A DNA stretch of 41,374 bases from an uncultured Lentisphaerota bacterium (GTDB lineage Bacteria > Verrucomicrobiota > Kiritimatiellia > RFP12 > UBA1067), in the NCBI GenBank assembly GCA_900320855.1, contig ONTV01000003.1:1-41374 (forward strand), in the 5' to 3' direction. The position numbers were made by a program, and so were the translations under genes. Within the stretch, counting starts at the first letter, position 1. The number at the start of each line of letters is the position of its first letter. Positions 1 through 41,374 of the stretch are shown here, piece after piece. Under the pieces are notes generated by a model. The model made no database searches and was not told the origin of the DNA. It saw only the letters and a list, made by a program, of their open reading frames with translations.

Positions 1-23
1 GTCTATTCGACCCAGCATTGCGA

Positions 24-53
24 ACTATACCATATTACCCATTTGGGTGTCAA
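24..53 (-). promoter_or_regulatory. Outward-facing sigma70-type promoter at the left edge: TTGACA (53..48), 18 nt, TGGTATAGT (32..24), then ATG at 18 running off the window
   Basis: Reverse complement of 16..53 reads TTGACA-N18-TATAGT with a TGG extension, then 5 nt, then ATG. Only 6 codons of the gene lie inside the window. Confidence 0.4.
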
Positions 54-110
54 GAGCGAACAGAAAAAAATTTGCTCGCGTACTCGCCCGTGATTTTCAG
101 CTGTGGCAAA

Positions 111-144
111 GCGCCGTTTCGTGTCCGCGCGAAGCGCCAACGCC
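111..144 (+). repeat. Partial copy of the REP-like unit (GCGCCGTTTCGTGTCCGCGCGAAGCGCC)
   Basis: Near-identical to 10388..10417 and 24246..24275. Lies just downstream of the stop of the 172..1275 gene. Confidence 0.6.
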
Positions 145-171
145 ACGCGGCCGGCGTCCGCGACGCGCCGC

Positions 172-1275
172 CTAGTCCGTCAACTTCCGGTACTGCTTTC
201 CATCAAAGGAGACGTCCTTGCCCGCGCAGAGCCAAGAGGTCAAGGACTTGAGCTGCCCCTCGTCAACCTGCGGATTCTTGATGGTGCCCGAAAATGGGAT
301 GCGCAATTTCTCGACATGCCCATCGGCAAAGACCACATGGGCAAAGAGGTTCTTGCCCTGCACATGGTTCGCCCCGAGTGTCTCGTTGCCCGGCGAGCGC
401 GGCACATCGCTGCCCGTCAAGTCAGACGTCGCGTACTGAAGAACGGCATCCGTCTCCTCCGTACCGGAGGTTCCATCTGGTTGCCAGGCGCTGTAGCCCA
501 TGAACGGAACTTCCGCAAACAGCAACCGCCGGTCAGCGCGCACAAAGCCGTTGAACCACTGGCCCTGCGAGCTGGTCGAAATCGCGTACGCGCGCGACCC
601 CTTGTATTCGTCCCAGCCGAAATACCCATTCATCAAATAGCTCCAGACGGGCTTTGTCCCCCGCACCCCCATCTTTTTGGCGTGACTCGGACACACGTAC
701 GTCTCGCGGTTGCCGGCGACGTACTTCCAGAGACAGCCATTTGTAAGCGCGAAAATCGACTCTTCGTCGTCGGTCGAATAGAGACTGACGCTCGCGTTGG
801 CTCGATGCGCCGAGGACACGCCATTTGGATAGCCATTACGCGAGTTCCAGCTGATCCAGCCTGGACGCTCCGTGTAGGACATTTTCGTCCTCCGCTTGCC
901 GTCCGTCTGGTCGGCCTTCACATATTCGCGCGATCCGGCCAACGGATACCGGTGGTCCTTCATGCCATAGACCTGGCAAGCGTTGGCGAGGTTCTTCATG
1001 TTCGAGAGACAGCGTGCGGCGCGCGCCGACTCGGACCCGCCGGAGAACGTCGACAGCAACACCCCGGCCAAAATGCCAATGATGGCAATGACGACCAGAA
1101 GTTCGACGAGGGTGAAGGCAGGGGAAGAAGAAATAATCGAATGGTCGAATGATCGAATGGTCGAATGAGAATGAGGGGAATCAGAAGAAATAATCGAATG
1201 GTCGAATGATCGAATGGTCGAATGAGAATGGGAGAATGGGAGAATGGGAGAATGGGGGGACATGGGAGATTTCAT
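172..1275 (-). CDS. Prepilin-type N-terminal cleavage/methylation-domain protein, DUF1559 / H-X9-DG-like, with an unusually long repeat-encoded leader
   Basis: 'PAFTLVELLVVIAIIGILAGVLL' pilin N-terminal helix. C-terminal '...NLFAHVVFADGHVEKL' resembles the H-X9-DG motif of PVC prepilin-like proteins. The ATG at 1275 abuts the stop of the upstream gene (TAAATG). Confidence 0.85.
   Translation of the reverse strand: MKSPMSPHSPILPFSHSHSTIRSFDHSIISSDSPHSHSTIRSFDHSIISSSPAFTLVELLVVIAIIGILAGVLLSTFSGGSESARAARCLSNMKNLANACQVYGMKDHRYPLAGSREYVKADQTDGKRRTKMSYTERPGWISWNSRNGYPNGVSSAHRANASVSLYSTDDEESIFALTNGCLWKYVAGNRETYVCPSHAKKMGVRGTKPVWSYLMNGYFGWDEYKGSRAYAISTSSQGQWFNGFVRADRRLLFAEVPFMGYSAWQPDGTSGTEETDAVLQYATSDLTGSDVPRSPGNETLGANHVQGKNLFAHVVFADGHVEKLRIPFSGTIKNPQVDEGQLKSLTSWLCAGKDVSFDGKQYRKLTD
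1126..1256 (-). repeat. Octamer tandem-repeat array A, (CATTCGAY)n ending ...CATTCGATTATTTCTTC, read on the minus strand; contains a 57-bp tandem duplication
   Basis: A 48-bp block at 1126..1173 recurs at 1183..1230 (57-bp period). CCATTCTC units at 1229..1256 grade into CATTCGAC/CATTCGAT units. The array lies inside the 5' coding part of the 172..1275 gene. Confidence 0.9.
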
Positions 1276-1662
1276 TTAGCTGATTTCCTTTCGCTTTTCA
1301 TGCAAACGCCGCTTGACCGACTGGAATAGGCAGACAAGCTCACTGCATTCTTTTACTAGTTGAGAATAGACGTCTTGATCCGGATAAAGCCTCCTTAGCA
1401 ACTCAAGCCAATAGAGTGATTCCGAACACTCTTTGAGAACAATCCCTATCTTGTGGTTGAAATCATCCCTTGATTCGGCTCGATTCGCCTCTCGATAGTT
1501 TGCGCCAACCGAAGAGGCCGACTTGCCAAGCTGATACGAAATAACCTTCGAAGAAACGAACGGCGGCAGGGCATCCAAGGAGCGAAAGACGGCAATGGCG
1601 AAGTCAGACGTTCGGCTCTCCAGACTTTTCTTGAACGCGAGCTTCTCCGCCACACTCCACAT
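1276..1662 (-). CDS. Four-helix-bundle protein (23S rRNA intervening-sequence protein / Avd-like family, PF05635/TIGR02436 type)
   Basis: 128 aa. '...SSVGANYREANRAESRDDFNHKIGIVLKECSESLYWLELL...' matches the family signature (..AN..EG.....DF...L.IA.GS..E....L). Strong SD AAGGGAGGG lies 4 nt before the ATG. Confidence 0.8.
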   Translation of the reverse strand: MWSVAEKLAFKKSLESRTSDFAIAVFRSLDALPPFVSSKVISYQLGKSASSVGANYREANRAESRDDFNHKIGIVLKECSESLYWLELLRRLYPDQDVYSQLVKECSELVCLFQSVKRRLHEKRKEIS

Positions 1663-1680
1663 TTCGCCCTCCCTTATTTC

Positions 1681-1800
1681 TCATTCGCCATTCCATTATT
1701 CCATTCCATTCACTATTCGACCATTCAAACATTCGATTATTCGATTATTCGATTATTTCCCATTCGATCATTCGATTATTCGATTATTCGATTATTTCCC
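1681..1800 (+). repeat. Octamer tandem-repeat array B, same family as A in plus orientation; two sub-blocks each ending CATTCGATTATTTCCC
   Basis: CATTCGATTATTCGATTATTCGATTATTTCCC at 1730..1761, and a longer version at 1761..1800. The last base abuts the stop codon of the 1800..4916 gene. Confidence 0.9.
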
Positions 1801-4800
1801 TAATCAAACTGCCGATAGAACAGGATCCGAGTCCGATGGGGGCGCGGCTGGCCCGCGCCGACATCAGTCTGCGTCTTCGCCGGGTCGCGCCACACAAGCG
1901 CAACCGCGCGCGCGCCCAGCTGCGGCGGCGTCTGCCCGATGGCTCCGCCACCCATCATCAAAGGCTCGGCTCGGACAAAAACAAGGAAGAGCTGCTGCTT
2001 CGCGGCAAACGAGTCCCGCCAGAACCCATAGAGGAACTTGCGGTCGGCATCCGTCAAGTCGCATGTCTCCCCAGACAGGGTCACACCCGCCAATTCGTCC
2101 GCGCTGTTCAGCCCCGCCCAGTCCAGCGCGTCAAACGCGGCCTTCCAGTCACCATCCGAGCGGCTGCGCACGGCACTGCGAATGTTTGCGGCGATGCTCT
2201 TGAGATCATCCCACGCAAACTTCGACGACGAATCGCCCTGCTGGTTAAAGCAGTACTTCCTGTTGAAGTCCTCGGCTTTCCGCTCGGACTCCTGAATCGC
2301 ATTCGGCCCCGTCGTGTTCGTCGAGGCGACCATCCAGTTGTACGGCGTATTGGCAAGCGCGGCCAAGACCGGCGCATCCGAATCCGCATACGGATTCACG
2401 CGGAAGCCCGTCCCCTCGCTCGTGAAGCCAACGCCTCCGAAGTCGTCGCGCGCCGCACTCGGAAGGGCAAATGGACGATAGGTGCGCCAGGCAAAGGCAT
2501 TGTTGGGCGTGGCGGAGAAATTCGCGGCAAAGTCTGTTGCACCGTTTGCAGGCGACACCATGTCGCCGCGAATCTTGTTTCCGCCCGAACTCGTGAGATC
2601 TGTCAAACGCGGCAGAAACGCCAGCTCGTAGACCGACTGGAGATACCCGGCATCGCTCGTCGCCATGAAGATGTCGCGGTCGCGCCCGTCATTCCCGCGT
2701 TGACAGTTGTCGAGCCAGCCCTGTGCGGAGAAGCCGCCGGGCATCACAAACCAATGCTCCGGTGCCCAATTCCAGCGCGGATCGGCGCACATGATTGCCG
2801 ATGTCGTAAAGCCGAAATCCGATCCCGCCGCCGTCGCCGCCGCAATCGTGGTCGGATTGTAGTCAACCGTCACCCCGCCAAAACGCAGAAGCGGATACGG
2901 CGCACCGCCAATCAAGGTTGCATCCGGCCCCATCGTCGTGAAGTTCATGCACGAATTGAGATCATCGTCGTCCCTTATGCAGGCCGGAACGAGGTCAACG
3001 TACTTTCCATTCGAATCCTTCGCGTACAGCCACACGCACATCTGCAGCCGCACGGTCTTTCCCCCGCCCTTCTCAACGAGCGCCCTGAAGTTGGCCGCCG
3101 CCGAATAGTCGGTGTCGACCAAGCCATTCGCCTTCAGTGGCGGCACAAGGCATTCGGTCGGGTCGGCGAGAACGGCCGAACTGTCCGGCTCCTCCGGCAA
3201 CCAGGGACCAAGCGTCCCCGTGATTTCGTTCTTCGTGCGCGTCTGCTTCCATTCGCGCGTCACCTTGAACATCGGGTTGTCATTCAGCCACGTGGCAACC
3301 CGGTTCGCCGCCGAGCCAAAGTTGAGCGAGATCTGCTTGACGGCATCTTCCTCCTTGTCGATGCCCGTGAACGTGAGCGACTGCTCCTGAAAGGGTACAT
3401 AGAAGACGCCATTCTGAACAGTCGCCTCCGAAAAGGCACTCGTGGCACCGAGATGCAGGACATCGTTCGCGTTATCCGTATGAAACGCCATCGCCGTATC
3501 AGAGAAGAACAGTGCGAGACGTCCGCCGATCTTGAACGTGCCGTTCACGTCATCGTCACGGCGGAAGGGAAACGTGACGAGCGTATCGACCTTTCCGCCC
3601 ATGAGTCCGTAGGAAAACATCTTCGGGTCGATGCTGTAGACGTCCGTCCGCCGAACGGTACGCTCAAGCGCCTCGTCGGGCAGATTCGGATTCGTCGGCT
3701 CGACCGTGCCCTTGCTTTCCGAGACCTTCAACTGCGATTTGCCCAGCTGCGGCTGGACGGCCGCGAACATCGGCACCCGCTCCGTCGTCGGGATCGCCAG
3801 AGACAGCGGCACGCTGTCCTCGTCAAGGTAGTCCCAAAGCGCACAGAGACCCAGGCCGCAGACGGACTCAAGAAGCCTGGTCACGCCGTCTGACGAATAG
3901 GTGAGCGCCGTCGTCATCGACCGCGTGGTCTGCAGAAGATCAGTGGCGCGGAACGGTTGCTTGTCGGTGTCGTTCAAGTCGTAGTCGGCGTCGTCGCCAC
4001 TGCCGAGGGACGAGGGGAAGTAGCTGTCGGTCACGAACGCCATGCTCCGCATCATCTCGCTGTCGGTGCCCGTGTTGCTCGTGACGAAGTCCTGTCCCCC
4101 GCGCGAGCCGACAAAGCGGCAGAAGGGGCTGACCACCTGAGACGGGCAGCCGTAGGCGCTACTGCCGCCGTAACCAATCGCGAGATTGAGGTCGGCCAGC
4201 GAGATGAGCGCCAGCTTCGCGCTGTTCGGAAGCAGATGCCCACCGTGGCGATAGGCATCGACGGCATCGACAAAATTGTCCATAAAGGCATCCCACGACG
4301 CGGGATTCACCGTGTAACCGGTATGCGCGGCGTTCTCGAACACATAGGCGAGCGAGACGCGCCCGTTGTCGGACGAATTGCGCCCGACATTTGCCGCAAT
4401 CCGGTTGACGTCAAGGTGGTCGGAAACATCCACGGCGAAGAACGCGAAACGCCCCGCGTCGAAGCCCATCGACTGCCAGCGCGCGGCGGCGCTGTGCCGC
4501 GAATAGTAGCGCGCCTCATTGATCAGTGCCGGAGGCAGGTAGGCAAGCGCCTCCAGCGTCAGGGTCGAGACGGTCTCATCCGCCGAGACGAGACGATTCG
4601 TGCCAATGAAGCAGTGGTTGCGCCAATAGTTGCGCCTCGCCAGATAGGCGCTCTCGTTCTCGGTGTCGGCGCGGGGCGAGGCATAGGTCGTCCCGTTGTC
4701 GCCCATGCCGGGGAACGGATCGTTTCCGATGGCAATGTCGATCTGGTCGATTGCCTCGGCGAGCGCGGCCTTAACGAGGTGGCGCGACGACGAGGTGCGA

Positions 4801-4916
4801 CGCAGGTAACTCGACGGCAGGCGCGAAGCGCGCATGTACGCCGAGAAGGCGACGGCCGAGATCACCATGAAGGAGACCATGCCAAGGACAATGAGAAGGG
4901 CCGAGCCGCGTTTCAT
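1800..4916 (-). CDS. Giant (1038 aa) GspK/PilX-like pseudopilin-associated protein with an N-terminal membrane anchor
   Basis: 'MKRGSALLIVLGMVSFMVISAVAF' resembles the GspK N-terminus. ATGA overlap with the upstream GspG-like gene. No other domain recognised by eye. Confidence 0.6.
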   Translation of the reverse strand: MKRGSALLIVLGMVSFMVISAVAFSAYMRASRLPSSYLRRTSSSRHLVKAALAEAIDQIDIAIGNDPFPGMGDNGTTYASPRADTENESAYLARRNYWRNHCFIGTNRLVSADETVSTLTLEALAYLPPALINEARYYSRHSAAARWQSMGFDAGRFAFFAVDVSDHLDVNRIAANVGRNSSDNGRVSLAYVFENAAHTGYTVNPASWDAFMDNFVDAVDAYRHGGHLLPNSAKLALISLADLNLAIGYGGSSAYGCPSQVVSPFCRFVGSRGGQDFVTSNTGTDSEMMRSMAFVTDSYFPSSLGSGDDADYDLNDTDKQPFRATDLLQTTRSMTTALTYSSDGVTRLLESVCGLGLCALWDYLDEDSVPLSLAIPTTERVPMFAAVQPQLGKSQLKVSESKGTVEPTNPNLPDEALERTVRRTDVYSIDPKMFSYGLMGGKVDTLVTFPFRRDDDVNGTFKIGGRLALFFSDTAMAFHTDNANDVLHLGATSAFSEATVQNGVFYVPFQEQSLTFTGIDKEEDAVKQISLNFGSAANRVATWLNDNPMFKVTREWKQTRTKNEITGTLGPWLPEEPDSSAVLADPTECLVPPLKANGLVDTDYSAAANFRALVEKGGGKTVRLQMCVWLYAKDSNGKYVDLVPACIRDDDDLNSCMNFTTMGPDATLIGGAPYPLLRFGGVTVDYNPTTIAAATAAGSDFGFTTSAIMCADPRWNWAPEHWFVMPGGFSAQGWLDNCQRGNDGRDRDIFMATSDAGYLQSVYELAFLPRLTDLTSSGGNKIRGDMVSPANGATDFAANFSATPNNAFAWRTYRPFALPSAARDDFGGVGFTSEGTGFRVNPYADSDAPVLAALANTPYNWMVASTNTTGPNAIQESERKAEDFNRKYCFNQQGDSSSKFAWDDLKSIAANIRSAVRSRSDGDWKAAFDALDWAGLNSADELAGVTLSGETCDLTDADRKFLYGFWRDSFAAKQQLFLVFVRAEPLMMGGGAIGQTPPQLGARAVALVWRDPAKTQTDVGAGQPRPHRTRILFYRQFD

Positions 4917-5392
4917 CGCTCATCCTCCGAAAGACGGTAAAAGTTCGGCAGATAGTAACCCGTGTTGAGTGCGCCTGTCGCCGTCTTGACCTTCAGCGAA
5001 ACACCCTTTGACTTGATTGTGACAAGGTACGGATGTCCCCACGGATCGAGGATCTTGCCGCCCGACGCAAGCGCCGCCTGCAGAAGGACAGGCATCTGCC
5101 CGCCGCTCTGCGGGCCGCTGCCATCGCCCAGCAGAAAGCCAAGCGTGTCCTTTCCGGCCTCGGCGCGCGTCAGCGTCGGCAACTCGTAGGTTCCGCTGCT
5201 GCCGTAATTCTCGTAGGCTAGAATCGCCTGCGAAATCACCTTGACGTCACTCGTCGCCTTCTGGACGCGCGCGCGGTGGCGCGCGGCACGGACGGACGTC
5301 GTCATCGCACCCATCAGAACGGCGATCATGCCGACCACCACCAGCAGTTCCACCAATGTGAAACCCCTTCGCCTACCATTCGCTCGGATCAT
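4913..5392 (-). CDS. GspG-like (major pseudopilin type) protein
   Basis: 'RRGFTLVELLVVVGMIAVLMG' followed by '...SDVKVISQAILAYENY...' and 'DPWGHPYLV', the classic T2SS-G pattern. Start taken at the M of MIRANGRRRGF (5392) rather than the ORF-caller start. Confidence 0.75.
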   Translation of the reverse strand: MIRANGRRRGFTLVELLVVVGMIAVLMGAMTTSVRAARHRARVQKATSDVKVISQAILAYENYGSSGTYELPTLTRAEAGKDTLGFLLGDGSGPQSGGQMPVLLQAALASGGKILDPWGHPYLVTIKSKGVSLKVKTATGALNTGYYLPNFYRLSEDER

Positions 5393-5876
5393 CTGGAAAA
5401 CTCCATATCGCCTGCCAATCGTCAACATTGTTGTTCGGCCCGCCGCTCATTACGTTGACCGTATAGTTTTGGACACGCCCCGGCGTCTGCGCATTGCCGA
5501 CGTTGATGAGACGCAAATCACTCGGCTTTAAGTTGGATGCGTTGAGCCTCGAGCGCAAGATCAGCGCCCGGTACTTGCCGCCCTCTTCGGACTTCACCCG
5601 AGATCCTGGTGCATCACACGCGCGATCACGCAAATCGCCATTCTCATCCCAAAGGCCCACCGTGCGGTAAATCTCGTTACCGTAGGCAAAGGCATTGTCG
5701 GCCTCCTCACGCAGTTCCGCCATGTTGTCGCGCACATCATCCATGTCGGAGACACCCGCAACGCCAATGCGCCAGGCGATGGATGACTGGTTGAAGATCA
5801 TGGTCAGAATCGTGACGAGCATGCCCAAGAGCATGGACGCGACGAGCAGTTCTATGATTGTAAAACCCCTTCTCAT
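5373..5876 (-). CDS. Minor pseudopilin-like protein (GspJ-like)
   Basis: 'MRRGFTIIELLVASMLLGMLVTILTMIF' N-terminal methylation motif and helix. Overlaps both neighbouring genes. Confidence 0.7.
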   Translation of the reverse strand: MRRGFTIIELLVASMLLGMLVTILTMIFNQSSIAWRIGVAGVSDMDDVRDNMAELREEADNAFAYGNEIYRTVGLWDENGDLRDRACDAPGSRVKSEEGGKYRALILRSRLNASNLKPSDLRLINVGNAQTPGRVQNYTVNVMSGGPNNNVDDWQAIWSFPDDPSEW

Positions 5877-6415
5877 TTGTCTGCAACCCCCTGAAACCTG
5901 ACTTCGGTGTAGAAGAGCGGCATACCCATGAGCTGCCCGAACATATCTGACTTGACCGCGCGGAAGGCGATCTGGACAACCGCCGAATCCGTCTCGTGCA
6001 AGACGACAAGGCCACAGCTCATGCCCGAACCGGACAACGCCGACGAGGGGAAGCTCCGATCGCCATCATAGCTGCCGTCAAAGCTTAACGCACCCATCAC
6101 CGAAGTAAATGCGCTTTGCGCCTTCGCCTGCGGATCGGTCGTCACAATGCCGTTCGAATTGAAGTAGCCCTTCCAGCCATCCTTGCCCGGATAACTGCCA
6201 AGGTTGCGGAAGCTCGTCCATGTCACATTCGTCGACGACAGGGCCATCACGAGCGGACTCATCACGCTGTCGGCAAGCGCCGTCGCGGCGACGTCCTCGC
6301 GACTCTGCCGGTTCTCACGAAATCCAAGGGCGTACAGCCCGACGACCGAGAGGATGCCACCCGCCATGATCAGCATGGCGAGATTCACCTCAATAAGCGT
6401 AAATGCCTTTCTCAT
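5873..6415 (-). CDS. Minor pseudopilin-like protein (GspI-like)
   Basis: 'MRKAFTLIEVNLAMLIMAGGILSVVGLY'. ATGA overlap with the downstream gene. Confidence 0.7.
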   Translation of the reverse strand: MRKAFTLIEVNLAMLIMAGGILSVVGLYALGFRENRQSREDVAATALADSVMSPLVMALSSTNVTWTSFRNLGSYPGKDGWKGYFNSNGIVTTDPQAKAQSAFTSVMGALSFDGSYDGDRSFPSSALSGSGMSCGLVVLHETDSAVVQIAFRAVKSDMFGQLMGMPLFYTEVRFQGVADK

Positions 6416-6416
6416 G

Positions 6417-7349
6417 TTAGTTCAAGTCCTTCGTCGGGTCTGAGCTCTGTCCAACCGACCGCGCAACCAGATTGCCGCTCGCATCGGGGCGAAGCGAATA
6501 GACGGTAACCGCCGTGCGCGTGCCCAACCCGGACGAGCCCGAAACACCATTGCCCTGGTTCAAGCCCACATTGAATGTCATCGTCCCCGCCGGACGAATC
6601 GGGTCTGCCACGTCCGTCGCATAGGACGAACCGAAAATGTACCCATGTGGCAATTCGAGACGCGCGAATTCAAAGCCATAGGCCATACCGGCCTGCCAAG
6701 TCACGCCACCCGCATCTTCGACCTTGAAGGCATAGACCTTGAGCGCGCCCTGCGTCTCGCCCGACGGCACGTCAGACAGTTTCGTGCCATTGGCATCCAA
6801 CGCGGTCAGGACGCCGTTCTCGCCCGACAGGTAGAGCGGCGTCAATTCCTTGCCATAGACCTTCTGATCGACAATCGAGCGCTTAAGCTGCGTCGTGTCC
6901 TCGATGTCCGAGAGACGGTCGATCGGATAGAGGTACATCGTGTTTTTCCGGCTATCGCCGCCGCCTTCGCCCGCCGAGGCACTGCCGGATGTCGAGTCGT
7001 CCGTCTGGTACGAGAGATTGAGATCTGCGAACTCGTCGTAGAGGTACTGCCCGTCGGCCCGCGTGATGCGCCCCTGACGGCGAATCGCAACCGCTTTGCC
7101 GACGACAATCTCGGTGCGATCATCGTCCGCAGCACGAAGCGTCTCGTTCCAAAAGTAGATGGCTGTCGGTTGCCGGTCGATCTGCGCGCGCTGGTAGGCC
7201 GCGCGCACAAGCGCATTGACATTGTCCAGGACGCCGCGTTCGGCCATGCCGCGTTGCATCGCCCGGTAACCGCCAACCGACACCGTACCGAGAAGGCCCA
7301 TGATGCCGATCACAACGAGCAGCTCAATCAGTGTGAACGCCTTTTTCAT
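6417..7349 (-). CDS. Prepilin-type protein (GspH/FimT-like)
   Basis: 'MKKAFTLIELLVVIGIMGLLGTVSVGGYRAMQRG'. Start set at the ATG at 7349; the ORF-caller extension to 7481 overlaps the upstream gene. Confidence 0.7.
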   Translation of the reverse strand: MKKAFTLIELLVVIGIMGLLGTVSVGGYRAMQRGMAERGVLDNVNALVRAAYQRAQIDRQPTAIYFWNETLRAADDDRTEIVVGKAVAIRRQGRITRADGQYLYDEFADLNLSYQTDDSTSGSASAGEGGGDSRKNTMYLYPIDRLSDIEDTTQLKRSIVDQKVYGKELTPLYLSGENGVLTALDANGTKLSDVPSGETQGALKVYAFKVEDAGGVTWQAGMAYGFEFARLELPHGYIFGSSYATDVADPIRPAGTMTFNVGLNQGNGVSGSSGLGTRTAVTVYSLRPDASGNLVARSVGQSSDPTKDLN

Positions 7350-7353
7350 GGCC

Positions 7354-7926
7354 TTAGTTGTTCCCCTTGTAGTCGTCACGCCAGCCGACACGCAGCTGAT
7401 CGGTTGCGATTGAATAGCCCATGCCAAAGCGCACGAACCTGCCATTCGACGCATGCGGATAGCCGAAGTACATCTCGGCAAGTTTCATCTTCTTGGACGA
7501 CTTGCGCGTACCCCGAATGGCGCTCATAAAATCCATGCCTGCGCCACGTCCACCGGATGTATCGCCATCCGACCGCGAGACCCAAAGCCCCGAGACGTCG
7601 ATGAGGGGATTGCCCTCCTTCGCCGACTCGACGATCTTTCGCACGCATTCGCGCACCTCGTTCGCCGTGAGGTCATACTGGTTCTCGTCGATGTCGTCTG
7701 AACCCTTCTTATGGTTGCCGACCTTTCCCTTGAAGCTGATCGGCCACTCGTCGTTCTGCGCATAGTACGCCGCGAGGCCCGACTGAACCAAGGAGACGAG
7801 AGCCTCGGCGCGACGCGTTCGTGACGCTTTCATCGATTCGGACGCAGCCGTCGTCACGATACCCATCAGGATCGCAATGACCCCAATGACCATCAGAAGT
7901 TCAACAATGGTAAATCCCCTCTTCAT
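7354..7926 (-). CDS. Prepilin-type N-terminal cleavage/methylation-domain protein
   Basis: 'MKRGFTIVELLMVIGVIAILMG'. The ATG at 7926 overlaps the TGA of the upstream gene by 1 nt (TGATG). Confidence 0.75.
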   Translation of the reverse strand: MKRGFTIVELLMVIGVIAILMGIVTTAASESMKASRTRRAEALVSLVQSGLAAYYAQNDEWPISFKGKVGNHKKGSDDIDENQYDLTANEVRECVRKIVESAKEGNPLIDVSGLWVSRSDGDTSGGRGAGMDFMSAIRGTRKSSKKMKLAEMYFGYPHASNGRFVRFGMGYSIATDQLRVGWRDDYKGNN

Positions 7927-8666
7927 CACTTTACCTGCTGTGTCTGTCCGAAAGTCCACGAATAGACGTCGTCCGCCCGACGGCCCTTCGAATACGGCCA
8001 AGGCTGACCCTTGTTGCCGCCCGACTTGCCAATGCACCAGACAATCGCCGTCGCTCGGACGTCCACCCCCTCGCCACCCACGCTCGCGCCCTTGATGATG
8101 CCATCGCCGTCAAGGTCAAGCGCGTAGTGGAGGATATGATCCTTGACAGTCGTCGAGCCAAAAACCTTGTCGGAAAGCGTTGCGGCCGATCCCTTGCGCT
8201 TGATCGCCGCCGTCGCCCACGGCGTAACGACGCCGAAGCGGTCAAGGCCAGCGAGTTTGCCGTTCTCTGTCGTGAGCGACAGGTACTTCGTCGTTCCCGC
8301 GACGAGCGCGTAGGCCGTCTCGGCGTCCAGTTCGCCGTCCGACGTGCCATTTCGCGCAAGCCGTCGCGGCCAGGCCCCCTCCTGCTGAAAGAGCGCCGTG
8401 AGCGCCGTCGCGACATTCGAGACGAGTTCCTGCGCCTTGGCCTTCTCGGCGGACTTTGTCATCTGCGCGAAACCGCCAATTGACGCGCCAACCAGCACCG
8501 CAATGATACCGACGACAACGAGCATCTCAATGAGGGTAAAGGCTGGGCGAGAAGAAATAATCGAATGCTTGAATAATCGAATGGTCGAATGAGAATTCGT
8601 CGAATAATCGAATGTTCGGTCGTTCGAATGTGCATCCGAGTTCTGAATCTTGTTCGTCTTTTTCAT
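7926..8666 (-). CDS. Prepilin-type protein with a long repeat-encoded leader
   Basis: 'RPAFTLIEMLVVVGIIAVLVG' has no nearby canonical start. The best start is the ATG at 8666, preceded by GGAGGA plus 4 nt. The leader 'MKKTNKIQNSDAHSNDRTFDYSTNSHSTIRLFKHSIISS' is encoded by array C. An alternative start is at 8696. Confidence 0.7.
   Translation of the reverse strand: MKKTNKIQNSDAHSNDRTFDYSTNSHSTIRLFKHSIISSRPAFTLIEMLVVVGIIAVLVGASIGGFAQMTKSAEKAKAQELVSNVATALTALFQQEGAWPRRLARNGTSDGELDAETAYALVAGTTKYLSLTTENGKLAGLDRFGVVTPWATAAIKRKGSAATLSDKVFGSTTVKDHILHYALDLDGDGIIKGASVGGEGVDVRATAIVWCIGKSGGNKGQPWPYSKGRRADDVYSWTFGQTQQVK
8549..8630 (-). repeat. Octamer tandem-repeat array C (minus orientation), ending CATTCGATTATTTCTTCTC
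   Basis: The minus strand reads ACATTCGAACGACCGAACATTCGATTATTCGACGAATTCTCATTCGACCATTCGATTATTCAAGCATTCGATTATTTCTTC. Confidence 0.85.
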
Positions 8667-8689
8667 CAATTCCTCCATATTCTCTCGCT

Positions 8690-8820
8690 TATTCAATTAT
8701 TGATCATTCCCATTCGATTTATTCAAACATTCGATTATTCGATCATTCGACCATTCGATTATTTCCCATCTCCCATTCCCCATTCGATCATTCAAACATT
8801 CGATTATTCGATCATTTCTC
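8690..8820 (+). repeat. Octamer tandem-repeat array D (plus orientation), ending CATTCGATTATTCGATCATTTCTC at the stop codon of the 8819..9994 gene
   Basis: CATTCGATT/CATTCGATC/CATTCGACC units with interspersed CCCAT(C/T)TCCC units. Divergent with respect to array C. Confidence 0.85.
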
Positions 8821-9994
8821 AATGACTCATATTCACGACATCGTCTTCCGTCCAGTAGGCAGCACCTGCCGCCGCATTGGCATCTAGCGACTCACGCGAA
8901 ACCCACGGCGGGAAGGTCTTCCCGTTCGGGCCCGCCGACCACAGCACATACGATTGGTAAGGAGCCGGCGAATAGTAGTAAAAGTCGTTCTGCCATCCAT
9001 CGACGACCGTGACGCCATCCAGAATGTACTGACCAGAGGTCGAGTCGTTTGCGTAGCCTCCGGGAGAATAGATTTCCGTCTCTGTCGAAACAATCGGCCC
9101 TCCTGCGTCCTGCGACTCCGGATCGCGGATGTCAACCCCATAGAACGTCGTGGGGTGACCATATCGGCAGATCCCCTCCAGATTTGGTAGCCACCGCGCA
9201 CAGACAGATTGGGATGGAATATTCGCCACATGGGCCAAGTCGGATGGCGTTTCGCTATTGGCATAGTTTTGTACGCTCTGCCAATTGGCAAACCGCCTCC
9301 CCGACAAGGGGTCACACGGCAGGGTGTTGTTGTCAAGCCACTGCTCATGATCACGGAAGAGAGACGACTCCGAGTCCATCATCACGAGATAGCGCGGCAG
9401 AAGAAAGCTCATCAGACCGAATTGGAAAATCTGCACTTCGCGCCAATCGCTCTCGTTGTTGTAGGCGCTCAACCCCGTCACCTCAACGGAGAAGCCGCCG
9501 CCGTATTTGTTTTTCTGGTTCTCGCTGAGACCGCTGGCATTAGATTCTTGGACAAGCAAGTCAGAAGTTGCCTGCGCCCACTGCCGCCAGTTGGCGTCTT
9601 GCGGGAAGGGGAACTTACAGGCTAACGGCTGGGCTCGACAGGCGGCCTGAACCTGCTCCCAGTCATCCGCTTCGTCCTGCGAATTGTTCACCGAATGACT
9701 GCTACGGTCGAACCAACTCCACTTCAAGTCTTGCTCATCGTCTACGCTCTGGATGCCGTGACCAGAGACCTTGAGCCGATAATTGCGGCTCCCTTGTAGA
9801 CGGACGGGCGGATAGGAGCCGAATGCCGCATAGTAGCCAGAAAGACAGTTTTCAAGTTTCTGCAGCCGCGCAACCGTCGTCGTCCGAGCCGACTGGCTTG
9901 AACCGATTGACGACAGGCGGAACGTCATCGTCATCAGCGTGACGAGCACGACGACGACAACCAGCAGTTCGACGAGTGTGAAACCTTTTTTCAT
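8819..9994 (-). CDS. Large GspG-family prepilin-like protein (391 aa), first gene of the pseudopilin operon
   Basis: 'MKKGFTLVELLVVVVVLVTLMTM' and C-terminal 'DGWQNDFYYYSPAPYQSYVLWSAGPNGK' (the T2SS-G 'DPWGxPY...S.G.DG' pattern). Start set at the ATG at 9994. Confidence 0.75.
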   Translation of the reverse strand: MKKGFTLVELLVVVVVLVTLMTMTFRLSSIGSSQSARTTTVARLQKLENCLSGYYAAFGSYPPVRLQGSRNYRLKVSGHGIQSVDDEQDLKWSWFDRSSHSVNNSQDEADDWEQVQAACRAQPLACKFPFPQDANWRQWAQATSDLLVQESNASGLSENQKNKYGGGFSVEVTGLSAYNNESDWREVQIFQFGLMSFLLPRYLVMMDSESSLFRDHEQWLDNNTLPCDPLSGRRFANWQSVQNYANSETPSDLAHVANIPSQSVCARWLPNLEGICRYGHPTTFYGVDIRDPESQDAGGPIVSTETEIYSPGGYANDSTSGQYILDGVTVVDGWQNDFYYYSPAPYQSYVLWSAGPNGKTFPPWVSRESLDANAAAGAAYWTEDDVVNMSH

Positions 9995-10003
9995 TCTTCG
10001 CGC

Positions 10004-10012
10004 ATTATACCA
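10004..10012 (-). promoter_or_regulatory. Extended -10 (TGGTATAAT) for the pseudopilin operon, 9 nt upstream of the ATG at 9994
   Basis: Reverse complement of 10004..10012 is TGGTATAAT. Confidence 0.5.
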
Positions 10013-10046
10013 CATCCCCCCAAATCCCCGCAAGCACCCCACGAAA

Positions 10047-10167
10047 AAATGAGAATTCAATGCGGAATTCTTTTTCGGCTGCCCCCGCGTGCTGCTACCA
10101 CTCCCGCCTCGCCTGCGTCTGTCACCACGTTGGCTTTTGCCACAAAGAACACACGCGCGCTTCGCGC
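10047..10167 (+). repeat. 121-bp dispersed repeat, copy 1
   Basis: 116 of 121 positions identical to 11182..11302. Contains the hairpin AGAATTC-AATGCG-GAATTCT followed by TTTT. Confidence 0.9.
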
Positions 10168-10373
10168 GCCACAAAAGAGAACGGAGACAAGAAGTAGAGA
10201 GAAAAGAGCAGGGGGGTAAGGTGTAAGGAGAAATTGACCACCACACTTACTCCCTCCTACTTTCTCCTTGCTCCTTCCTCCTTCTTGCTCCTTCTCGTCG
10301 AGAACGGGGCGAAGCGCTTTCGTGTTTCGACGAGCGGCTTGGACGCTTTCGTGTCCCGCGCCAGCGGGCTTTC

Positions 10374-10421
10374 GTGAACGGCGCACCGCGCCGTTTCGTG
10401 TCCGCGCGAAGCGCCAGCCCC
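10374..10421 (+). repeat. 48-bp REP-like unit, copy 1 (hairpin AACGGCGC-ACC-GCGCCGTT followed by TCGTGTCCGCGCGAAGCGCC)
   Basis: 45 of 48 positions identical to 24232..24279. Confidence 0.9.
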
Positions 10422-10422
10422 C

Positions 10423-10451
10423 TTGACAAATTCGCAATTCGCGAATACAAT
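10423..10451 (+). promoter_or_regulatory. Near-consensus sigma70 promoter, TTGACA-17-TACAAT, with the palindrome ATTCGCGAAT in the spacer
   Basis: TTGACA at 10423..10428 and TACAAT at 10446..10451. The ATG at 10459 is 7 nt downstream, so the mRNA may be leaderless. Confidence 0.65.
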
Positions 10452-10458
10452 ACACGCC

Positions 10459-10959
10459 ATGATCAAAGGACAAGATCTCGTCGTTCTGTCCGTTCTCATG
10501 GAGAACGGTGCGGACAAGTTCGCCTACGCGGAACTTGGCCAACTCGCGCACGTCAGCGCTTCTGAAGCGCACGCCGCCGTCCGACGGCTGAAGGAATCCG
10601 TCCTGCTCAACGAGGGACGCCGACCCATTCGGCGAAACGTCTGCGAATTCTTCGTCCACGGCTTGCGCTATTCGTTCCCGATGCGCCCTTCCGGGAAGCG
10701 CACAAGGGGAATTCCGACGTCATATGCGGCGCCTGTCGCGACCGATGCGTTCGCCGCGACAGGCCTTCTGCCCGTCTGGGAATGCCCAAACGGAACTGTC
10801 TTCGGACAAGCGGTCGAACCCGTCTACCACACGGCCCCCGAAGCGGCCAGAGGAAACCGAGGCGTCTACGATCGACTGGCGCTAATCGACATGCTGCGCG
10901 GCGGCCGCACGCGCGAGCGGCTGTTTGCCGAACATAAACTGGAGGAAATCCTGTCATGA
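10459..10959 (+). CDS. Small winged-helix (MarR-like N-terminus) DNA-binding protein, function unknown
   Basis: 'DLVVLSVLMENGADKFAYAELGQLAHVSASEAHAAVRRLKESVLL' looks like a wHTH. The C-terminal ~100 aa are not recognised. The ORF-caller start at 10423 is the TTG of the -35 hexamer. Confidence 0.6.
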   Translation: MIKGQDLVVLSVLMENGADKFAYAELGQLAHVSASEAHAAVRRLKESVLLNEGRRPIRRNVCEFFVHGLRYSFPMRPSGKRTRGIPTSYAAPVATDAFAATGLLPVWECPNGTVFGQAVEPVYHTAPEAARGNRGVYDRLALIDMLRGGRTRERLFAEHKLEEILS

Positions 10960-10986
10960 CGACAGTCGAGACGGCCATTCTAACCC

Positions 10987-11113
10987 GCTCTCCGCCTCAT
11001 CCCCCCAAATCTCCACAGACGGGCGGTCGGTGGCCGCGACCACGAAAGCCGACGGCGCCGCGCGCCGACGGCCACGAACGCGCCCTACGGGCGACACGAA
11101 ACCCGCCATCGCC
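10987..11113 (+). repeat. 127-bp repeat module, copy 1
   Basis: About 89% identical (113 of 127) to 24280..24406. Core: GGTGGCCGCGACCACGAAAGCCGACGGCGCCG. Confidence 0.85.
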
Positions 11114-11181
11114 TCATGTCGAGGCACGAAAACGCTTCGCATGCCTCTCGACCTTCAATCCGCTCCTAACGCCCTTTCGCG

Positions 11182-11302
11182 AAATGAGAATTCAATGCGG
11201 AATTCTTTTTCGGCTGTCCCCGCATTCTGCTACCACTCTCGCCTCGCCTGCGTCTGTCACCTCGTTGGCTTTTGCCACAAAGAACACACGCGCGCTTCGC
11301 GC
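11182..11302 (+). repeat. 121-bp dispersed repeat, copy 2
   Basis: See 10047..10167. Same orientation, 5 mismatches. Confidence 0.9.
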
Positions 11303-11419
11303 ACCAAGCCTCTGCCACTTGGCGTCCGATGGCCGCGACAAAGGATTGGAAACACAGAATCTTTCCCCCAAACCCAGAACCATCTCTACGCCCTCGCGCG
11401 ACATCATCGCGCGAGGGCC

Positions 11420-11449
11420 TTGACAGCGAATTCACGCTTTTGATAGACT
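11420..11449 (+). promoter_or_regulatory. Orphan sigma70-type promoter, TTGACA-18-TAGACT (TGA extension), firing into a non-coding AT-rich stretch
   Basis: TTGACA at 11420..11425 and TGATAGACT at 11441..11449. No plausible ORF lies within about 170 nt downstream. Confidence 0.4.
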
Positions 11450-11624
11450 GTTCGTGTTTCTGATAATGAAATCGAGGTGAAATTTAGTTTTTGGAACAAC
11501 GAAATTTTCACATGAATTCGTTCTTCTGACAATGAAATTGCTTCTGCGAGAACGAAAAATCGCAAGAGCGAAATCGATTCTGCGATAACAAAAGTCACAA
11601 TAATAAATTGACGAGGTTCACCAC

Positions 11625-12038
11625 TTGGGCAAGGACTGGTCGTTGCTGATCAAGAACGTCTTTGACCAGTTCCCGTCGTTGTCCATCGTCTACAGCGGGT
11701 CGTCCTTGCTCCAGATCGAGACGGCGCGGGGCGACCTTTCGCGTCGCCAGGGATGCTACGAGCTGAAGGGCCTGTCGTTTCGCGAGTTTCTGGCTTTCGA
11801 GGGCGTCTACCGGGGCGATGTCGTGCAATTGGAAGACTTGCTGAGGCATCATCGCGAGATCGCGCAGCCGCTTCTCTCGGCGTTCAAGGTCTTGCCGCTG
11901 TTTGACCGCTATCTTCGCCAAGGGTACTATCCGTTCTACAGGGAGCCGGGCGGACTGTACGAACAGCGTCTGGGCGACGAAACGGAACTTGGGCTGGGGA
12001 ACAAGATTCCGCTTTGGCTGTTTGGGTTCCTGTATTGA
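11625..12038 (+). pseudogene. Truncated AAA+ ATPase remnant (AAA_14/DUF4143-type)
   Basis: 'SIVYSGSSLLQIETARGDLSRRQGCYELKGLSFREFLAFEG' matches the mid-region of the AAA_14 family. There is no Walker A region upstream, the start is a TTG, and it is only 137 aa against roughly 400 aa for intact members. Confidence 0.55.
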
Positions 12039-12072
12039 GGCCTCGCACCTCTCGACGCCTCTCCCAACGCCG

Positions 12073-13440
12073 TCAGTTCTTGAACGAGTGGATCGGCGCG
12101 GGGATGCGGCCGGTGCGGGCGATGAACGCCTCGCACGAGAACGGCGAAACGCGCATCACGGGCGCGTGTCCGAGAAGGCCGCCGAACTCGACCGTGTCGC
12201 CGACCTTCTTGCCCGCGACGGGAATGACGCGCACGGCCGTCGTCTTCTGGTTGACCATGCCGATCGCCGCCTCGTCCGCGATGATGCCGGCGATCGAGCT
12301 CGCGGGCGTGTCGCCCGGAATCGCGATCATGTCGAGACCGACCGAGCAGACGCACGTCATCGCCTCAAGTTTCTCGATCGTGAGCGCGCCCGCGTTCACC
12401 GCGTCGATCATTCCCTGGTCTTCCGAGACGGGGATGAACGCGCCGGAGAGTCCGCCGACGTAGGAGCTCGCCATGACGCCGCCCTTCTTGACCTGGTCGT
12501 TCAGGAGCGCGAGCGCGGCGGTCGTCCCCGGCGCGCCCGGCTGTTCGAGCCCGATCTCCTTCAGGATGTCCGCGACCGAATCGCCGACGGCCGGCGTCGG
12601 CGCGAGCGAGAGGTCGATGATGCCGAACGGCACGCCGAGACGCCGCGAGGCCTCCTGCGCGACGAGCTGTCCGACGCGCGTGATCTTGAACGCCGTCTTC
12701 TTGACCGTCTCGCAGAGGACCTCGAACGACTCGCCGCGACAGGAATGCCGCAGGACGTGGTTCACGACGCCCGGGCCGGAGACGCCGACGTTGATGACCG
12801 CGTCGCCCTCCGTCACGCCATGGAATGCGCCGGCCATGAACGGATTGTCGTCCGGCGCGTTGCAGAGGACGACGAGCTTCGCGCAGCCGATCGAGTCGCG
12901 GTCGGCCGTCTTCGCCGCCGTCTCCTTGACGATCTCGCCCATGAGCCGCACGGCGTCCATGTCGAGGCCCGTCTTCGTCGAGCCGACGTTCACCGACGCG
13001 CAGAGATGCTCGGTCGTCGCCATCGCCTCGGGAATCGAGCGGATCAGCAGTTCGTCCGCCCGCGTCATGCCCTTCGAGACGACGGCCGAGTAGCCGCCGA
13101 TGAAGTTGACGCCGAGACGCTTCGCCGCGCGGTCGAGGGTCTTCGCGAGACGCACGAAGTCCTTCGGCTTCCGGCAGCACGCCGCGCCGACCAGGGACAT
13201 CGGCGTGAGGGAGATGCGCTTGTTGACGATCGGCACGCCGAACTCGCGCCCGATCTCGTCGCCCGTCTTCACGAGGTCCTTCGCATAGCGCAGGAGCTTC
13301 TCGGAGACGTTGTCGCACGTCTTCGCGAGCGAGGCGTCGATGCAGTCAAGAAGCGAGAGGCCCAGCGTGATGGTCCGGACATCGAGGTTCTCCTCGAGGA
13401 TCATCTTGTTCGTTTCGAGGACTTCAGCGAGGTTGATCAT
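12073..13440 (-). CDS. UPF0210/DUF711 family protein (PFL4705-like)
   Basis: '[33 protein letters not shown]...' through '...[11 protein letters not shown]' is the typical UPF0210 sequence. Start set at 13440. Confidence 0.8.
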
Positions 13441-13444
13441 GGCC

Positions 13445-13717
13445 TTACACCCGGTGCATTTTCTCGAAGATTTCGGACTTCTGGCAGCGGATGCGCAGCC
13501 CGATGTCCGTGCCGAGCTTCGCAAGCTCCGCGCCGACCTTGTCGAACGGCTTCCGGCACGCCGCGCCGTCGACGATCATCATCATGTTGAAGTAGCCGCC
13601 GACGACGGTCTGCGAGATGTCGAGGATGTTGATGCCGTTCTTGGCGAGATACGCGCTCGTCTTCGCGATGATGCCGACGGTGTCCTTGCCGACGACGGTG
13701 ATGATGACTTTCTTCAT
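13445..13717 (-). CDS. ACT-domain protein (UPF0237 family), the usual partner of UPF0210
   Basis: '[49 protein letters not shown]'. SD AAGGA lies upstream of the ATG at 13717. Confidence 0.8.
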
Positions 13718-13748
13718 GTCCGAGTCCTTTCTTTTCTTCAAGCCCTTG

Positions 13749-14264
13749 TCACGAATCGTGGAAAAGCAGCCCCTTCTCCGTGACGACGCGCGTCGCCGCC
13801 GGATAGTCGAACGACGGCTCCGCCTCCAGCCGCGCGACGAACTGCGCGGCCTCCCACTTCGCCATCGCGAGGTCGTGCAGGCGGAAATTCCCGCACGTCT
13901 CGGCCGTCGTGCCCGGCACGACGCCGTCGTAGTCGCGGCAGTGGCGGAACGCGGCGAGAACGAGCGGACAGATCTCCTGCGGCGTGGGCCGCCCCTTCAC
14001 GAGCAGGTAGTTGCCCGTGAGACAGCCCATCGGCCCCCAGTAGACGATGCGCTCCTTCCACGTCGGATCGTTTCGCAGATACGTCGCGACGATGTGCTCG
14101 ATCGTGTGGAGCGCGTTCGGATGAACGGCGGGCTCCGCGTTCGGGCGCTTCATGCGAACGTCGAACGTCGTCACGAAGTCGCCGCCGACGGCATCGACGC
14201 GCGACACGTAGATGCCGGGACGGATCTTCGTGTGGTCTACCTGAAAACTTGCGATCAGTTCCAT
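13749..14264 (-). CDS. luxS: S-ribosylhomocysteine lyase
   Basis: 'FQVDHTKIRPGIYVSR', the 'HTIEH' metal motif and 'GPMGCLTG'. Start set at the ATG at 14264. Confidence 0.9.
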   Translation of the reverse strand: MELIASFQVDHTKIRPGIYVSRVDAVGGDFVTTFDVRMKRPNAEPAVHPNALHTIEHIVATYLRNDPTWKERIVYWGPMGCLTGNYLLVKGRPTPQEICPLVLAAFRHCRDYDGVVPGTTAETCGNFRLHDLAMAKWEAAQFVARLEAEPSFDYPAATRVVTEKGLLFHDS

Positions 14265-14421
14265 GCCTGTTCCTCTCTCGTTCCTCGTTTGCTCTCCGTG
14301 TTCTCGCGCCGCGTTTCCTATTCCCGCGCGGCCGGACGATTCGCCAGCTCGACGCGAACCGTCGCGCCGCGCACGATGTCCGCATGCCGCAGCGGTTCGC
14401 ACGCGCCCTTCGCCCTCGCGT

Positions 14422-15852
14422 TCATCGCGACGCTTTCTTGCGAATGACGGGAATCTGCGCGGCCGCGACGGACTGTCCGAGGCGACGCGCCTTCTCGTCG
14501 GGCATGAAGACGTCGATCTTTTCGGCCCATTCAGGATAGACGTCCGCGAGAAGCGTCTTTGCCGTCTCGACGATCACCTCGCCGCCAAGGCCCGACGTCA
14601 CGCGCCCGAGGACCATCAGGTTCTCGTAGTCGTAGAACTCGCTGTACCACGGAATCGCGTGCGCAAGGAAGCGCCCGATCTGCACGTAGACCTTGAGGGC
14701 GCGCGCGTCGCCCTTCTCCATGGCCTCCTGCACGGTCTTCAGACGCTCCGGCAGCTTCATCGCCTTCGGAAACTTGAAGCCGTAGTCCTCGGCCAGCCAG
14801 TTGACGGCCTGCTGCGAGAACGCCATCGCGCCGACACCCGCGTCTCCCGACCACTCGTCCTTCGGCGCGCACGGATTGAAGTCCACCGGGGCGAACGCGA
14901 GTTCGCTGATGCGTCCCGTCATGCGGCCCTTCGGATCGACGTAGCCGACGGCCTCGGACGAACCCATCGCGACGCCGAGGATGCCCTTGCGGCCCATCGT
15001 GATCATGCCCGCGAGCGCCGTCACGTCGCCATCGTTGTAGACGGCAAACGGCACGCCCCAGTCCTTCTCGATGCGGTTGAAGAGGTTCTGCGCCTCCGGG
15101 AACTTCTCCGGATTCTTCTCCTTCACCGCGCGCAGGAGCGAGGCGAGGCCGAACTTCTGCCCGACGAGGACGCCCGCCGTCGAGCCGCCGATCGCATCGA
15201 CGCGCGGCAGGGACGCGGCCGCCTCCTTGAGGCCGTTCGTCAGCATCGCGTAGTGGTATTCGGGGTCGGCGTTGTTGCGCGGATCCCACGGGAACTCCTT
15301 CGAGAAGACGACCTTCCCCTTGTTGAGGGCCGAGATCTTGAAGTCCGACGCGCCGAGGTCGAAGCCCAGGCGGCAGCCGTCCGCCACCGTCTTGACGAGG
15401 GCCGTCTTCTCGCAGGCCTCCGGCATTTTCGCGAGCGGCACGACGACGGCCTCGACGGGACGCCCGTAGATCGACGTGAAGAAGTCGTAGTCGAACGCGC
15501 GCGCGCCCTTCTTCGTGTAGGCCTTCGCGATAGGCTTGACGATCGCGTCCGGGCCCGCGAGGTAGAGTTTCCAGCCGCCCGCCGCCCAGACGATGAACTT
15601 CGCGATGCGCTCGACGACGAGCGAAACGAACTTCGTCGCCTCCGGATCGAGCCGCTTCGGAACCGGCAGGTCGTAGCGGAAGATCTGGCCGTTCTCGCGC
15701 TCCCACGCGATCGCGACGACCTGGGCGTTCGCCTTCGTGTCGATGCCGTCGTAGATTTGCCAGAGCGCGCTCATCGGCGCGACGAACTCGGCGTGGTGGT
15801 GGCAAGAGCACGTCGCCGTGCCGCCATGCTTCTTTCCGCAGGAACAGGCCAT
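14422..15852 (-). CDS. ROK/ASKHA-type sugar-kinase-like protein with an extra N-terminal domain and an N-terminal Cys/His cluster
   Basis: 'GFDLGASDFKISAL', 'AIGGSTAGVLVG', 'VYNDGDVTALAGM' and 'GVAMGSSEAVGYV' resemble ROK/glucokinase phosphate and adenosine motifs. The N-terminus is 'MACSCGKKHGGTATCSCHHH'. SD AAGGAG lies before the ATG at 15852. Confidence 0.6.
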   Translation of the reverse strand: MACSCGKKHGGTATCSCHHHAEFVAPMSALWQIYDGIDTKANAQVVAIAWERENGQIFRYDLPVPKRLDPEATKFVSLVVERIAKFIVWAAGGWKLYLAGPDAIVKPIAKAYTKKGARAFDYDFFTSIYGRPVEAVVVPLAKMPEACEKTALVKTVADGCRLGFDLGASDFKISALNKGKVVFSKEFPWDPRNNADPEYHYAMLTNGLKEAAASLPRVDAIGGSTAGVLVGQKFGLASLLRAVKEKNPEKFPEAQNLFNRIEKDWGVPFAVYNDGDVTALAGMITMGRKGILGVAMGSSEAVGYVDPKGRMTGRISELAFAPVDFNPCAPKDEWSGDAGVGAMAFSQQAVNWLAEDYGFKFPKAMKLPERLKTVQEAMEKGDARALKVYVQIGRFLAHAIPWYSEFYDYENLMVLGRVTSGLGGEVIVETAKTLLADVYPEWAEKIDVFMPDEKARRLGQSVAAAQIPVIRKKASR

Positions 15853-15929
15853 TGTCAGATCTCCTTTTGTCGTGTGTGTTGTCGTTGTTTCGCGAATTTG
15901 AATTTGATGAATTTGATGAAAGCGTCGTG

Positions 15930-16805
15930 TCACGCGGCGTCGAAGGCCGCAAGCAGGGCCGGCGTCACGTCGACGAGCGAGGCGACGCGGTCGCGCAGAA
16001 ACCTCTCCTTCGGCCCGTAGGCGATGAACGGCACGGGATTGCGCGTGTGGCCGCGCTCGCCCAGCGCCTCGATGTTGCCGTGGTCGGACGTGATGACGAG
16101 CGTCATGTCCGCCGCCTCCACGTAGCGGACGAGCGCGGCCAGGAAGCGGTCGTACGTGCGCAGCACCGCGCACGCGCGCGCGTAGTCCATCGAATGGCCA
16201 GAGACGTCCGTCTGGAAAAACTCGTAGAGCGTCAGGTCGTTCGCGCGCGCGAGGCGAAAGAGGTGTTCGGCCGCGCGCGACGGCGGAATGACGGGAATGT
16301 CGGGATAGCGATCCTGAATCGTCTCACGCGTCAAGTCCTGCAGCAAGGCCCGGTCGTCCACAAGGTCAGCCACCGTCGAGACGGTTTCCGGCACCGTCAG
16401 GGCCATCACCGTCGTCACGGACTTGAACCGCCGATCCGCCAACTCGCTCGGCGACTCGACGAGGTAGGCATCGGCGAACTTCACGCGCCGCCCGCGTTTC
16501 TTCAGTTCGAGGAACAGGTTGTCGCGCGAGACGATCTGCCGAAGCTCCTGCCCGGGGAAGCCCTCGCAATGGCGGCCGACCGCCTCGGCGCAGTTAACGC
16601 CCGTGAACATCGTCGCCTGCCCGGTCGCGGACTGCGGAATGCCCGCGACGCCAAGACAGGCGTCAATGGGCTTCGCGTGCCGCGCCAGAAGACGCCGCAA
16701 CGTTGGACAGACCTCCGCATTCAGCGGGTTCTCCGAAGAAGGCCGCCCCATGCCGACACCGTCAATGAATAGGAAGATGACTTTCAAGTGCCAGAAGTAT
16801 AGCAT
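15930..16805 (-). CDS. Alkaline-phosphatase-superfamily metalloenzyme (cofactor-independent phosphoglycerate mutase / phosphopentomutase-like)
   Basis: 'KVIFLFIDGVGMG', 'PQSATGQATMFTG' and 'ITSDHGNIE'. The start is uncertain: ATG at 16805, or TTG at 16787 preceded by TGCTATACT. Confidence 0.7.
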   Translation of the reverse strand: MLYFWHLKVIFLFIDGVGMGRPSSENPLNAEVCPTLRRLLARHAKPIDACLGVAGIPQSATGQATMFTGVNCAEAVGRHCEGFPGQELRQIVSRDNLFLELKKRGRRVKFADAYLVESPSELADRRFKSVTTVMALTVPETVSTVADLVDDRALLQDLTRETIQDRYPDIPVIPPSRAAEHLFRLARANDLTLYEFFQTDVSGHSMDYARACAVLRTYDRFLAALVRYVEAADMTLVITSDHGNIEALGERGHTRNPVPFIAYGPKERFLRDRVASLVDVTPALLAAFDAA

Positions 16806-16869
16806 AATTCGGCGAAAAAGTGCAAGTTGGACGCAGATTGTTGATAACTTTTTGATAAGTGTAGACATG

Positions 16870-16960
16870 ATTTAATATCTTTTCACTTGACAAAAATTTA
16901 AATCATTAAAAATTAATAAATATACTTCAAAACTGATAAAAATAACATTTTCCGTGTTGC
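16870..16960. other. Extremely AT-rich island, DNA-unwinding-element-like, candidate oriC component
   Basis: ACAAAAATTTAAATCATTAAAAATTAATAAATATACTTCAAAACTGATAAAAATAACATTTT in an otherwise GC-rich genome. Flanked by TGTTGATAA (16839..16847), TTTTGATAA (16850..16858) and TTGTTCACA (16979..16987). Confidence 0.4.
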
Positions 16961-17002
16961 ATAACCTGTGTATATTTTTTGTTCACAATCCTGTTGAGAA
17001 TG

Positions 17003-17011
17003 TGCTATAAT
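17003..17011 (+). promoter_or_regulatory. Extended -10 (TGCTATAAT) for mnmG, 6 nt upstream of the ATG at 17018; possible -35 TTCACA at 16982..16987
   Basis: Read directly from the sequence. Confidence 0.55.
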
Positions 17012-17017
17012 GAGGCC

Positions 17018-19219
17018 ATGAAACTGAAGGATGCCTTTGAGGTTCTTGTCGTGGGCGGTGGCCATGCCGGCGTCGAGGCGGCGCTTGCCGCCGCGCGCAT
17101 GATGGCCCGTACCTTGCTCGTCACGACCCGTCGTGACGCGATTGCTCGTATGCCCTGCAATCCGTCAATTGGCGGTCTCGCCAAAAGTCACCTGGTCTGC
17201 GAACTGGATGCCCTCGGCGGCGAAATGGGCGTGAATGCCGACCAGACGGCCCTTCAGGCAAAGACGCTCAACTTTAGCCGCGGCCCTGCCGTCTGGGCGA
17301 CGCGCTGCCAATGCGCCAAGGCGGAATACGCCGCGCGAATGCAAGCCGTCGTCTCCGCACAGGACAACCTAACTGTCCTTGAGGATGCCGTTGTCGGCAT
17401 TTTCACGGACGCTTCGCGGCACGTCATGGGCGTCCAGACCGAAAACAATGGTCTCATTCGCGCCGCGACCGTCATTCTGACAACGGGGACAACGCTTCGT
17501 GGACGCGTCTGGATTGGCGACAAAAGCCAAGAAAGCGGCGGAGATGGACGCCCTGCCGTGAATCTTCTTTCAAAAAGTCTTGCGAATCTCGGATTTGAAT
17601 TGATCCGGCTTAAAACCGGTACGCCTCCACGACTCAAGGCCTCGACCTGCGACTTTTCGCGTTGCATTCGACAGGATGGTGATACTCCACGACCTTTGTT
17701 CCACGTGGAACAACAAAGCAAATTTCAGATTTCAAATTTCAAAAGTCTGTTCCACGTGGAACAAAATTCGTTTGTCGCTCGTGGCCAACATAATTCGTCA
17801 ATAGCCTGTGGTGCCCCGTCGTTCAATTGTGTTCAACAGAAAAATTCGTCGACTAGATGTGTTCCACATGGAACAATAAAACCAAACAGCAATCAAGAGA
17901 TATGTTCCACGTGGAACAATGAAGTTAATCGGTTAGACGTGTTCCACGTGGAACAAAATTCGTCATCCAATCGTGCTCGTCAAAATTTGTCATTCTTCTG
18001 TGTTCAAAAGCAAAGTTTGTCGAATAACCCTGTTTTGAATGAACGATCCGATGTTTTGACTGCGCCAAATTCGTCATGCTCAAGTAACCAGCCCGAAAAT
18101 TCACACCAACAACCGTGTTCCACGTGGAACAATCTGCTGACAGGTCTACCAAGTCTGCCTTGTTGGATGACGCAGACAAATCCAAAAACACACGAAATCA
18201 TTCGTGCAAATCTCGACAAGTCATCTCTCTATGGCGGCAAAATCATCGGAACCGGCGTTCGCTACTGTCCAAGCATCGAAGACAAGATCGTTCGCTTCGC
18301 GACAGTCGAACATCACCATGTCATTCTCGAACCGGAAGACAGCCTGGGCGAAGTCATCTATCCGAATGGACTGAGTTGCTCGCTTCCCGAAAACGTTCAG
18401 CGCGAAATGGTCCACTCGGTGGCGGGACTCGAAGAGGCCGAGTTCTTGGCCTACGCCTATGCCATTGAATATGACAGCATTGATGCGCGTGAACTCCGCC
18501 ATACGCTTGAGTCAAAGCGCATTTCGGGGCTCTACTTTGCTGGACAGATCAATGGAACGACCGGATACGAGGAAGCCGCTGGACAAGGCATTCTCGCCGG
18601 AATCAACGCCGCCTTCGCTGTCCGAAAGGCGCAGCCGTTTATTTTGAGTCGACAAGATGCCTATCTCGGCGTGATGATTGACGATCTTGTCACAAAGGGA
18701 ACAGACGAACCCTATCGCATGTTTACAAGCCGCGCCGAGCGACGCCTGATTCTACGGCAGGACAATGCCCGCTATCGCCTCTTGTCGGCCGCCAAGCGCG
18801 TCGGCATTTTGTCTGATGAAATCATCGCGGCCCGCGAAGCGGAATGGGCCATCATCCAAGTAAAGCTTGCCGATCTCACAAAGAAGAAGGGGAGAGTCGT
18901 TCAGTCCGAAACCGAGAAACTTGACTCTCCTGACATGACAACGGCGCAAGGACGAATTGATCGTGAAGTAATGATTATGCACCATTACGCCCCCTACATT
19001 GCGCAAGAAGAAAAAGCCGCCGCGCAAGCCAGGAAGGACGAGGCGCTCGCCATTCCCCGTTGGCTTGACTATGACAAATGCACAGGCGTCCGCTACGAGA
19101 GCCGTGAAAAGCTGAAGAAGTACCGTCCAGAGACACTGGCGCAAGCCAGCCGCATTCCCGGCGTCAACCCCGCCGACATTGCCGTCCTCGCCGTTCTGAT
19201 CAAACGCGGTCATGTCTAA
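17018..19219 (+). CDS. mnmG: tRNA uridine 5-carboxymethylaminomethyl modification enzyme MnmG (GidA), carrying an internal insertion of about 145 aa
   Basis: '[20 protein letters not shown]', 'RLKTGTPPR', '[15 protein letters not shown]' and '[18 protein letters not shown]'. 733 aa, against about 620-630 aa for typical MnmG. Start set at the ATG at 17018. Confidence 0.95.
17697..17712. other. parS: parS-like site 1, TGTTCCACGTGGAACA (perfect 16-bp palindrome)
   Basis: Matches the parS consensus tGTTnCACGTGnAACa. Confidence 0.75.
17748..17763. other. parS: parS-like site 2, TGTTCCACGTGGAACA
   Basis: Exact repeat of site 1. Immediately followed by AAAATTCGT. Confidence 0.75.
17860..17875. other. 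parS: parS-like site 3, TGTTCCACATGGAACA (one central mismatch)
   Basis: 15 of 16 positions match sites 1, 2, 4, 5 and 6. Confidence 0.6.
17903..17918. other. parS: parS-like site 4, TGTTCCACGTGGAACA
   Basis: Exact repeat. Confidence 0.75.
17940..17955. other. parS: parS-like site 5, TGTTCCACGTGGAACA
   Basis: Exact repeat. Immediately followed by AAAATTCGTC. Confidence 0.75.
18116..18131. other. parS: parS-like site 6, TGTTCCACGTGGAACA
   Basis: Exact repeat. Confidence 0.75.
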
Positions 19220-19370
19220 CGTGCAGGCGCATTTTGTGTCCTCTGTGGCATAAGAACAATATATCCATTCGAATCTAACGCCACATTTACGCTTCCACCG
19301 GATAGCACAAATCTGAATGAATAGGATTTAAAATTCGTGTAATCTTTGAAAATTCGTGGACATATTCTAG

Positions 19371-19393
19371 TTATAAACATTAAATGTTGATAA
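19371..19393. promoter_or_regulatory. 23-bp near-perfect palindrome TTATAAACATT-A-AATGTTGATAA upstream of dnaA; the arms are DnaA-box-like TTAT(A/C)AACA
   Basis: The 11-bp arms differ at 1 position. The right arm contains the 9-mer TGTTGATAA, which also occurs at 16839 and 24531, and as its reverse complement at 24466. Confidence 0.45.
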
Positions 19394-19441
19394 CTTGAAG
19401 ACATAAGTTGATTTCTCGTTGCGCATTTCGTGCCCATTTTA

Positions 19442-19450
19442 TGGTATTAT
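19442..19450 (+). promoter_or_regulatory. Extended -10 (TGGTATTAT) for dnaA, with a 28-nt A-rich leader and no obvious SD
   Basis: Read directly from the sequence. Confidence 0.5.
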
Positions 19451-19478
19451 GTAGGACTTTACGAGTAGTAGACAAAAA

Positions 19479-20903
19479 ATGAGCGAAACGATCGACATCA
19501 AGTCAAAGGAGACGTGGGAAAGGGCGAAGCAAATCTACCTTTCCACGTTATCGTCCGCCGCCGAGCGCGGGCAGGTCGAGCGCTATTTGGAGACGATTAC
19601 GTCCGTCATGCACGAAAACGGTGTCTTCGTCATCTTTGTCACGAACGACTACTCGGCCAGTTTCCTGCGCGACAAGTATTCGGACAAGCTGAAGAAGTGT
19701 CTTGAACTCGTTTCGTCGGAGGGGAAGGTCGACATCGAGTTCCGCACCAGCGAACGCGCAAAGCCGGCAATCGTCGTCCCGTCTGAACCGCCGCCGGTCG
19801 CGGCATCGGTCTCCCCGCCGCGCGCGCACGCCAAGGCGCCGCCGCTTGCCTCGACCATGCCCCTCAACGAAGAGTACACGTTCGACAATTTCGTGAGCGG
19901 CAAGTCGAACAGCTGGGCGCTCGCTGCCGCACAGGGCGTCGTCTCCAATCCCGGCAAGAGCGGCTACAACCCGCTCTTCATTCATGGCGGCACGGGCCTC
20001 GGCAAGACGCACCTCATGCAGGCAATCGGCAACGAGCTCAAGAAGAAGAACCCCGCGCTGAACATCTGCTATCTCACGGCCGAGACGTTCCTGAACGAAT
20101 ACGTGAACGCTCTGCAGAACGGTAACCTCGAAAGCTTCCGCAAGCGCTACCGCAAGATGGACTTGCTGATGGTCGATGACGTGCAGTTCCTTCAGAAGGG
20201 CAGACAGTTCCAGGAGGAGTTCTTCAACACGTTCAACGCCCTCCAGCAGGCGCAGCGCCAGATCGTCATGACGTCCGACGTCGCTCCGAAGAACCTGCCG
20301 TCCATCGAGACACGCCTCATCTCGCGCTTCGAGGGCGGCATGGTGCAGGAGATCGAGTCACCCAACTACGAGACGCGCCTCGCGATTCTGAAGAAGAAGT
20401 CCGAGGCGATGGTGCCGTCCATCCCCGACAACGCGCTTGAGTTCATCGCCGACACGATCAAGAGCCACGTGCGCGCGATGGAAGGCGCGTTGAACCGCGT
20501 CCGCATCTTCCGCATGGTCGAATCGACGACGCCACTCACGAATGACGTACTGACGCACATGCTCCGCGACTACATCGAGAAGGAGAAGTCGCTCCGCAGC
20601 CTGACCGTCGAGGAAATCCAGCAGTCCGTCGCGAAGAGGTTCCACGTCTCGATTGACCAGATCCTCTCCGCTGAACGGACGCAGTCGCTCGTCACCCCGC
20701 GCCAGATGGCCATGTACATCTCGCGCAAGTACACGACGAGGAGCCTCCCGGAAATCGCGCAGTCGTTCGGCAAGACGCACGCCACGATTCTCCACGGCGT
20801 CAAGAACATCGAAAAACGGCTCGACGTCGAGCCCGACCTCAAGTCGATTCTCAATGAAGTGCTGAACGAATTCGGCTGTTCGCTCAAGGACAACCTCGAT
20901 TGA
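19479..20903 (+). CDS. dnaA: Chromosomal replication initiator protein DnaA
   Basis: 'NPLFIHGGTGLGKTHLMQAIG' (Walker A), 'LLMVDDVQFL' (Walker B) and domain IV '...RQMAMYISRKYTTRSLPEIAQSFGKTHATILHGVKNIEK'. Confidence 0.97.
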   Translation: MSETIDIKSKETWERAKQIYLSTLSSAAERGQVERYLETITSVMHENGVFVIFVTNDYSASFLRDKYSDKLKKCLELVSSEGKVDIEFRTSERAKPAIVVPSEPPPVAASVSPPRAHAKAPPLASTMPLNEEYTFDNFVSGKSNSWALAAAQGVVSNPGKSGYNPLFIHGGTGLGKTHLMQAIGNELKKKNPALNICYLTAETFLNEYVNALQNGNLESFRKRYRKMDLLMVDDVQFLQKGRQFQEEFFNTFNALQQAQRQIVMTSDVAPKNLPSIETRLISRFEGGMVQEIESPNYETRLAILKKKSEAMVPSIPDNALEFIADTIKSHVRAMEGALNRVRIFRMVESTTPLTNDVLTHMLRDYIEKEKSLRSLTVEEIQQSVAKRFHVSIDQILSAERTQSLVTPRQMAMYISRKYTTRSLPEIAQSFGKTHATILHGVKNIEKRLDVEPDLKSILNEVLNEFGCSLKDNLD

Positions 20904-21128
20904 CAACTGGCGGAAGAACTGAAGACAGGTTGAAGACAACTCGGCAAGATATGAACAGAAACGAACAGGTCAGAGCCATCCGTCAACTTTCCTCGTCAGG
21001 ATGTCGAACGGGCCTTCAACAGGGTGAAAGTTGCTTTCAGCCCGTTTTTAAAGGGGGCGCCGCGACTTGTCAACAGTATCGACACACCTAATAGTAATAC
21101 AATCACACTTTCTTTAGTCAGTAGTATT

Positions 21129-21137
21129 TGATACAAT
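21129..21137 (+). promoter_or_regulatory. Extended -10 (TGATACAAT) for dnaN; 32-nt leader with SD AGAAGGAAA
   Basis: Read directly from the sequence. Confidence 0.45.
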
Positions 21138-21169
21138 TCAATGACACGACGCATCAGAAGGAAATAAAA

Positions 21170-22264
21170 ATGAAATTCAAGATCGTTCGCTCCAAATTCC
21201 TCGAAGGGCTGAAGTCCGTCCAGAACATCGTCGGCGGCAAGGCTTCGCTCGCGATTCTCCAGAATGTCCTCCTGGAGGCCAGAGGGCAGGAGATCGTGAT
21301 GACGACGACCGACCTCGACATCTCGATCAAGGCCGTCTGCCCGTGCGAGGTCATTGAGAAAGGCGGCACGACGATTCCCGTGAAGCTCCTCTTCAACGCG
21401 ATTTCGAAGGTGGCCGAAGGCGAGGTCGAGTTCGAGACGGACACGAAGGACCGGGCGACGATTTGCGCAGGGAACACGAAGTTCAAGGTCGCGGGCCTTC
21501 CCGAATCCGAGTTTCCGAAGCTTCCGCAGGACGAGGAGGCGTTCGTCTACACGATTCAGCAGGCGACGTTCCGCGACATGTTGCGCAAGGTCTCCTACGC
21601 GGCGAGCCAGGACGACACGCGCCGGACGCTCAAGGGCGTTCTCCTGAGCTTCAAGGACTCGAAGCTCACGATGGTCGCGACGGACGGTCGCCGCCTCGCG
21701 CTTGTCGAGCAGGAGATCGAGTTTCCGAAGGACGCGGAGAAGGACATCATCCTGCCGTCGAAGGCCGTCGGCGAACTCCAGCGCTCGCTGAACGGCGAGG
21801 GCGACCTGTCGATGATGGTGCAGAAGTCGCAGATCTGCTTCAAGCTCGAGAGCGTGATGATCTACTCGAAGCTGATGGACGACGCCTACCCGAACTACCG
21901 TCAGGTCATTCCCGTCGAGCCGAAGGAGCGCATCGAGGTCGATCGCCAGCTGCTGCTGGACGCGCTCGACCGTGCGAGCGTCATGACGATGGACGAGGCG
22001 CATTCGACGAAGCTCATCTTCTCGGAAGGGAAGCTCACCGTCACGTCGGCCGCGTCCGACATCGGCGAGGCGAAGGACGAGGTGCCAATCAAGTACGCCG
22101 GCGAGAAGATCGAGATCCTGTTCAACCCGTCCTACGTGATGGACTGCCTCAAGTCGATTGACGATGACGAGGTGACCATGAACCTGACGGACGGACATTC
22201 GCCGGCGGTGATCAAGTGCTCGATTCCGTTCCTCTACGTGCTGATGCCGCTGCGGATCAACTGA
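21170..22264 (+). CDS. dnaN: DNA polymerase III beta sliding clamp
   Basis: 'MKFKIVRSKFLEGLKSVQNIV...', 'RRTLKGVLL', 'MVATDGRRLA' and 'NPSYVMDCLK'. Start set at the ATG at 21170. Confidence 0.95.
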   Translation: MKFKIVRSKFLEGLKSVQNIVGGKASLAILQNVLLEARGQEIVMTTTDLDISIKAVCPCEVIEKGGTTIPVKLLFNAISKVAEGEVEFETDTKDRATICAGNTKFKVAGLPESEFPKLPQDEEAFVYTIQQATFRDMLRKVSYAASQDDTRRTLKGVLLSFKDSKLTMVATDGRRLALVEQEIEFPKDAEKDIILPSKAVGELQRSLNGEGDLSMMVQKSQICFKLESVMIYSKLMDDAYPNYRQVIPVEPKERIEVDRQLLLDALDRASVMTMDEAHSTKLIFSEGKLTVTSAASDIGEAKDEVPIKYAGEKIEILFNPSYVMDCLKSIDDDEVTMNLTDGHSPAVIKCSIPFLYVLMPLRIN

Positions 22265-22341
22265 CGGATTCGAAAGGGGGCGCGGCCAATTGCGTCTCGC
22301 CCCGCTGTCTGAAAATTCTCAAGGTCAAAAGGTAAGCCAAC

Positions 22342-23583
22342 ATGAAAATCTGGACGGACAAGAACTATCCGATCATCATCTCGTGCGCGAAGGGGCTTTC
22401 GTGCTGGACGGAGATCGAGGTGCGCGACATGGGCTACAAGCCCATCGAGGTGACGGAGAACACGGTCGTTGTGCGCGGCGCGATGCGTGACGTCATGCGA
22501 CTCAACCTCTGGCTGCGGACGGCGCACCGCGTGCTGGTGCCGCTCCTGCGCACGACGTGCCGCAACATCAAGGATCTCTACCAGGCGGTGTCGTCCATCG
22601 ACTGGGAAAACCTGCTGGAGGCGGACGGCTATTTTTCCGTGTCGTCGATCGTCCACAACTTCACGATTCGCGACACGCGCATTCCCTCGCTCTACACGAA
22701 GGACGCGATCGCCGACCGCATGCGCGAGAAGTGCCAGCGTCGTCCCGACTCGGGCGGCGAGAACATTGGCGCGGCCGTCTTCGTCTACTGGGAGTATGAC
22801 GAGGCGATCATCTATCTCGACACGTCGGGCGAACCGCTTTCAAAGCGAGGCTATCGCAAGATTCCGGGTTCGGCTCCCATGCAGGAGACGCTGGCTGCCG
22901 CGTGCGTGATGGCGCTTGGGTGGAAGGGCACGACGCCGTTTCTCTCGCCGATGTGCGGCAGCGGCACGCCCGCCATCGAAGCCGTCATGTTGGCGATGAA
23001 CAAGGCGCCCGGTGCGCTCAAGGGACACTTCGCCTTCCAGTCCATCAAGGGCTACACGCGCATCATCCCCGGCGAGACGGCGCCTCTTGTCGCGCCGCGC
23101 CAGCGCATGGGCGCGACGCCGGAACAGATCTGGAAGGAGATGATCCTCGACGCGAAGTCGAAGGAATGCACGGACAGTTTGCCGCAGGTCATCGCGACGG
23201 ACATCTCGCCGGAGGCGGTCGAGAACGCGCACTCGAATGCGATTGCCGCCGGTGTCGCGCCCTACATCACGTTCAAGGCCTGCGACTTCGCCGAAACGCC
23301 CATACCGGAGCAGAAGGGCTGCATCTTCTTCAATCCCGAATACGGCATTCGTCTCGGCGATCCGAAGGAACTCGCGCCCGTCTACGAGCGCATCGGCACG
23401 TTCATGAATGAGAAGTGCCGTGGCTATACGGGCGGACTCATCACCGGCAACCCGGAGCTGGCACATCTCGTCAACCTCTATTATCGTACGCGGGCTCCGT
23501 TCTTCAACGGGCCGATTGACTGTCGCCTCTTCATCTACGAAGGGTGCGAACGGAAGGGAGAGCATGTCAATGGACATCAGTGA
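22342..23583 (+). CDS. THUMP-domain class I SAM-dependent RNA methyltransferase (RlmL/COG0116-like)
   Basis: N-terminal THUMP-like region '...VVVRGAMRDVMRLNLWLRTAHRVLVPL', 'PMCGSGTPAIEA' (SAM motif I) and 'FFNPEYGIRLG' (the NPPY-type motif IV). Confidence 0.75.
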   Translation: MKIWTDKNYPIIISCAKGLSCWTEIEVRDMGYKPIEVTENTVVVRGAMRDVMRLNLWLRTAHRVLVPLLRTTCRNIKDLYQAVSSIDWENLLEADGYFSVSSIVHNFTIRDTRIPSLYTKDAIADRMREKCQRRPDSGGENIGAAVFVYWEYDEAIIYLDTSGEPLSKRGYRKIPGSAPMQETLAAACVMALGWKGTTPFLSPMCGSGTPAIEAVMLAMNKAPGALKGHFAFQSIKGYTRIIPGETAPLVAPRQRMGATPEQIWKEMILDAKSKECTDSLPQVIATDISPEAVENAHSNAIAAGVAPYITFKACDFAETPIPEQKGCIFFNPEYGIRLGDPKELAPVYERIGTFMNEKCRGYTGGLITGNPELAHLVNLYYRTRAPFFNGPIDCRLFIYEGCERKGEHVNGHQ

Positions 23584-24235
23584 GTTTCTGAACCGCCCGA
23601 CCAAGACCGCCGAACCGGTCGAGGTCGAGGAGACGGTTGCATTTGAAGAGCCTGAGGAAATCGACGTTCAGAAGGCTGTCGTCGAGTCATTGGCGGCGGA
23701 CAAGGCCGAGCAGGACGAGATGATTTCGTCTCTGCGCCGAGTCAAGGAGGAGCAGGAGCAGGAGATTGCGTCCCTTCGCGCCGCCAACGTCGCCTTGCAG
23801 AACGAAGTCGCGGTTCTGCGGGAGAAGTTCAAGAAGGCGGGCGAAGAACTTGCGAAGATTGGCGATCTTCTCGCGAAGAACGCGGAAGGCGAGGCGTCCA
23901 ACAAGATTGCGCTCATTGACCGCAATGCGGAACTGGACGATCGCTTCGAGGGCGAAACGCGCGATCACGTCCTTGAGGTTTTGCGCGAAGGAAGAGACGC
24001 GGCCGAGAAGAGCGGACGCTTTCGCCGCGCGCAGGTTCTTGAAAGCGTTCTTGTCGCGAACGAGGCGAACGGCGAACTGGCGCGACGGCGGGCTTCTCTC
24101 GAAAAGCTGTTTGCGGACAATGCGAACATCGTTTCGGGAACGGTGATCGAGGAACTCAAGAAGCGCGGCCTCTCGCATAAAAACGGCGAAGACTACCTTC
24201 TGCCGTCCGAAATTCTCGCGAGGAACTACTGGTGA
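23564..24235 (+). CDS. Acidic coiled-coil protein, function unknown
   Basis: 'EQDEMISSLRRVKEEQEQEIASLRAANVALQNEVAVLREKFKKAGEELAKIGDLL' is heptad-like. It overlaps the end of the upstream gene. An alternative start is at 23570. Confidence 0.6.
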   Translation: MSMDISEFLNRPTKTAEPVEVEETVAFEEPEEIDVQKAVVESLAADKAEQDEMISSLRRVKEEQEQEIASLRAANVALQNEVAVLREKFKKAGEELAKIGDLLAKNAEGEASNKIALIDRNAELDDRFEGETRDHVLEVLREGRDAAEKSGRFRRAQVLESVLVANEANGELARRRASLEKLFADNANIVSGTVIEELKKRGLSHKNGEDYLLPSEILARNYW

Positions 24236-24279
24236 ACAGCGCGCCGCGCCGTTTCGTGTTCGCGCGAAGCGCCAGCCCC
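24232..24279 (+). repeat. 48-bp REP-like unit, copy 2; overlaps the stop codon and may act as a terminator hairpin
   Basis: See 10374..10421. Hairpin AACAGCGC-GCC-GCGCCGTT followed by TCGTG. Confidence 0.85.
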
Positions 24280-24406
24280 GCTCTCCACCTCATCCCTCCA
24301 ACGCGCCTCAGACGTGCGGCCGGTGGCCGCGACCACGAAAGCCGACGGCGCCGTGCGCCGACGGCCACAAACGCGCCCTGCGGGCGACGCGAAACCTGCC
24401 ACCGCC
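24280..24406 (+). repeat. 127-bp repeat module, copy 2, directly abutting the 48-bp unit
   Basis: See 10987..11113. Confidence 0.85.
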
Positions 24407-24407
24407 G

Positions 24408-24461
24408 CTCCACCCTCCCACTCTCCCACCCTCCCACCCTCCCACTCTCCCACCTTTTCCC
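24408..24461 (+). repeat. C-rich octamer array (CTCCCACY)n ending TTTTCCC; G-quadruplex-prone on the minus strand
   Basis: CTCCACCCTCCCACTCTCCCACCCTCCCACCCTCCCACTCTCCCACCTTTTCCC. The complement contains GGGAGGGTGGGAGGGTGGG. Confidence 0.8.
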
Positions 24462-24465
24462 AAAC

Positions 24466-24539
24466 TTATCAACAATCACCCCGTTTACAAGTTTATAAAA
24501 CTGTTCACAAGTTGATAAAGTTGTTGATAGTGTTGATAA
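24466..24539. promoter_or_regulatory. Dense cluster of DnaA-box-like 9-mers in an AT-rich island
   Basis: TTATCAACA (24466..24474, plus strand). Then, in opposite orientation: AGTTTATAA (~24489), AGTTGATAA (24510..24518), TGTTGATAG (24522..24530) and TGTTGATAA (24531..24539). CTGTTCACA also occurs at 24501..24509. Confidence 0.4.
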
Positions 24540-24547
24540 TATCCCCC

Positions 24548-24576
24548 TTGTCAGCCGGAAAAATAAAGTCCATAAT
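24548..24576 (+). promoter_or_regulatory. Promoter TTGTCA-17-CATAAT for the XRE-family gene, 8 nt before its GTG start
   Basis: TTGTCA at 24548..24553 and CATAAT at 24571..24576. Confidence 0.5.
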
Positions 24577-24584
24577 ATGCACCC

Positions 24585-25067
24585 GTGACAGAACTCAATC
24601 CAGCGGTTTGCCTGAAGATCAAGGAGGCGCGGCGCGCGGCGAAGCTTTCGCAGAGCGTCGTGGCCGCCGAGGTCGGTTGCAAGCAGTCGGCGCTCTCCAT
24701 GTTCGAGCAGGGCGACGGCACGAAGCTGAACGACGAGGTCATCGAAAAGCTCGCGAAGAAGTTCGGCGTCGAGCTGACGCCGCCGCCAGAAGCGTCGGCG
24801 GTCGTCGCGGCGCCGCTCCCGGCGCGCCGTCTGCCGCTGGAGGCGTCGCGCGGCTTCTGTCCGAATCCGCACTGCCCGTCGAACCATCCCTACGAGGTCG
24901 AGGGGCGCGCGTATCTCCTGCCAGACCGGGCGAAGGCCGATCCGGTCGGCGGCACGTTCTGCGCCTTTTGCGGGGAAGTCCTCGAGAAGCGCTGTCCGAA
25001 CTGTGGCGCGCCCGTTCACGATGGCGCGGTCTGCTCGCTCTGCGGCGACCCGTACATCGCCATCTGA
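24585..25067 (+). CDS. XRE-family HTH regulator with a C-terminal double zinc-ribbon
   Basis: 'LKIKEARRAAKLSQSVVAAEVGCKQSALSMFEQG' is an HTH_XRE pattern. C-terminal 'CPNPHC...CAFCG...CPNCG...CSLCG'. GTG at 24585 is the only possible start, because an in-frame stop lies at 24573. Confidence 0.75.
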   Translation: MTELNPAVCLKIKEARRAAKLSQSVVAAEVGCKQSALSMFEQGDGTKLNDEVIEKLAKKFGVELTPPPEASAVVAAPLPARRLPLEASRGFCPNPHCPSNHPYEVEGRAYLLPDRAKADPVGGTFCAFCGEVLEKRCPNCGAPVHDGAVCSLCGDPYIAI

Positions 25068-25077
25068 CGCGGATTTT

Positions 25078-25086
25078 TGGTACAAT
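25078..25086 (+). promoter_or_regulatory. Extended -10 (TGGTACAAT) driving the TPP riboswitch and thiC
   Basis: Read directly from the sequence. Confidence 0.5.
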
Positions 25087-25095
25087 ATGTGGAAT

Positions 25096-25172
25096 CTTCG
25101 GGTGCTGGGGCGCGCGGGGCGCTTCGGCTGAGAAAAGACCGACGTAACCTGAACGGGATAATGCCCGCGGAG
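25096..25172 (+). promoter_or_regulatory. TPP (THI-box) riboswitch
   Basis: GGGGCGC...CGGCTGAGAAAAGACC...ACCTGAACGGGATAATGCCCGCGGAGGAAA contains the conserved CUGAGA, ACCUGA and GGAUAAUGCC elements. It lies directly upstream of thiC. Confidence 0.85.
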
Positions 25173-25185
25173 GAAAGGAAATCAA

Positions 25186-26493
25186 ATGACGCAGTTGCAG
25201 GCGGCCCGCAAGGGCCTTGTGACCGAGGCGATGAAGGTCGTCGCGGAGGACGAGGGAGTTGACGCGGAGGCCGTGCGGGCCGCCGTCGCGAGCGGCGAGG
25301 CCGTGATTCCGCTGAACATCCACCACACGAACGCGCGCCCCGTCGGCGTCGGCCGTCTCTTCCGCACGAAGATCAACGCGAACCTCGGCCGGAGCGTGAC
25401 GCATTCGGGCAAGGGCGACGAGTTGGAGAAGCTCGCGATTGCGCTCAAGGCGGGCGCCGATTTCGTCATGGATCTTTCGGTTGGGTCGGATGACCTCAAG
25501 GCGATTCGCCAGGGGATGCTCGACGCGAGTGATCGTCCGCTCGGCACCGTGCCCGTCTACGAGACGATTTCACGTCTCGAAGGCGACATTCCGCATATGG
25601 ATCCGTCCTTCCTGCTGGACGTGATCCGCGCCCAGGCCGAGCAGGGCGTCGATTTCATGACGCTCCATGCCGGTCTCCTGCGCGCGGCCATCCCGCTTGC
25701 GATGAAGCGCAAGATGGGCATCGTCAGCCGGGGCGGCTCGATCATGGCCGAATGGATGATGGCCAACGACTGCGAGAACCCCCTGTTCGAGAAGTGGGAC
25801 GAGGTTCTCGACATCCTCGCCGCGCATGACGTCACCGTCTCCCTCGGTGACGGCCTGCGCTCCGGCTGCCTGGCGGACGCCTCGGACGCCGCGCAGTTCG
25901 CGGAACTGGACGTTCTGGGCGAGCTGGTCGATCGCTGCCGCGCGCGTGGCGTGCAGGTGATGGTGGAAGGCCCGGGGCATATTCCGTTCAGCGAGATCCA
26001 GATGAACATGGAACGCGAGCAGGCCGTCTGCAAGGGCGCGCCGTTCTACGTGCTCGGTCCCGTCGTCACGGACGTCGCGCCTGGCTATGACCACATCGTC
26101 TCGGCGATTGGCGCGACGGCGGCGGCGACCTACGGGGCCTCGCTCCTCTGCTACGTCACGCCCGCCGAACACCTCGGCCTCCCCGACGCCGACGAGGTGC
26201 ATCGCGGCTGCATCGCCTCGCGCATTGCCGCGCACGCGGGCGACGTCGCGCGTGGTCTGAAGGGCGCGCGCGCGCAGGACGACGCGATGGCCGATGCGCG
26301 GCGAACCTTCTGCTGGGACGAGCAGTTCGCGGCGTCGCTCGACCCCGAGCATGCGCGGGCGCGCTGGCAGAAGACGCGTGCGCTTTCCGACGCCGACCAT
26401 GGCGACGACCACTGCTCGATGTGCGGCAAGCAGTTCTGCGCCGTGCGCACGTCGCGCCGCATCCGCGACCTGGCGGAAGGGCAGAAGAAGTAG
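25186..26493 (+). CDS. thiC: Phosphomethylpyrimidine synthase
   Basis: 'MVEGPGHIPF', 'FYVLGPVVTDVAPGYDHI', 'LCYVTPAEHLGLP' and the C-terminal 'CSMCGKQFCAVR' Fe-S motif. Confidence 0.95.
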   Translation: MTQLQAARKGLVTEAMKVVAEDEGVDAEAVRAAVASGEAVIPLNIHHTNARPVGVGRLFRTKINANLGRSVTHSGKGDELEKLAIALKAGADFVMDLSVGSDDLKAIRQGMLDASDRPLGTVPVYETISRLEGDIPHMDPSFLLDVIRAQAEQGVDFMTLHAGLLRAAIPLAMKRKMGIVSRGGSIMAEWMMANDCENPLFEKWDEVLDILAAHDVTVSLGDGLRSGCLADASDAAQFAELDVLGELVDRCRARGVQVMVEGPGHIPFSEIQMNMEREQAVCKGAPFYVLGPVVTDVAPGYDHIVSAIGATAAATYGASLLCYVTPAEHLGLPDADEVHRGCIASRIAAHAGDVARGLKGARAQDDAMADARRTFCWDEQFAASLDPEHARARWQKTRALSDADHGDDHCSMCGKQFCAVRTSRRIRDLAEGQKK

Positions 26494-26531
26494 GCTCGTT
26501 TCGCAGAGTCGAAGGCAAGGAGAGCGGCGCC

Positions 26532-27098
26532 ATGAAGCGAAAACTGTTTGTCGCGACGCACAACGCGCACAAGGTCGTCGAGATCGCGGCGATTCTGCCC
26601 GACTGGGAGATTGTCTCCGACGACCCCGTCGGCGTCGAGGAGAACGCGCCCGATTTCGTCGGCAATGCCCGCATCAAGGTGCGCGCCATTGCCGCGCGCC
26701 ATCGCGGCGACTGGTGTCTGGCGGACGATTCGGGGCTGGAGGTCGCCGCGCTCGGCGGCGCGCCGGGCGTCCGCAGCGCGCGCTACGCGGGCGAGCCGTC
26801 GAACACGCCCGCGAACAACGCGCTCCTTCTCAAGAACCTCGCCGGCGTCGCCGACCGCCGCGCGAACTTCACGTGTGCGATTGCGCTCGTCGCGCCGGAC
26901 GGCACGGAACACGCGGTCGAGGGGAAATGCTTCGGCACAATCGCCGAGGCGCCGTCGGGCGCGGCCGGATTCGGCTATGATCCGCTCTTTGTGCCGGACG
27001 GCTTCACGGCGTCGTTCGCGGCGCTGACGGCGGCGGAGAAGAACGCGATCTCGCATCGCGGCCGTGCGTTGGCGGCGGCGAAGGCGATTCTCGGCTAG
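26532..27098 (+). CDS. rdgB: dITP/XTP pyrophosphatase (RdgB/HAM1 family)
   Basis: 'LFVATHNAHKVVEI', 'ADDSGLEVAALGGAPGVRSARYAG', 'GFGYDPLFVP' and 'KNAISHRGRA'. Confidence 0.9.
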   Translation: MKRKLFVATHNAHKVVEIAAILPDWEIVSDDPVGVEENAPDFVGNARIKVRAIAARHRGDWCLADDSGLEVAALGGAPGVRSARYAGEPSNTPANNALLLKNLAGVADRRANFTCAIALVAPDGTEHAVEGKCFGTIAEAPSGAAGFGYDPLFVPDGFTASFAALTAAEKNAISHRGRALAAAKAILG

Positions 27099-27108
27099 GT
27101 TCGGTCGG

Positions 27109-28056
27109 ATGCCGCGTTTCGTTCTCGGCCTTTTCCTGGCCGTGCTGTCGGTCGCCGGCTTCGCGTCCACGTTCATCGTGGGCGCGGCCCTGACGAAGAC
27201 GTGCCATGTCTCGCCGGAGGCGCTGGCGTTCCTTCGCTTCCTGATCGCGGGCGGCGTGATGGCCGCGTGGGAGGCGGCGCGTCCGCCGGCGCGCGCGCGT
27301 CTGCGGAATCTGGCGCGGAGGGATTGGGCGGACGTCCTCTGGCTTGGCCCGGTCGGCACGACGCTCATGGCGTGGTGCGTCTTCATGGGGTGCGCGCGCG
27401 TGAGCGCGGCGAACGCCTCGATGGCGGACGCGCTTACGCCCATCATGATTTTCCTCTTTGGTCTCGTGAAGATGGGCTGGGGGCGCGTCACGTGGTGCCG
27501 AGGAAGGGCCTCCGGGAATCGGGGACAGGCCTCGGCGCGCGGCGTATTGGCGAGGGAGATAACTGCGCTTGTCTGTGGTCTTGTCGGCGCGGCGCTCGTC
27601 ATCCAGGTCGTGACGGCAGAGGGGTTGGCGCTTGACGCCTATTCGTCGGGCGATGTCTACGTGATGCTGGCGGCGGCGACGTGGGGCGTCTACACGGTGT
27701 ACGGACGCGAGCCGATCGCGCGGTTGGGCGCGTCGCTCTTCACGATGCTCACGATGCTCGTGGGCGCGGCGGCGCTGGGTCTTGTCCTGCCGTTCCTGGA
27801 TCTTGCGTGGCCGACGACGCCGAGCGCATGGGGACTGGTCGCGACGCTCGGTCTTGTCTCGACGCTGTTGCCGTTCTGGACGTGGAATGCCGCGCAGAAG
27901 TACCTGCCGATGTCCGTCCTTGGCGTGAGTGCCTACTTCACGCCGGTCTTTGCCGTTGCGTTGGCCGGCATCTTCCTCGGCGAGTCCGCGACGACGCTCC
28001 AGTGGCTCGGCACGGCGTTCGTCGTCCTCTCCGGCATCCTTGCCGCGCGGCGGTGA
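27109..28056 (+). CDS. EamA/DMT-family transporter
   Basis: Two hydrophobic EamA-like halves joined by an Arg/Gly-rich linker. Start at the ATG at 27109. Confidence 0.7.
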   Translation: MPRFVLGLFLAVLSVAGFASTFIVGAALTKTCHVSPEALAFLRFLIAGGVMAAWEAARPPARARLRNLARRDWADVLWLGPVGTTLMAWCVFMGCARVSAANASMADALTPIMIFLFGLVKMGWGRVTWCRGRASGNRGQASARGVLAREITALVCGLVGAALVIQVVTAEGLALDAYSSGDVYVMLAAATWGVYTVYGREPIARLGASLFTMLTMLVGAAALGLVLPFLDLAWPTTPSAWGLVATLGLVSTLLPFWTWNAAQKYLPMSVLGVSAYFTPVFAVALAGIFLGESATTLQWLGTAFVVLSGILAARR

Positions 28057-28125
28057 GTGGAGTTGTCAACTCCCTTGCTCCACCTCTCCCTTGCTCCACA
28101 TCCCGCTTGCACCTCCAACTTAATC

Positions 28126-29304
28126 TCACGCTTGCGTGCGCCAGGCGCGCATCGTCAGGCCCGTGCGGGCCTTGAAGCGCCGCGCGAGGTTCGTGAGGTC
28201 GCGGAAGCCGCAGGCGCTGGCGACGCGGGCAATCGGCTCGTCGGTATCCGCGAGTCGGCGGAAGAGCTCGTCGAAGCGCCGCGCGTCGAGAGCCGCCGCG
28301 ACGGTCGTTCCCTTGAACTGTCGGAAGCGCAGCTCCAGCAGCCGACGCGAGACGCCGAGCTCGTGCGCGAGCGCCTTCACGCTGAGGCCCGTCGTCGCGC
28401 GGCGGTCGATCAGGGCGAGTGCCCGTCGGATGAGCTGGGCGGCGGGCGCGACGGGCGAGGTCGATTCGCGGGGAACGAGGACATGGTACGTCCAGGGCAG
28501 GAGGTTCGGGCCGCGTGACGTGCCGTCCATCAGCTTCTCGAGCTCGCGCGCGACAAGTGCGCCCTGCCGCTCCGTCACGAAGCGGATGCTCGACAGGCGC
28601 GGCGAGGCGTTGTCGCAGATGATCTCGGCGTCGTCCGTGCCGAGGACGGCGGCCTGGTGGGGCACGTCGATCCGCGCGGCGCGGCATGCCGTGAGCACGC
28701 GCACGGCGAGGACGTCGGTCGCGGCGAAGAGCGCGAACGGGCGGGGGAGCGTCCGGAGCCAGTCCTGCAGCGGCTCTTCGCCCTCTGTCGATGAGAGGCA
28801 GCTAGGCGGACAGGTTGTGCAGGTATGTCCGGCGGCGGCGAGCGCGTCGCGGTAGCCGGCTTCGCGGCGCGCCGACCACCGGGTCTCGTCGGGCGTCGGC
28901 ACGAAGGCGAAGGCCCGGAAGTTCCCGACTGACGTCAGATGCCGAGCCGCCAGGCGTCCAATGCCCTCGTCGTCCATGCGGACGAGGCGAAGCGCGGGCG
29001 TGGGCGGCAGGTCGGGCGGATAGCTAGATTCCAGCGAGACGGTGGGCACGCCTGATTCCGCGAGCGTGCGCCAGAGGTCGGGGGCGAGCTTCTGGAAGGC
29101 GATGAATCCGTCCACGCCGTCCTTGAGCGCGGCGGCGAGCGTGTCGGACGAGAGCGCCCCCTCCGTCTCGAACAGCCGGATCCGCCAGTCGCGATCTCGC
29201 CGCAGGAAGCGCAGGATGCCCTCCAGGCGGATGCGGCCGACGGCCTCGTGCATGCGCACGGCGACGACGACGGTTCGGGGCGTTGACCTCGGTGACTTCT
29301 TCAT
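28126..29304 (-). CDS. XylR-like regulator: periplasmic-binding-protein-like sensor domain plus an AraC-type HTH
   Basis: C-terminal '...LSVKALAHELGVSRRLLELRFRQFKGTTV...IARVASACGFRDLTNLARRFKARTGLTMRAWR' is an AraC HTH. The N-terminal part has LacI/PBP-like features. Start at 29304 or 29310. Confidence 0.8.
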   Translation of the reverse strand: MKKSPRSTPRTVVVAVRMHEAVGRIRLEGILRFLRRDRDWRIRLFETEGALSSDTLAAALKDGVDGFIAFQKLAPDLWRTLAESGVPTVSLESSYPPDLPPTPALRLVRMDDEGIGRLAARHLTSVGNFRAFAFVPTPDETRWSARREAGYRDALAAAGHTCTTCPPSCLSSTEGEEPLQDWLRTLPRPFALFAATDVLAVRVLTACRAARIDVPHQAAVLGTDDAEIICDNASPRLSSIRFVTERQGALVARELEKLMDGTSRGPNLLPWTYHVLVPRESTSPVAPAAQLIRRALALIDRRATTGLSVKALAHELGVSRRLLELRFRQFKGTTVAAALDARRFDELFRRLADTDEPIARVASACGFRDLTNLARRFKARTGLTMRAWRTQA

Positions 29305-29310
29305 GCGCAT

Positions 29311-29319
29311 AGTATAGCA
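29311..29319 (-). promoter_or_regulatory. Extended -10 (TGCTATACT) for the AraC/XylR gene, 6 nt before the ATG at 29304
   Basis: Reverse complement of 29311..29319 is TGCTATACT. Confidence 0.5.
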
Positions 29320-29432
29320 TATCCCATGCGCTCGGCCTCCCGAACAAGGAGGTGCGAGACGCGAAATCTGTCGATTTTGGGGCAAAATTCCGTTCAATTT
29401 GGGGCCTAAAAACGGGGGTTAAGGAGGGTTTA

Positions 29433-29464
29433 CGCAAAAAGCATAAAAAGTCTTGCGCAAAAAG
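29433..29464 (+). promoter_or_regulatory. Direct repeat CGCAAAAAG x2 (29433..29441 and 29456..29464), candidate AraC/XylR activator sites
   Basis: 23-bp spacing. The proximal copy ends 15 nt upstream of the TATCAT -10 hexamer (29480) of the GH10 promoter, covering the expected -35 region. Confidence 0.35.
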
Positions 29465-29476
29465 TTGTTCAAAAAA

Positions 29477-29485
29477 TGGTATCAT
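29477..29485 (+). promoter_or_regulatory. Extended -10 (TGGTATCAT) for the GH10 operon; about 69-nt leader with SD AAGGAGG
   Basis: Read directly from the sequence. Confidence 0.45.
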
Positions 29486-29554
29486 ACCATCTGCCTGACC
29501 GCAGGGTGCGGTTTTGAAGGGCAATTGAAGGACAACTGACAAGGAGGATTCGAG

Positions 29555-31138
29555 ATGGATTCACGGAGTTTTGCCGCGTTTGCGGCGCTGGTGCTGGCCG
29601 TTCCCGCCGCTTGTGGCGCGGGGCGTTCGGTGATGTCGGACGCCTACTGGGCGATCTGGAACGACGCCGAGCAGGCGCGGATCGACGCGGACATCGAGCG
29701 GAACCGCAAGGCCGACGCGACGGTGCGCGTCGCCGCGCCGTCCGGCACGGTCGTGAAGGTCGAGCAGCTTGACCACGCCTTCCGCTTCGGCGCGCACATC
29801 TTCAACTTCAACCAGCTCGGCAAAAGCGCGTACAACGCGGCGTACAAGGCGTCCTACGGACGGGGCGGCCTCTTCAACCAGGCGACCGTGTCGTTCTACT
29901 GGATCGACCACGAGCCGACGCCGGGCGCGTTCCGCTTCGGCGGGGACTACCGCGACACGGAGCGCTACTGGAACTCCCTCACGCGGGACGAGGCGATGGC
30001 CGACCGCTTCTGGCGCCGTCCCGCGCCCGGGCCGGTCGTCGACTTCCTCAAGGCGAAGGACGTCGCGATTCACGGGCACATCCTCATCTGGGGCAACGCG
30101 AAGCCCTACTGGATCTACGACTGGTATTGTCCCGAATCGGAGAAGCGGGTCTTCGACGCGCTTGGCATTCCGCGCCACTCGTCGTCCCTCGGCTGGGAGC
30201 CGTGCGGGCAGAACTGGAACATGGGCTTCATGGGCAAGCAGGCGCGTGTATGGCGCAGCCGCTACACGACGCTCGACGAGCGCGCGCTGGAGCGGGAGGC
30301 GCCGGTCTACGCGCGGAACCTGCGCCGGATCTTCCAGAAGCGCGTCGCGGACGTCGCCGCGCGCTTCGGCGAAGTGGTGGACAGCTGGGACGTCGTCAAC
30401 GAGAGCGCGATCGACTTCGCGCGCTACCGCCAGTCGCGGACGGGCCTCGGCTACTGGTTCAGCGTCTATGGCCTGATGCCGGGCGACTATCCGCTCCACG
30501 CCCTGCTCGACGCGAAGGCGGCGCTGCCGTCCGAGGCGAAGCTCGTGATCAACGACTACTCGATCAACACGAACTTCCTCGCGCAGGTACGCGACCTCGA
30601 GCGCGAGGGCGCGCGGATCGACCTCGTCGGCTGCCAGATGCACATCTTCAACACGAACGACAGCCTGCGCCTGTCGCGCGGCGCGACGGACGTCAACTGG
30701 GTCGGCTCGCCGACGATCATCCGCGACCGGCTCGACATGATGGCGAAGACGGGCAAGGCGCTCCACGTCTCCGAGGTGACGATCGCCGCGCCGGGGACGG
30801 ACGCGGTTTCGCGCGAGATCCAGGCCGTGCTCACGCGCAACATCTACCGCGTCTGGTTCTCGCATCCGAAGACGATGGGCATCACCTGGTGGAACACGGT
30901 GGACGGGGCCGGCGTCGCGGGCGAGCCGCTCGTCTCCGGGCTGTTCACGCGTGACCTGGAGAAGAAGCCCGTCTACGAGGCGCTGGACGCGCTCATCAAC
31001 CGCGAGTGGCGGACGAATCTCGACGTCACGGCCGGGGCGGACGGCACGGTCGCCTTCCGGGGCTTCCGCGGGCGCTACCGCCTGTCGTGGACGGGGAAGG
31101 ACGGCCAGACGGAGACGGTGCTGGCGGACGTGAAGTGA
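29555..31138 (+). CDS. Secreted GH10-family glycoside hydrolase (endo-beta-1,4-xylanase-like)
   Basis: Signal peptide 'MDSRSFAAFAALVLAVPAACGA'. 'HGHILIWGN', 'WDVVNESA' (acid/base Glu) and 'LHVSEVTI' (nucleophile Glu). Confidence 0.75.
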   Translation: MDSRSFAAFAALVLAVPAACGAGRSVMSDAYWAIWNDAEQARIDADIERNRKADATVRVAAPSGTVVKVEQLDHAFRFGAHIFNFNQLGKSAYNAAYKASYGRGGLFNQATVSFYWIDHEPTPGAFRFGGDYRDTERYWNSLTRDEAMADRFWRRPAPGPVVDFLKAKDVAIHGHILIWGNAKPYWIYDWYCPESEKRVFDALGIPRHSSSLGWEPCGQNWNMGFMGKQARVWRSRYTTLDERALEREAPVYARNLRRIFQKRVADVAARFGEVVDSWDVVNESAIDFARYRQSRTGLGYWFSVYGLMPGDYPLHALLDAKAALPSEAKLVINDYSINTNFLAQVRDLEREGARIDLVGCQMHIFNTNDSLRLSRGATDVNWVGSPTIIRDRLDMMAKTGKALHVSEVTIAAPGTDAVSREIQAVLTRNIYRVWFSHPKTMGITWWNTVDGAGVAGEPLVSGLFTRDLEKKPVYEALDALINREWRTNLDVTAGADGTVAFRGFRGRYRLSWTGKDGQTETVLADVK

Positions 31139-31169
31139 GCCAAGGACAGAAGACAGGAGGAAAAGGGAA

Positions 31170-31940
31170 ATGCAGGAGATCGATTTTCGCGGCAAGGTCG
31201 CCGTCGTGACGGGCGCGGCGTCCGGCATGGGTCTGAAGACGTCGGAGGAGCTGGCGGCGCGTGGGGCGTCCGTCGTCATGTGCGACGTGAACGCCGACGC
31301 ACTGTCGCGCGCCGTGGCGGATCTCGCCGCGCGCGGCGGGCGCGCCGTGGCGTGCGCGGGCGACGTGCGGCGGTTCGCCGACGCCGAGCGGGCGGCCGCC
31401 GAGGCGGCCTGGCTTGGCGGGTGCGACATCCTCGTCACCTGCGCGGGCGGCAACGAGGCGCGCATGTGCCAGAGCCGCGTGCCGTTCTACGAGCAGCCGG
31501 TGGACGTCCTCGACTGGGGGCTGGACGTCAACCTCAAGGGGCCCGTCTACTTCGCGCGCGCCTGCATGCCGCAGATGGTCGCGAAGCGGTCGGGCGTGAT
31601 CGTCTGCCTCGGCTCCGTGACGGCCTTCGAGGGCGACGGGGTCGGCGCGATGTACGGCACGGCCAAGAACGGCCTCGTGAGCTTCGTGAAGTCCCTCGCG
31701 TTGGCGGGCGGCCCGTTCGGCGTGCGCGCCGTCTGCGTCACGCCCGGCCCCGTGCTGACGCGCGCGGCGATGAGCGGCATGCCGACGGCGCTCGGCCGCG
31801 CCGGTGAGCCGCGCGAGCTGGTGGACGTCATCCTCTTCATGTGCTCGGACAACGCCTCGTTCATCACGGGGTCGAACCATGTCGTGGACGGCGGACGCCT
31901 CTGTATGTACCAGCCCTACGTCGCGCCGGAGGCCACGTGA
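31170..31940 (+). CDS. SDR-family oxidoreductase
   Basis: 'KVAVVTGAASGMG' Rossmann motif and the 'YGTAKNG' catalytic YxxxK. Confidence 0.85.
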   Translation: MQEIDFRGKVAVVTGAASGMGLKTSEELAARGASVVMCDVNADALSRAVADLAARGGRAVACAGDVRRFADAERAAAEAAWLGGCDILVTCAGGNEARMCQSRVPFYEQPVDVLDWGLDVNLKGPVYFARACMPQMVAKRSGVIVCLGSVTAFEGDGVGAMYGTAKNGLVSFVKSLALAGGPFGVRAVCVTPGPVLTRAAMSGMPTALGRAGEPRELVDVILFMCSDNASFITGSNHVVDGGRLCMYQPYVAPEAT

Positions 31941-33025
31941 TGGGACGCGCGGCGATTCTCCTGGGCGTGGCCCTCGGTTTGGCGGCCGTGGGCGCGCGGG
32001 CGGCGGTTCCCGACGACGTGCGGATGAAGGGCCCGTTCCTCATTGCCTCGACGCCCTACCTCGCGGACGGCGCGGTCGATTTCGACGCGCTGGTCACGGA
32101 GGCGCGGTACCTGGACGCGGCGGGTTGCACGGGCGTCATCTGGCCGCAGTCGAACGATTCCATCGACCTGCTGACGCCGGCTGAGAAGCGCGAGGGCCTG
32201 CGGCGGCTCGTCACCGCCGCCGCGTCGTTCACGAACGCCGTGCTGACGATGGGCGTGAGCGGCACGAACACGGCGGAGACGCTGGCGTTCGCCGCCTTCG
32301 CGGAAGAGCTGGCGGCGCAGAGCCCGGCGCCGGTCGCGCTCGCGGCGCGTCCGCCGACGGATGCGCGCACGGCGGCGGAGGTCGAGGCGTGCTTCGAGGC
32401 GCTGGGCCGCGTCGCGAAGCGTCCCGTCATCATCCAGACCTTCGTCTCGGATGACTGTCCGGCGCCGTCCGTCGCGTTCCTCGTCGATCTCGCGCGGCGC
32501 TTCCCCGGCGTCTACGGCTACATCAAGGAGGAGAGCGAGGGCGCGCGCGCGAACGCGCGGCAGGCGGAGGAGATCGCGGCGAAGCCGGTCGTGAAGACGG
32601 TCTTCAGCGCTTGGGGCGGCTGGCAGTGGCTCTACCAGCGTCGCGCCCTCGGCACGGAGGGGCTGGTCTCGGAGCGTCCCGCCTACGCGCCGCTCGTCGC
32701 GCACATCTGGCGGACGATGCAGGCGGGCGACCCGGACGGGCGCCTGCAGGAGGCGTACGCGATGTACCGCTATCTGATCGACCAGCGGGCGATTCCCGGC
32801 GGCAGCCTGCGCGGCTACTCGCTCCACTACCTCAAGAAGCTCGGCCTGTTCCGGACGACGCTGTCGCGCACCTACCTTTCCTCGCGCGTCACGGAATCGG
32901 GCACGTTCGGCGTCGGGCACGACTGGAAGCTCGTGGACCTTGAGCTGACCGACGCGCAGCGGGCGGAGCTGGACGCCAACTTCGAGGGCATGCGGCGGTT
33001 CCTCGCGCGGGAGGCGGCGCGATGA
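31940..33025 (+). CDS. DapA/NAL-family (dihydrodipicolinate synthase-like) aldolase
   Basis: 'GPFLIASTPYLADGAVDFDALVTEARYLDAAGCTGVIWPQSNDSIDLLTPAEKREGL'. The ATG at 31940 overlaps the SDR stop (GTGATG). An alternative internal start at 32024 (MKGPFLIASTPY) would remove the hydrophobic N-terminus. Confidence 0.7.
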   Translation: MGRAAILLGVALGLAAVGARAAVPDDVRMKGPFLIASTPYLADGAVDFDALVTEARYLDAAGCTGVIWPQSNDSIDLLTPAEKREGLRRLVTAAASFTNAVLTMGVSGTNTAETLAFAAFAEELAAQSPAPVALAARPPTDARTAAEVEACFEALGRVAKRPVIIQTFVSDDCPAPSVAFLVDLARRFPGVYGYIKEESEGARANARQAEEIAAKPVVKTVFSAWGGWQWLYQRRALGTEGLVSERPAYAPLVAHIWRTMQAGDPDGRLQEAYAMYRYLIDQRAIPGGSLRGYSLHYLKKLGLFRTTLSRTYLSSRVTESGTFGVGHDWKLVDLELTDAQRAELDANFEGMRRFLAREAAR

Positions 33026-34263
33026 AGGCGCGGCTCGACTACAGGTGGGGGCTGCTCGCGCTCCTCTCGGCGACCTACTTCCTCGCGCAGGGGACGCGGC
33101 AGATCTACAACGCCGTCCTGCCTCAGATCAAGGCCGACTTCGCCGCGTCGGGGCTGGACGACCTTCAGCTGGGGCTCGTCGGCAGCGCGTTCACGCTCGT
33201 CTTCGGGCTGGTCATCCCGTTCGCCGGCACGCTGGCGGACTTCCTGCGCCGCAAGTGGATCGTCGTCGCCGGTACGCTGCTCTTCTCCGTCGGCATCTTC
33301 ACGTCGGGCTTCGCGTCCGGCCTCGGCCTCCTCATCGTGTCGTACGGCGTCCTCAACGCGGCGGGGCAGTCGATGCTGCCGCCGTCGATCTCGTCCCTGA
33401 TCGGACAGTTCCACGTCGAGACGCGGGCGACGGCGTTCTCGATCTACCAGACGGTCTTCTACGTGGGGATCGTCGTGTGCAGCGCCGTGTCGGGCTGGCT
33501 GTCGGGCCTGGGGTCGGGCGGCTGGCGGTGGGCGTTCGGCCTCTTCGGCGCGGTCGGGATCCTCTGGGCCTTCGCGCTCGCGTTCCTCCTGCGGGACACG
33601 CCCCAGCCCGTCGCGGCGGCGGACAAGCCGTCCGTGCGCGAGGCCGTCGGCGCGTTCTTCGGCCGTCCGACGGCGATCCTGCTGACGGTCGGGCTGGGCT
33701 TCTACATTTACGCGACCTACGGGTTCAGGACGTGGTGTCCGGCGTTTCTCCTGCGCACCTTCCCCGGCATGACGCCGTCGGGCGCGGCGTTCCACGCCGT
33801 GTTCTGGTTCTACTGCGGGGCGATGGCGGGCGTCCTGCTCGCGGGGCGGCTCTCGGACTGCCTGATGCCGCGCCGGTCGGGCGTCCGGATGGAGATGAAC
33901 GTCGCGGGGCTTCTGCTGATGGTCCCGTTCATCCTGCTGACGGCCTTTGCGCCGGGCGGCGTCGTCGCGTGCGCGGCGATCTTCGGCTTCGGGTTCGCGA
34001 CGGGCGTCTACGACTCGAACCTCTATGCGTCGCTGCTGGACGTCGTGAGTCCGCGCTACCGTGCGGCGGCCGTCGGCATCTTCGGCTGCGGCGGCAATGT
34101 CCTCGGCGCGCTCGGGCCGGGGCTGATCGGCTGGCTGAACGGGCGCCTCGGCATGCGGGCGTCGCTCGCCTCGCTGGCCGCCTTCGCGCTCGGGGGCGCG
34201 GCCGTCATCCTCGTCGCGCGGTTCGCCTGGGGATGCGGCCGGCGCGCGAAGGCCGATGCGTGA
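33022..34263 (+). CDS. MFS transporter
   Basis: 12-TM-like hydrophobic pattern. 'GTLADFLRRKWIV' is a loop 2-3 motif. ATGA overlap with the upstream gene. Confidence 0.8.
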   Translation: MKARLDYRWGLLALLSATYFLAQGTRQIYNAVLPQIKADFAASGLDDLQLGLVGSAFTLVFGLVIPFAGTLADFLRRKWIVVAGTLLFSVGIFTSGFASGLGLLIVSYGVLNAAGQSMLPPSISSLIGQFHVETRATAFSIYQTVFYVGIVVCSAVSGWLSGLGSGGWRWAFGLFGAVGILWAFALAFLLRDTPQPVAAADKPSVREAVGAFFGRPTAILLTVGLGFYIYATYGFRTWCPAFLLRTFPGMTPSGAAFHAVFWFYCGAMAGVLLAGRLSDCLMPRRSGVRMEMNVAGLLLMVPFILLTAFAPGGVVACAAIFGFGFATGVYDSNLYASLLDVVSPRYRAAAVGIFGCGGNVLGALGPGLIGWLNGRLGMRASLASLAAFALGGAAVILVARFAWGCGRRAKADA

Positions 34264-34363
34264 CGGGGGTAAGGCAAAGAGGTTTGCCTTCAAGCCGTTG
34301 AGGCCAGATTGGACGGGCGCGGGGCTTGCGCCCGGGCCCAGTCTCCACCTCCACCTTCAATTT

Positions 34364-34372
34364 TGGTATACT
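34364..34372 (+). promoter_or_regulatory. Extended -10 (TGGTATACT), 7 nt before the ATG at 34380
   Basis: Read directly from the sequence. Confidence 0.5.
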
Positions 34373-34379
34373 CCCGCGC

Positions 34380-36290
34380 ATGAAACGAAACGTTGTTTTG
34401 GTGGCCGTTCTCTTGGGGGCGGCAGGGGGTGGCGCAGGGACGTTGCGCGACGGCGCACTGCAGGTTCTCCCGCTTGGGAGCATTCGTCCCGAAGGGGCGC
34501 TGCGCGCGCGCCTCGAACGTCAGGCCGAGGGTCTGACGGGACATGCCGAGGAGCTCTACCGCGACATCGGCCAGAGCGATTGGCTGACGAACGCCGGCGT
34601 CGGCGGCGAATTCGCCTGGGAGCGCGGCCCGTACTATACGCGTGGCCTCGTCGCCCTGGCCCTGACGCTCGGTGACGCGAAGCTGACGGCGCGGGCGCGC
34701 ACGTGGGTGGACGCGGCCCTCGCGTCGCAGCGCGCGAACGGCGACTTCGGGCCGCGCACGAACAACTGGTGGGCGAACATGCTGCCGCTCGCCTACTTGC
34801 GCGACTGGGCGGACGCGACGGGCGACGCGCGCGTCGTGCCGTTCGTCGAACGCTACTTTGCCTATCAGGAGAAGGCGTTCGATGCGCAGCCGCTCGAAGG
34901 CGAAAGCTGCTGGGCCTGCGCGCGCGGCGGCGACGAGACGGCGGTCGCGCTCTGGCTCTACGGAAAGACGGGCGCGCCCCGCTGGCTGGCCTTTGCGAAG
35001 CGTCTCGCGGCGATGACGGCTGACTGGACGGGCTACTACCATGTGGGTGGCGACCCCGGCGGGCACGGAACGTATTGCGGCGGCTACCGCAGCCACATCG
35101 TCAACTTCATGCAAGGCCTCAAGGCTCCGGCGCTCGCCTGGCTCTTGGGCGGTGACGCGCGCGACCGCCACGCCTACGCGGCGGCCTTCGACCCGCAGGG
35201 CTGGGTGATGCGCCAGTGCGGACGCCCCGATGCGATGGTCAACGGCTCGGAGCCGCTCACGGACCGCAGCGCGTCCGGCGGCACGGAACTCTGCGCGATG
35301 GCCGAGCGCATCGTCAGCAGCCTCGACGTGCTGGCGGCCTTTGGCGACGCGGCGGTGGCGGACGACCTGGAGGACGTCGTCTACAATGCGCTTGCGGCGA
35401 CCGTGATGTCGGACATGAAGGGGATTCGCTACTACCTCCTCCTGAACCAGCCGGCCTGCGAAGACAAGAATCTCCTGTTCGCGAACAACGGGGCGGGCAC
35501 GGGCGCAATCTGTCCGGGCCCGCATGCGGGGTTCGGCTGCTGCCGCTCCAACTGGCATGTCGCGTGGCCGAAGTTCGTGCAGGCGATGTGGATGCGCCGG
35601 GAGGACGGCCTCGCGCTCGTCGCCCACGGGCCGTCGTCGGTCGTGACGCGCCTCGCGTGCGGCGACGTCACGCTGCGCGCGGAGACGGACTATCCGCGTT
35701 CGGGCCGCGTCACGGTTCGCGTCGTGTCGGGCGGCGGCCGGTTTCCGCTCTTCGTGCGCGTGCCGCGCTGGGCGCGTCTGTCGGACGCGGGGACGTTCCG
35801 TCGCTACGACCGCGACTGGAAGGCGGGGGACGCCGTCACGCTCGACTTCCCGATGGACATCGCGCTCGTGCGCGGGGCGAACGACGCGGTGGCCGTCCGT
35901 CGCGGGCCGCTCCTGTATGGGCTGCGAATCGCGGAGGACAGGAAGAAGATCGTGCGGCACAAGATTCCGTATTCGAAGGAGTGGTCGGAGAACGCCGACT
36001 TCCCGAAGTGGGAGATCCGTCCGGCGTCGCCGTGGAACTACGCGCTCGTCATGAAGGACGGGCATCTCGCGGGGGCGGACGTCCGGGATGGCGGTCGGGA
36101 GATTCGCGTCCGCGCCGTCCGCACGGAATTCGCGGGCTGGGGATACATGCGCGCCGACGCGCCGGGGCGGGCGATCGATCCGCCGGCGAGTCCCGTTGAC
36201 CGGCGCGTCTGCACGGCGGAGGAGACCGTCTCGCTCGTGCCGCTCGGCGACGCCCAGCTGCGCATCACCTTGTTCCCGTGGGTGGAGTGA
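34380..36290 (+). CDS. Secreted DUF1680 / GH127-like (beta-L-arabinofuranosidase family) protein
   Basis: Signal peptide 'MKRNVVLVAVLLGAAGG'. 'GGTELCAMAE' and 'GFGCCRSNWH' resemble the GH127 E..C and CC..N zinc/catalytic motifs. Confidence 0.6.
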   Translation: MKRNVVLVAVLLGAAGGGAGTLRDGALQVLPLGSIRPEGALRARLERQAEGLTGHAEELYRDIGQSDWLTNAGVGGEFAWERGPYYTRGLVALALTLGDAKLTARARTWVDAALASQRANGDFGPRTNNWWANMLPLAYLRDWADATGDARVVPFVERYFAYQEKAFDAQPLEGESCWACARGGDETAVALWLYGKTGAPRWLAFAKRLAAMTADWTGYYHVGGDPGGHGTYCGGYRSHIVNFMQGLKAPALAWLLGGDARDRHAYAAAFDPQGWVMRQCGRPDAMVNGSEPLTDRSASGGTELCAMAERIVSSLDVLAAFGDAAVADDLEDVVYNALAATVMSDMKGIRYYLLLNQPACEDKNLLFANNGAGTGAICPGPHAGFGCCRSNWHVAWPKFVQAMWMRREDGLALVAHGPSSVVTRLACGDVTLRAETDYPRSGRVTVRVVSGGGRFPLFVRVPRWARLSDAGTFRRYDRDWKAGDAVTLDFPMDIALVRGANDAVAVRRGPLLYGLRIAEDRKKIVRHKIPYSKEWSENADFPKWEIRPASPWNYALVMKDGHLAGADVRDGGREIRVRAVRTEFAGWGYMRADAPGRAIDPPASPVDRRVCTAEETVSLVPLGDAQLRITLFPWVE

Positions 36291-36321
36291 GCGGATTTCG
36301 GCGGATTTTTGCGTCCGTCCG

Positions 36322-36340
36322 TTTGCCGACAGTCGGCAAA
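36322..36340. terminator. Perfect hairpin TTTGCCGAC-A-GTCGGCAAA between the GH127-like gene and argG
   Basis: 9-bp arms flanked by T and A runs. It could act as a bidirectional terminator or as an operator, because it sits in the -35 position of the argG promoter. Confidence 0.35.
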
Positions 36341-36342
36341 AG

Positions 36343-36351
36343 TGCTATACT
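36343..36351 (+). promoter_or_regulatory. Extended -10 (TGCTATACT) for argG; 35-nt leader with SD GGGAG
   Basis: Read directly from the sequence. Confidence 0.5.
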
Positions 36352-36386
36352 ATGCGTTCAATTTTGACCAATAGGGAGAAATAGAC

Positions 36387-37619
36387 ATGAAACTCGAAGA
36401 CCTCAAGGGCAAGACCGTTGGCGTGTGCGTCTCGGGCGGCCTCGACTCGAAGACCATCTGCTGCGTCCTGAAGGACGCGGGCGTGAAGGTGAAGGCGTTC
36501 TCGGCGAACGTCGGCCAGCCGGACGAGAAGGACATCAACGACATCAAGAAGAAGATGGCCCCCACAGGCGTCGAGACGACGATCGTCGACGTCACGAAGG
36601 AGATGGCCGACATCTGCTTCGAGACGGTGAAGTGCCAGGCGATGTACGACGGCGGCTACTGGAACTCGACGGGCATCGCCCGCGCGGTGACGGTCCAGAA
36701 GCTCCTCCCGGCGATGAAGAAGGCCGGCTGCACGGTGCTCGTCCACGGCGCGACGGGGCGCGGCAACGACCAGATGCGCTTCGAGCGCTACACGAACGTG
36801 ATGGACCCGAAGTTCGGCGTCTACGCCCCCTGGCGCGACTCCGACCTGCTGAAGAAGTTTCCGGGCCGCACGGAGATGGTCGCCTTCCTCGCGAAGCGCG
36901 GCATCACGGCGTTCGTCGGCACGAAGAAGAAGTACTCGACCGACGCGAACCTCGCGGGCCTCTCGCACGAGGCGGAGGACCTCGAGTCGATGGAGACGTC
37001 GATGCGCATCGTGAAGCCCACGATGGGCGTGTGGCCCGAGAAGGCGCCGAACAAGGTCGAGAAGGTCACGCTCAAGTTCGAGAAGGGCCGCTGCGTCGCG
37101 GTGAACGGCAAGAAGATGACGCCGTACGAGACCATGCTCGAGCTGAACAAGGTCGGCGGCCGCAACGGCATCGGCATGAAGCACGCGCTCGAGAATCGCA
37201 TCATCGGCACGAAGAGCCGGGGTGTCTACGAGGCGCCGGGCATGGAGGTGCTGAGCTGGGGCCTCAAGTACATCTACGAGGGCCTCATGGACCGTCGCTC
37301 GACGCTCCTCTTCCAGCAGCTCTCGAAGTTCGTCGCCGACCAGATCTACGACGGCCGCTGGTTCGACCCCGCGACCCAGGCGGCGCGCGCGGCGATCCAG
37401 GTCTGGGCCGAGAAGGCGACGGCCGAGGTCACGCTCGGGCTCTACAAGGGCAACATCTTCTTCGAGAGCCTCAAGGGTCTCAAGGCCACGATCTACAACG
37501 AGGCCGACAGTTCGATGGAAGCGTCGAACGGCCTGAATCCGCACAGCTCGCAGGGCTTCGCCGAGATCCAGTCCGTCGAGGCGAAGATGCTCGCGAAGGC
37601 CGGGCAGATTAAGGCGTAA
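36387..37619 (+). CDS. argG: Argininosuccinate synthase
   Basis: 'VGVCVSGGLDS' PP-loop, 'HGATGRGNDQMRFE' and 'ENRIIGTKSRGVYEAPG'. Confidence 0.95.
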   Translation: MKLEDLKGKTVGVCVSGGLDSKTICCVLKDAGVKVKAFSANVGQPDEKDINDIKKKMAPTGVETTIVDVTKEMADICFETVKCQAMYDGGYWNSTGIARAVTVQKLLPAMKKAGCTVLVHGATGRGNDQMRFERYTNVMDPKFGVYAPWRDSDLLKKFPGRTEMVAFLAKRGITAFVGTKKKYSTDANLAGLSHEAEDLESMETSMRIVKPTMGVWPEKAPNKVEKVTLKFEKGRCVAVNGKKMTPYETMLELNKVGGRNGIGMKHALENRIIGTKSRGVYEAPGMEVLSWGLKYIYEGLMDRRSTLLFQQLSKFVADQIYDGRWFDPATQAARAAIQVWAEKATAEVTLGLYKGNIFFESLKGLKATIYNEADSSMEASNGLNPHSSQGFAEIQSVEAKMLAKAGQIKA

Positions 37620-37629
37620 GCGCGTGGCC

Positions 37630-38277
37630 ATGAGCGAAGAGAAGAAAGAAGACGCGGTCGAGACGGCGGCAGAGGAAGCCGCCGCCTCGGCCGAGGCCAC
37701 GTCCGAGTCCCCTGAGGCGGCGGCCAACGCTCAAACGCCTGACGCCCAAACTCCTGACGATGAGGCCTCGTCCCAGACGTCCCGTCCGTCCCAGAAGTCC
37801 CAATCGGCGTCTGCTGAGCCCCCAAACGCCCAAACGCCAGAACCCGACTGGAAGACGCTCTACGCCCTGACGCTTGCCGACTTCGACAACTACAAGAAGC
37901 GGGCGGCGCGCGACCGCGAGGACACGTACCGCTACGCCGAGGCCGACATCCTGAAGGACGTGTTGCCGGCGGTGGACAACCTGCAGCTGGCGCTCGCGAA
38001 CGCGAAGGAGAAGGCCGACGACCCGTTCGTGAAAGGCGTCCAGCTCGTTCATGACACGTTGCTGAAGTCGCTCAAGGACCACGGCGCCGAGCCGTTCGAT
38101 TCCGTCGGGCTTGACCTCGACACCGAGCGGATGGAGGCGATCGCGACGCTGCCGCACGCGGAGATCCCCGAGGGCAAGGTCTCGATCGAGTCGAAGAAAG
38201 GCTGGATGCTGAAGGACAAGGTGCTGCGCGCGGCGCAGGTCGTCGTTTCGTCCGGCCAGCCGGACGGCGCAAAGTAA
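37630..38277 (+). CDS. grpE: Nucleotide exchange factor GrpE
   Basis: 'LADFDNYKKRAARDREDTYRYAEADILKDVLPAVDNLQLAL'. Low-complexity N-terminus (AQTPDAQTPD). An alternative GTG start lies at 37624. Confidence 0.9.
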   Translation: MSEEKKEDAVETAAEEAAASAEATSESPEAAANAQTPDAQTPDDEASSQTSRPSQKSQSASAEPPNAQTPEPDWKTLYALTLADFDNYKKRAARDREDTYRYAEADILKDVLPAVDNLQLALANAKEKADDPFVKGVQLVHDTLLKSLKDHGAEPFDSVGLDLDTERMEAIATLPHAEIPEGKVSIESKKGWMLKDKVLRAAQVVVSSGQPDGAK

Positions 38278-39612
<1,335 letters not shown>

Positions 39613-39619
39613 GTCCGAC

Positions 39620-40948
39620 ATGAAGCCCAGAGGCCTTGCGCTCGTCCCGTTCCTCGTCTTTGCCGCGTTCTACGTGGGCCTTTCCCTCTGGGCCGGGCAG
39701 CTCGGTTTCGAGATGCCGTGGTACAAGGTCTCGATGCCGGTCGCCTTCCTCGTCGCGTCGGCCGTCTCGCTCCTGATCGGCCGGGCGTCGCTCGACGAGA
39801 AGGTCGAGACGTACGCGCGCGGGATGGGCGAGCCGAACATCATGATCATGTGCCTCATCTTCATCCTCGCCGGGGCGTTCGCGACGATCGCGAAGGGTTC
39901 CGGCGCGGTGGATGCGGCCGTGACGATCGCGCAGTCGCTCGTGCCGGCGCGCCTCATGGTCGCGGGCGTCTTCCTCGTCTCGTGCCTCATCGCGCTCGCG
40001 ATCGGGACGTCGTGCGGCACGATCGCGGCCGTCACGCCGATTGCGCTCGGCTTCGCCGCGCCGCTGGGGCTCAGCCCCGCGCTGCTCATGGGCGCCGTGA
40101 TCGGCGGCTCGATGTTCGGCGACAACCTCTCGATGATTTCCGACACGACGATTGCCGCGTCGCGGACGCAGGGCGTGCGCATGAAGGACAAGTTCCTCGC
40201 GAACGGCCTCATCGCCGCGCCGGCTGCGCTCGTTGCGCTCTTCCTCTACGCGGTCTCCGGCTTTTCGGCGGGGACGGTCGCCGCGCCGGCCGTGACGTGG
40301 CAGCACCTCGTCCTCATCCTGCCGTACGTCTTCGTCCTCGCGCTGGCGCTTGCCGGATTCAACGTGATGATGCTCCTCTTCTCGGGCACGGTGCTGTCGG
40401 CCGCAATCGGCGGCTGCCTCGGCAAGTTCGCGTTCTTCGACGCGATGGACCTGCTCGGCAAGGGGACGCTCGGCATGGGCGAGACGCTGATCGTCGCGCT
40501 GCTCGCGGGCGGGCTCTTCAAGTCCGTCCAGGCGAACGGCGGCGTTCTCTGGCTGACGGAGAGAATCGCGAAGGTGATTCGCGGGCCGCGCACGTGCGAG
40601 CTGGGCGTCTTCGTCCTCGTGTCGGCGGTCAACTGCTTTACGGCGAACAACACGGTCGCGATCGTCATCGCGGGCCCGATCGCGAAGGAGTGCGCGACGA
40701 AGTTCGGGGCGAATCCGGTTCGGATCGCGTCCGTGCTCGACACGGCCTCGTGCGTCGTCCAGGGCCTCATCCCCTACGGCGCGCAGATCCTGATCGCGAT
40801 TGGCGTCGCGCGCGGGCTGGATCTCACGGTCGATTCGTTTTCGCTGGTGAAGTGCCTTTACTATCAGCCGCTGCTCGCGCTCGCGGTCTTCTGTTCGCTG
40901 TGCTTCGCCGGCCGGCGCACGAAGTCCCCGATTCCGGGCGTGGTCTGA
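39620..40948 (+). CDS. nhaC: Na+/H+ antiporter, NhaC family
   Basis: 442-aa polytopic membrane protein. 'GMGEPNIMIMCLIFILAGAFA' and 'FGDNLSMISDTTIAAS' resemble NhaC-family motifs. Confidence 0.7.
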   Translation: MKPRGLALVPFLVFAAFYVGLSLWAGQLGFEMPWYKVSMPVAFLVASAVSLLIGRASLDEKVETYARGMGEPNIMIMCLIFILAGAFATIAKGSGAVDAAVTIAQSLVPARLMVAGVFLVSCLIALAIGTSCGTIAAVTPIALGFAAPLGLSPALLMGAVIGGSMFGDNLSMISDTTIAASRTQGVRMKDKFLANGLIAAPAALVALFLYAVSGFSAGTVAAPAVTWQHLVLILPYVFVLALALAGFNVMMLLFSGTVLSAAIGGCLGKFAFFDAMDLLGKGTLGMGETLIVALLAGGLFKSVQANGGVLWLTERIAKVIRGPRTCELGVFVLVSAVNCFTANNTVAIVIAGPIAKECATKFGANPVRIASVLDTASCVVQGLIPYGAQILIAIGVARGLDLTVDSFSLVKCLYYQPLLALAVFCSLCFAGRRTKSPIPGVV

Positions 40949-40963
40949 CGGCGTTTTCCCGCT

Positions 40964-41045
40964 GCACCTGTGGTGGAATGGCAGACACGGTGGATTTAGG
41001 TTCCACTGCGCAAGCGTGGGGGTTCGAGTCCCTCCAGGTGCACCA
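40964..41045 (+). tRNA. tRNA-Leu (anticodon UAG), CCA encoded
   Basis: Acceptor stem GCACCTG/CAGGTGC. Anticodon arm GTGGA-TTTAGGT-TCCAC. Long variable arm TGCGCAAGCGTG (class II). T arm GGGGG-TTCGAGT-CCCTC. Ends with ACCA. Confidence 0.85.
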
Positions 41046-41078
41046 ACGGACACGAAACGGCGCGGCGCGCCGTTGACG
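41046..41078 (-). repeat. Inverted partial copy of the REP-like unit (hairpin AACGGCGC-GGC-GCGCCGTT) immediately after the tRNA
   Basis: The reverse complement matches GTGAACGGCGC.CCGCGCCGTTTCGTGTCCG of 10374..10404. Confidence 0.7.
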
Positions 41079-41143
41079 AGAGGAGATGGTTGACAACTGC
41101 CCAACTCGCGTTCCCGCCTCATTCGCCTCTCCACGATGGATTT

Positions 41144-41152
41144 TGCTATAAT
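41144..41152 (+). promoter_or_regulatory. Extended -10 (TGCTATAAT), 9 nt before the ATG at 41162
   Basis: Read directly from the sequence. Confidence 0.45.
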
Positions 41153-41161
41153 GTCCGCATC

Positions 41162-41374
41162 ATGAAACCGCTCGCCACCAACATCGCCGACTTCGAGACC
41201 CTGCGCAAGGCAGGGCAGCTCTACGTGGACAAGACCGCGCTGCTGCACCGGCTCGTCACCGACCCGAGTCGCACGTTCTTCTTCTGCGCGCGGCCGAGGC
41301 GCTTCGGCAAGTCGCTGAGCGTGACGACGCTCAAGTCGATCTTCCTCGGCCACCGGGAGTTCTTCGACGGCCTC
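41162..41374 (+). CDS. Predicted AAA-ATPase (PF09820-like, usually fused to a PD-(D/E)XK domain); 5' fragment truncated by the window end
   Basis: 'FETLRKAGQLYVDKTALLHRLVTDPSRTFFFCARPRRFGKSLSVTTLKSIF' matches the family N-terminus (YVDKT...RPRRFGKSL). Confidence 0.7.
   Translation, partial: MKPLATNIADFETLRKAGQLYVDKTALLHRLVTDPSRTFFFCARPRRFGKSLSVTTLKSIFLGHREFFDGL

Follow-up and report, generated by a model that had tools for sequence, protein, structure and literature searches.

A putative IVS-type hairpin cassette carrying a four-helix-bundle gene in a bacterial pseudopilin operon

Why should a gene of the 23S rRNA intervening-sequence (IVS) protein family lie between two inverted arrays of octamer repeats within a pseudopilin operon? 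To our knowledge, the function of this four-helix-bundle (4HB) family has been open since the early 1990s, and we know of no explanation to date for the small 4HB genes that are dispersed among operons of many phyla. The locus belongs to a contig of an uncultured Lentisphaerota bacterium; by the window we mean the whole stretch of 41,374 nucleotides that was analysed. A preliminary description of this DNA had proposed that a stem-plus-ORF module similar to those of 23S rRNA might have colonised a protein-coding operon. The features concerned, in the order of the minus-strand transcript, are the following.

1800-4916, minus strand: upstream operon gene, 1038 aa, with a GspK-like N-terminus (MKRGSALLIVLGMVSFMV); its TAG stop codon (1800-1802) touches array B
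1681-1799, minus strand: array B, 5' arm of the predicted hairpin in the minus-strand transcript, sequence GGGAAATAATCGAATAATCGAATG...
1667-1673, minus strand: Shine-Dalgarno-like GGGAGGG, read from the sequence, 4 nt 5' of the 4HB start codon
1276-1662, minus strand: 4HB protein gene, 128 aa, assigned to PF05635/TIGR02436 by profile matches and a structure model, in the hairpin loop
1273-1275, minus strand: ATG of the downstream prepilin ORF, abutting the TAA stop codon of the 4HB gene (TAAATG)
1126-1256, minus strand: array A, 3' arm of the predicted hairpin, sequence ...CATTCGACCATTCGATTATTTC
172-1275, minus strand: final prepilin-type gene in the operon, 367 aa over the whole ORF, with an N_methyl motif at residues 53-74

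That the 128-aa ORF encodes a four-helix bundle of the IVS-protein family, as first proposed, is borne out by its matches to PF05635 (53 bits, for a cut-off of 33.8) and TIGR02436 (73.3 bits, cut-off 24) and by its AlphaFold2 model, which consists of four helices with a pLDDT of 95.8. Foldseek matches the model to 2RLD (TM 0.71-0.86) and 2GSC, and phmmer also retrieves 2RLD (2.3e-14). The family motif R-x3-S-x3-N-x2-E (PMC3936711) reads K47-x3-S51-x3-N55-x2-E58 in the window protein, K replacing R; no variation is seen at S51 and E58 among 42 homologues, and very little at K47 and N55 (at least 90% conserved). With a dN/dS of about 0.07-0.2 against its orthologues, the protein is, on sequence evidence, under purifying selection. 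Genes of this family also occur between cas genes (PMC3936711).

Period-8 arrays were found in the window by Tandem Repeats Finder at 1137-1224/1224-1269 and 1690-1796, and the motif CATTCGAYYATTCGA, with at most one mismatch, occurs 22 times where 0.02 occurrences are expected by chance; the reading of A and B as inverted octamer arrays around the 4HB ORF was thus confirmed. Array A is made of two identical 48-nt blocks, 57 nt apart, and array B of two blocks of about 31-39 nt, each of the four having an CATTCGATTATTTC end. The outer ends are indeed inverted repeats: the 42-nt arms at 1130-1171 and 1757-1798 are 88% complementary. The arms had been expected to pair in the minus-strand RNA of 1100-1810 and to loop out the ORF, and this is what the predicted fold gives, arrays A and B being paired and the 4HB ORF lying in the loop, with an MFE of -256.5 kcal/mol vs -202.6 +/- 6.5 for shuffled sequences (z = -8.2). 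The locus therefore has, in its 42-nt arms and the arrays paired in the MFE fold, the terminal inverted repeats forming a long enclosing stem that characterise IVSs. The single match in an Rfam scan of the whole window was a tRNA (40964-41042), no known RNA family being recognised at the cassette. A consensus scan of 1100-1810 revealed no terminator-like site and no promoter-like site on the minus strand (one weak match was on the non-transcribed strand), so that the cassette finds no support as an independent transcription unit. A CRISPR was rejected, the period being 8 nt, spacers being absent and no cas genes being nearby; so was an origin by chance or assembly artefact, since the cassette is found in 68 contig-index blocks from many independent metagenome assemblies.

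The cassette fills the space from the upstream stop codon to the mature N-terminus of the last prepilin. Array B lies directly 3' of the upstream TAG, as the preliminary description had it; the name GspK-like given there to the 1038-aa protein holds for an N-terminal motif only, the protein having no family match in Pfam or NCBIfam, and its orthologues, at 30-40% identity, are found in the same operon in other species. TAA or TGA is present in all three frames of array B, the length of which varies freely between strains (the spacer from the upstream stop codon to the 4HB ATG is 90-154 nt long). Array A is open in all frames; it lies in frame within the prepilin ORF, where it encodes one 14-residue peptide twice. 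It ends 9 nt before the PAFTLVELL codons, and so its placement at the processing site was right, but it is not intergenic, since it is inside ORF 172-1275. The leader predicted for this prepilin counts 53 residues, mostly encoded by array A; a normal leader, of 4 residues, is found on the pseudopilin encoded first in this operon (MKKG, followed by FTLVELL).

The TAAATG junction is a candidate site for termination-reinitiation coupling, and relatives have at the 4HB/prepilin junction either a TAAATG-type arrangement or an ATGA overlap. In the window and 10 strain variants (11/11), no stop codon interrupts the frame between the ATG and the mature N-terminus, and all length differences among these 11 variants are multiples of 3 (a 57-nt block, TCTTCC runs). 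The array-to-prepilin frame is open too in L108, L111, L113 (two sites), L117, L201, L204 and at a second site of the window described below. Only in L110 does a difference of one 8-nt unit from L108/L036 cause loss of the reading frame, and this single out-of-frame case could be an assembly error inside the repeat. Judging by these frames, array A is probably translated as a prepilin leader.

Is this arrangement peculiar to one locus? Short-period arrays lie on both sides of every one of the closest homologues of the 4HB gene that were placed on contigs. In 12/12 close-homologue loci, reverse-complementing the downstream unit gives the upstream one, and cognate flanks form duplexes of -106 kcal/mol on average vs -62 for non-cognate pairs. 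The preliminary description had asked whether other 4HB genes are flanked by the same arrays: these homologues do have flanking arrays, but the unit differs between loci. The cassettes are placed as follows.

L108/L036, L111, L201 and L204: junction as in the window, with the units CGAATAAT, CCGAATTA and TTGCGAAT
L113: upstream of the GspK-like gene
L117: before another pseudopilin gene
L118: between ackA and pta
L202: between an ABC ATPase gene and that of its permease
L115: near DUF218

Three different positions within pseudopilin operons are thereby represented. For 66 distant 4HB genes, from metagenomes of unrelated environments, complementary flanks (counted at z >= 6, within 200 nt) were detected in 36 (55%) vs 0/77 controls (Mann-Whitney, p = 3e-12); they consist of tandem arrays of period 7, 8 or 9. 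These homologues from other phyla show the same hairpin layout with unrelated repeat units, and the remaining 45% of the distant genes are without significant flank complementarity within 200 nt. Most 4HB homologues are on contigs of less than 2 kb. In L111, a PDDEXK_3 gene is flanked by inverted 9-mer arrays.

The preliminary description had also presented the cassette as inserted at this junction. A recent insertion is contradicted by the presence of a cassette at the same junction in diverged species, with 4HB orthologues that are about 66% identical; given this age, the 4HB protein could have a host function in the operon. There is evidence of mobility nevertheless. Between the window and L001, 385 of the 387 nt of the 4HB ORF are identical (99.5%), whereas the GspK-like neighbours share 34% protein identity, and 98.8% is reached in the outer flank; among strains, the pseudopilin operon is hypervariable. 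The window and L113 show reciprocal empty sites, and an array pair lies in frame in a coaE gene; orthologous presence/absence and insertion into coding sequence are thus both observed. Mobility is supported by the varied insertion positions, the reciprocal empty sites and the 99.5%-identity island in a divergent allele. On this comparison of sequences, the cassette is vertically inherited at the window junction, but such cassettes are also moved or swapped from one locus to another.

The octamer arrays are not confined to the 4HB gene, even within the window, where two more sites were found.

8711-8816, minus strand: site 2, 5' arm, between the stop codon of pseudopilin gene 8819-9994 and the RBS of the next prepilin gene
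8549-8630, minus strand: site 2, 3' arm, in frame where prepilin gene 7926-8666 encodes its leader (MKKTNKIQNSDAHSNDRTFDYSTNSHSTIRLFKHSIISSRPAFTLIEML)
38296-38391, plus strand: site 3, a single array between the grpE stop codon (38277) and the dnaJ ATG (38401), ending in CATTCGATTATTTCCC

Neither site 2 nor site 3 has a 4HB gene. The loop of site 2 (fold z = -5.5) holds a Shine-Dalgarno (SD) sequence and the ATG (8664-8676), and in L113, too, what an ORF-less array pair encloses is precisely a prepilin SD sequence with its ATG. A scan for the array family gave at least 139 arrays at 97 or more loci in 98 sequences, mostly gut Kiritimatiellota MAGs, and with the 4HB profile about 135 of these arrays were found to have no such gene nearby. 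Among the matches listed, the arrays with an adjoining 4HB gene are four around the window gene and its L036 orthologue and one in L045, where the 4HB gene is an unrelated one; 4HB genes are present in 2 of the at least 97 array loci listed. The idea that the octamer arrays are tied to the 4HB gene had therefore to be abandoned, and of the proposed stem-plus-ORF module in the operon what stands is that the unit recurs (12/12 loci), not that its octamer arrays are specific to 4HB genes. Since most arrays are without a 4HB gene, the array family is independent of the 4HB ORF in cis. With at least 139 arrays in a handful of MAGs, it has the many copies per genome, mostly ORF-less, of a dispersed hairpin repeat.

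Non-coding spacers hold the majority of the family's arrays. Outer ends of arrays abut a stop codon in 56/86 cases vs 12% of random positions; the class of ends at start codons was set aside, 40% of random positions being positive in this high-GC DNA, and the stop-codon class was used. On its sense strand, an array at a gene boundary reads as the stop codon followed by GAAATAATCGAATG.... At the detection threshold used, about 70% of the arrays are single rather than paired; adjacent arrays are in the (-,+) orientation in 21 cases vs 1 in the (+,-) orientation, and pairs usually have their GAAAT ends outward. ORF-less arrays carry the specific unit of their own genome, as do the flanks of 4HB genes, and the CGA(A/T)T core is retained across units of the Kiritimatiellota clade. 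The insertion in the coaE gene of L024 consists of an array pair with a TAA-avoiding unit, in frame within the coding sequence between positions ~95 and ~109 of the Pfam CoaE profile. All in all, the array family behaves like miniature mobile hairpin elements. That ORF-less pairs are recent deletion derivatives was rejected, no 4HB remnants being detected in their spacers by tblastn and HMM searches.

Which known system does the cassette resemble most? IVSs bearing an S23p ORF are described in the 23S rRNA of Leptospira, Coxiella and Xanthomonas; in that of Coxiella, RNase III cuts a terminal stem of 28 bp, and GACAGAT heptamers are present in strain-variable copy number next to the ORF (PMC4990558). 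In both systems, a PF05635 ORF is situated in the loop of a long stem of terminal inverted repeats, strain-variable short tandem repeats lie beside it (heptamers in Coxiella, octamers here), and the ORF has the same sense as the host gene or operon, with which it would here be co-transcribed. However, the host is in our case a protein-coding operon, the cassette lying between two protein-coding genes and not within helix 25 or 45 of 23S rRNA; a blastn search that used the 16S and 23S rRNA of E. coli revealed no rRNA in the window or in 200 fetched loci. Moreover, the arms are arrays of about 120-130 nt instead of a 28-bp stem, translation of the next protein apparently includes the 3' arm, and the ORF is under purifying selection with a strong SD sequence, whereas that of Coxiella is decaying. 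RNase III cleavage is documented in Coxiella; the cassette is so far known from its sequence. In the literature searched, 4HB genes outside rRNA were nowhere described as flanked by inverted tandem arrays, which is no proof that such arrays are new.

REPIN/RAYT systems (PMC3116915, PMC3337134) also share several traits with the cassette: a single-copy gene flanked by inverted copies of a repeat, a repeat with many copies scattered over intergenic spacers, for the most part in inverted pairs immediately 3' of genes, and a repeat sequence specific to the genome. They differ in that the gene flanked here encodes a four-helix bundle without an HUH/Y1 transposase domain, and in that the repeats are tandem arrays of 7-9 nt, not imperfect palindromes of 20-30 nt. 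Other hairpin-forming miniature repeats that are co-transcribed with neighbouring genes are the Correia elements of Neisseria, which are bound or cut by RNase III, and the Rickettsia palindromic elements, which are found in frame within coding sequences and translated (PMC10969869; PMC2649163). The latter have counterparts here in array A, in the L024 coaE insertion and in the N-terminal extension of the GspK-like protein of L113. However, the arms are here composed of tandem octamers, some copies carry a protein gene, and we recognised no fixed core sequence or target-site duplication. Finally, Avd, the accessory protein of diversity-generating retroelements (DGRs), belongs to the same fold superfamily (Foldseek matches to 4DWL and 8UB7, TM ~0.6-0.7), but its sequence identity to the 4HB protein is about 10-13%. 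A DGR was rejected, a reverse-transcriptase family being named in none of the gene lists returned for contigs with close homologues.

From these comparisons, we consider it probable, with appreciable room for doubt, that the feature is an IVS-type hairpin cassette in a polycistronic mRNA, the arrays belonging to a mobile-hairpin-like family. The cassette would be transcribed together with the operon, and arms A and B are predicted to pair in the RNA. The 4HB gene would be translated from its own GGGAGGG site, and ribosomes terminating at its TAA may restart at the adjacent ATG; they would then traverse array A, which has no stop codon in any frame, and yield a prepilin whose leader is long. 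If this leader is cut off by prepilin peptidase, the insertion would leave the host gene intact. That arm B stops all frames, while arm A is open and translated into a leader that is probably cleaved off, suggests tolerance by the host. By analogy with 23S IVSs and Correia elements, the stem may be a substrate of RNase III, cleavage by which would part the cistrons from one another or adjust their stability. Ribosomes passing through the 3' arm would open the stem, so that processing and translation may compete.

Such a cassette has to be weighed against other explanations of the same facts. The inverted arrays may be control hairpins internal to operons of the host, for which holding the RBS and start codon in the loop, mRNA stabilisation and transcription attenuation are conceivable roles, and the 4HB gene a vertically inherited component of the pseudopilin system that lies within one by chance. 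The occupation of the same junction across species whose 4HB proteins are about 66% identical, the purifying selection on this protein, the precise placement of arrays at stop and start codons and the ORF-less pairs of site 2 and L113, enclosing just a prepilin SD sequence and ATG, would all be expected of such hairpins. But close homologues with the same kind of flanks are in unrelated operons (ackA-pta, the ABC transporter, near DUF218), the design recurs in other phyla with unrelated repeat units, an array pair interrupts the coaE coding sequence, and the 99.5%-identity island is in an operon allele with a 34%-identical neighbour protein; we thus regard control hairpins as unlikely. Slippage of 8-nt units in prepilin leaders could, alternatively, switch pseudopilins on and off by frameshift, the 4HB gene being incidental. 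A unit length that is no multiple of 3, an array located between the ATG and the mature N-terminus, copy numbers that differ between strains, a hypervariable operon and the loss of frame by exactly one unit in L110 are suggestive of phase variation. However, 11/11 window-type variants are in frame, with differences that are multiples of 3 and not single units, most arrays of the family are in non-coding spacers and the lone out-of-frame case could be an assembly error, which makes this switch very improbable.

Another possibility is that the 4HB protein is a single-copy trans factor that binds, protects or propagates the array hairpins genome-wide, as DNA or RNA, its gene being flanked by its own substrate as RAYT genes are by REP sequences. 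One or two 4HB genes vs dozens of arrays per genome, the strictly outward orientation of paired arrays, the genome-specific unit common to 4HB flanks and ORF-less arrays, the CGA(A/T)T core kept across Kiritimatiellota units and the structural kinship with Avd, which is part of a DGR ribonucleoprotein, are in line with this partnership. On the other hand, the fold is without known nuclease or recombinase motif, and the most conserved 4HB residues are invariant while the units differ completely between loci, which argues against sequence-specific recognition of the unit. We hold such a trans role to be rather unlikely; it can be compatible with the IVS-type cassette.

Extending the IVS-type cassette beyond the present clade is tentative. 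It is conceivable, if somewhat doubtful, that the PF05635 genes of many phyla mark one widespread class of hairpin cassettes with inverted arrays of 7-9-nt units as arms, that the ORF-less arms are new miniature mobile elements, and that the 4HB protein is their RAYT-like partner in trans. If so, cassettes would ride in host mRNAs and rRNAs, classical 23S IVSs being one special case, and insertion of the ORF-less arms would take place at stop and start codons and, within coding sequence, in frame. The intervening sequences of rRNA may thus exemplify a broader class of elements, for the most part undescribed, in which PDDEXK_3 and other small 'IVS proteins' may be alternative cargo. Were the 4HB gene habitually enclosed in a hairpin, IVSs, orphan 4HB genes and dispersed repeats would come under one scheme. 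The arrays matter for annotation as well: they give artificially long N-termini, break assemblies and can sit within essential genes. As to transposition functions, no transposase-like gene was noticed among the scanned subset of window ORFs; in L115, one Y1_Tnp gene (a weak match) is located near two cassettes.

The preliminary description proposed an IVS-like module of stem and ORF inside an mRNA, and this is supported by anatomy and comparison, though amended on three points. Tandem Repeats Finder placed period-8 arrays at 1137-1269 and 1690-1796: array A includes a 48-nt block twice, in identical copies spaced 57 nt apart, array B includes two blocks of about 31-39 nt each, and every block in both ends in CATTCGATTATTTC. 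The arms 1130-1171 and 1757-1798 (42 nt each) are 88% complementary, which bears out the inverted octamer arrays around the four-helix-bundle (4HB) ORF, and the unit dimer CATTCGAYYATTCGA, with at most one mismatch, occurs 22 times in the window versus 0.02 by chance. The long stem looping out the ORF likewise stands in the predicted fold of minus-strand RNA 1100-1810, where arrays A and B are paired (-256.5 kcal/mol versus -202.6 ± 6.5 for shuffles; z = -8.2). The array boundaries stand as well: array B directly follows the stop codon TAG (1800-1802) that closes the upstream gene of 1038 aa, and array A ends 9 nt ahead of the PAFTLVELL codons. As a correction, array A is not intergenic, being in frame within ORF 172-1275, whose ATG (1273-1275) immediately adjoins the TAA stop of the 4HB gene. 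As for the upstream gene, 'GspK-like' describes its N-terminal motif only, since the whole protein is without any family match.

Profiles PF05635 and TIGR02436 both recognise the product of the 4HB ORF (1276-1662, minus strand) with scores exceeding the curated cut-offs. AlphaFold2 models it as a four-helix bundle with a pLDDT of 95.8; among solved structures 2RLD and 2GSC come nearest, Avd being further off. Against orthologues, dN is 0.23-0.31 with dS saturated, and a dN/dS of about 0.07-0.2 argues for purifying selection on the protein.

Two other sites with arrays of this family were found in the window:

8549-8630 and 8711-8816, among minus-strand genes: second inverted array pair, no 4HB gene
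38296-38391, grpE-dnaJ spacer: third site, a lone array, no 4HB gene

The second pair (8549-8816) spans the interval from the stop of pseudopilin 8819-9994 to where the mature part of the following prepilin begins, with a predicted fold at z = -5.5. Nothing but the ribosome-binding site GGAGGAA, an ATG (8664-8666) and 11 codons lies in its loop, which is about 80 nt long, and its 3′ arm is likewise in frame (MKKTNKIQNSDAHSNDRTFDYSTNSHSTIRLFKHSIISSRPAFTLIEML), giving a leader of 42 residues to the predicted A/F cleavage site; the operon's first pseudopilin, by comparison, starts with an ordinary one, MKKG/FTLVELL. The third array fills its spacer and stops 10 nt short of the dnaJ ATG, a start at which no Shine-Dalgarno sequence is evident.

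When GTDB genomes were scanned for three units in a row, at least 97 loci emerged, and at least 139 arrays were counted in the scanned loci. Hosts among the matches listed are mostly gut Kiritimatiellota MAGs (CAKTZA, CAKTZI, CAKUGW, UBA1629, RUG13365), with one labelled 'Lentisphaeraceae'; one CAKTZA contig shares 91-95% identity with the window. Among the same matches, the outer end (...CGATTATTTC) adjoins a gene stop codon in 56 of 86 cases, versus 12% of random positions, the stop being followed on the sense strand by GAAATAATCGAATG; neighbouring arrays face outward in 21 cases and the reverse way in one, and are mostly 20-135 nt apart. A search of the array loci with a 4HB profile of 120 homologues found the gene in only two among the matches listed, L036 (in the orthologous operon) and L045 (by the profile search). 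One outcome that the preliminary description had named as counting against it thus largely holds: the arrays are not specific to 4HB genes, nearly all other copies occurring without one. The arms are members of a dispersed, mostly ORF-less hairpin-repeat family, and the cassette is ancient at its junction. On one contig (L117, 3249-3456), a prepilin-type ORF of 232 aa contains four successive array blocks in its 5′ part, each with CATTTCCCC or CATTTCTC at its end.

The converse association, of 4HB genes with flanking arrays, is strong. The contig index contains the exact 128-aa protein in 68 blocks, all at the GspK-like/prepilin junction, and close homologues (55-70% identity) were followed to their contigs:

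L108/L036, L111, L201, L204: at the window's junction
L113: upstream of the GspK-like gene
L117: ahead of a different pseudopilin
L118: between ackA and pta
L202: between ABC ATPase and permease
L115: two copies, by DUF218 and a weak Y1_Tnp match

Short-period arrays bracket all of them. The unit varies by locus (CGAATAAT, CCGAATTA, CCGAATAA, TCGAATGT, TCGATTTT, GATTGTTC, TTGCGAAT or the heptamer TAGTGCC), and in 12/12 loci reverse-complementing the dominant upstream unit gives the dominant downstream one; flank duplexes average -106 kcal/mol when cognate versus -62 when non-cognate. ORF-less arrays on these contigs carry the genome-specific unit of the same contig.

The two 4HB genes of L115 (3300-6400 and 7269-8321) have differing array units, the arrays of one being direct, not inverted; adjoining them are the gene with the weak Y1_Tnp match and an element, about 150 nt long, that is duplicated. 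L201 has a second, bAvd-like 4HB gene (4419-4935, 104 aa) between heptamer arrays TAGTGCC / GCACTAA, directly after a prepilin gene and upstream of a HicA toxin gene. On L111, a PDDEXK_3 (PF13366) gene at 5717-6535 lies between inverted 9-nt arrays (CCTTCCAAA / GGGAGGTTT), in a region with a nested hairpin and a third array, which suggests that other small cargo genes use a like cassette.

A metagenome scan gave 583 relatives, of which 80 loci were retained (39-57% identity; soil, sediment and other sources). The flanks are mutually reverse-complementary (z ≥ 6) for 36 of the 66 4HB genes with enough flank (55%), versus none of 77 random controls from the same contigs (Mann-Whitney p = 3e-12). 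Tandem repeats with a period of 7, 8 or 9 make up these flanks, and their units are unrelated: AGTTTGG/CCAAACT, AGTACTTGG/CTAAGTACT, GTTCTAAA/TTTAGAAC, GAAAGTA/TACTTTC. 4HB hairpin cassettes may form a general class.

The 3′ arm is probably coding at the window's junction. Read from the sequence, an array in the CATTCGA orientation is free of stop codons in every frame, whereas TAA or TGA interrupts each of the three in the opposite orientation. An open frame runs from ATG to mature N-terminus in the window and in 10/10 strain variants, which differ in length by multiples of 3 (57-nt block, TCTTCC runs), as well as in L108/L036, L111, L113 (both junctions), L117, L201 and L204. The ATG adjoins or overlaps the 4HB stop (TAAATG or ATGA), and the GspK-like gene of L113 has no start other than the array-upstream ATG. 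Ribosomes terminating at the 4HB stop would reinitiate at the adjoining ATG, and the leader of 53 residues, mostly array-encoded, would be removed by prepilin peptidase. L110 is an exception: one 8-nt unit shorter than the near-identical L108/L036 in the downstream array (around 4400-4445), it has a broken ATG-AFTLVELL frame, which could reflect phase variation or an assembly error or slip. Where the downstream gene has its own ATG past the array (pta, ABC permease, dnaJ), the arm is untranslated.

Since the cassette at this junction is common to species with 4HB proteins about 66% identical, it is not a recent insertion there. Three results nevertheless indicate that cassettes move or are exchanged. 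In L113 the cassette lies between pseudopilin and GspK-like gene, a position at which stop and start codons overlap, with no arrays, in the window, L108 and L117; its GspK-like-to-prepilin junction has only an ORF-less pair around an SD sequence and ATG. L001/L002 share the window's chromosomal locus (flank 10387-10983, 98.8% identical) and have a divergent operon allele, with a GspK-like protein 34% identical and an unrecognisable last prepilin; 385/387 nt of the 4HB ORF are identical. Finally, in the CAKTZI MAG L024 an array pair (866-1020) is in frame within coaE (dephospho-CoA kinase), adding about 52 residues (78-129) that separate one half of the Pfam CoaE match from the other; the change of one unit from CGAATAAT to CGAATTAT eliminates a TAA otherwise in frame. 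The very divergent alleles at one chromosomal locus (window 172-10246, L001 1426-11545) make the pseudopilin operon resemble a hypervariable surface-structure locus.

In the Coxiella 23S IVS, a 28-bp terminal stem is cut by RNase III, and two to three tandem GACAGAT heptamers, variable between strains, lie just upstream of the S23p ORF (PMC4990558): the anatomy is the same as here. Three known kinds of system come closest. 23S IVSs share protein family and stem and differ in host transcript. REPIN/RAYT systems also have a single-copy gene flanked by its own dispersed repeat, with a different protein type (PMC3116915). The third kind comprises Rickettsia palindromic elements, which insert in frame, and Correia elements, targeted by RNase III (PMC10969869, PMC2649163). 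We found no description in the literature of inverted tandem arrays around 4HB genes outside rRNA; 4HB genes between cas genes have been noted with no explanation given (PMC3936711). Processing by RNase III is inferred rather than observed, as are the 4HB protein's role and the mode of spread.

The replication origin is probably close to the window: gidA (mnmG) adjoins dnaA across a 260-nt AT-rich spacer (16979-20903), and a CCACCCTC repeat (24410-24454) precedes a second AT-rich stretch, which contains DnaA-box-like words (24455-24520). Two nearly identical GC-rich hairpins (minus strand, 10151-10169 and 11286-11304), about 1.1 kb apart, each followed by GTGTTCTTTG and scored terminator-like, flank the operon promoter region.

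Follow-up and report, generated by a model that had tools for sequence, protein, structure and literature searches.

The stretch of DNA analyzed here (41,374 bp, referred to as the window) raises the question of what six copies of a 16-bp palindrome are doing inside the reading frame of mnmG (gidA), a short distance upstream of dnaA. On the basis of sequence comparisons, and with a probability of roughly 0.8, we take the six palindromes to be functional chromosomal parS sites, that is, origin-proximal ParB loading sites carried inside a coding loop of mnmG.

The palindrome array and its host gene

The palindrome TGTTCCACGTGGAACA was found in five exact copies, starting at positions 17697, 17748, 17903, 17940 and 18116, and in a sixth copy at 17860 with one mismatch (CACATGG), all of them between 17697 and 18131. 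The first-pass annotation of this DNA had reported five perfect palindromes and one with a single mismatch within 435 bp, and exactly the same positions were recovered. The number of copies expected by chance was 0.01, and none of 100 shuffled sequences reached six. No copy of TGTTCCACGTGGAACA was present outside the array in the window, and a search of all 41,374 bp with the degenerate parS consensus, allowing up to 3 mismatches, returned a single match outside the array, which lay at 14009 and had 3 mismatches. We counted as parS any 16-bp palindrome fitting tGTTNCACGTGNAACa, a description that applies to the five exact copies and, with one mismatch, to the sixth. The 16-mer is identical to parS2 and parS3 of P. 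aeruginosa, in agreement with the earlier claim that each half-site is bona fide.

The individual sites, recorded without strand, are read in different frames. The perfect parS-1 (17697..17712) is read FHVEQ and represents the conserved 5' boundary site, at a position that is occupied by a site in nearly all relatives. The likewise perfect parS-2 (17748..17763) is also read FHVEQ. The copy with the mismatch, parS-3 (17860..17875), is read VPHGT, and its ortholog in the strain-level relative L081 is perfect and read VPRGT. The remaining three sites are perfect: parS-4 (17903..17918, read CSTWN), parS-5 (17940..17955, read FHVEQ), and parS-6 (18116..18131, read CSTWN). The last of these is the conserved 3' boundary site, directly before LPxLPCW, and is the last site in relatives as well. 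Spacing is irregular (51, 112, 43, 37 and 176 bp, a range of 37-176 bp), and no tandem period was detected in the array, for which TRF reported only a 7-bp microrepeat.

Part of the array is internally duplicated on the plus strand. Copy A (17748..17855; families D3, D4) consists of a parS site plus the AAAATTCGT... spacer, and copy B (17940..18026) is 75-76% identical to it. While the two copies have decayed to this level, their 16-mers are still 100% identical. The decayed half-sites noted earlier can be read in the sequence, TGTTCAAC starting from 17830 and TGTTCAAA from 18001, and both lie inside the duplicated spacer unit. With mismatches to parS at 7 of 16 positions, these stretches are by their sequence indistinguishable from chance, and we left them out of the parS count.

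The host gene mnmG (17018..19219, plus strand) is an intact ORF encoding 733 aa. Its product matched Pfam GIDA (E=3e-141) and SAM_GIDA_C (E=4e-23), with the GIDA match split in two by the parS block, and the search against MnmG entries in the PDB gave E=1e-152. MnmG columns, including GTTGYEEAA, were invariant across the homologue alignment, and the core of the predicted model agreed with MnmG structures at TM 0.80-0.84. Domains, conserved motifs, fold and the uninterrupted frame all identify the protein as a member of the MnmG/GidA family, housekeeping enzymes of tRNA U34 carboxymethylaminomethyl modification.

The palindromes occupy an expanded loop of this protein (codons 225-375; 17690..18142, plus strand), which is rich in Ser, Asn and Gln, follows ...GDTPRPLF, and is AT-rich, with a GC content of 0.42 for the block as against 0.60 and 0.54 for the two halves of the gene and 0.63 for the window. 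Compared with solved MnmG structures, 146 residues stand in place of a loop of 10-13 residues. AlphaFold predicted residues 225-375 with pLDDT below 50 and without secondary structure, consistent with disorder, on an otherwise normal MnmG core. Over the array, the gene frame contains no stop codon, as against 4-8 in the other five frames, and only 0.04% of spacer shuffles kept the frame open (P about 0.0004). The parS sequence itself has no stop codon in any reading frame, as had been pointed out before. No promoter-like sites were found inside the insert, and the ORFs were intact in all relatives examined. An intein, an intron and a mobile element were ruled out, since the block keeps the reading frame and is accompanied by no ORF, and the 16-mer is not a dispersed sequence. 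The loop would tolerate any in-frame sequence, such that the sites would be translated and the MnmG fold left intact. The first-pass description of an AT-rich block with its boundary after GDTPRPLF, in a single open frame of 2.2 kb and hosted in a surface loop, is borne out on each of these points.

Origin context and lineage-wide conservation

The array lies 1.3 kb upstream of dnaA (19479..20903, plus strand; Pfam Bac_DnaA and Bac_DnaA_C), beyond which dnaN is found (21128..22264, plus strand; Pfam DNA_pol3_beta domains 1-3). The cumulative GC-skew minimum falls at about 20-21 kb, about 3 kb from the array, and at 16.9 kb the genes change from the minus strand (to the left) to the plus strand (to the right). 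These landmarks make the array origin-proximal, as had been proposed, and the further claim that mnmG is followed by dnaA without parAB or rsmG also proved correct, with no ParA, ParB or RsmG encoded in the window. Most related loci have dnaA or dnaN no more than 10 kb away from mnmG.

Two AT-rich intergenic regions, neither assigned to a strand, border the host gene. The first (16869..17017, GC 0.26) is situated at the orientation switch and may serve as an origin or promoter; the second (19220..19478, GC 0.36) separates mnmG from dnaA and may contain oriC or the dnaA promoter. A promoter-like site on the plus strand (16982..17011, TTCACA-18-TATAAT with an extended TG) ends 7 nt before the mnmG ATG; its 11 of 12 matches are a consensus match only. 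DnaA-box-like 9-mers at 16839 and 19385 are not significant, and E. coli-type DnaA boxes with at most 1 mismatch are not significantly enriched in the window (4 found, 2.2 expected).

The placement of parS in the mnmG loop is not peculiar to the window. Peptides encoded by parS were present at the loop in all 120 of the closest MnmG homologues. The same was true at the DNA level for 28 of 28 genome loci labelled Kiritimatiellota, Lentisphaerota or Verrucomicrobia, which were picked by MnmG similarity alone and include that of the cultured Pontiella sulfatireligans. Across the 120 homologues and the 28 genomes, each loop carried 1-6 sites, at the same loop position. The 28 loci contained 59 sites in a total of 11.6 kb of loop as against 7 in a total of 465 kb of flanks, and these 7 were mostly located just upstream of mnmG. 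In homologues with long loops, other repeated DNA was found between the two boundary sites. We conclude that parS was already loop-borne in the ancestor of a large PVC lineage, in which two boundary sites are the usual state, and that the array in the window is the expanded end of this lineage-wide trait, in which a native loop always carries parS, usually in two copies. The stretch of about 145 codons described in the first-pass annotation is thus not a novel insertion.

Copy number shifts fast. Among strains with flanking proteins 98-100% identical to those of the window, it ranges from 2 (L084) through 4 (L082) to 6 (L081), and the sites are always in frame. Such changes probably arise by unequal recombination or slippage that involves identical 16-mers or spacer repeats, and only in-frame products would survive. 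The presence of 2 to 6 sites in near-identical strains may also indicate that extra copies are nearly neutral instead of selected.

Proposed ParB loading and the alternatives

The same 16-mer is translated in three frames, giving the unrelated peptides FHVEQ, CSTWN and VPRGT. Among loci of 38-65% GC, the exact parS nucleotides were used in 33 of 36 FHVE(Q/H), 11 of 14 CSTWN and 8 of 9 VPRGT peptides. Wobble bases inside the 16-mer were nearly invariant, while the next wobble base outside it was free among A, T and C. Between the window and L081, identity extended to 95 of 96 parS columns but to 280 of 324 columns in the spacers (P=1e-4). These patterns indicate that selection acts on the DNA sequence, not on the peptide. 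The opposite explanation, that FHVEQ and the other peptides were selected as a functional protein repeat of MnmG and resemble parS incidentally, could draw on the F-H-x-E residues of parS-1 (F228, H229, E231), which are invariant in an alignment of 63 homologues. It is nevertheless extremely unlikely, and the data on reading frames and synonymous sites already contradict it. Moreover, the region is predicted to be disordered, and other phyla carry the same 16-mer in non-coding DNA just outside mnmG. The loop and flank counts, the wobble invariance and the use of three frames together describe a sequence that is conserved as DNA and not dispersed.

If the palindromes act as parS, established ParABS biology suggests how they would work. 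ParB dimers would bind each 16-bp palindrome, and bound ParB would take CTP, close as a clamp, and slide onto the flanking DNA. The sliding clamps would then build a partition complex beside dnaA/oriC, on which ParA and SMC would act, and the presence of several sites within 435 bp would raise the loading rate. ParB binding is only inferred, as the sequence examined yielded no ParB gene. The search, which covered the window and 85 loci, combined tblastn, for which B. subtilis Spo0J and Soj served as probes only, and an HMM built from 8 ParBs. Neither ParA nor ParB was encoded in the 41-kb window or, in any PVC locus, up to 10 kb away from mnmG; ParAB was found next to mnmG in seven loci, all of them non-PVC.

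That no ParB gene turned up in this search would fit an explanation in which the palindromes are operators of another DNA-binding protein, for example a regulator of mnmG/dnaA or of replication initiation, and so would the location of the sites between two AT-rich regulatory regions beside dnaA. We consider this unlikely, as the sites match the pan-bacterial ParB site exactly at all 16 positions, lie within a gene instead of at a promoter, and have the same sequence as sites found beside parAB and mnmG in other phyla of the same data set. It is quite unlikely that a selfish or neutral palindromic repeat of the REP or MITE type invaded a tolerant loop and has merely been tolerated there. The loop does accept foreign repeats, judging from the other repeated DNA in long-loop homologues, and copy number differs among strains. 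However, the 16-mer is perfect at both boundary positions across lineages with different phylum labels in which the spacers have diverged, and the scattered copies typical of REP or MITE elements were not seen in the 41 kb of the window and the 465 kb of related flanks, which hold no further copy and the 7 copies mentioned above, respectively. A dispersed repeat, which the first-pass annotation had allowed for, is therefore not what these data show. Hairpins in the mnmG mRNA that govern translation or stability are very unlikely. Each site can fold into a hairpin (6-bp stem, 4-nt loop), and terminator-like scores were obtained for two of the sites; yet an RNA structure would permit compensatory changes, whereas the observed sequence is invariant and equals parS, and the spacing and number of sites are variable. 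An assembly artefact, or an mnmG pseudogene split at the block, had also been allowed for and has virtually no probability: no support for it was found, the ORF is uninterrupted, the core motifs and fold of MnmG are conserved, and the same architecture recurs in more than 100 independent assemblies and across ENA, Logan, NCBI and JGI.

Known parS systems and wider significance

In P. aeruginosa, the perfect palindromic sites parS2 and parS3 are the ParB sites of highest affinity, and some parS sites are intragenic (PMC4368675). The parS1-4 cluster of this species resembles the array in the window in being origin-proximal and in sharing, with parS2/parS3, the 16-mer TGTTCCACGTGGAACA. It differs in that its four sites extend over kilobases, in different genes and intergenic DNA, whereas the window packs six sites into 435 bp of one gene's codon-preserving loop. 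Unlike the P. aeruginosa sites, those of the window have a position that is conserved lineage-wide and a copy number that is polymorphic.

B. subtilis has a parS site inside the spo0J (parB) coding sequence near the origin, and thus likewise in a translated gene in this part of the chromosome. This is a single site in parB, its host belongs to the partition operon, and there is no array or loop expansion. The sopC locus of the F plasmid, with 12 tandem repeats of 43 bp, regular and non-coding, likewise brings together many ParB-type sites within about 0.5 kb. In contrast, the array in the window is irregular and translated, and it lacks the head-to-tail repeats of constant period that characterize sopC.

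In other phyla (labelled Bacteroidetes, Fibrobacterota, Neomarinimicrobiota and others), parS was found upstream of mnmG at a distance of 7-140 bp, directly behind the mnmG stop codon, or at both places. These flanking sites are non-coding, whereas in the lineage of the window the sites lie inside the reading frame and no longer have parAB next to them. About 36 of the 120 perfect parS pairs listed from metagenomes were in or next to mnmG. Since parS pairs occupy this position in other phyla too, mnmG is a widespread parS landmark. Metagenomes commonly contain perfect pairs at distances of 15-45 bp, and other arrays number 5-10 sites, so that the density of the array, described earlier as unusual, is high but not unique.

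A gene for a Wzy_C-like membrane protein (L174/L198, L175, L151) was also observed to carry 6-10 perfect in-frame parS sites, read in all three frames. These arrays are located between hydrophobic segments and have no stop codons in the gene frame as against 8-48 in the others. The host is unrelated to mnmG, belongs to the O-antigen-ligase family, and is located next to gyrA in a genome of 27-30% GC.

Much is understood about the parS site and ParB, and there are precedents for single parS sites inside genes. The literature searched contained no description of an in-frame parS array in the loop of one enzyme that keeps its codon positions throughout a deep lineage and yet differs, with 2 to 6 copies, from one near-identical strain to another. 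We tentatively suggest, as a possibility rather than an expectation, that in-frame hosting of centromeres in tolerant loops may be a recurrent selected strategy, adopted in mnmG and independently in the Wzy_C-like gene, and no accident. If so, purifying selection on the host gene, its transcription, or both would stabilize or regulate the ParB loading site, and array size would be tuned rapidly via in-frame recombination between sites. The protein loop would then be a mere by-product encoded by the centromere, and the partition complex would have left its footprint in the AT-shifted codons used throughout mnmG. Cultured Pontiella strains have the two-site form, which makes ParB loading in the mnmG loop directly testable.

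For annotation, the finding means that protein repeats of the type FHVE(Q/H), CSTWN and VPRGT signal translated parS, and that long MnmG proteins from these phyla should not be taken for mis-assemblies. In the mnmG loop, one sequence would be shaped by the dual constraint of a DNA-binding site and an open reading frame. The array allows testing whether centromere copy number is selected, and the locus would provide a natural system in which ParB loading and sliding take place alongside transcription and translation of the same DNA.

parS copies and the origin region

The perfect palindrome TGTTCCACGTGGAACA was found in five exact copies in the window (17697, 17748, 17903, 17940 and 18116) and once more at 17860 with a single mismatch (CACATGG), at the positions reported in the first-pass annotation. 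These six matches compare with 0.01 in shuffled sequences. When the entire 41,374-bp window was searched with the degenerate parS consensus, allowing up to three mismatches, the only match beyond the array was a three-mismatch site at 14009. Two decayed half-sites noted earlier are present; they have 7 mismatches in 16 positions and belong to a duplicated spacer, and were therefore left out of the parS count. The duplicated unit within the array (17748-17855 and 17940-18026) retains about 75% identity overall, with its 16-mers still perfect. The spacers also contain a AAATTCGTC motif (up to one mismatch), translated N-S-S, with six plus-strand copies in the insert (17764-18075). It directly follows the second and fifth parS copies and sits at the junctions of between-strain in-frame indels. 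Two copies of its AAATTCGTG form lie in the mnmG-dnaA intergenic region (19331-19358), and the window total was 19 against 11 expected.

The 16-mer matches P. aeruginosa parS2/parS3 at every position; these are the perfect palindromes with the highest ParB affinity, which suffice for segregation if located near oriC (PMC4368675). As previously stated, mnmG is followed by dnaA (19479-20903), and then by dnaN (21128-22264) and an RlmL-type methyltransferase gene. To the left of 16.9 kb all likely genes are on the minus strand, to the right mostly on the plus strand, and the low point of the cumulative GC skew falls at about 20-21 kb. The intergenic regions on both sides of mnmG are very AT-rich (GC 0.26 and 0.36), and E. 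coli-type DnaA boxes were not significantly enriched in the window. The array clearly lies within the origin region. A Pfam scan of the 35 likely window genes and tblastn queries with Soj and Spo0J detected no ParA, ParB or RsmG, bearing out the earlier remark that parAB are absent from the window. No ParB gene was found in any locus from genomes labelled Kiritimatiellota, Lentisphaerota or Verrucomicrobia (PVC loci) at a distance of up to 10 kb from mnmG.

A near-consensus promoter, TTCACA-18-TG-TATAAT, lies within 16982-17018, with 7 nt separating its end from the mnmG ATG; if it is used, the mnmG mRNA would be leaderless or nearly so. Elsewhere in the window, about ten co-oriented minus-strand genes (172-10246), several with a prepilin-type N-terminal methylation motif and one encoding a 1038-aa protein without Pfam match, resemble a type II secretion or pseudopilin-like cluster. 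A gene for a 23S rRNA-intervening-sequence protein is located at 1276-1662.

The reading frame and the level of selection

All six parS copies are contained in one ORF, which starts with the ATG at 17018 and encodes a 733-aa MnmG, as initially proposed. Solved MnmG structures align up to residue 229 (...RPLFH) and again from 376-379 (GLPSLPCW...); between these points, 146 residues stand in place of 10-13 in Aquifex and E. coli MnmG. The block was correctly described as AT-rich (GC 0.42 versus 0.60 and 0.54 in the two mnmG halves). Over the array the gene frame contains no stop codon, against 4-8 in the other five frames. With the parS copies fixed and the spacers shuffled, the frame stayed open in just 0.04% of trials, which argues that the insert is under selection to remain translatable. 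In an AlphaFold2 model built with 63 homologues, residues 225-375 lack secondary structure and have pLDDT values of about 25-30, while the flanking strands are confident. Target-normalised TM scores of the model core against MnmG of Chlorobium, Aquifex and E. coli are 0.80-0.84, and the FAD-binding and catalytic-region motifs are invariant in the alignment of the 63 homologues. The insert is most readily understood as a surface loop, predicted to be disordered, whose presence the enzyme tolerates.

The AT shift in codon usage extends over the whole of mnmG (17018-19219) and is not confined to the insert: its N-terminal part has a GC3 of 0.62 and its C-terminal part one of 0.59, versus 0.84-0.88 in neighbouring dnaA, dnaN and rlmL, and GC3 is likewise low (0.58-0.60) in mnmG of relatives.

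Translated in its three reading frames, the 16-mer gives FHVE(Q/H), CSTWN and VPRGT, and its conservation might in principle reflect the peptides or an RNA hairpin. Codon usage was examined in an unbiased genome set, picked by MnmG similarity, with loci ranging from 38 to 65% GC. FHVE(Q/H) was encoded by exactly TTCCACGTGGAACA in 33 of 36 cases, and the exact parS nucleotides encoded CSTWN in 11 of 14 and VPRGT in 8 of 9. The wobble base directly after the site varied without constraint between A, T and C. When the window is aligned with L081, a strain-level relative, 95 of 96 parS columns are identical, compared with 280 of 324 columns in the spacers (Fisher P=1e-4). Neither the peptide-level nor the RNA-hairpin explanation predicts that one invariant sequence is read in three frames, and these sequence comparisons indicate that selection acts on the DNA.

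Variation among strains and distribution across relatives

Flanking proteins of the relatives L084, L082 and L081 (DUF711, LuxS, metalloenzyme, DnaA, DnaN, RlmL and ThiC) are 98-100% identical to those of the window, and their MnmG cores 96-98%. Their loops carry 2, 4 and 6 parS in MnmG proteins of 639, 672 and 736 aa, respectively, which places the window at the expanded extreme of a polymorphism between strains. In DNA alignments, the differences are clean in-frame blocks with edges at parS or at the repeated spacer motif, and the 17860 site, degenerate in the window, is perfect in L081. The array is probably resized when identical repeats recombine unequally or slip, and frameshifting products would be weeded out by selection on mnmG. 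The slightly faster divergence of MnmG cores than of flanking proteins is also seen in the comparison locus L005 (80-89% versus 90-98%). About 3 kb from the array there is in addition a gene-content polymorphism: strain-level relatives have a gene for a 727-aa GH92 glycoside hydrolase (L082:825-3008, L084:5243-7426), placed between luxS and a 476-aa gene, which the window lacks at 14402-14422.

The block of about 145 codons is not a new insertion but part of an ancestral, lineage-wide trait, which refines the first reading. All 120 best MnmG matches (579-909 aa) have at least one of the three peptides at the same place (one copy in 3, two in 62, three in 29, four in 18, five in 7 and six in 1). 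Among 80 species-representative genomes picked by MnmG similarity alone, 28 loci had parS within the mnmG loop; these were labelled Kiritimatiellae/Kiritimatiellia, Pontiellaceae (including cultured Pontiella sulfatireligans F21), Lentisphaeraceae, Victivallales, Candidatus Spyradenecus, 'PVC group' and Verrucomicrobia. In these loci, sites with at most one mismatch numbered 59 in the 11.6 kb of loop region; the remaining 465 kb had 7, most of them a short way upstream of mnmG. The mnmG ORFs were all intact, and dnaA or dnaN was within 10 kb in most loci. The minimal state is two parS, one per loop edge, which fits a normal-length protein (e.g., ...PLFHVEQSNSNVPRGTLPELPCW in a 579-aa MnmG). 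Six MnmG proteins of 780-909 aa (P0051, P0046, P0025, P0041, P0032 and P0035) retain only the two boundary parS around 130-220 aa of another repeat (protein sequence TDYHGLTR...SATLNTE..ENGRHGE...LRASVPPCE), so the loop appears to gather other repeated DNA in frame as well.

In genome records labelled with other phyla (Bacteroidetes, Fibrobacterota, Neomarinimicrobiota, Chlorobiota and others), parS lies just outside mnmG, 7-140 bp upstream, right after its stop, or both, often with parAB nearby. Non-coding sites bracket the gene in L041, L046, L058, L063, L065, L069, L079 and other loci, one 7-140 bp before the start and one about 10-200 bp past the stop. No parS was found near mnmG in Akkermansia loci. 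mnmG thus appears to be a widespread landmark for parS, with the sites carried in frame in this PVC lineage.

Probable centromere function and other coding hosts

Given the sequence identity, the origin location, the DNA-level conservation and the association of parS with mnmG and parAB elsewhere, the array is best explained as a putative origin-proximal ParB loading site of the chromosome, in support of the centromere proposed at the outset. From established ParABS biology, ParB binding would be followed by CTP-dependent clamp closure and sliding, and then by ParA-driven segregation and SMC loading.

The packing density turned out to be less unusual than first thought. A metagenome scan for two perfect parS 15-45 bp apart returned at least 120 stretches; among the 120 listed, 14 were within mnmG, about 22 adjoined it and about 50 were beside parA or parB. 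Since arrays of 5-10 perfect parS also occur elsewhere, such dense packing is not in itself unique. parS sites inside genes are already known (PMC4368675); in the literature searched, we found no description of a lineage-wide yet size-polymorphic array carried in frame by the loop of a single enzyme.

In four metagenomic contigs (27-30% GC), a gene for a Wzy_C-like membrane protein (O-antigen-ligase family, 450-750 aa) contains 6-10 perfect parS within its reading frame: L174:2298-4550 and L175:3-1343 on the plus strand, L198:10711-12939 and L151:217-1878 on the minus strand. Between them, the sites use all three reading frames, and the host genes have no stops in one frame versus 8-48 in the others. 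The L198 gene adjoins gyrA and has two shorter Wzy_C paralogues without parS nearby. This is a putative independent instance of a centromere array within a coding gene, and it suggests that coding loops have hosted such arrays more than once.
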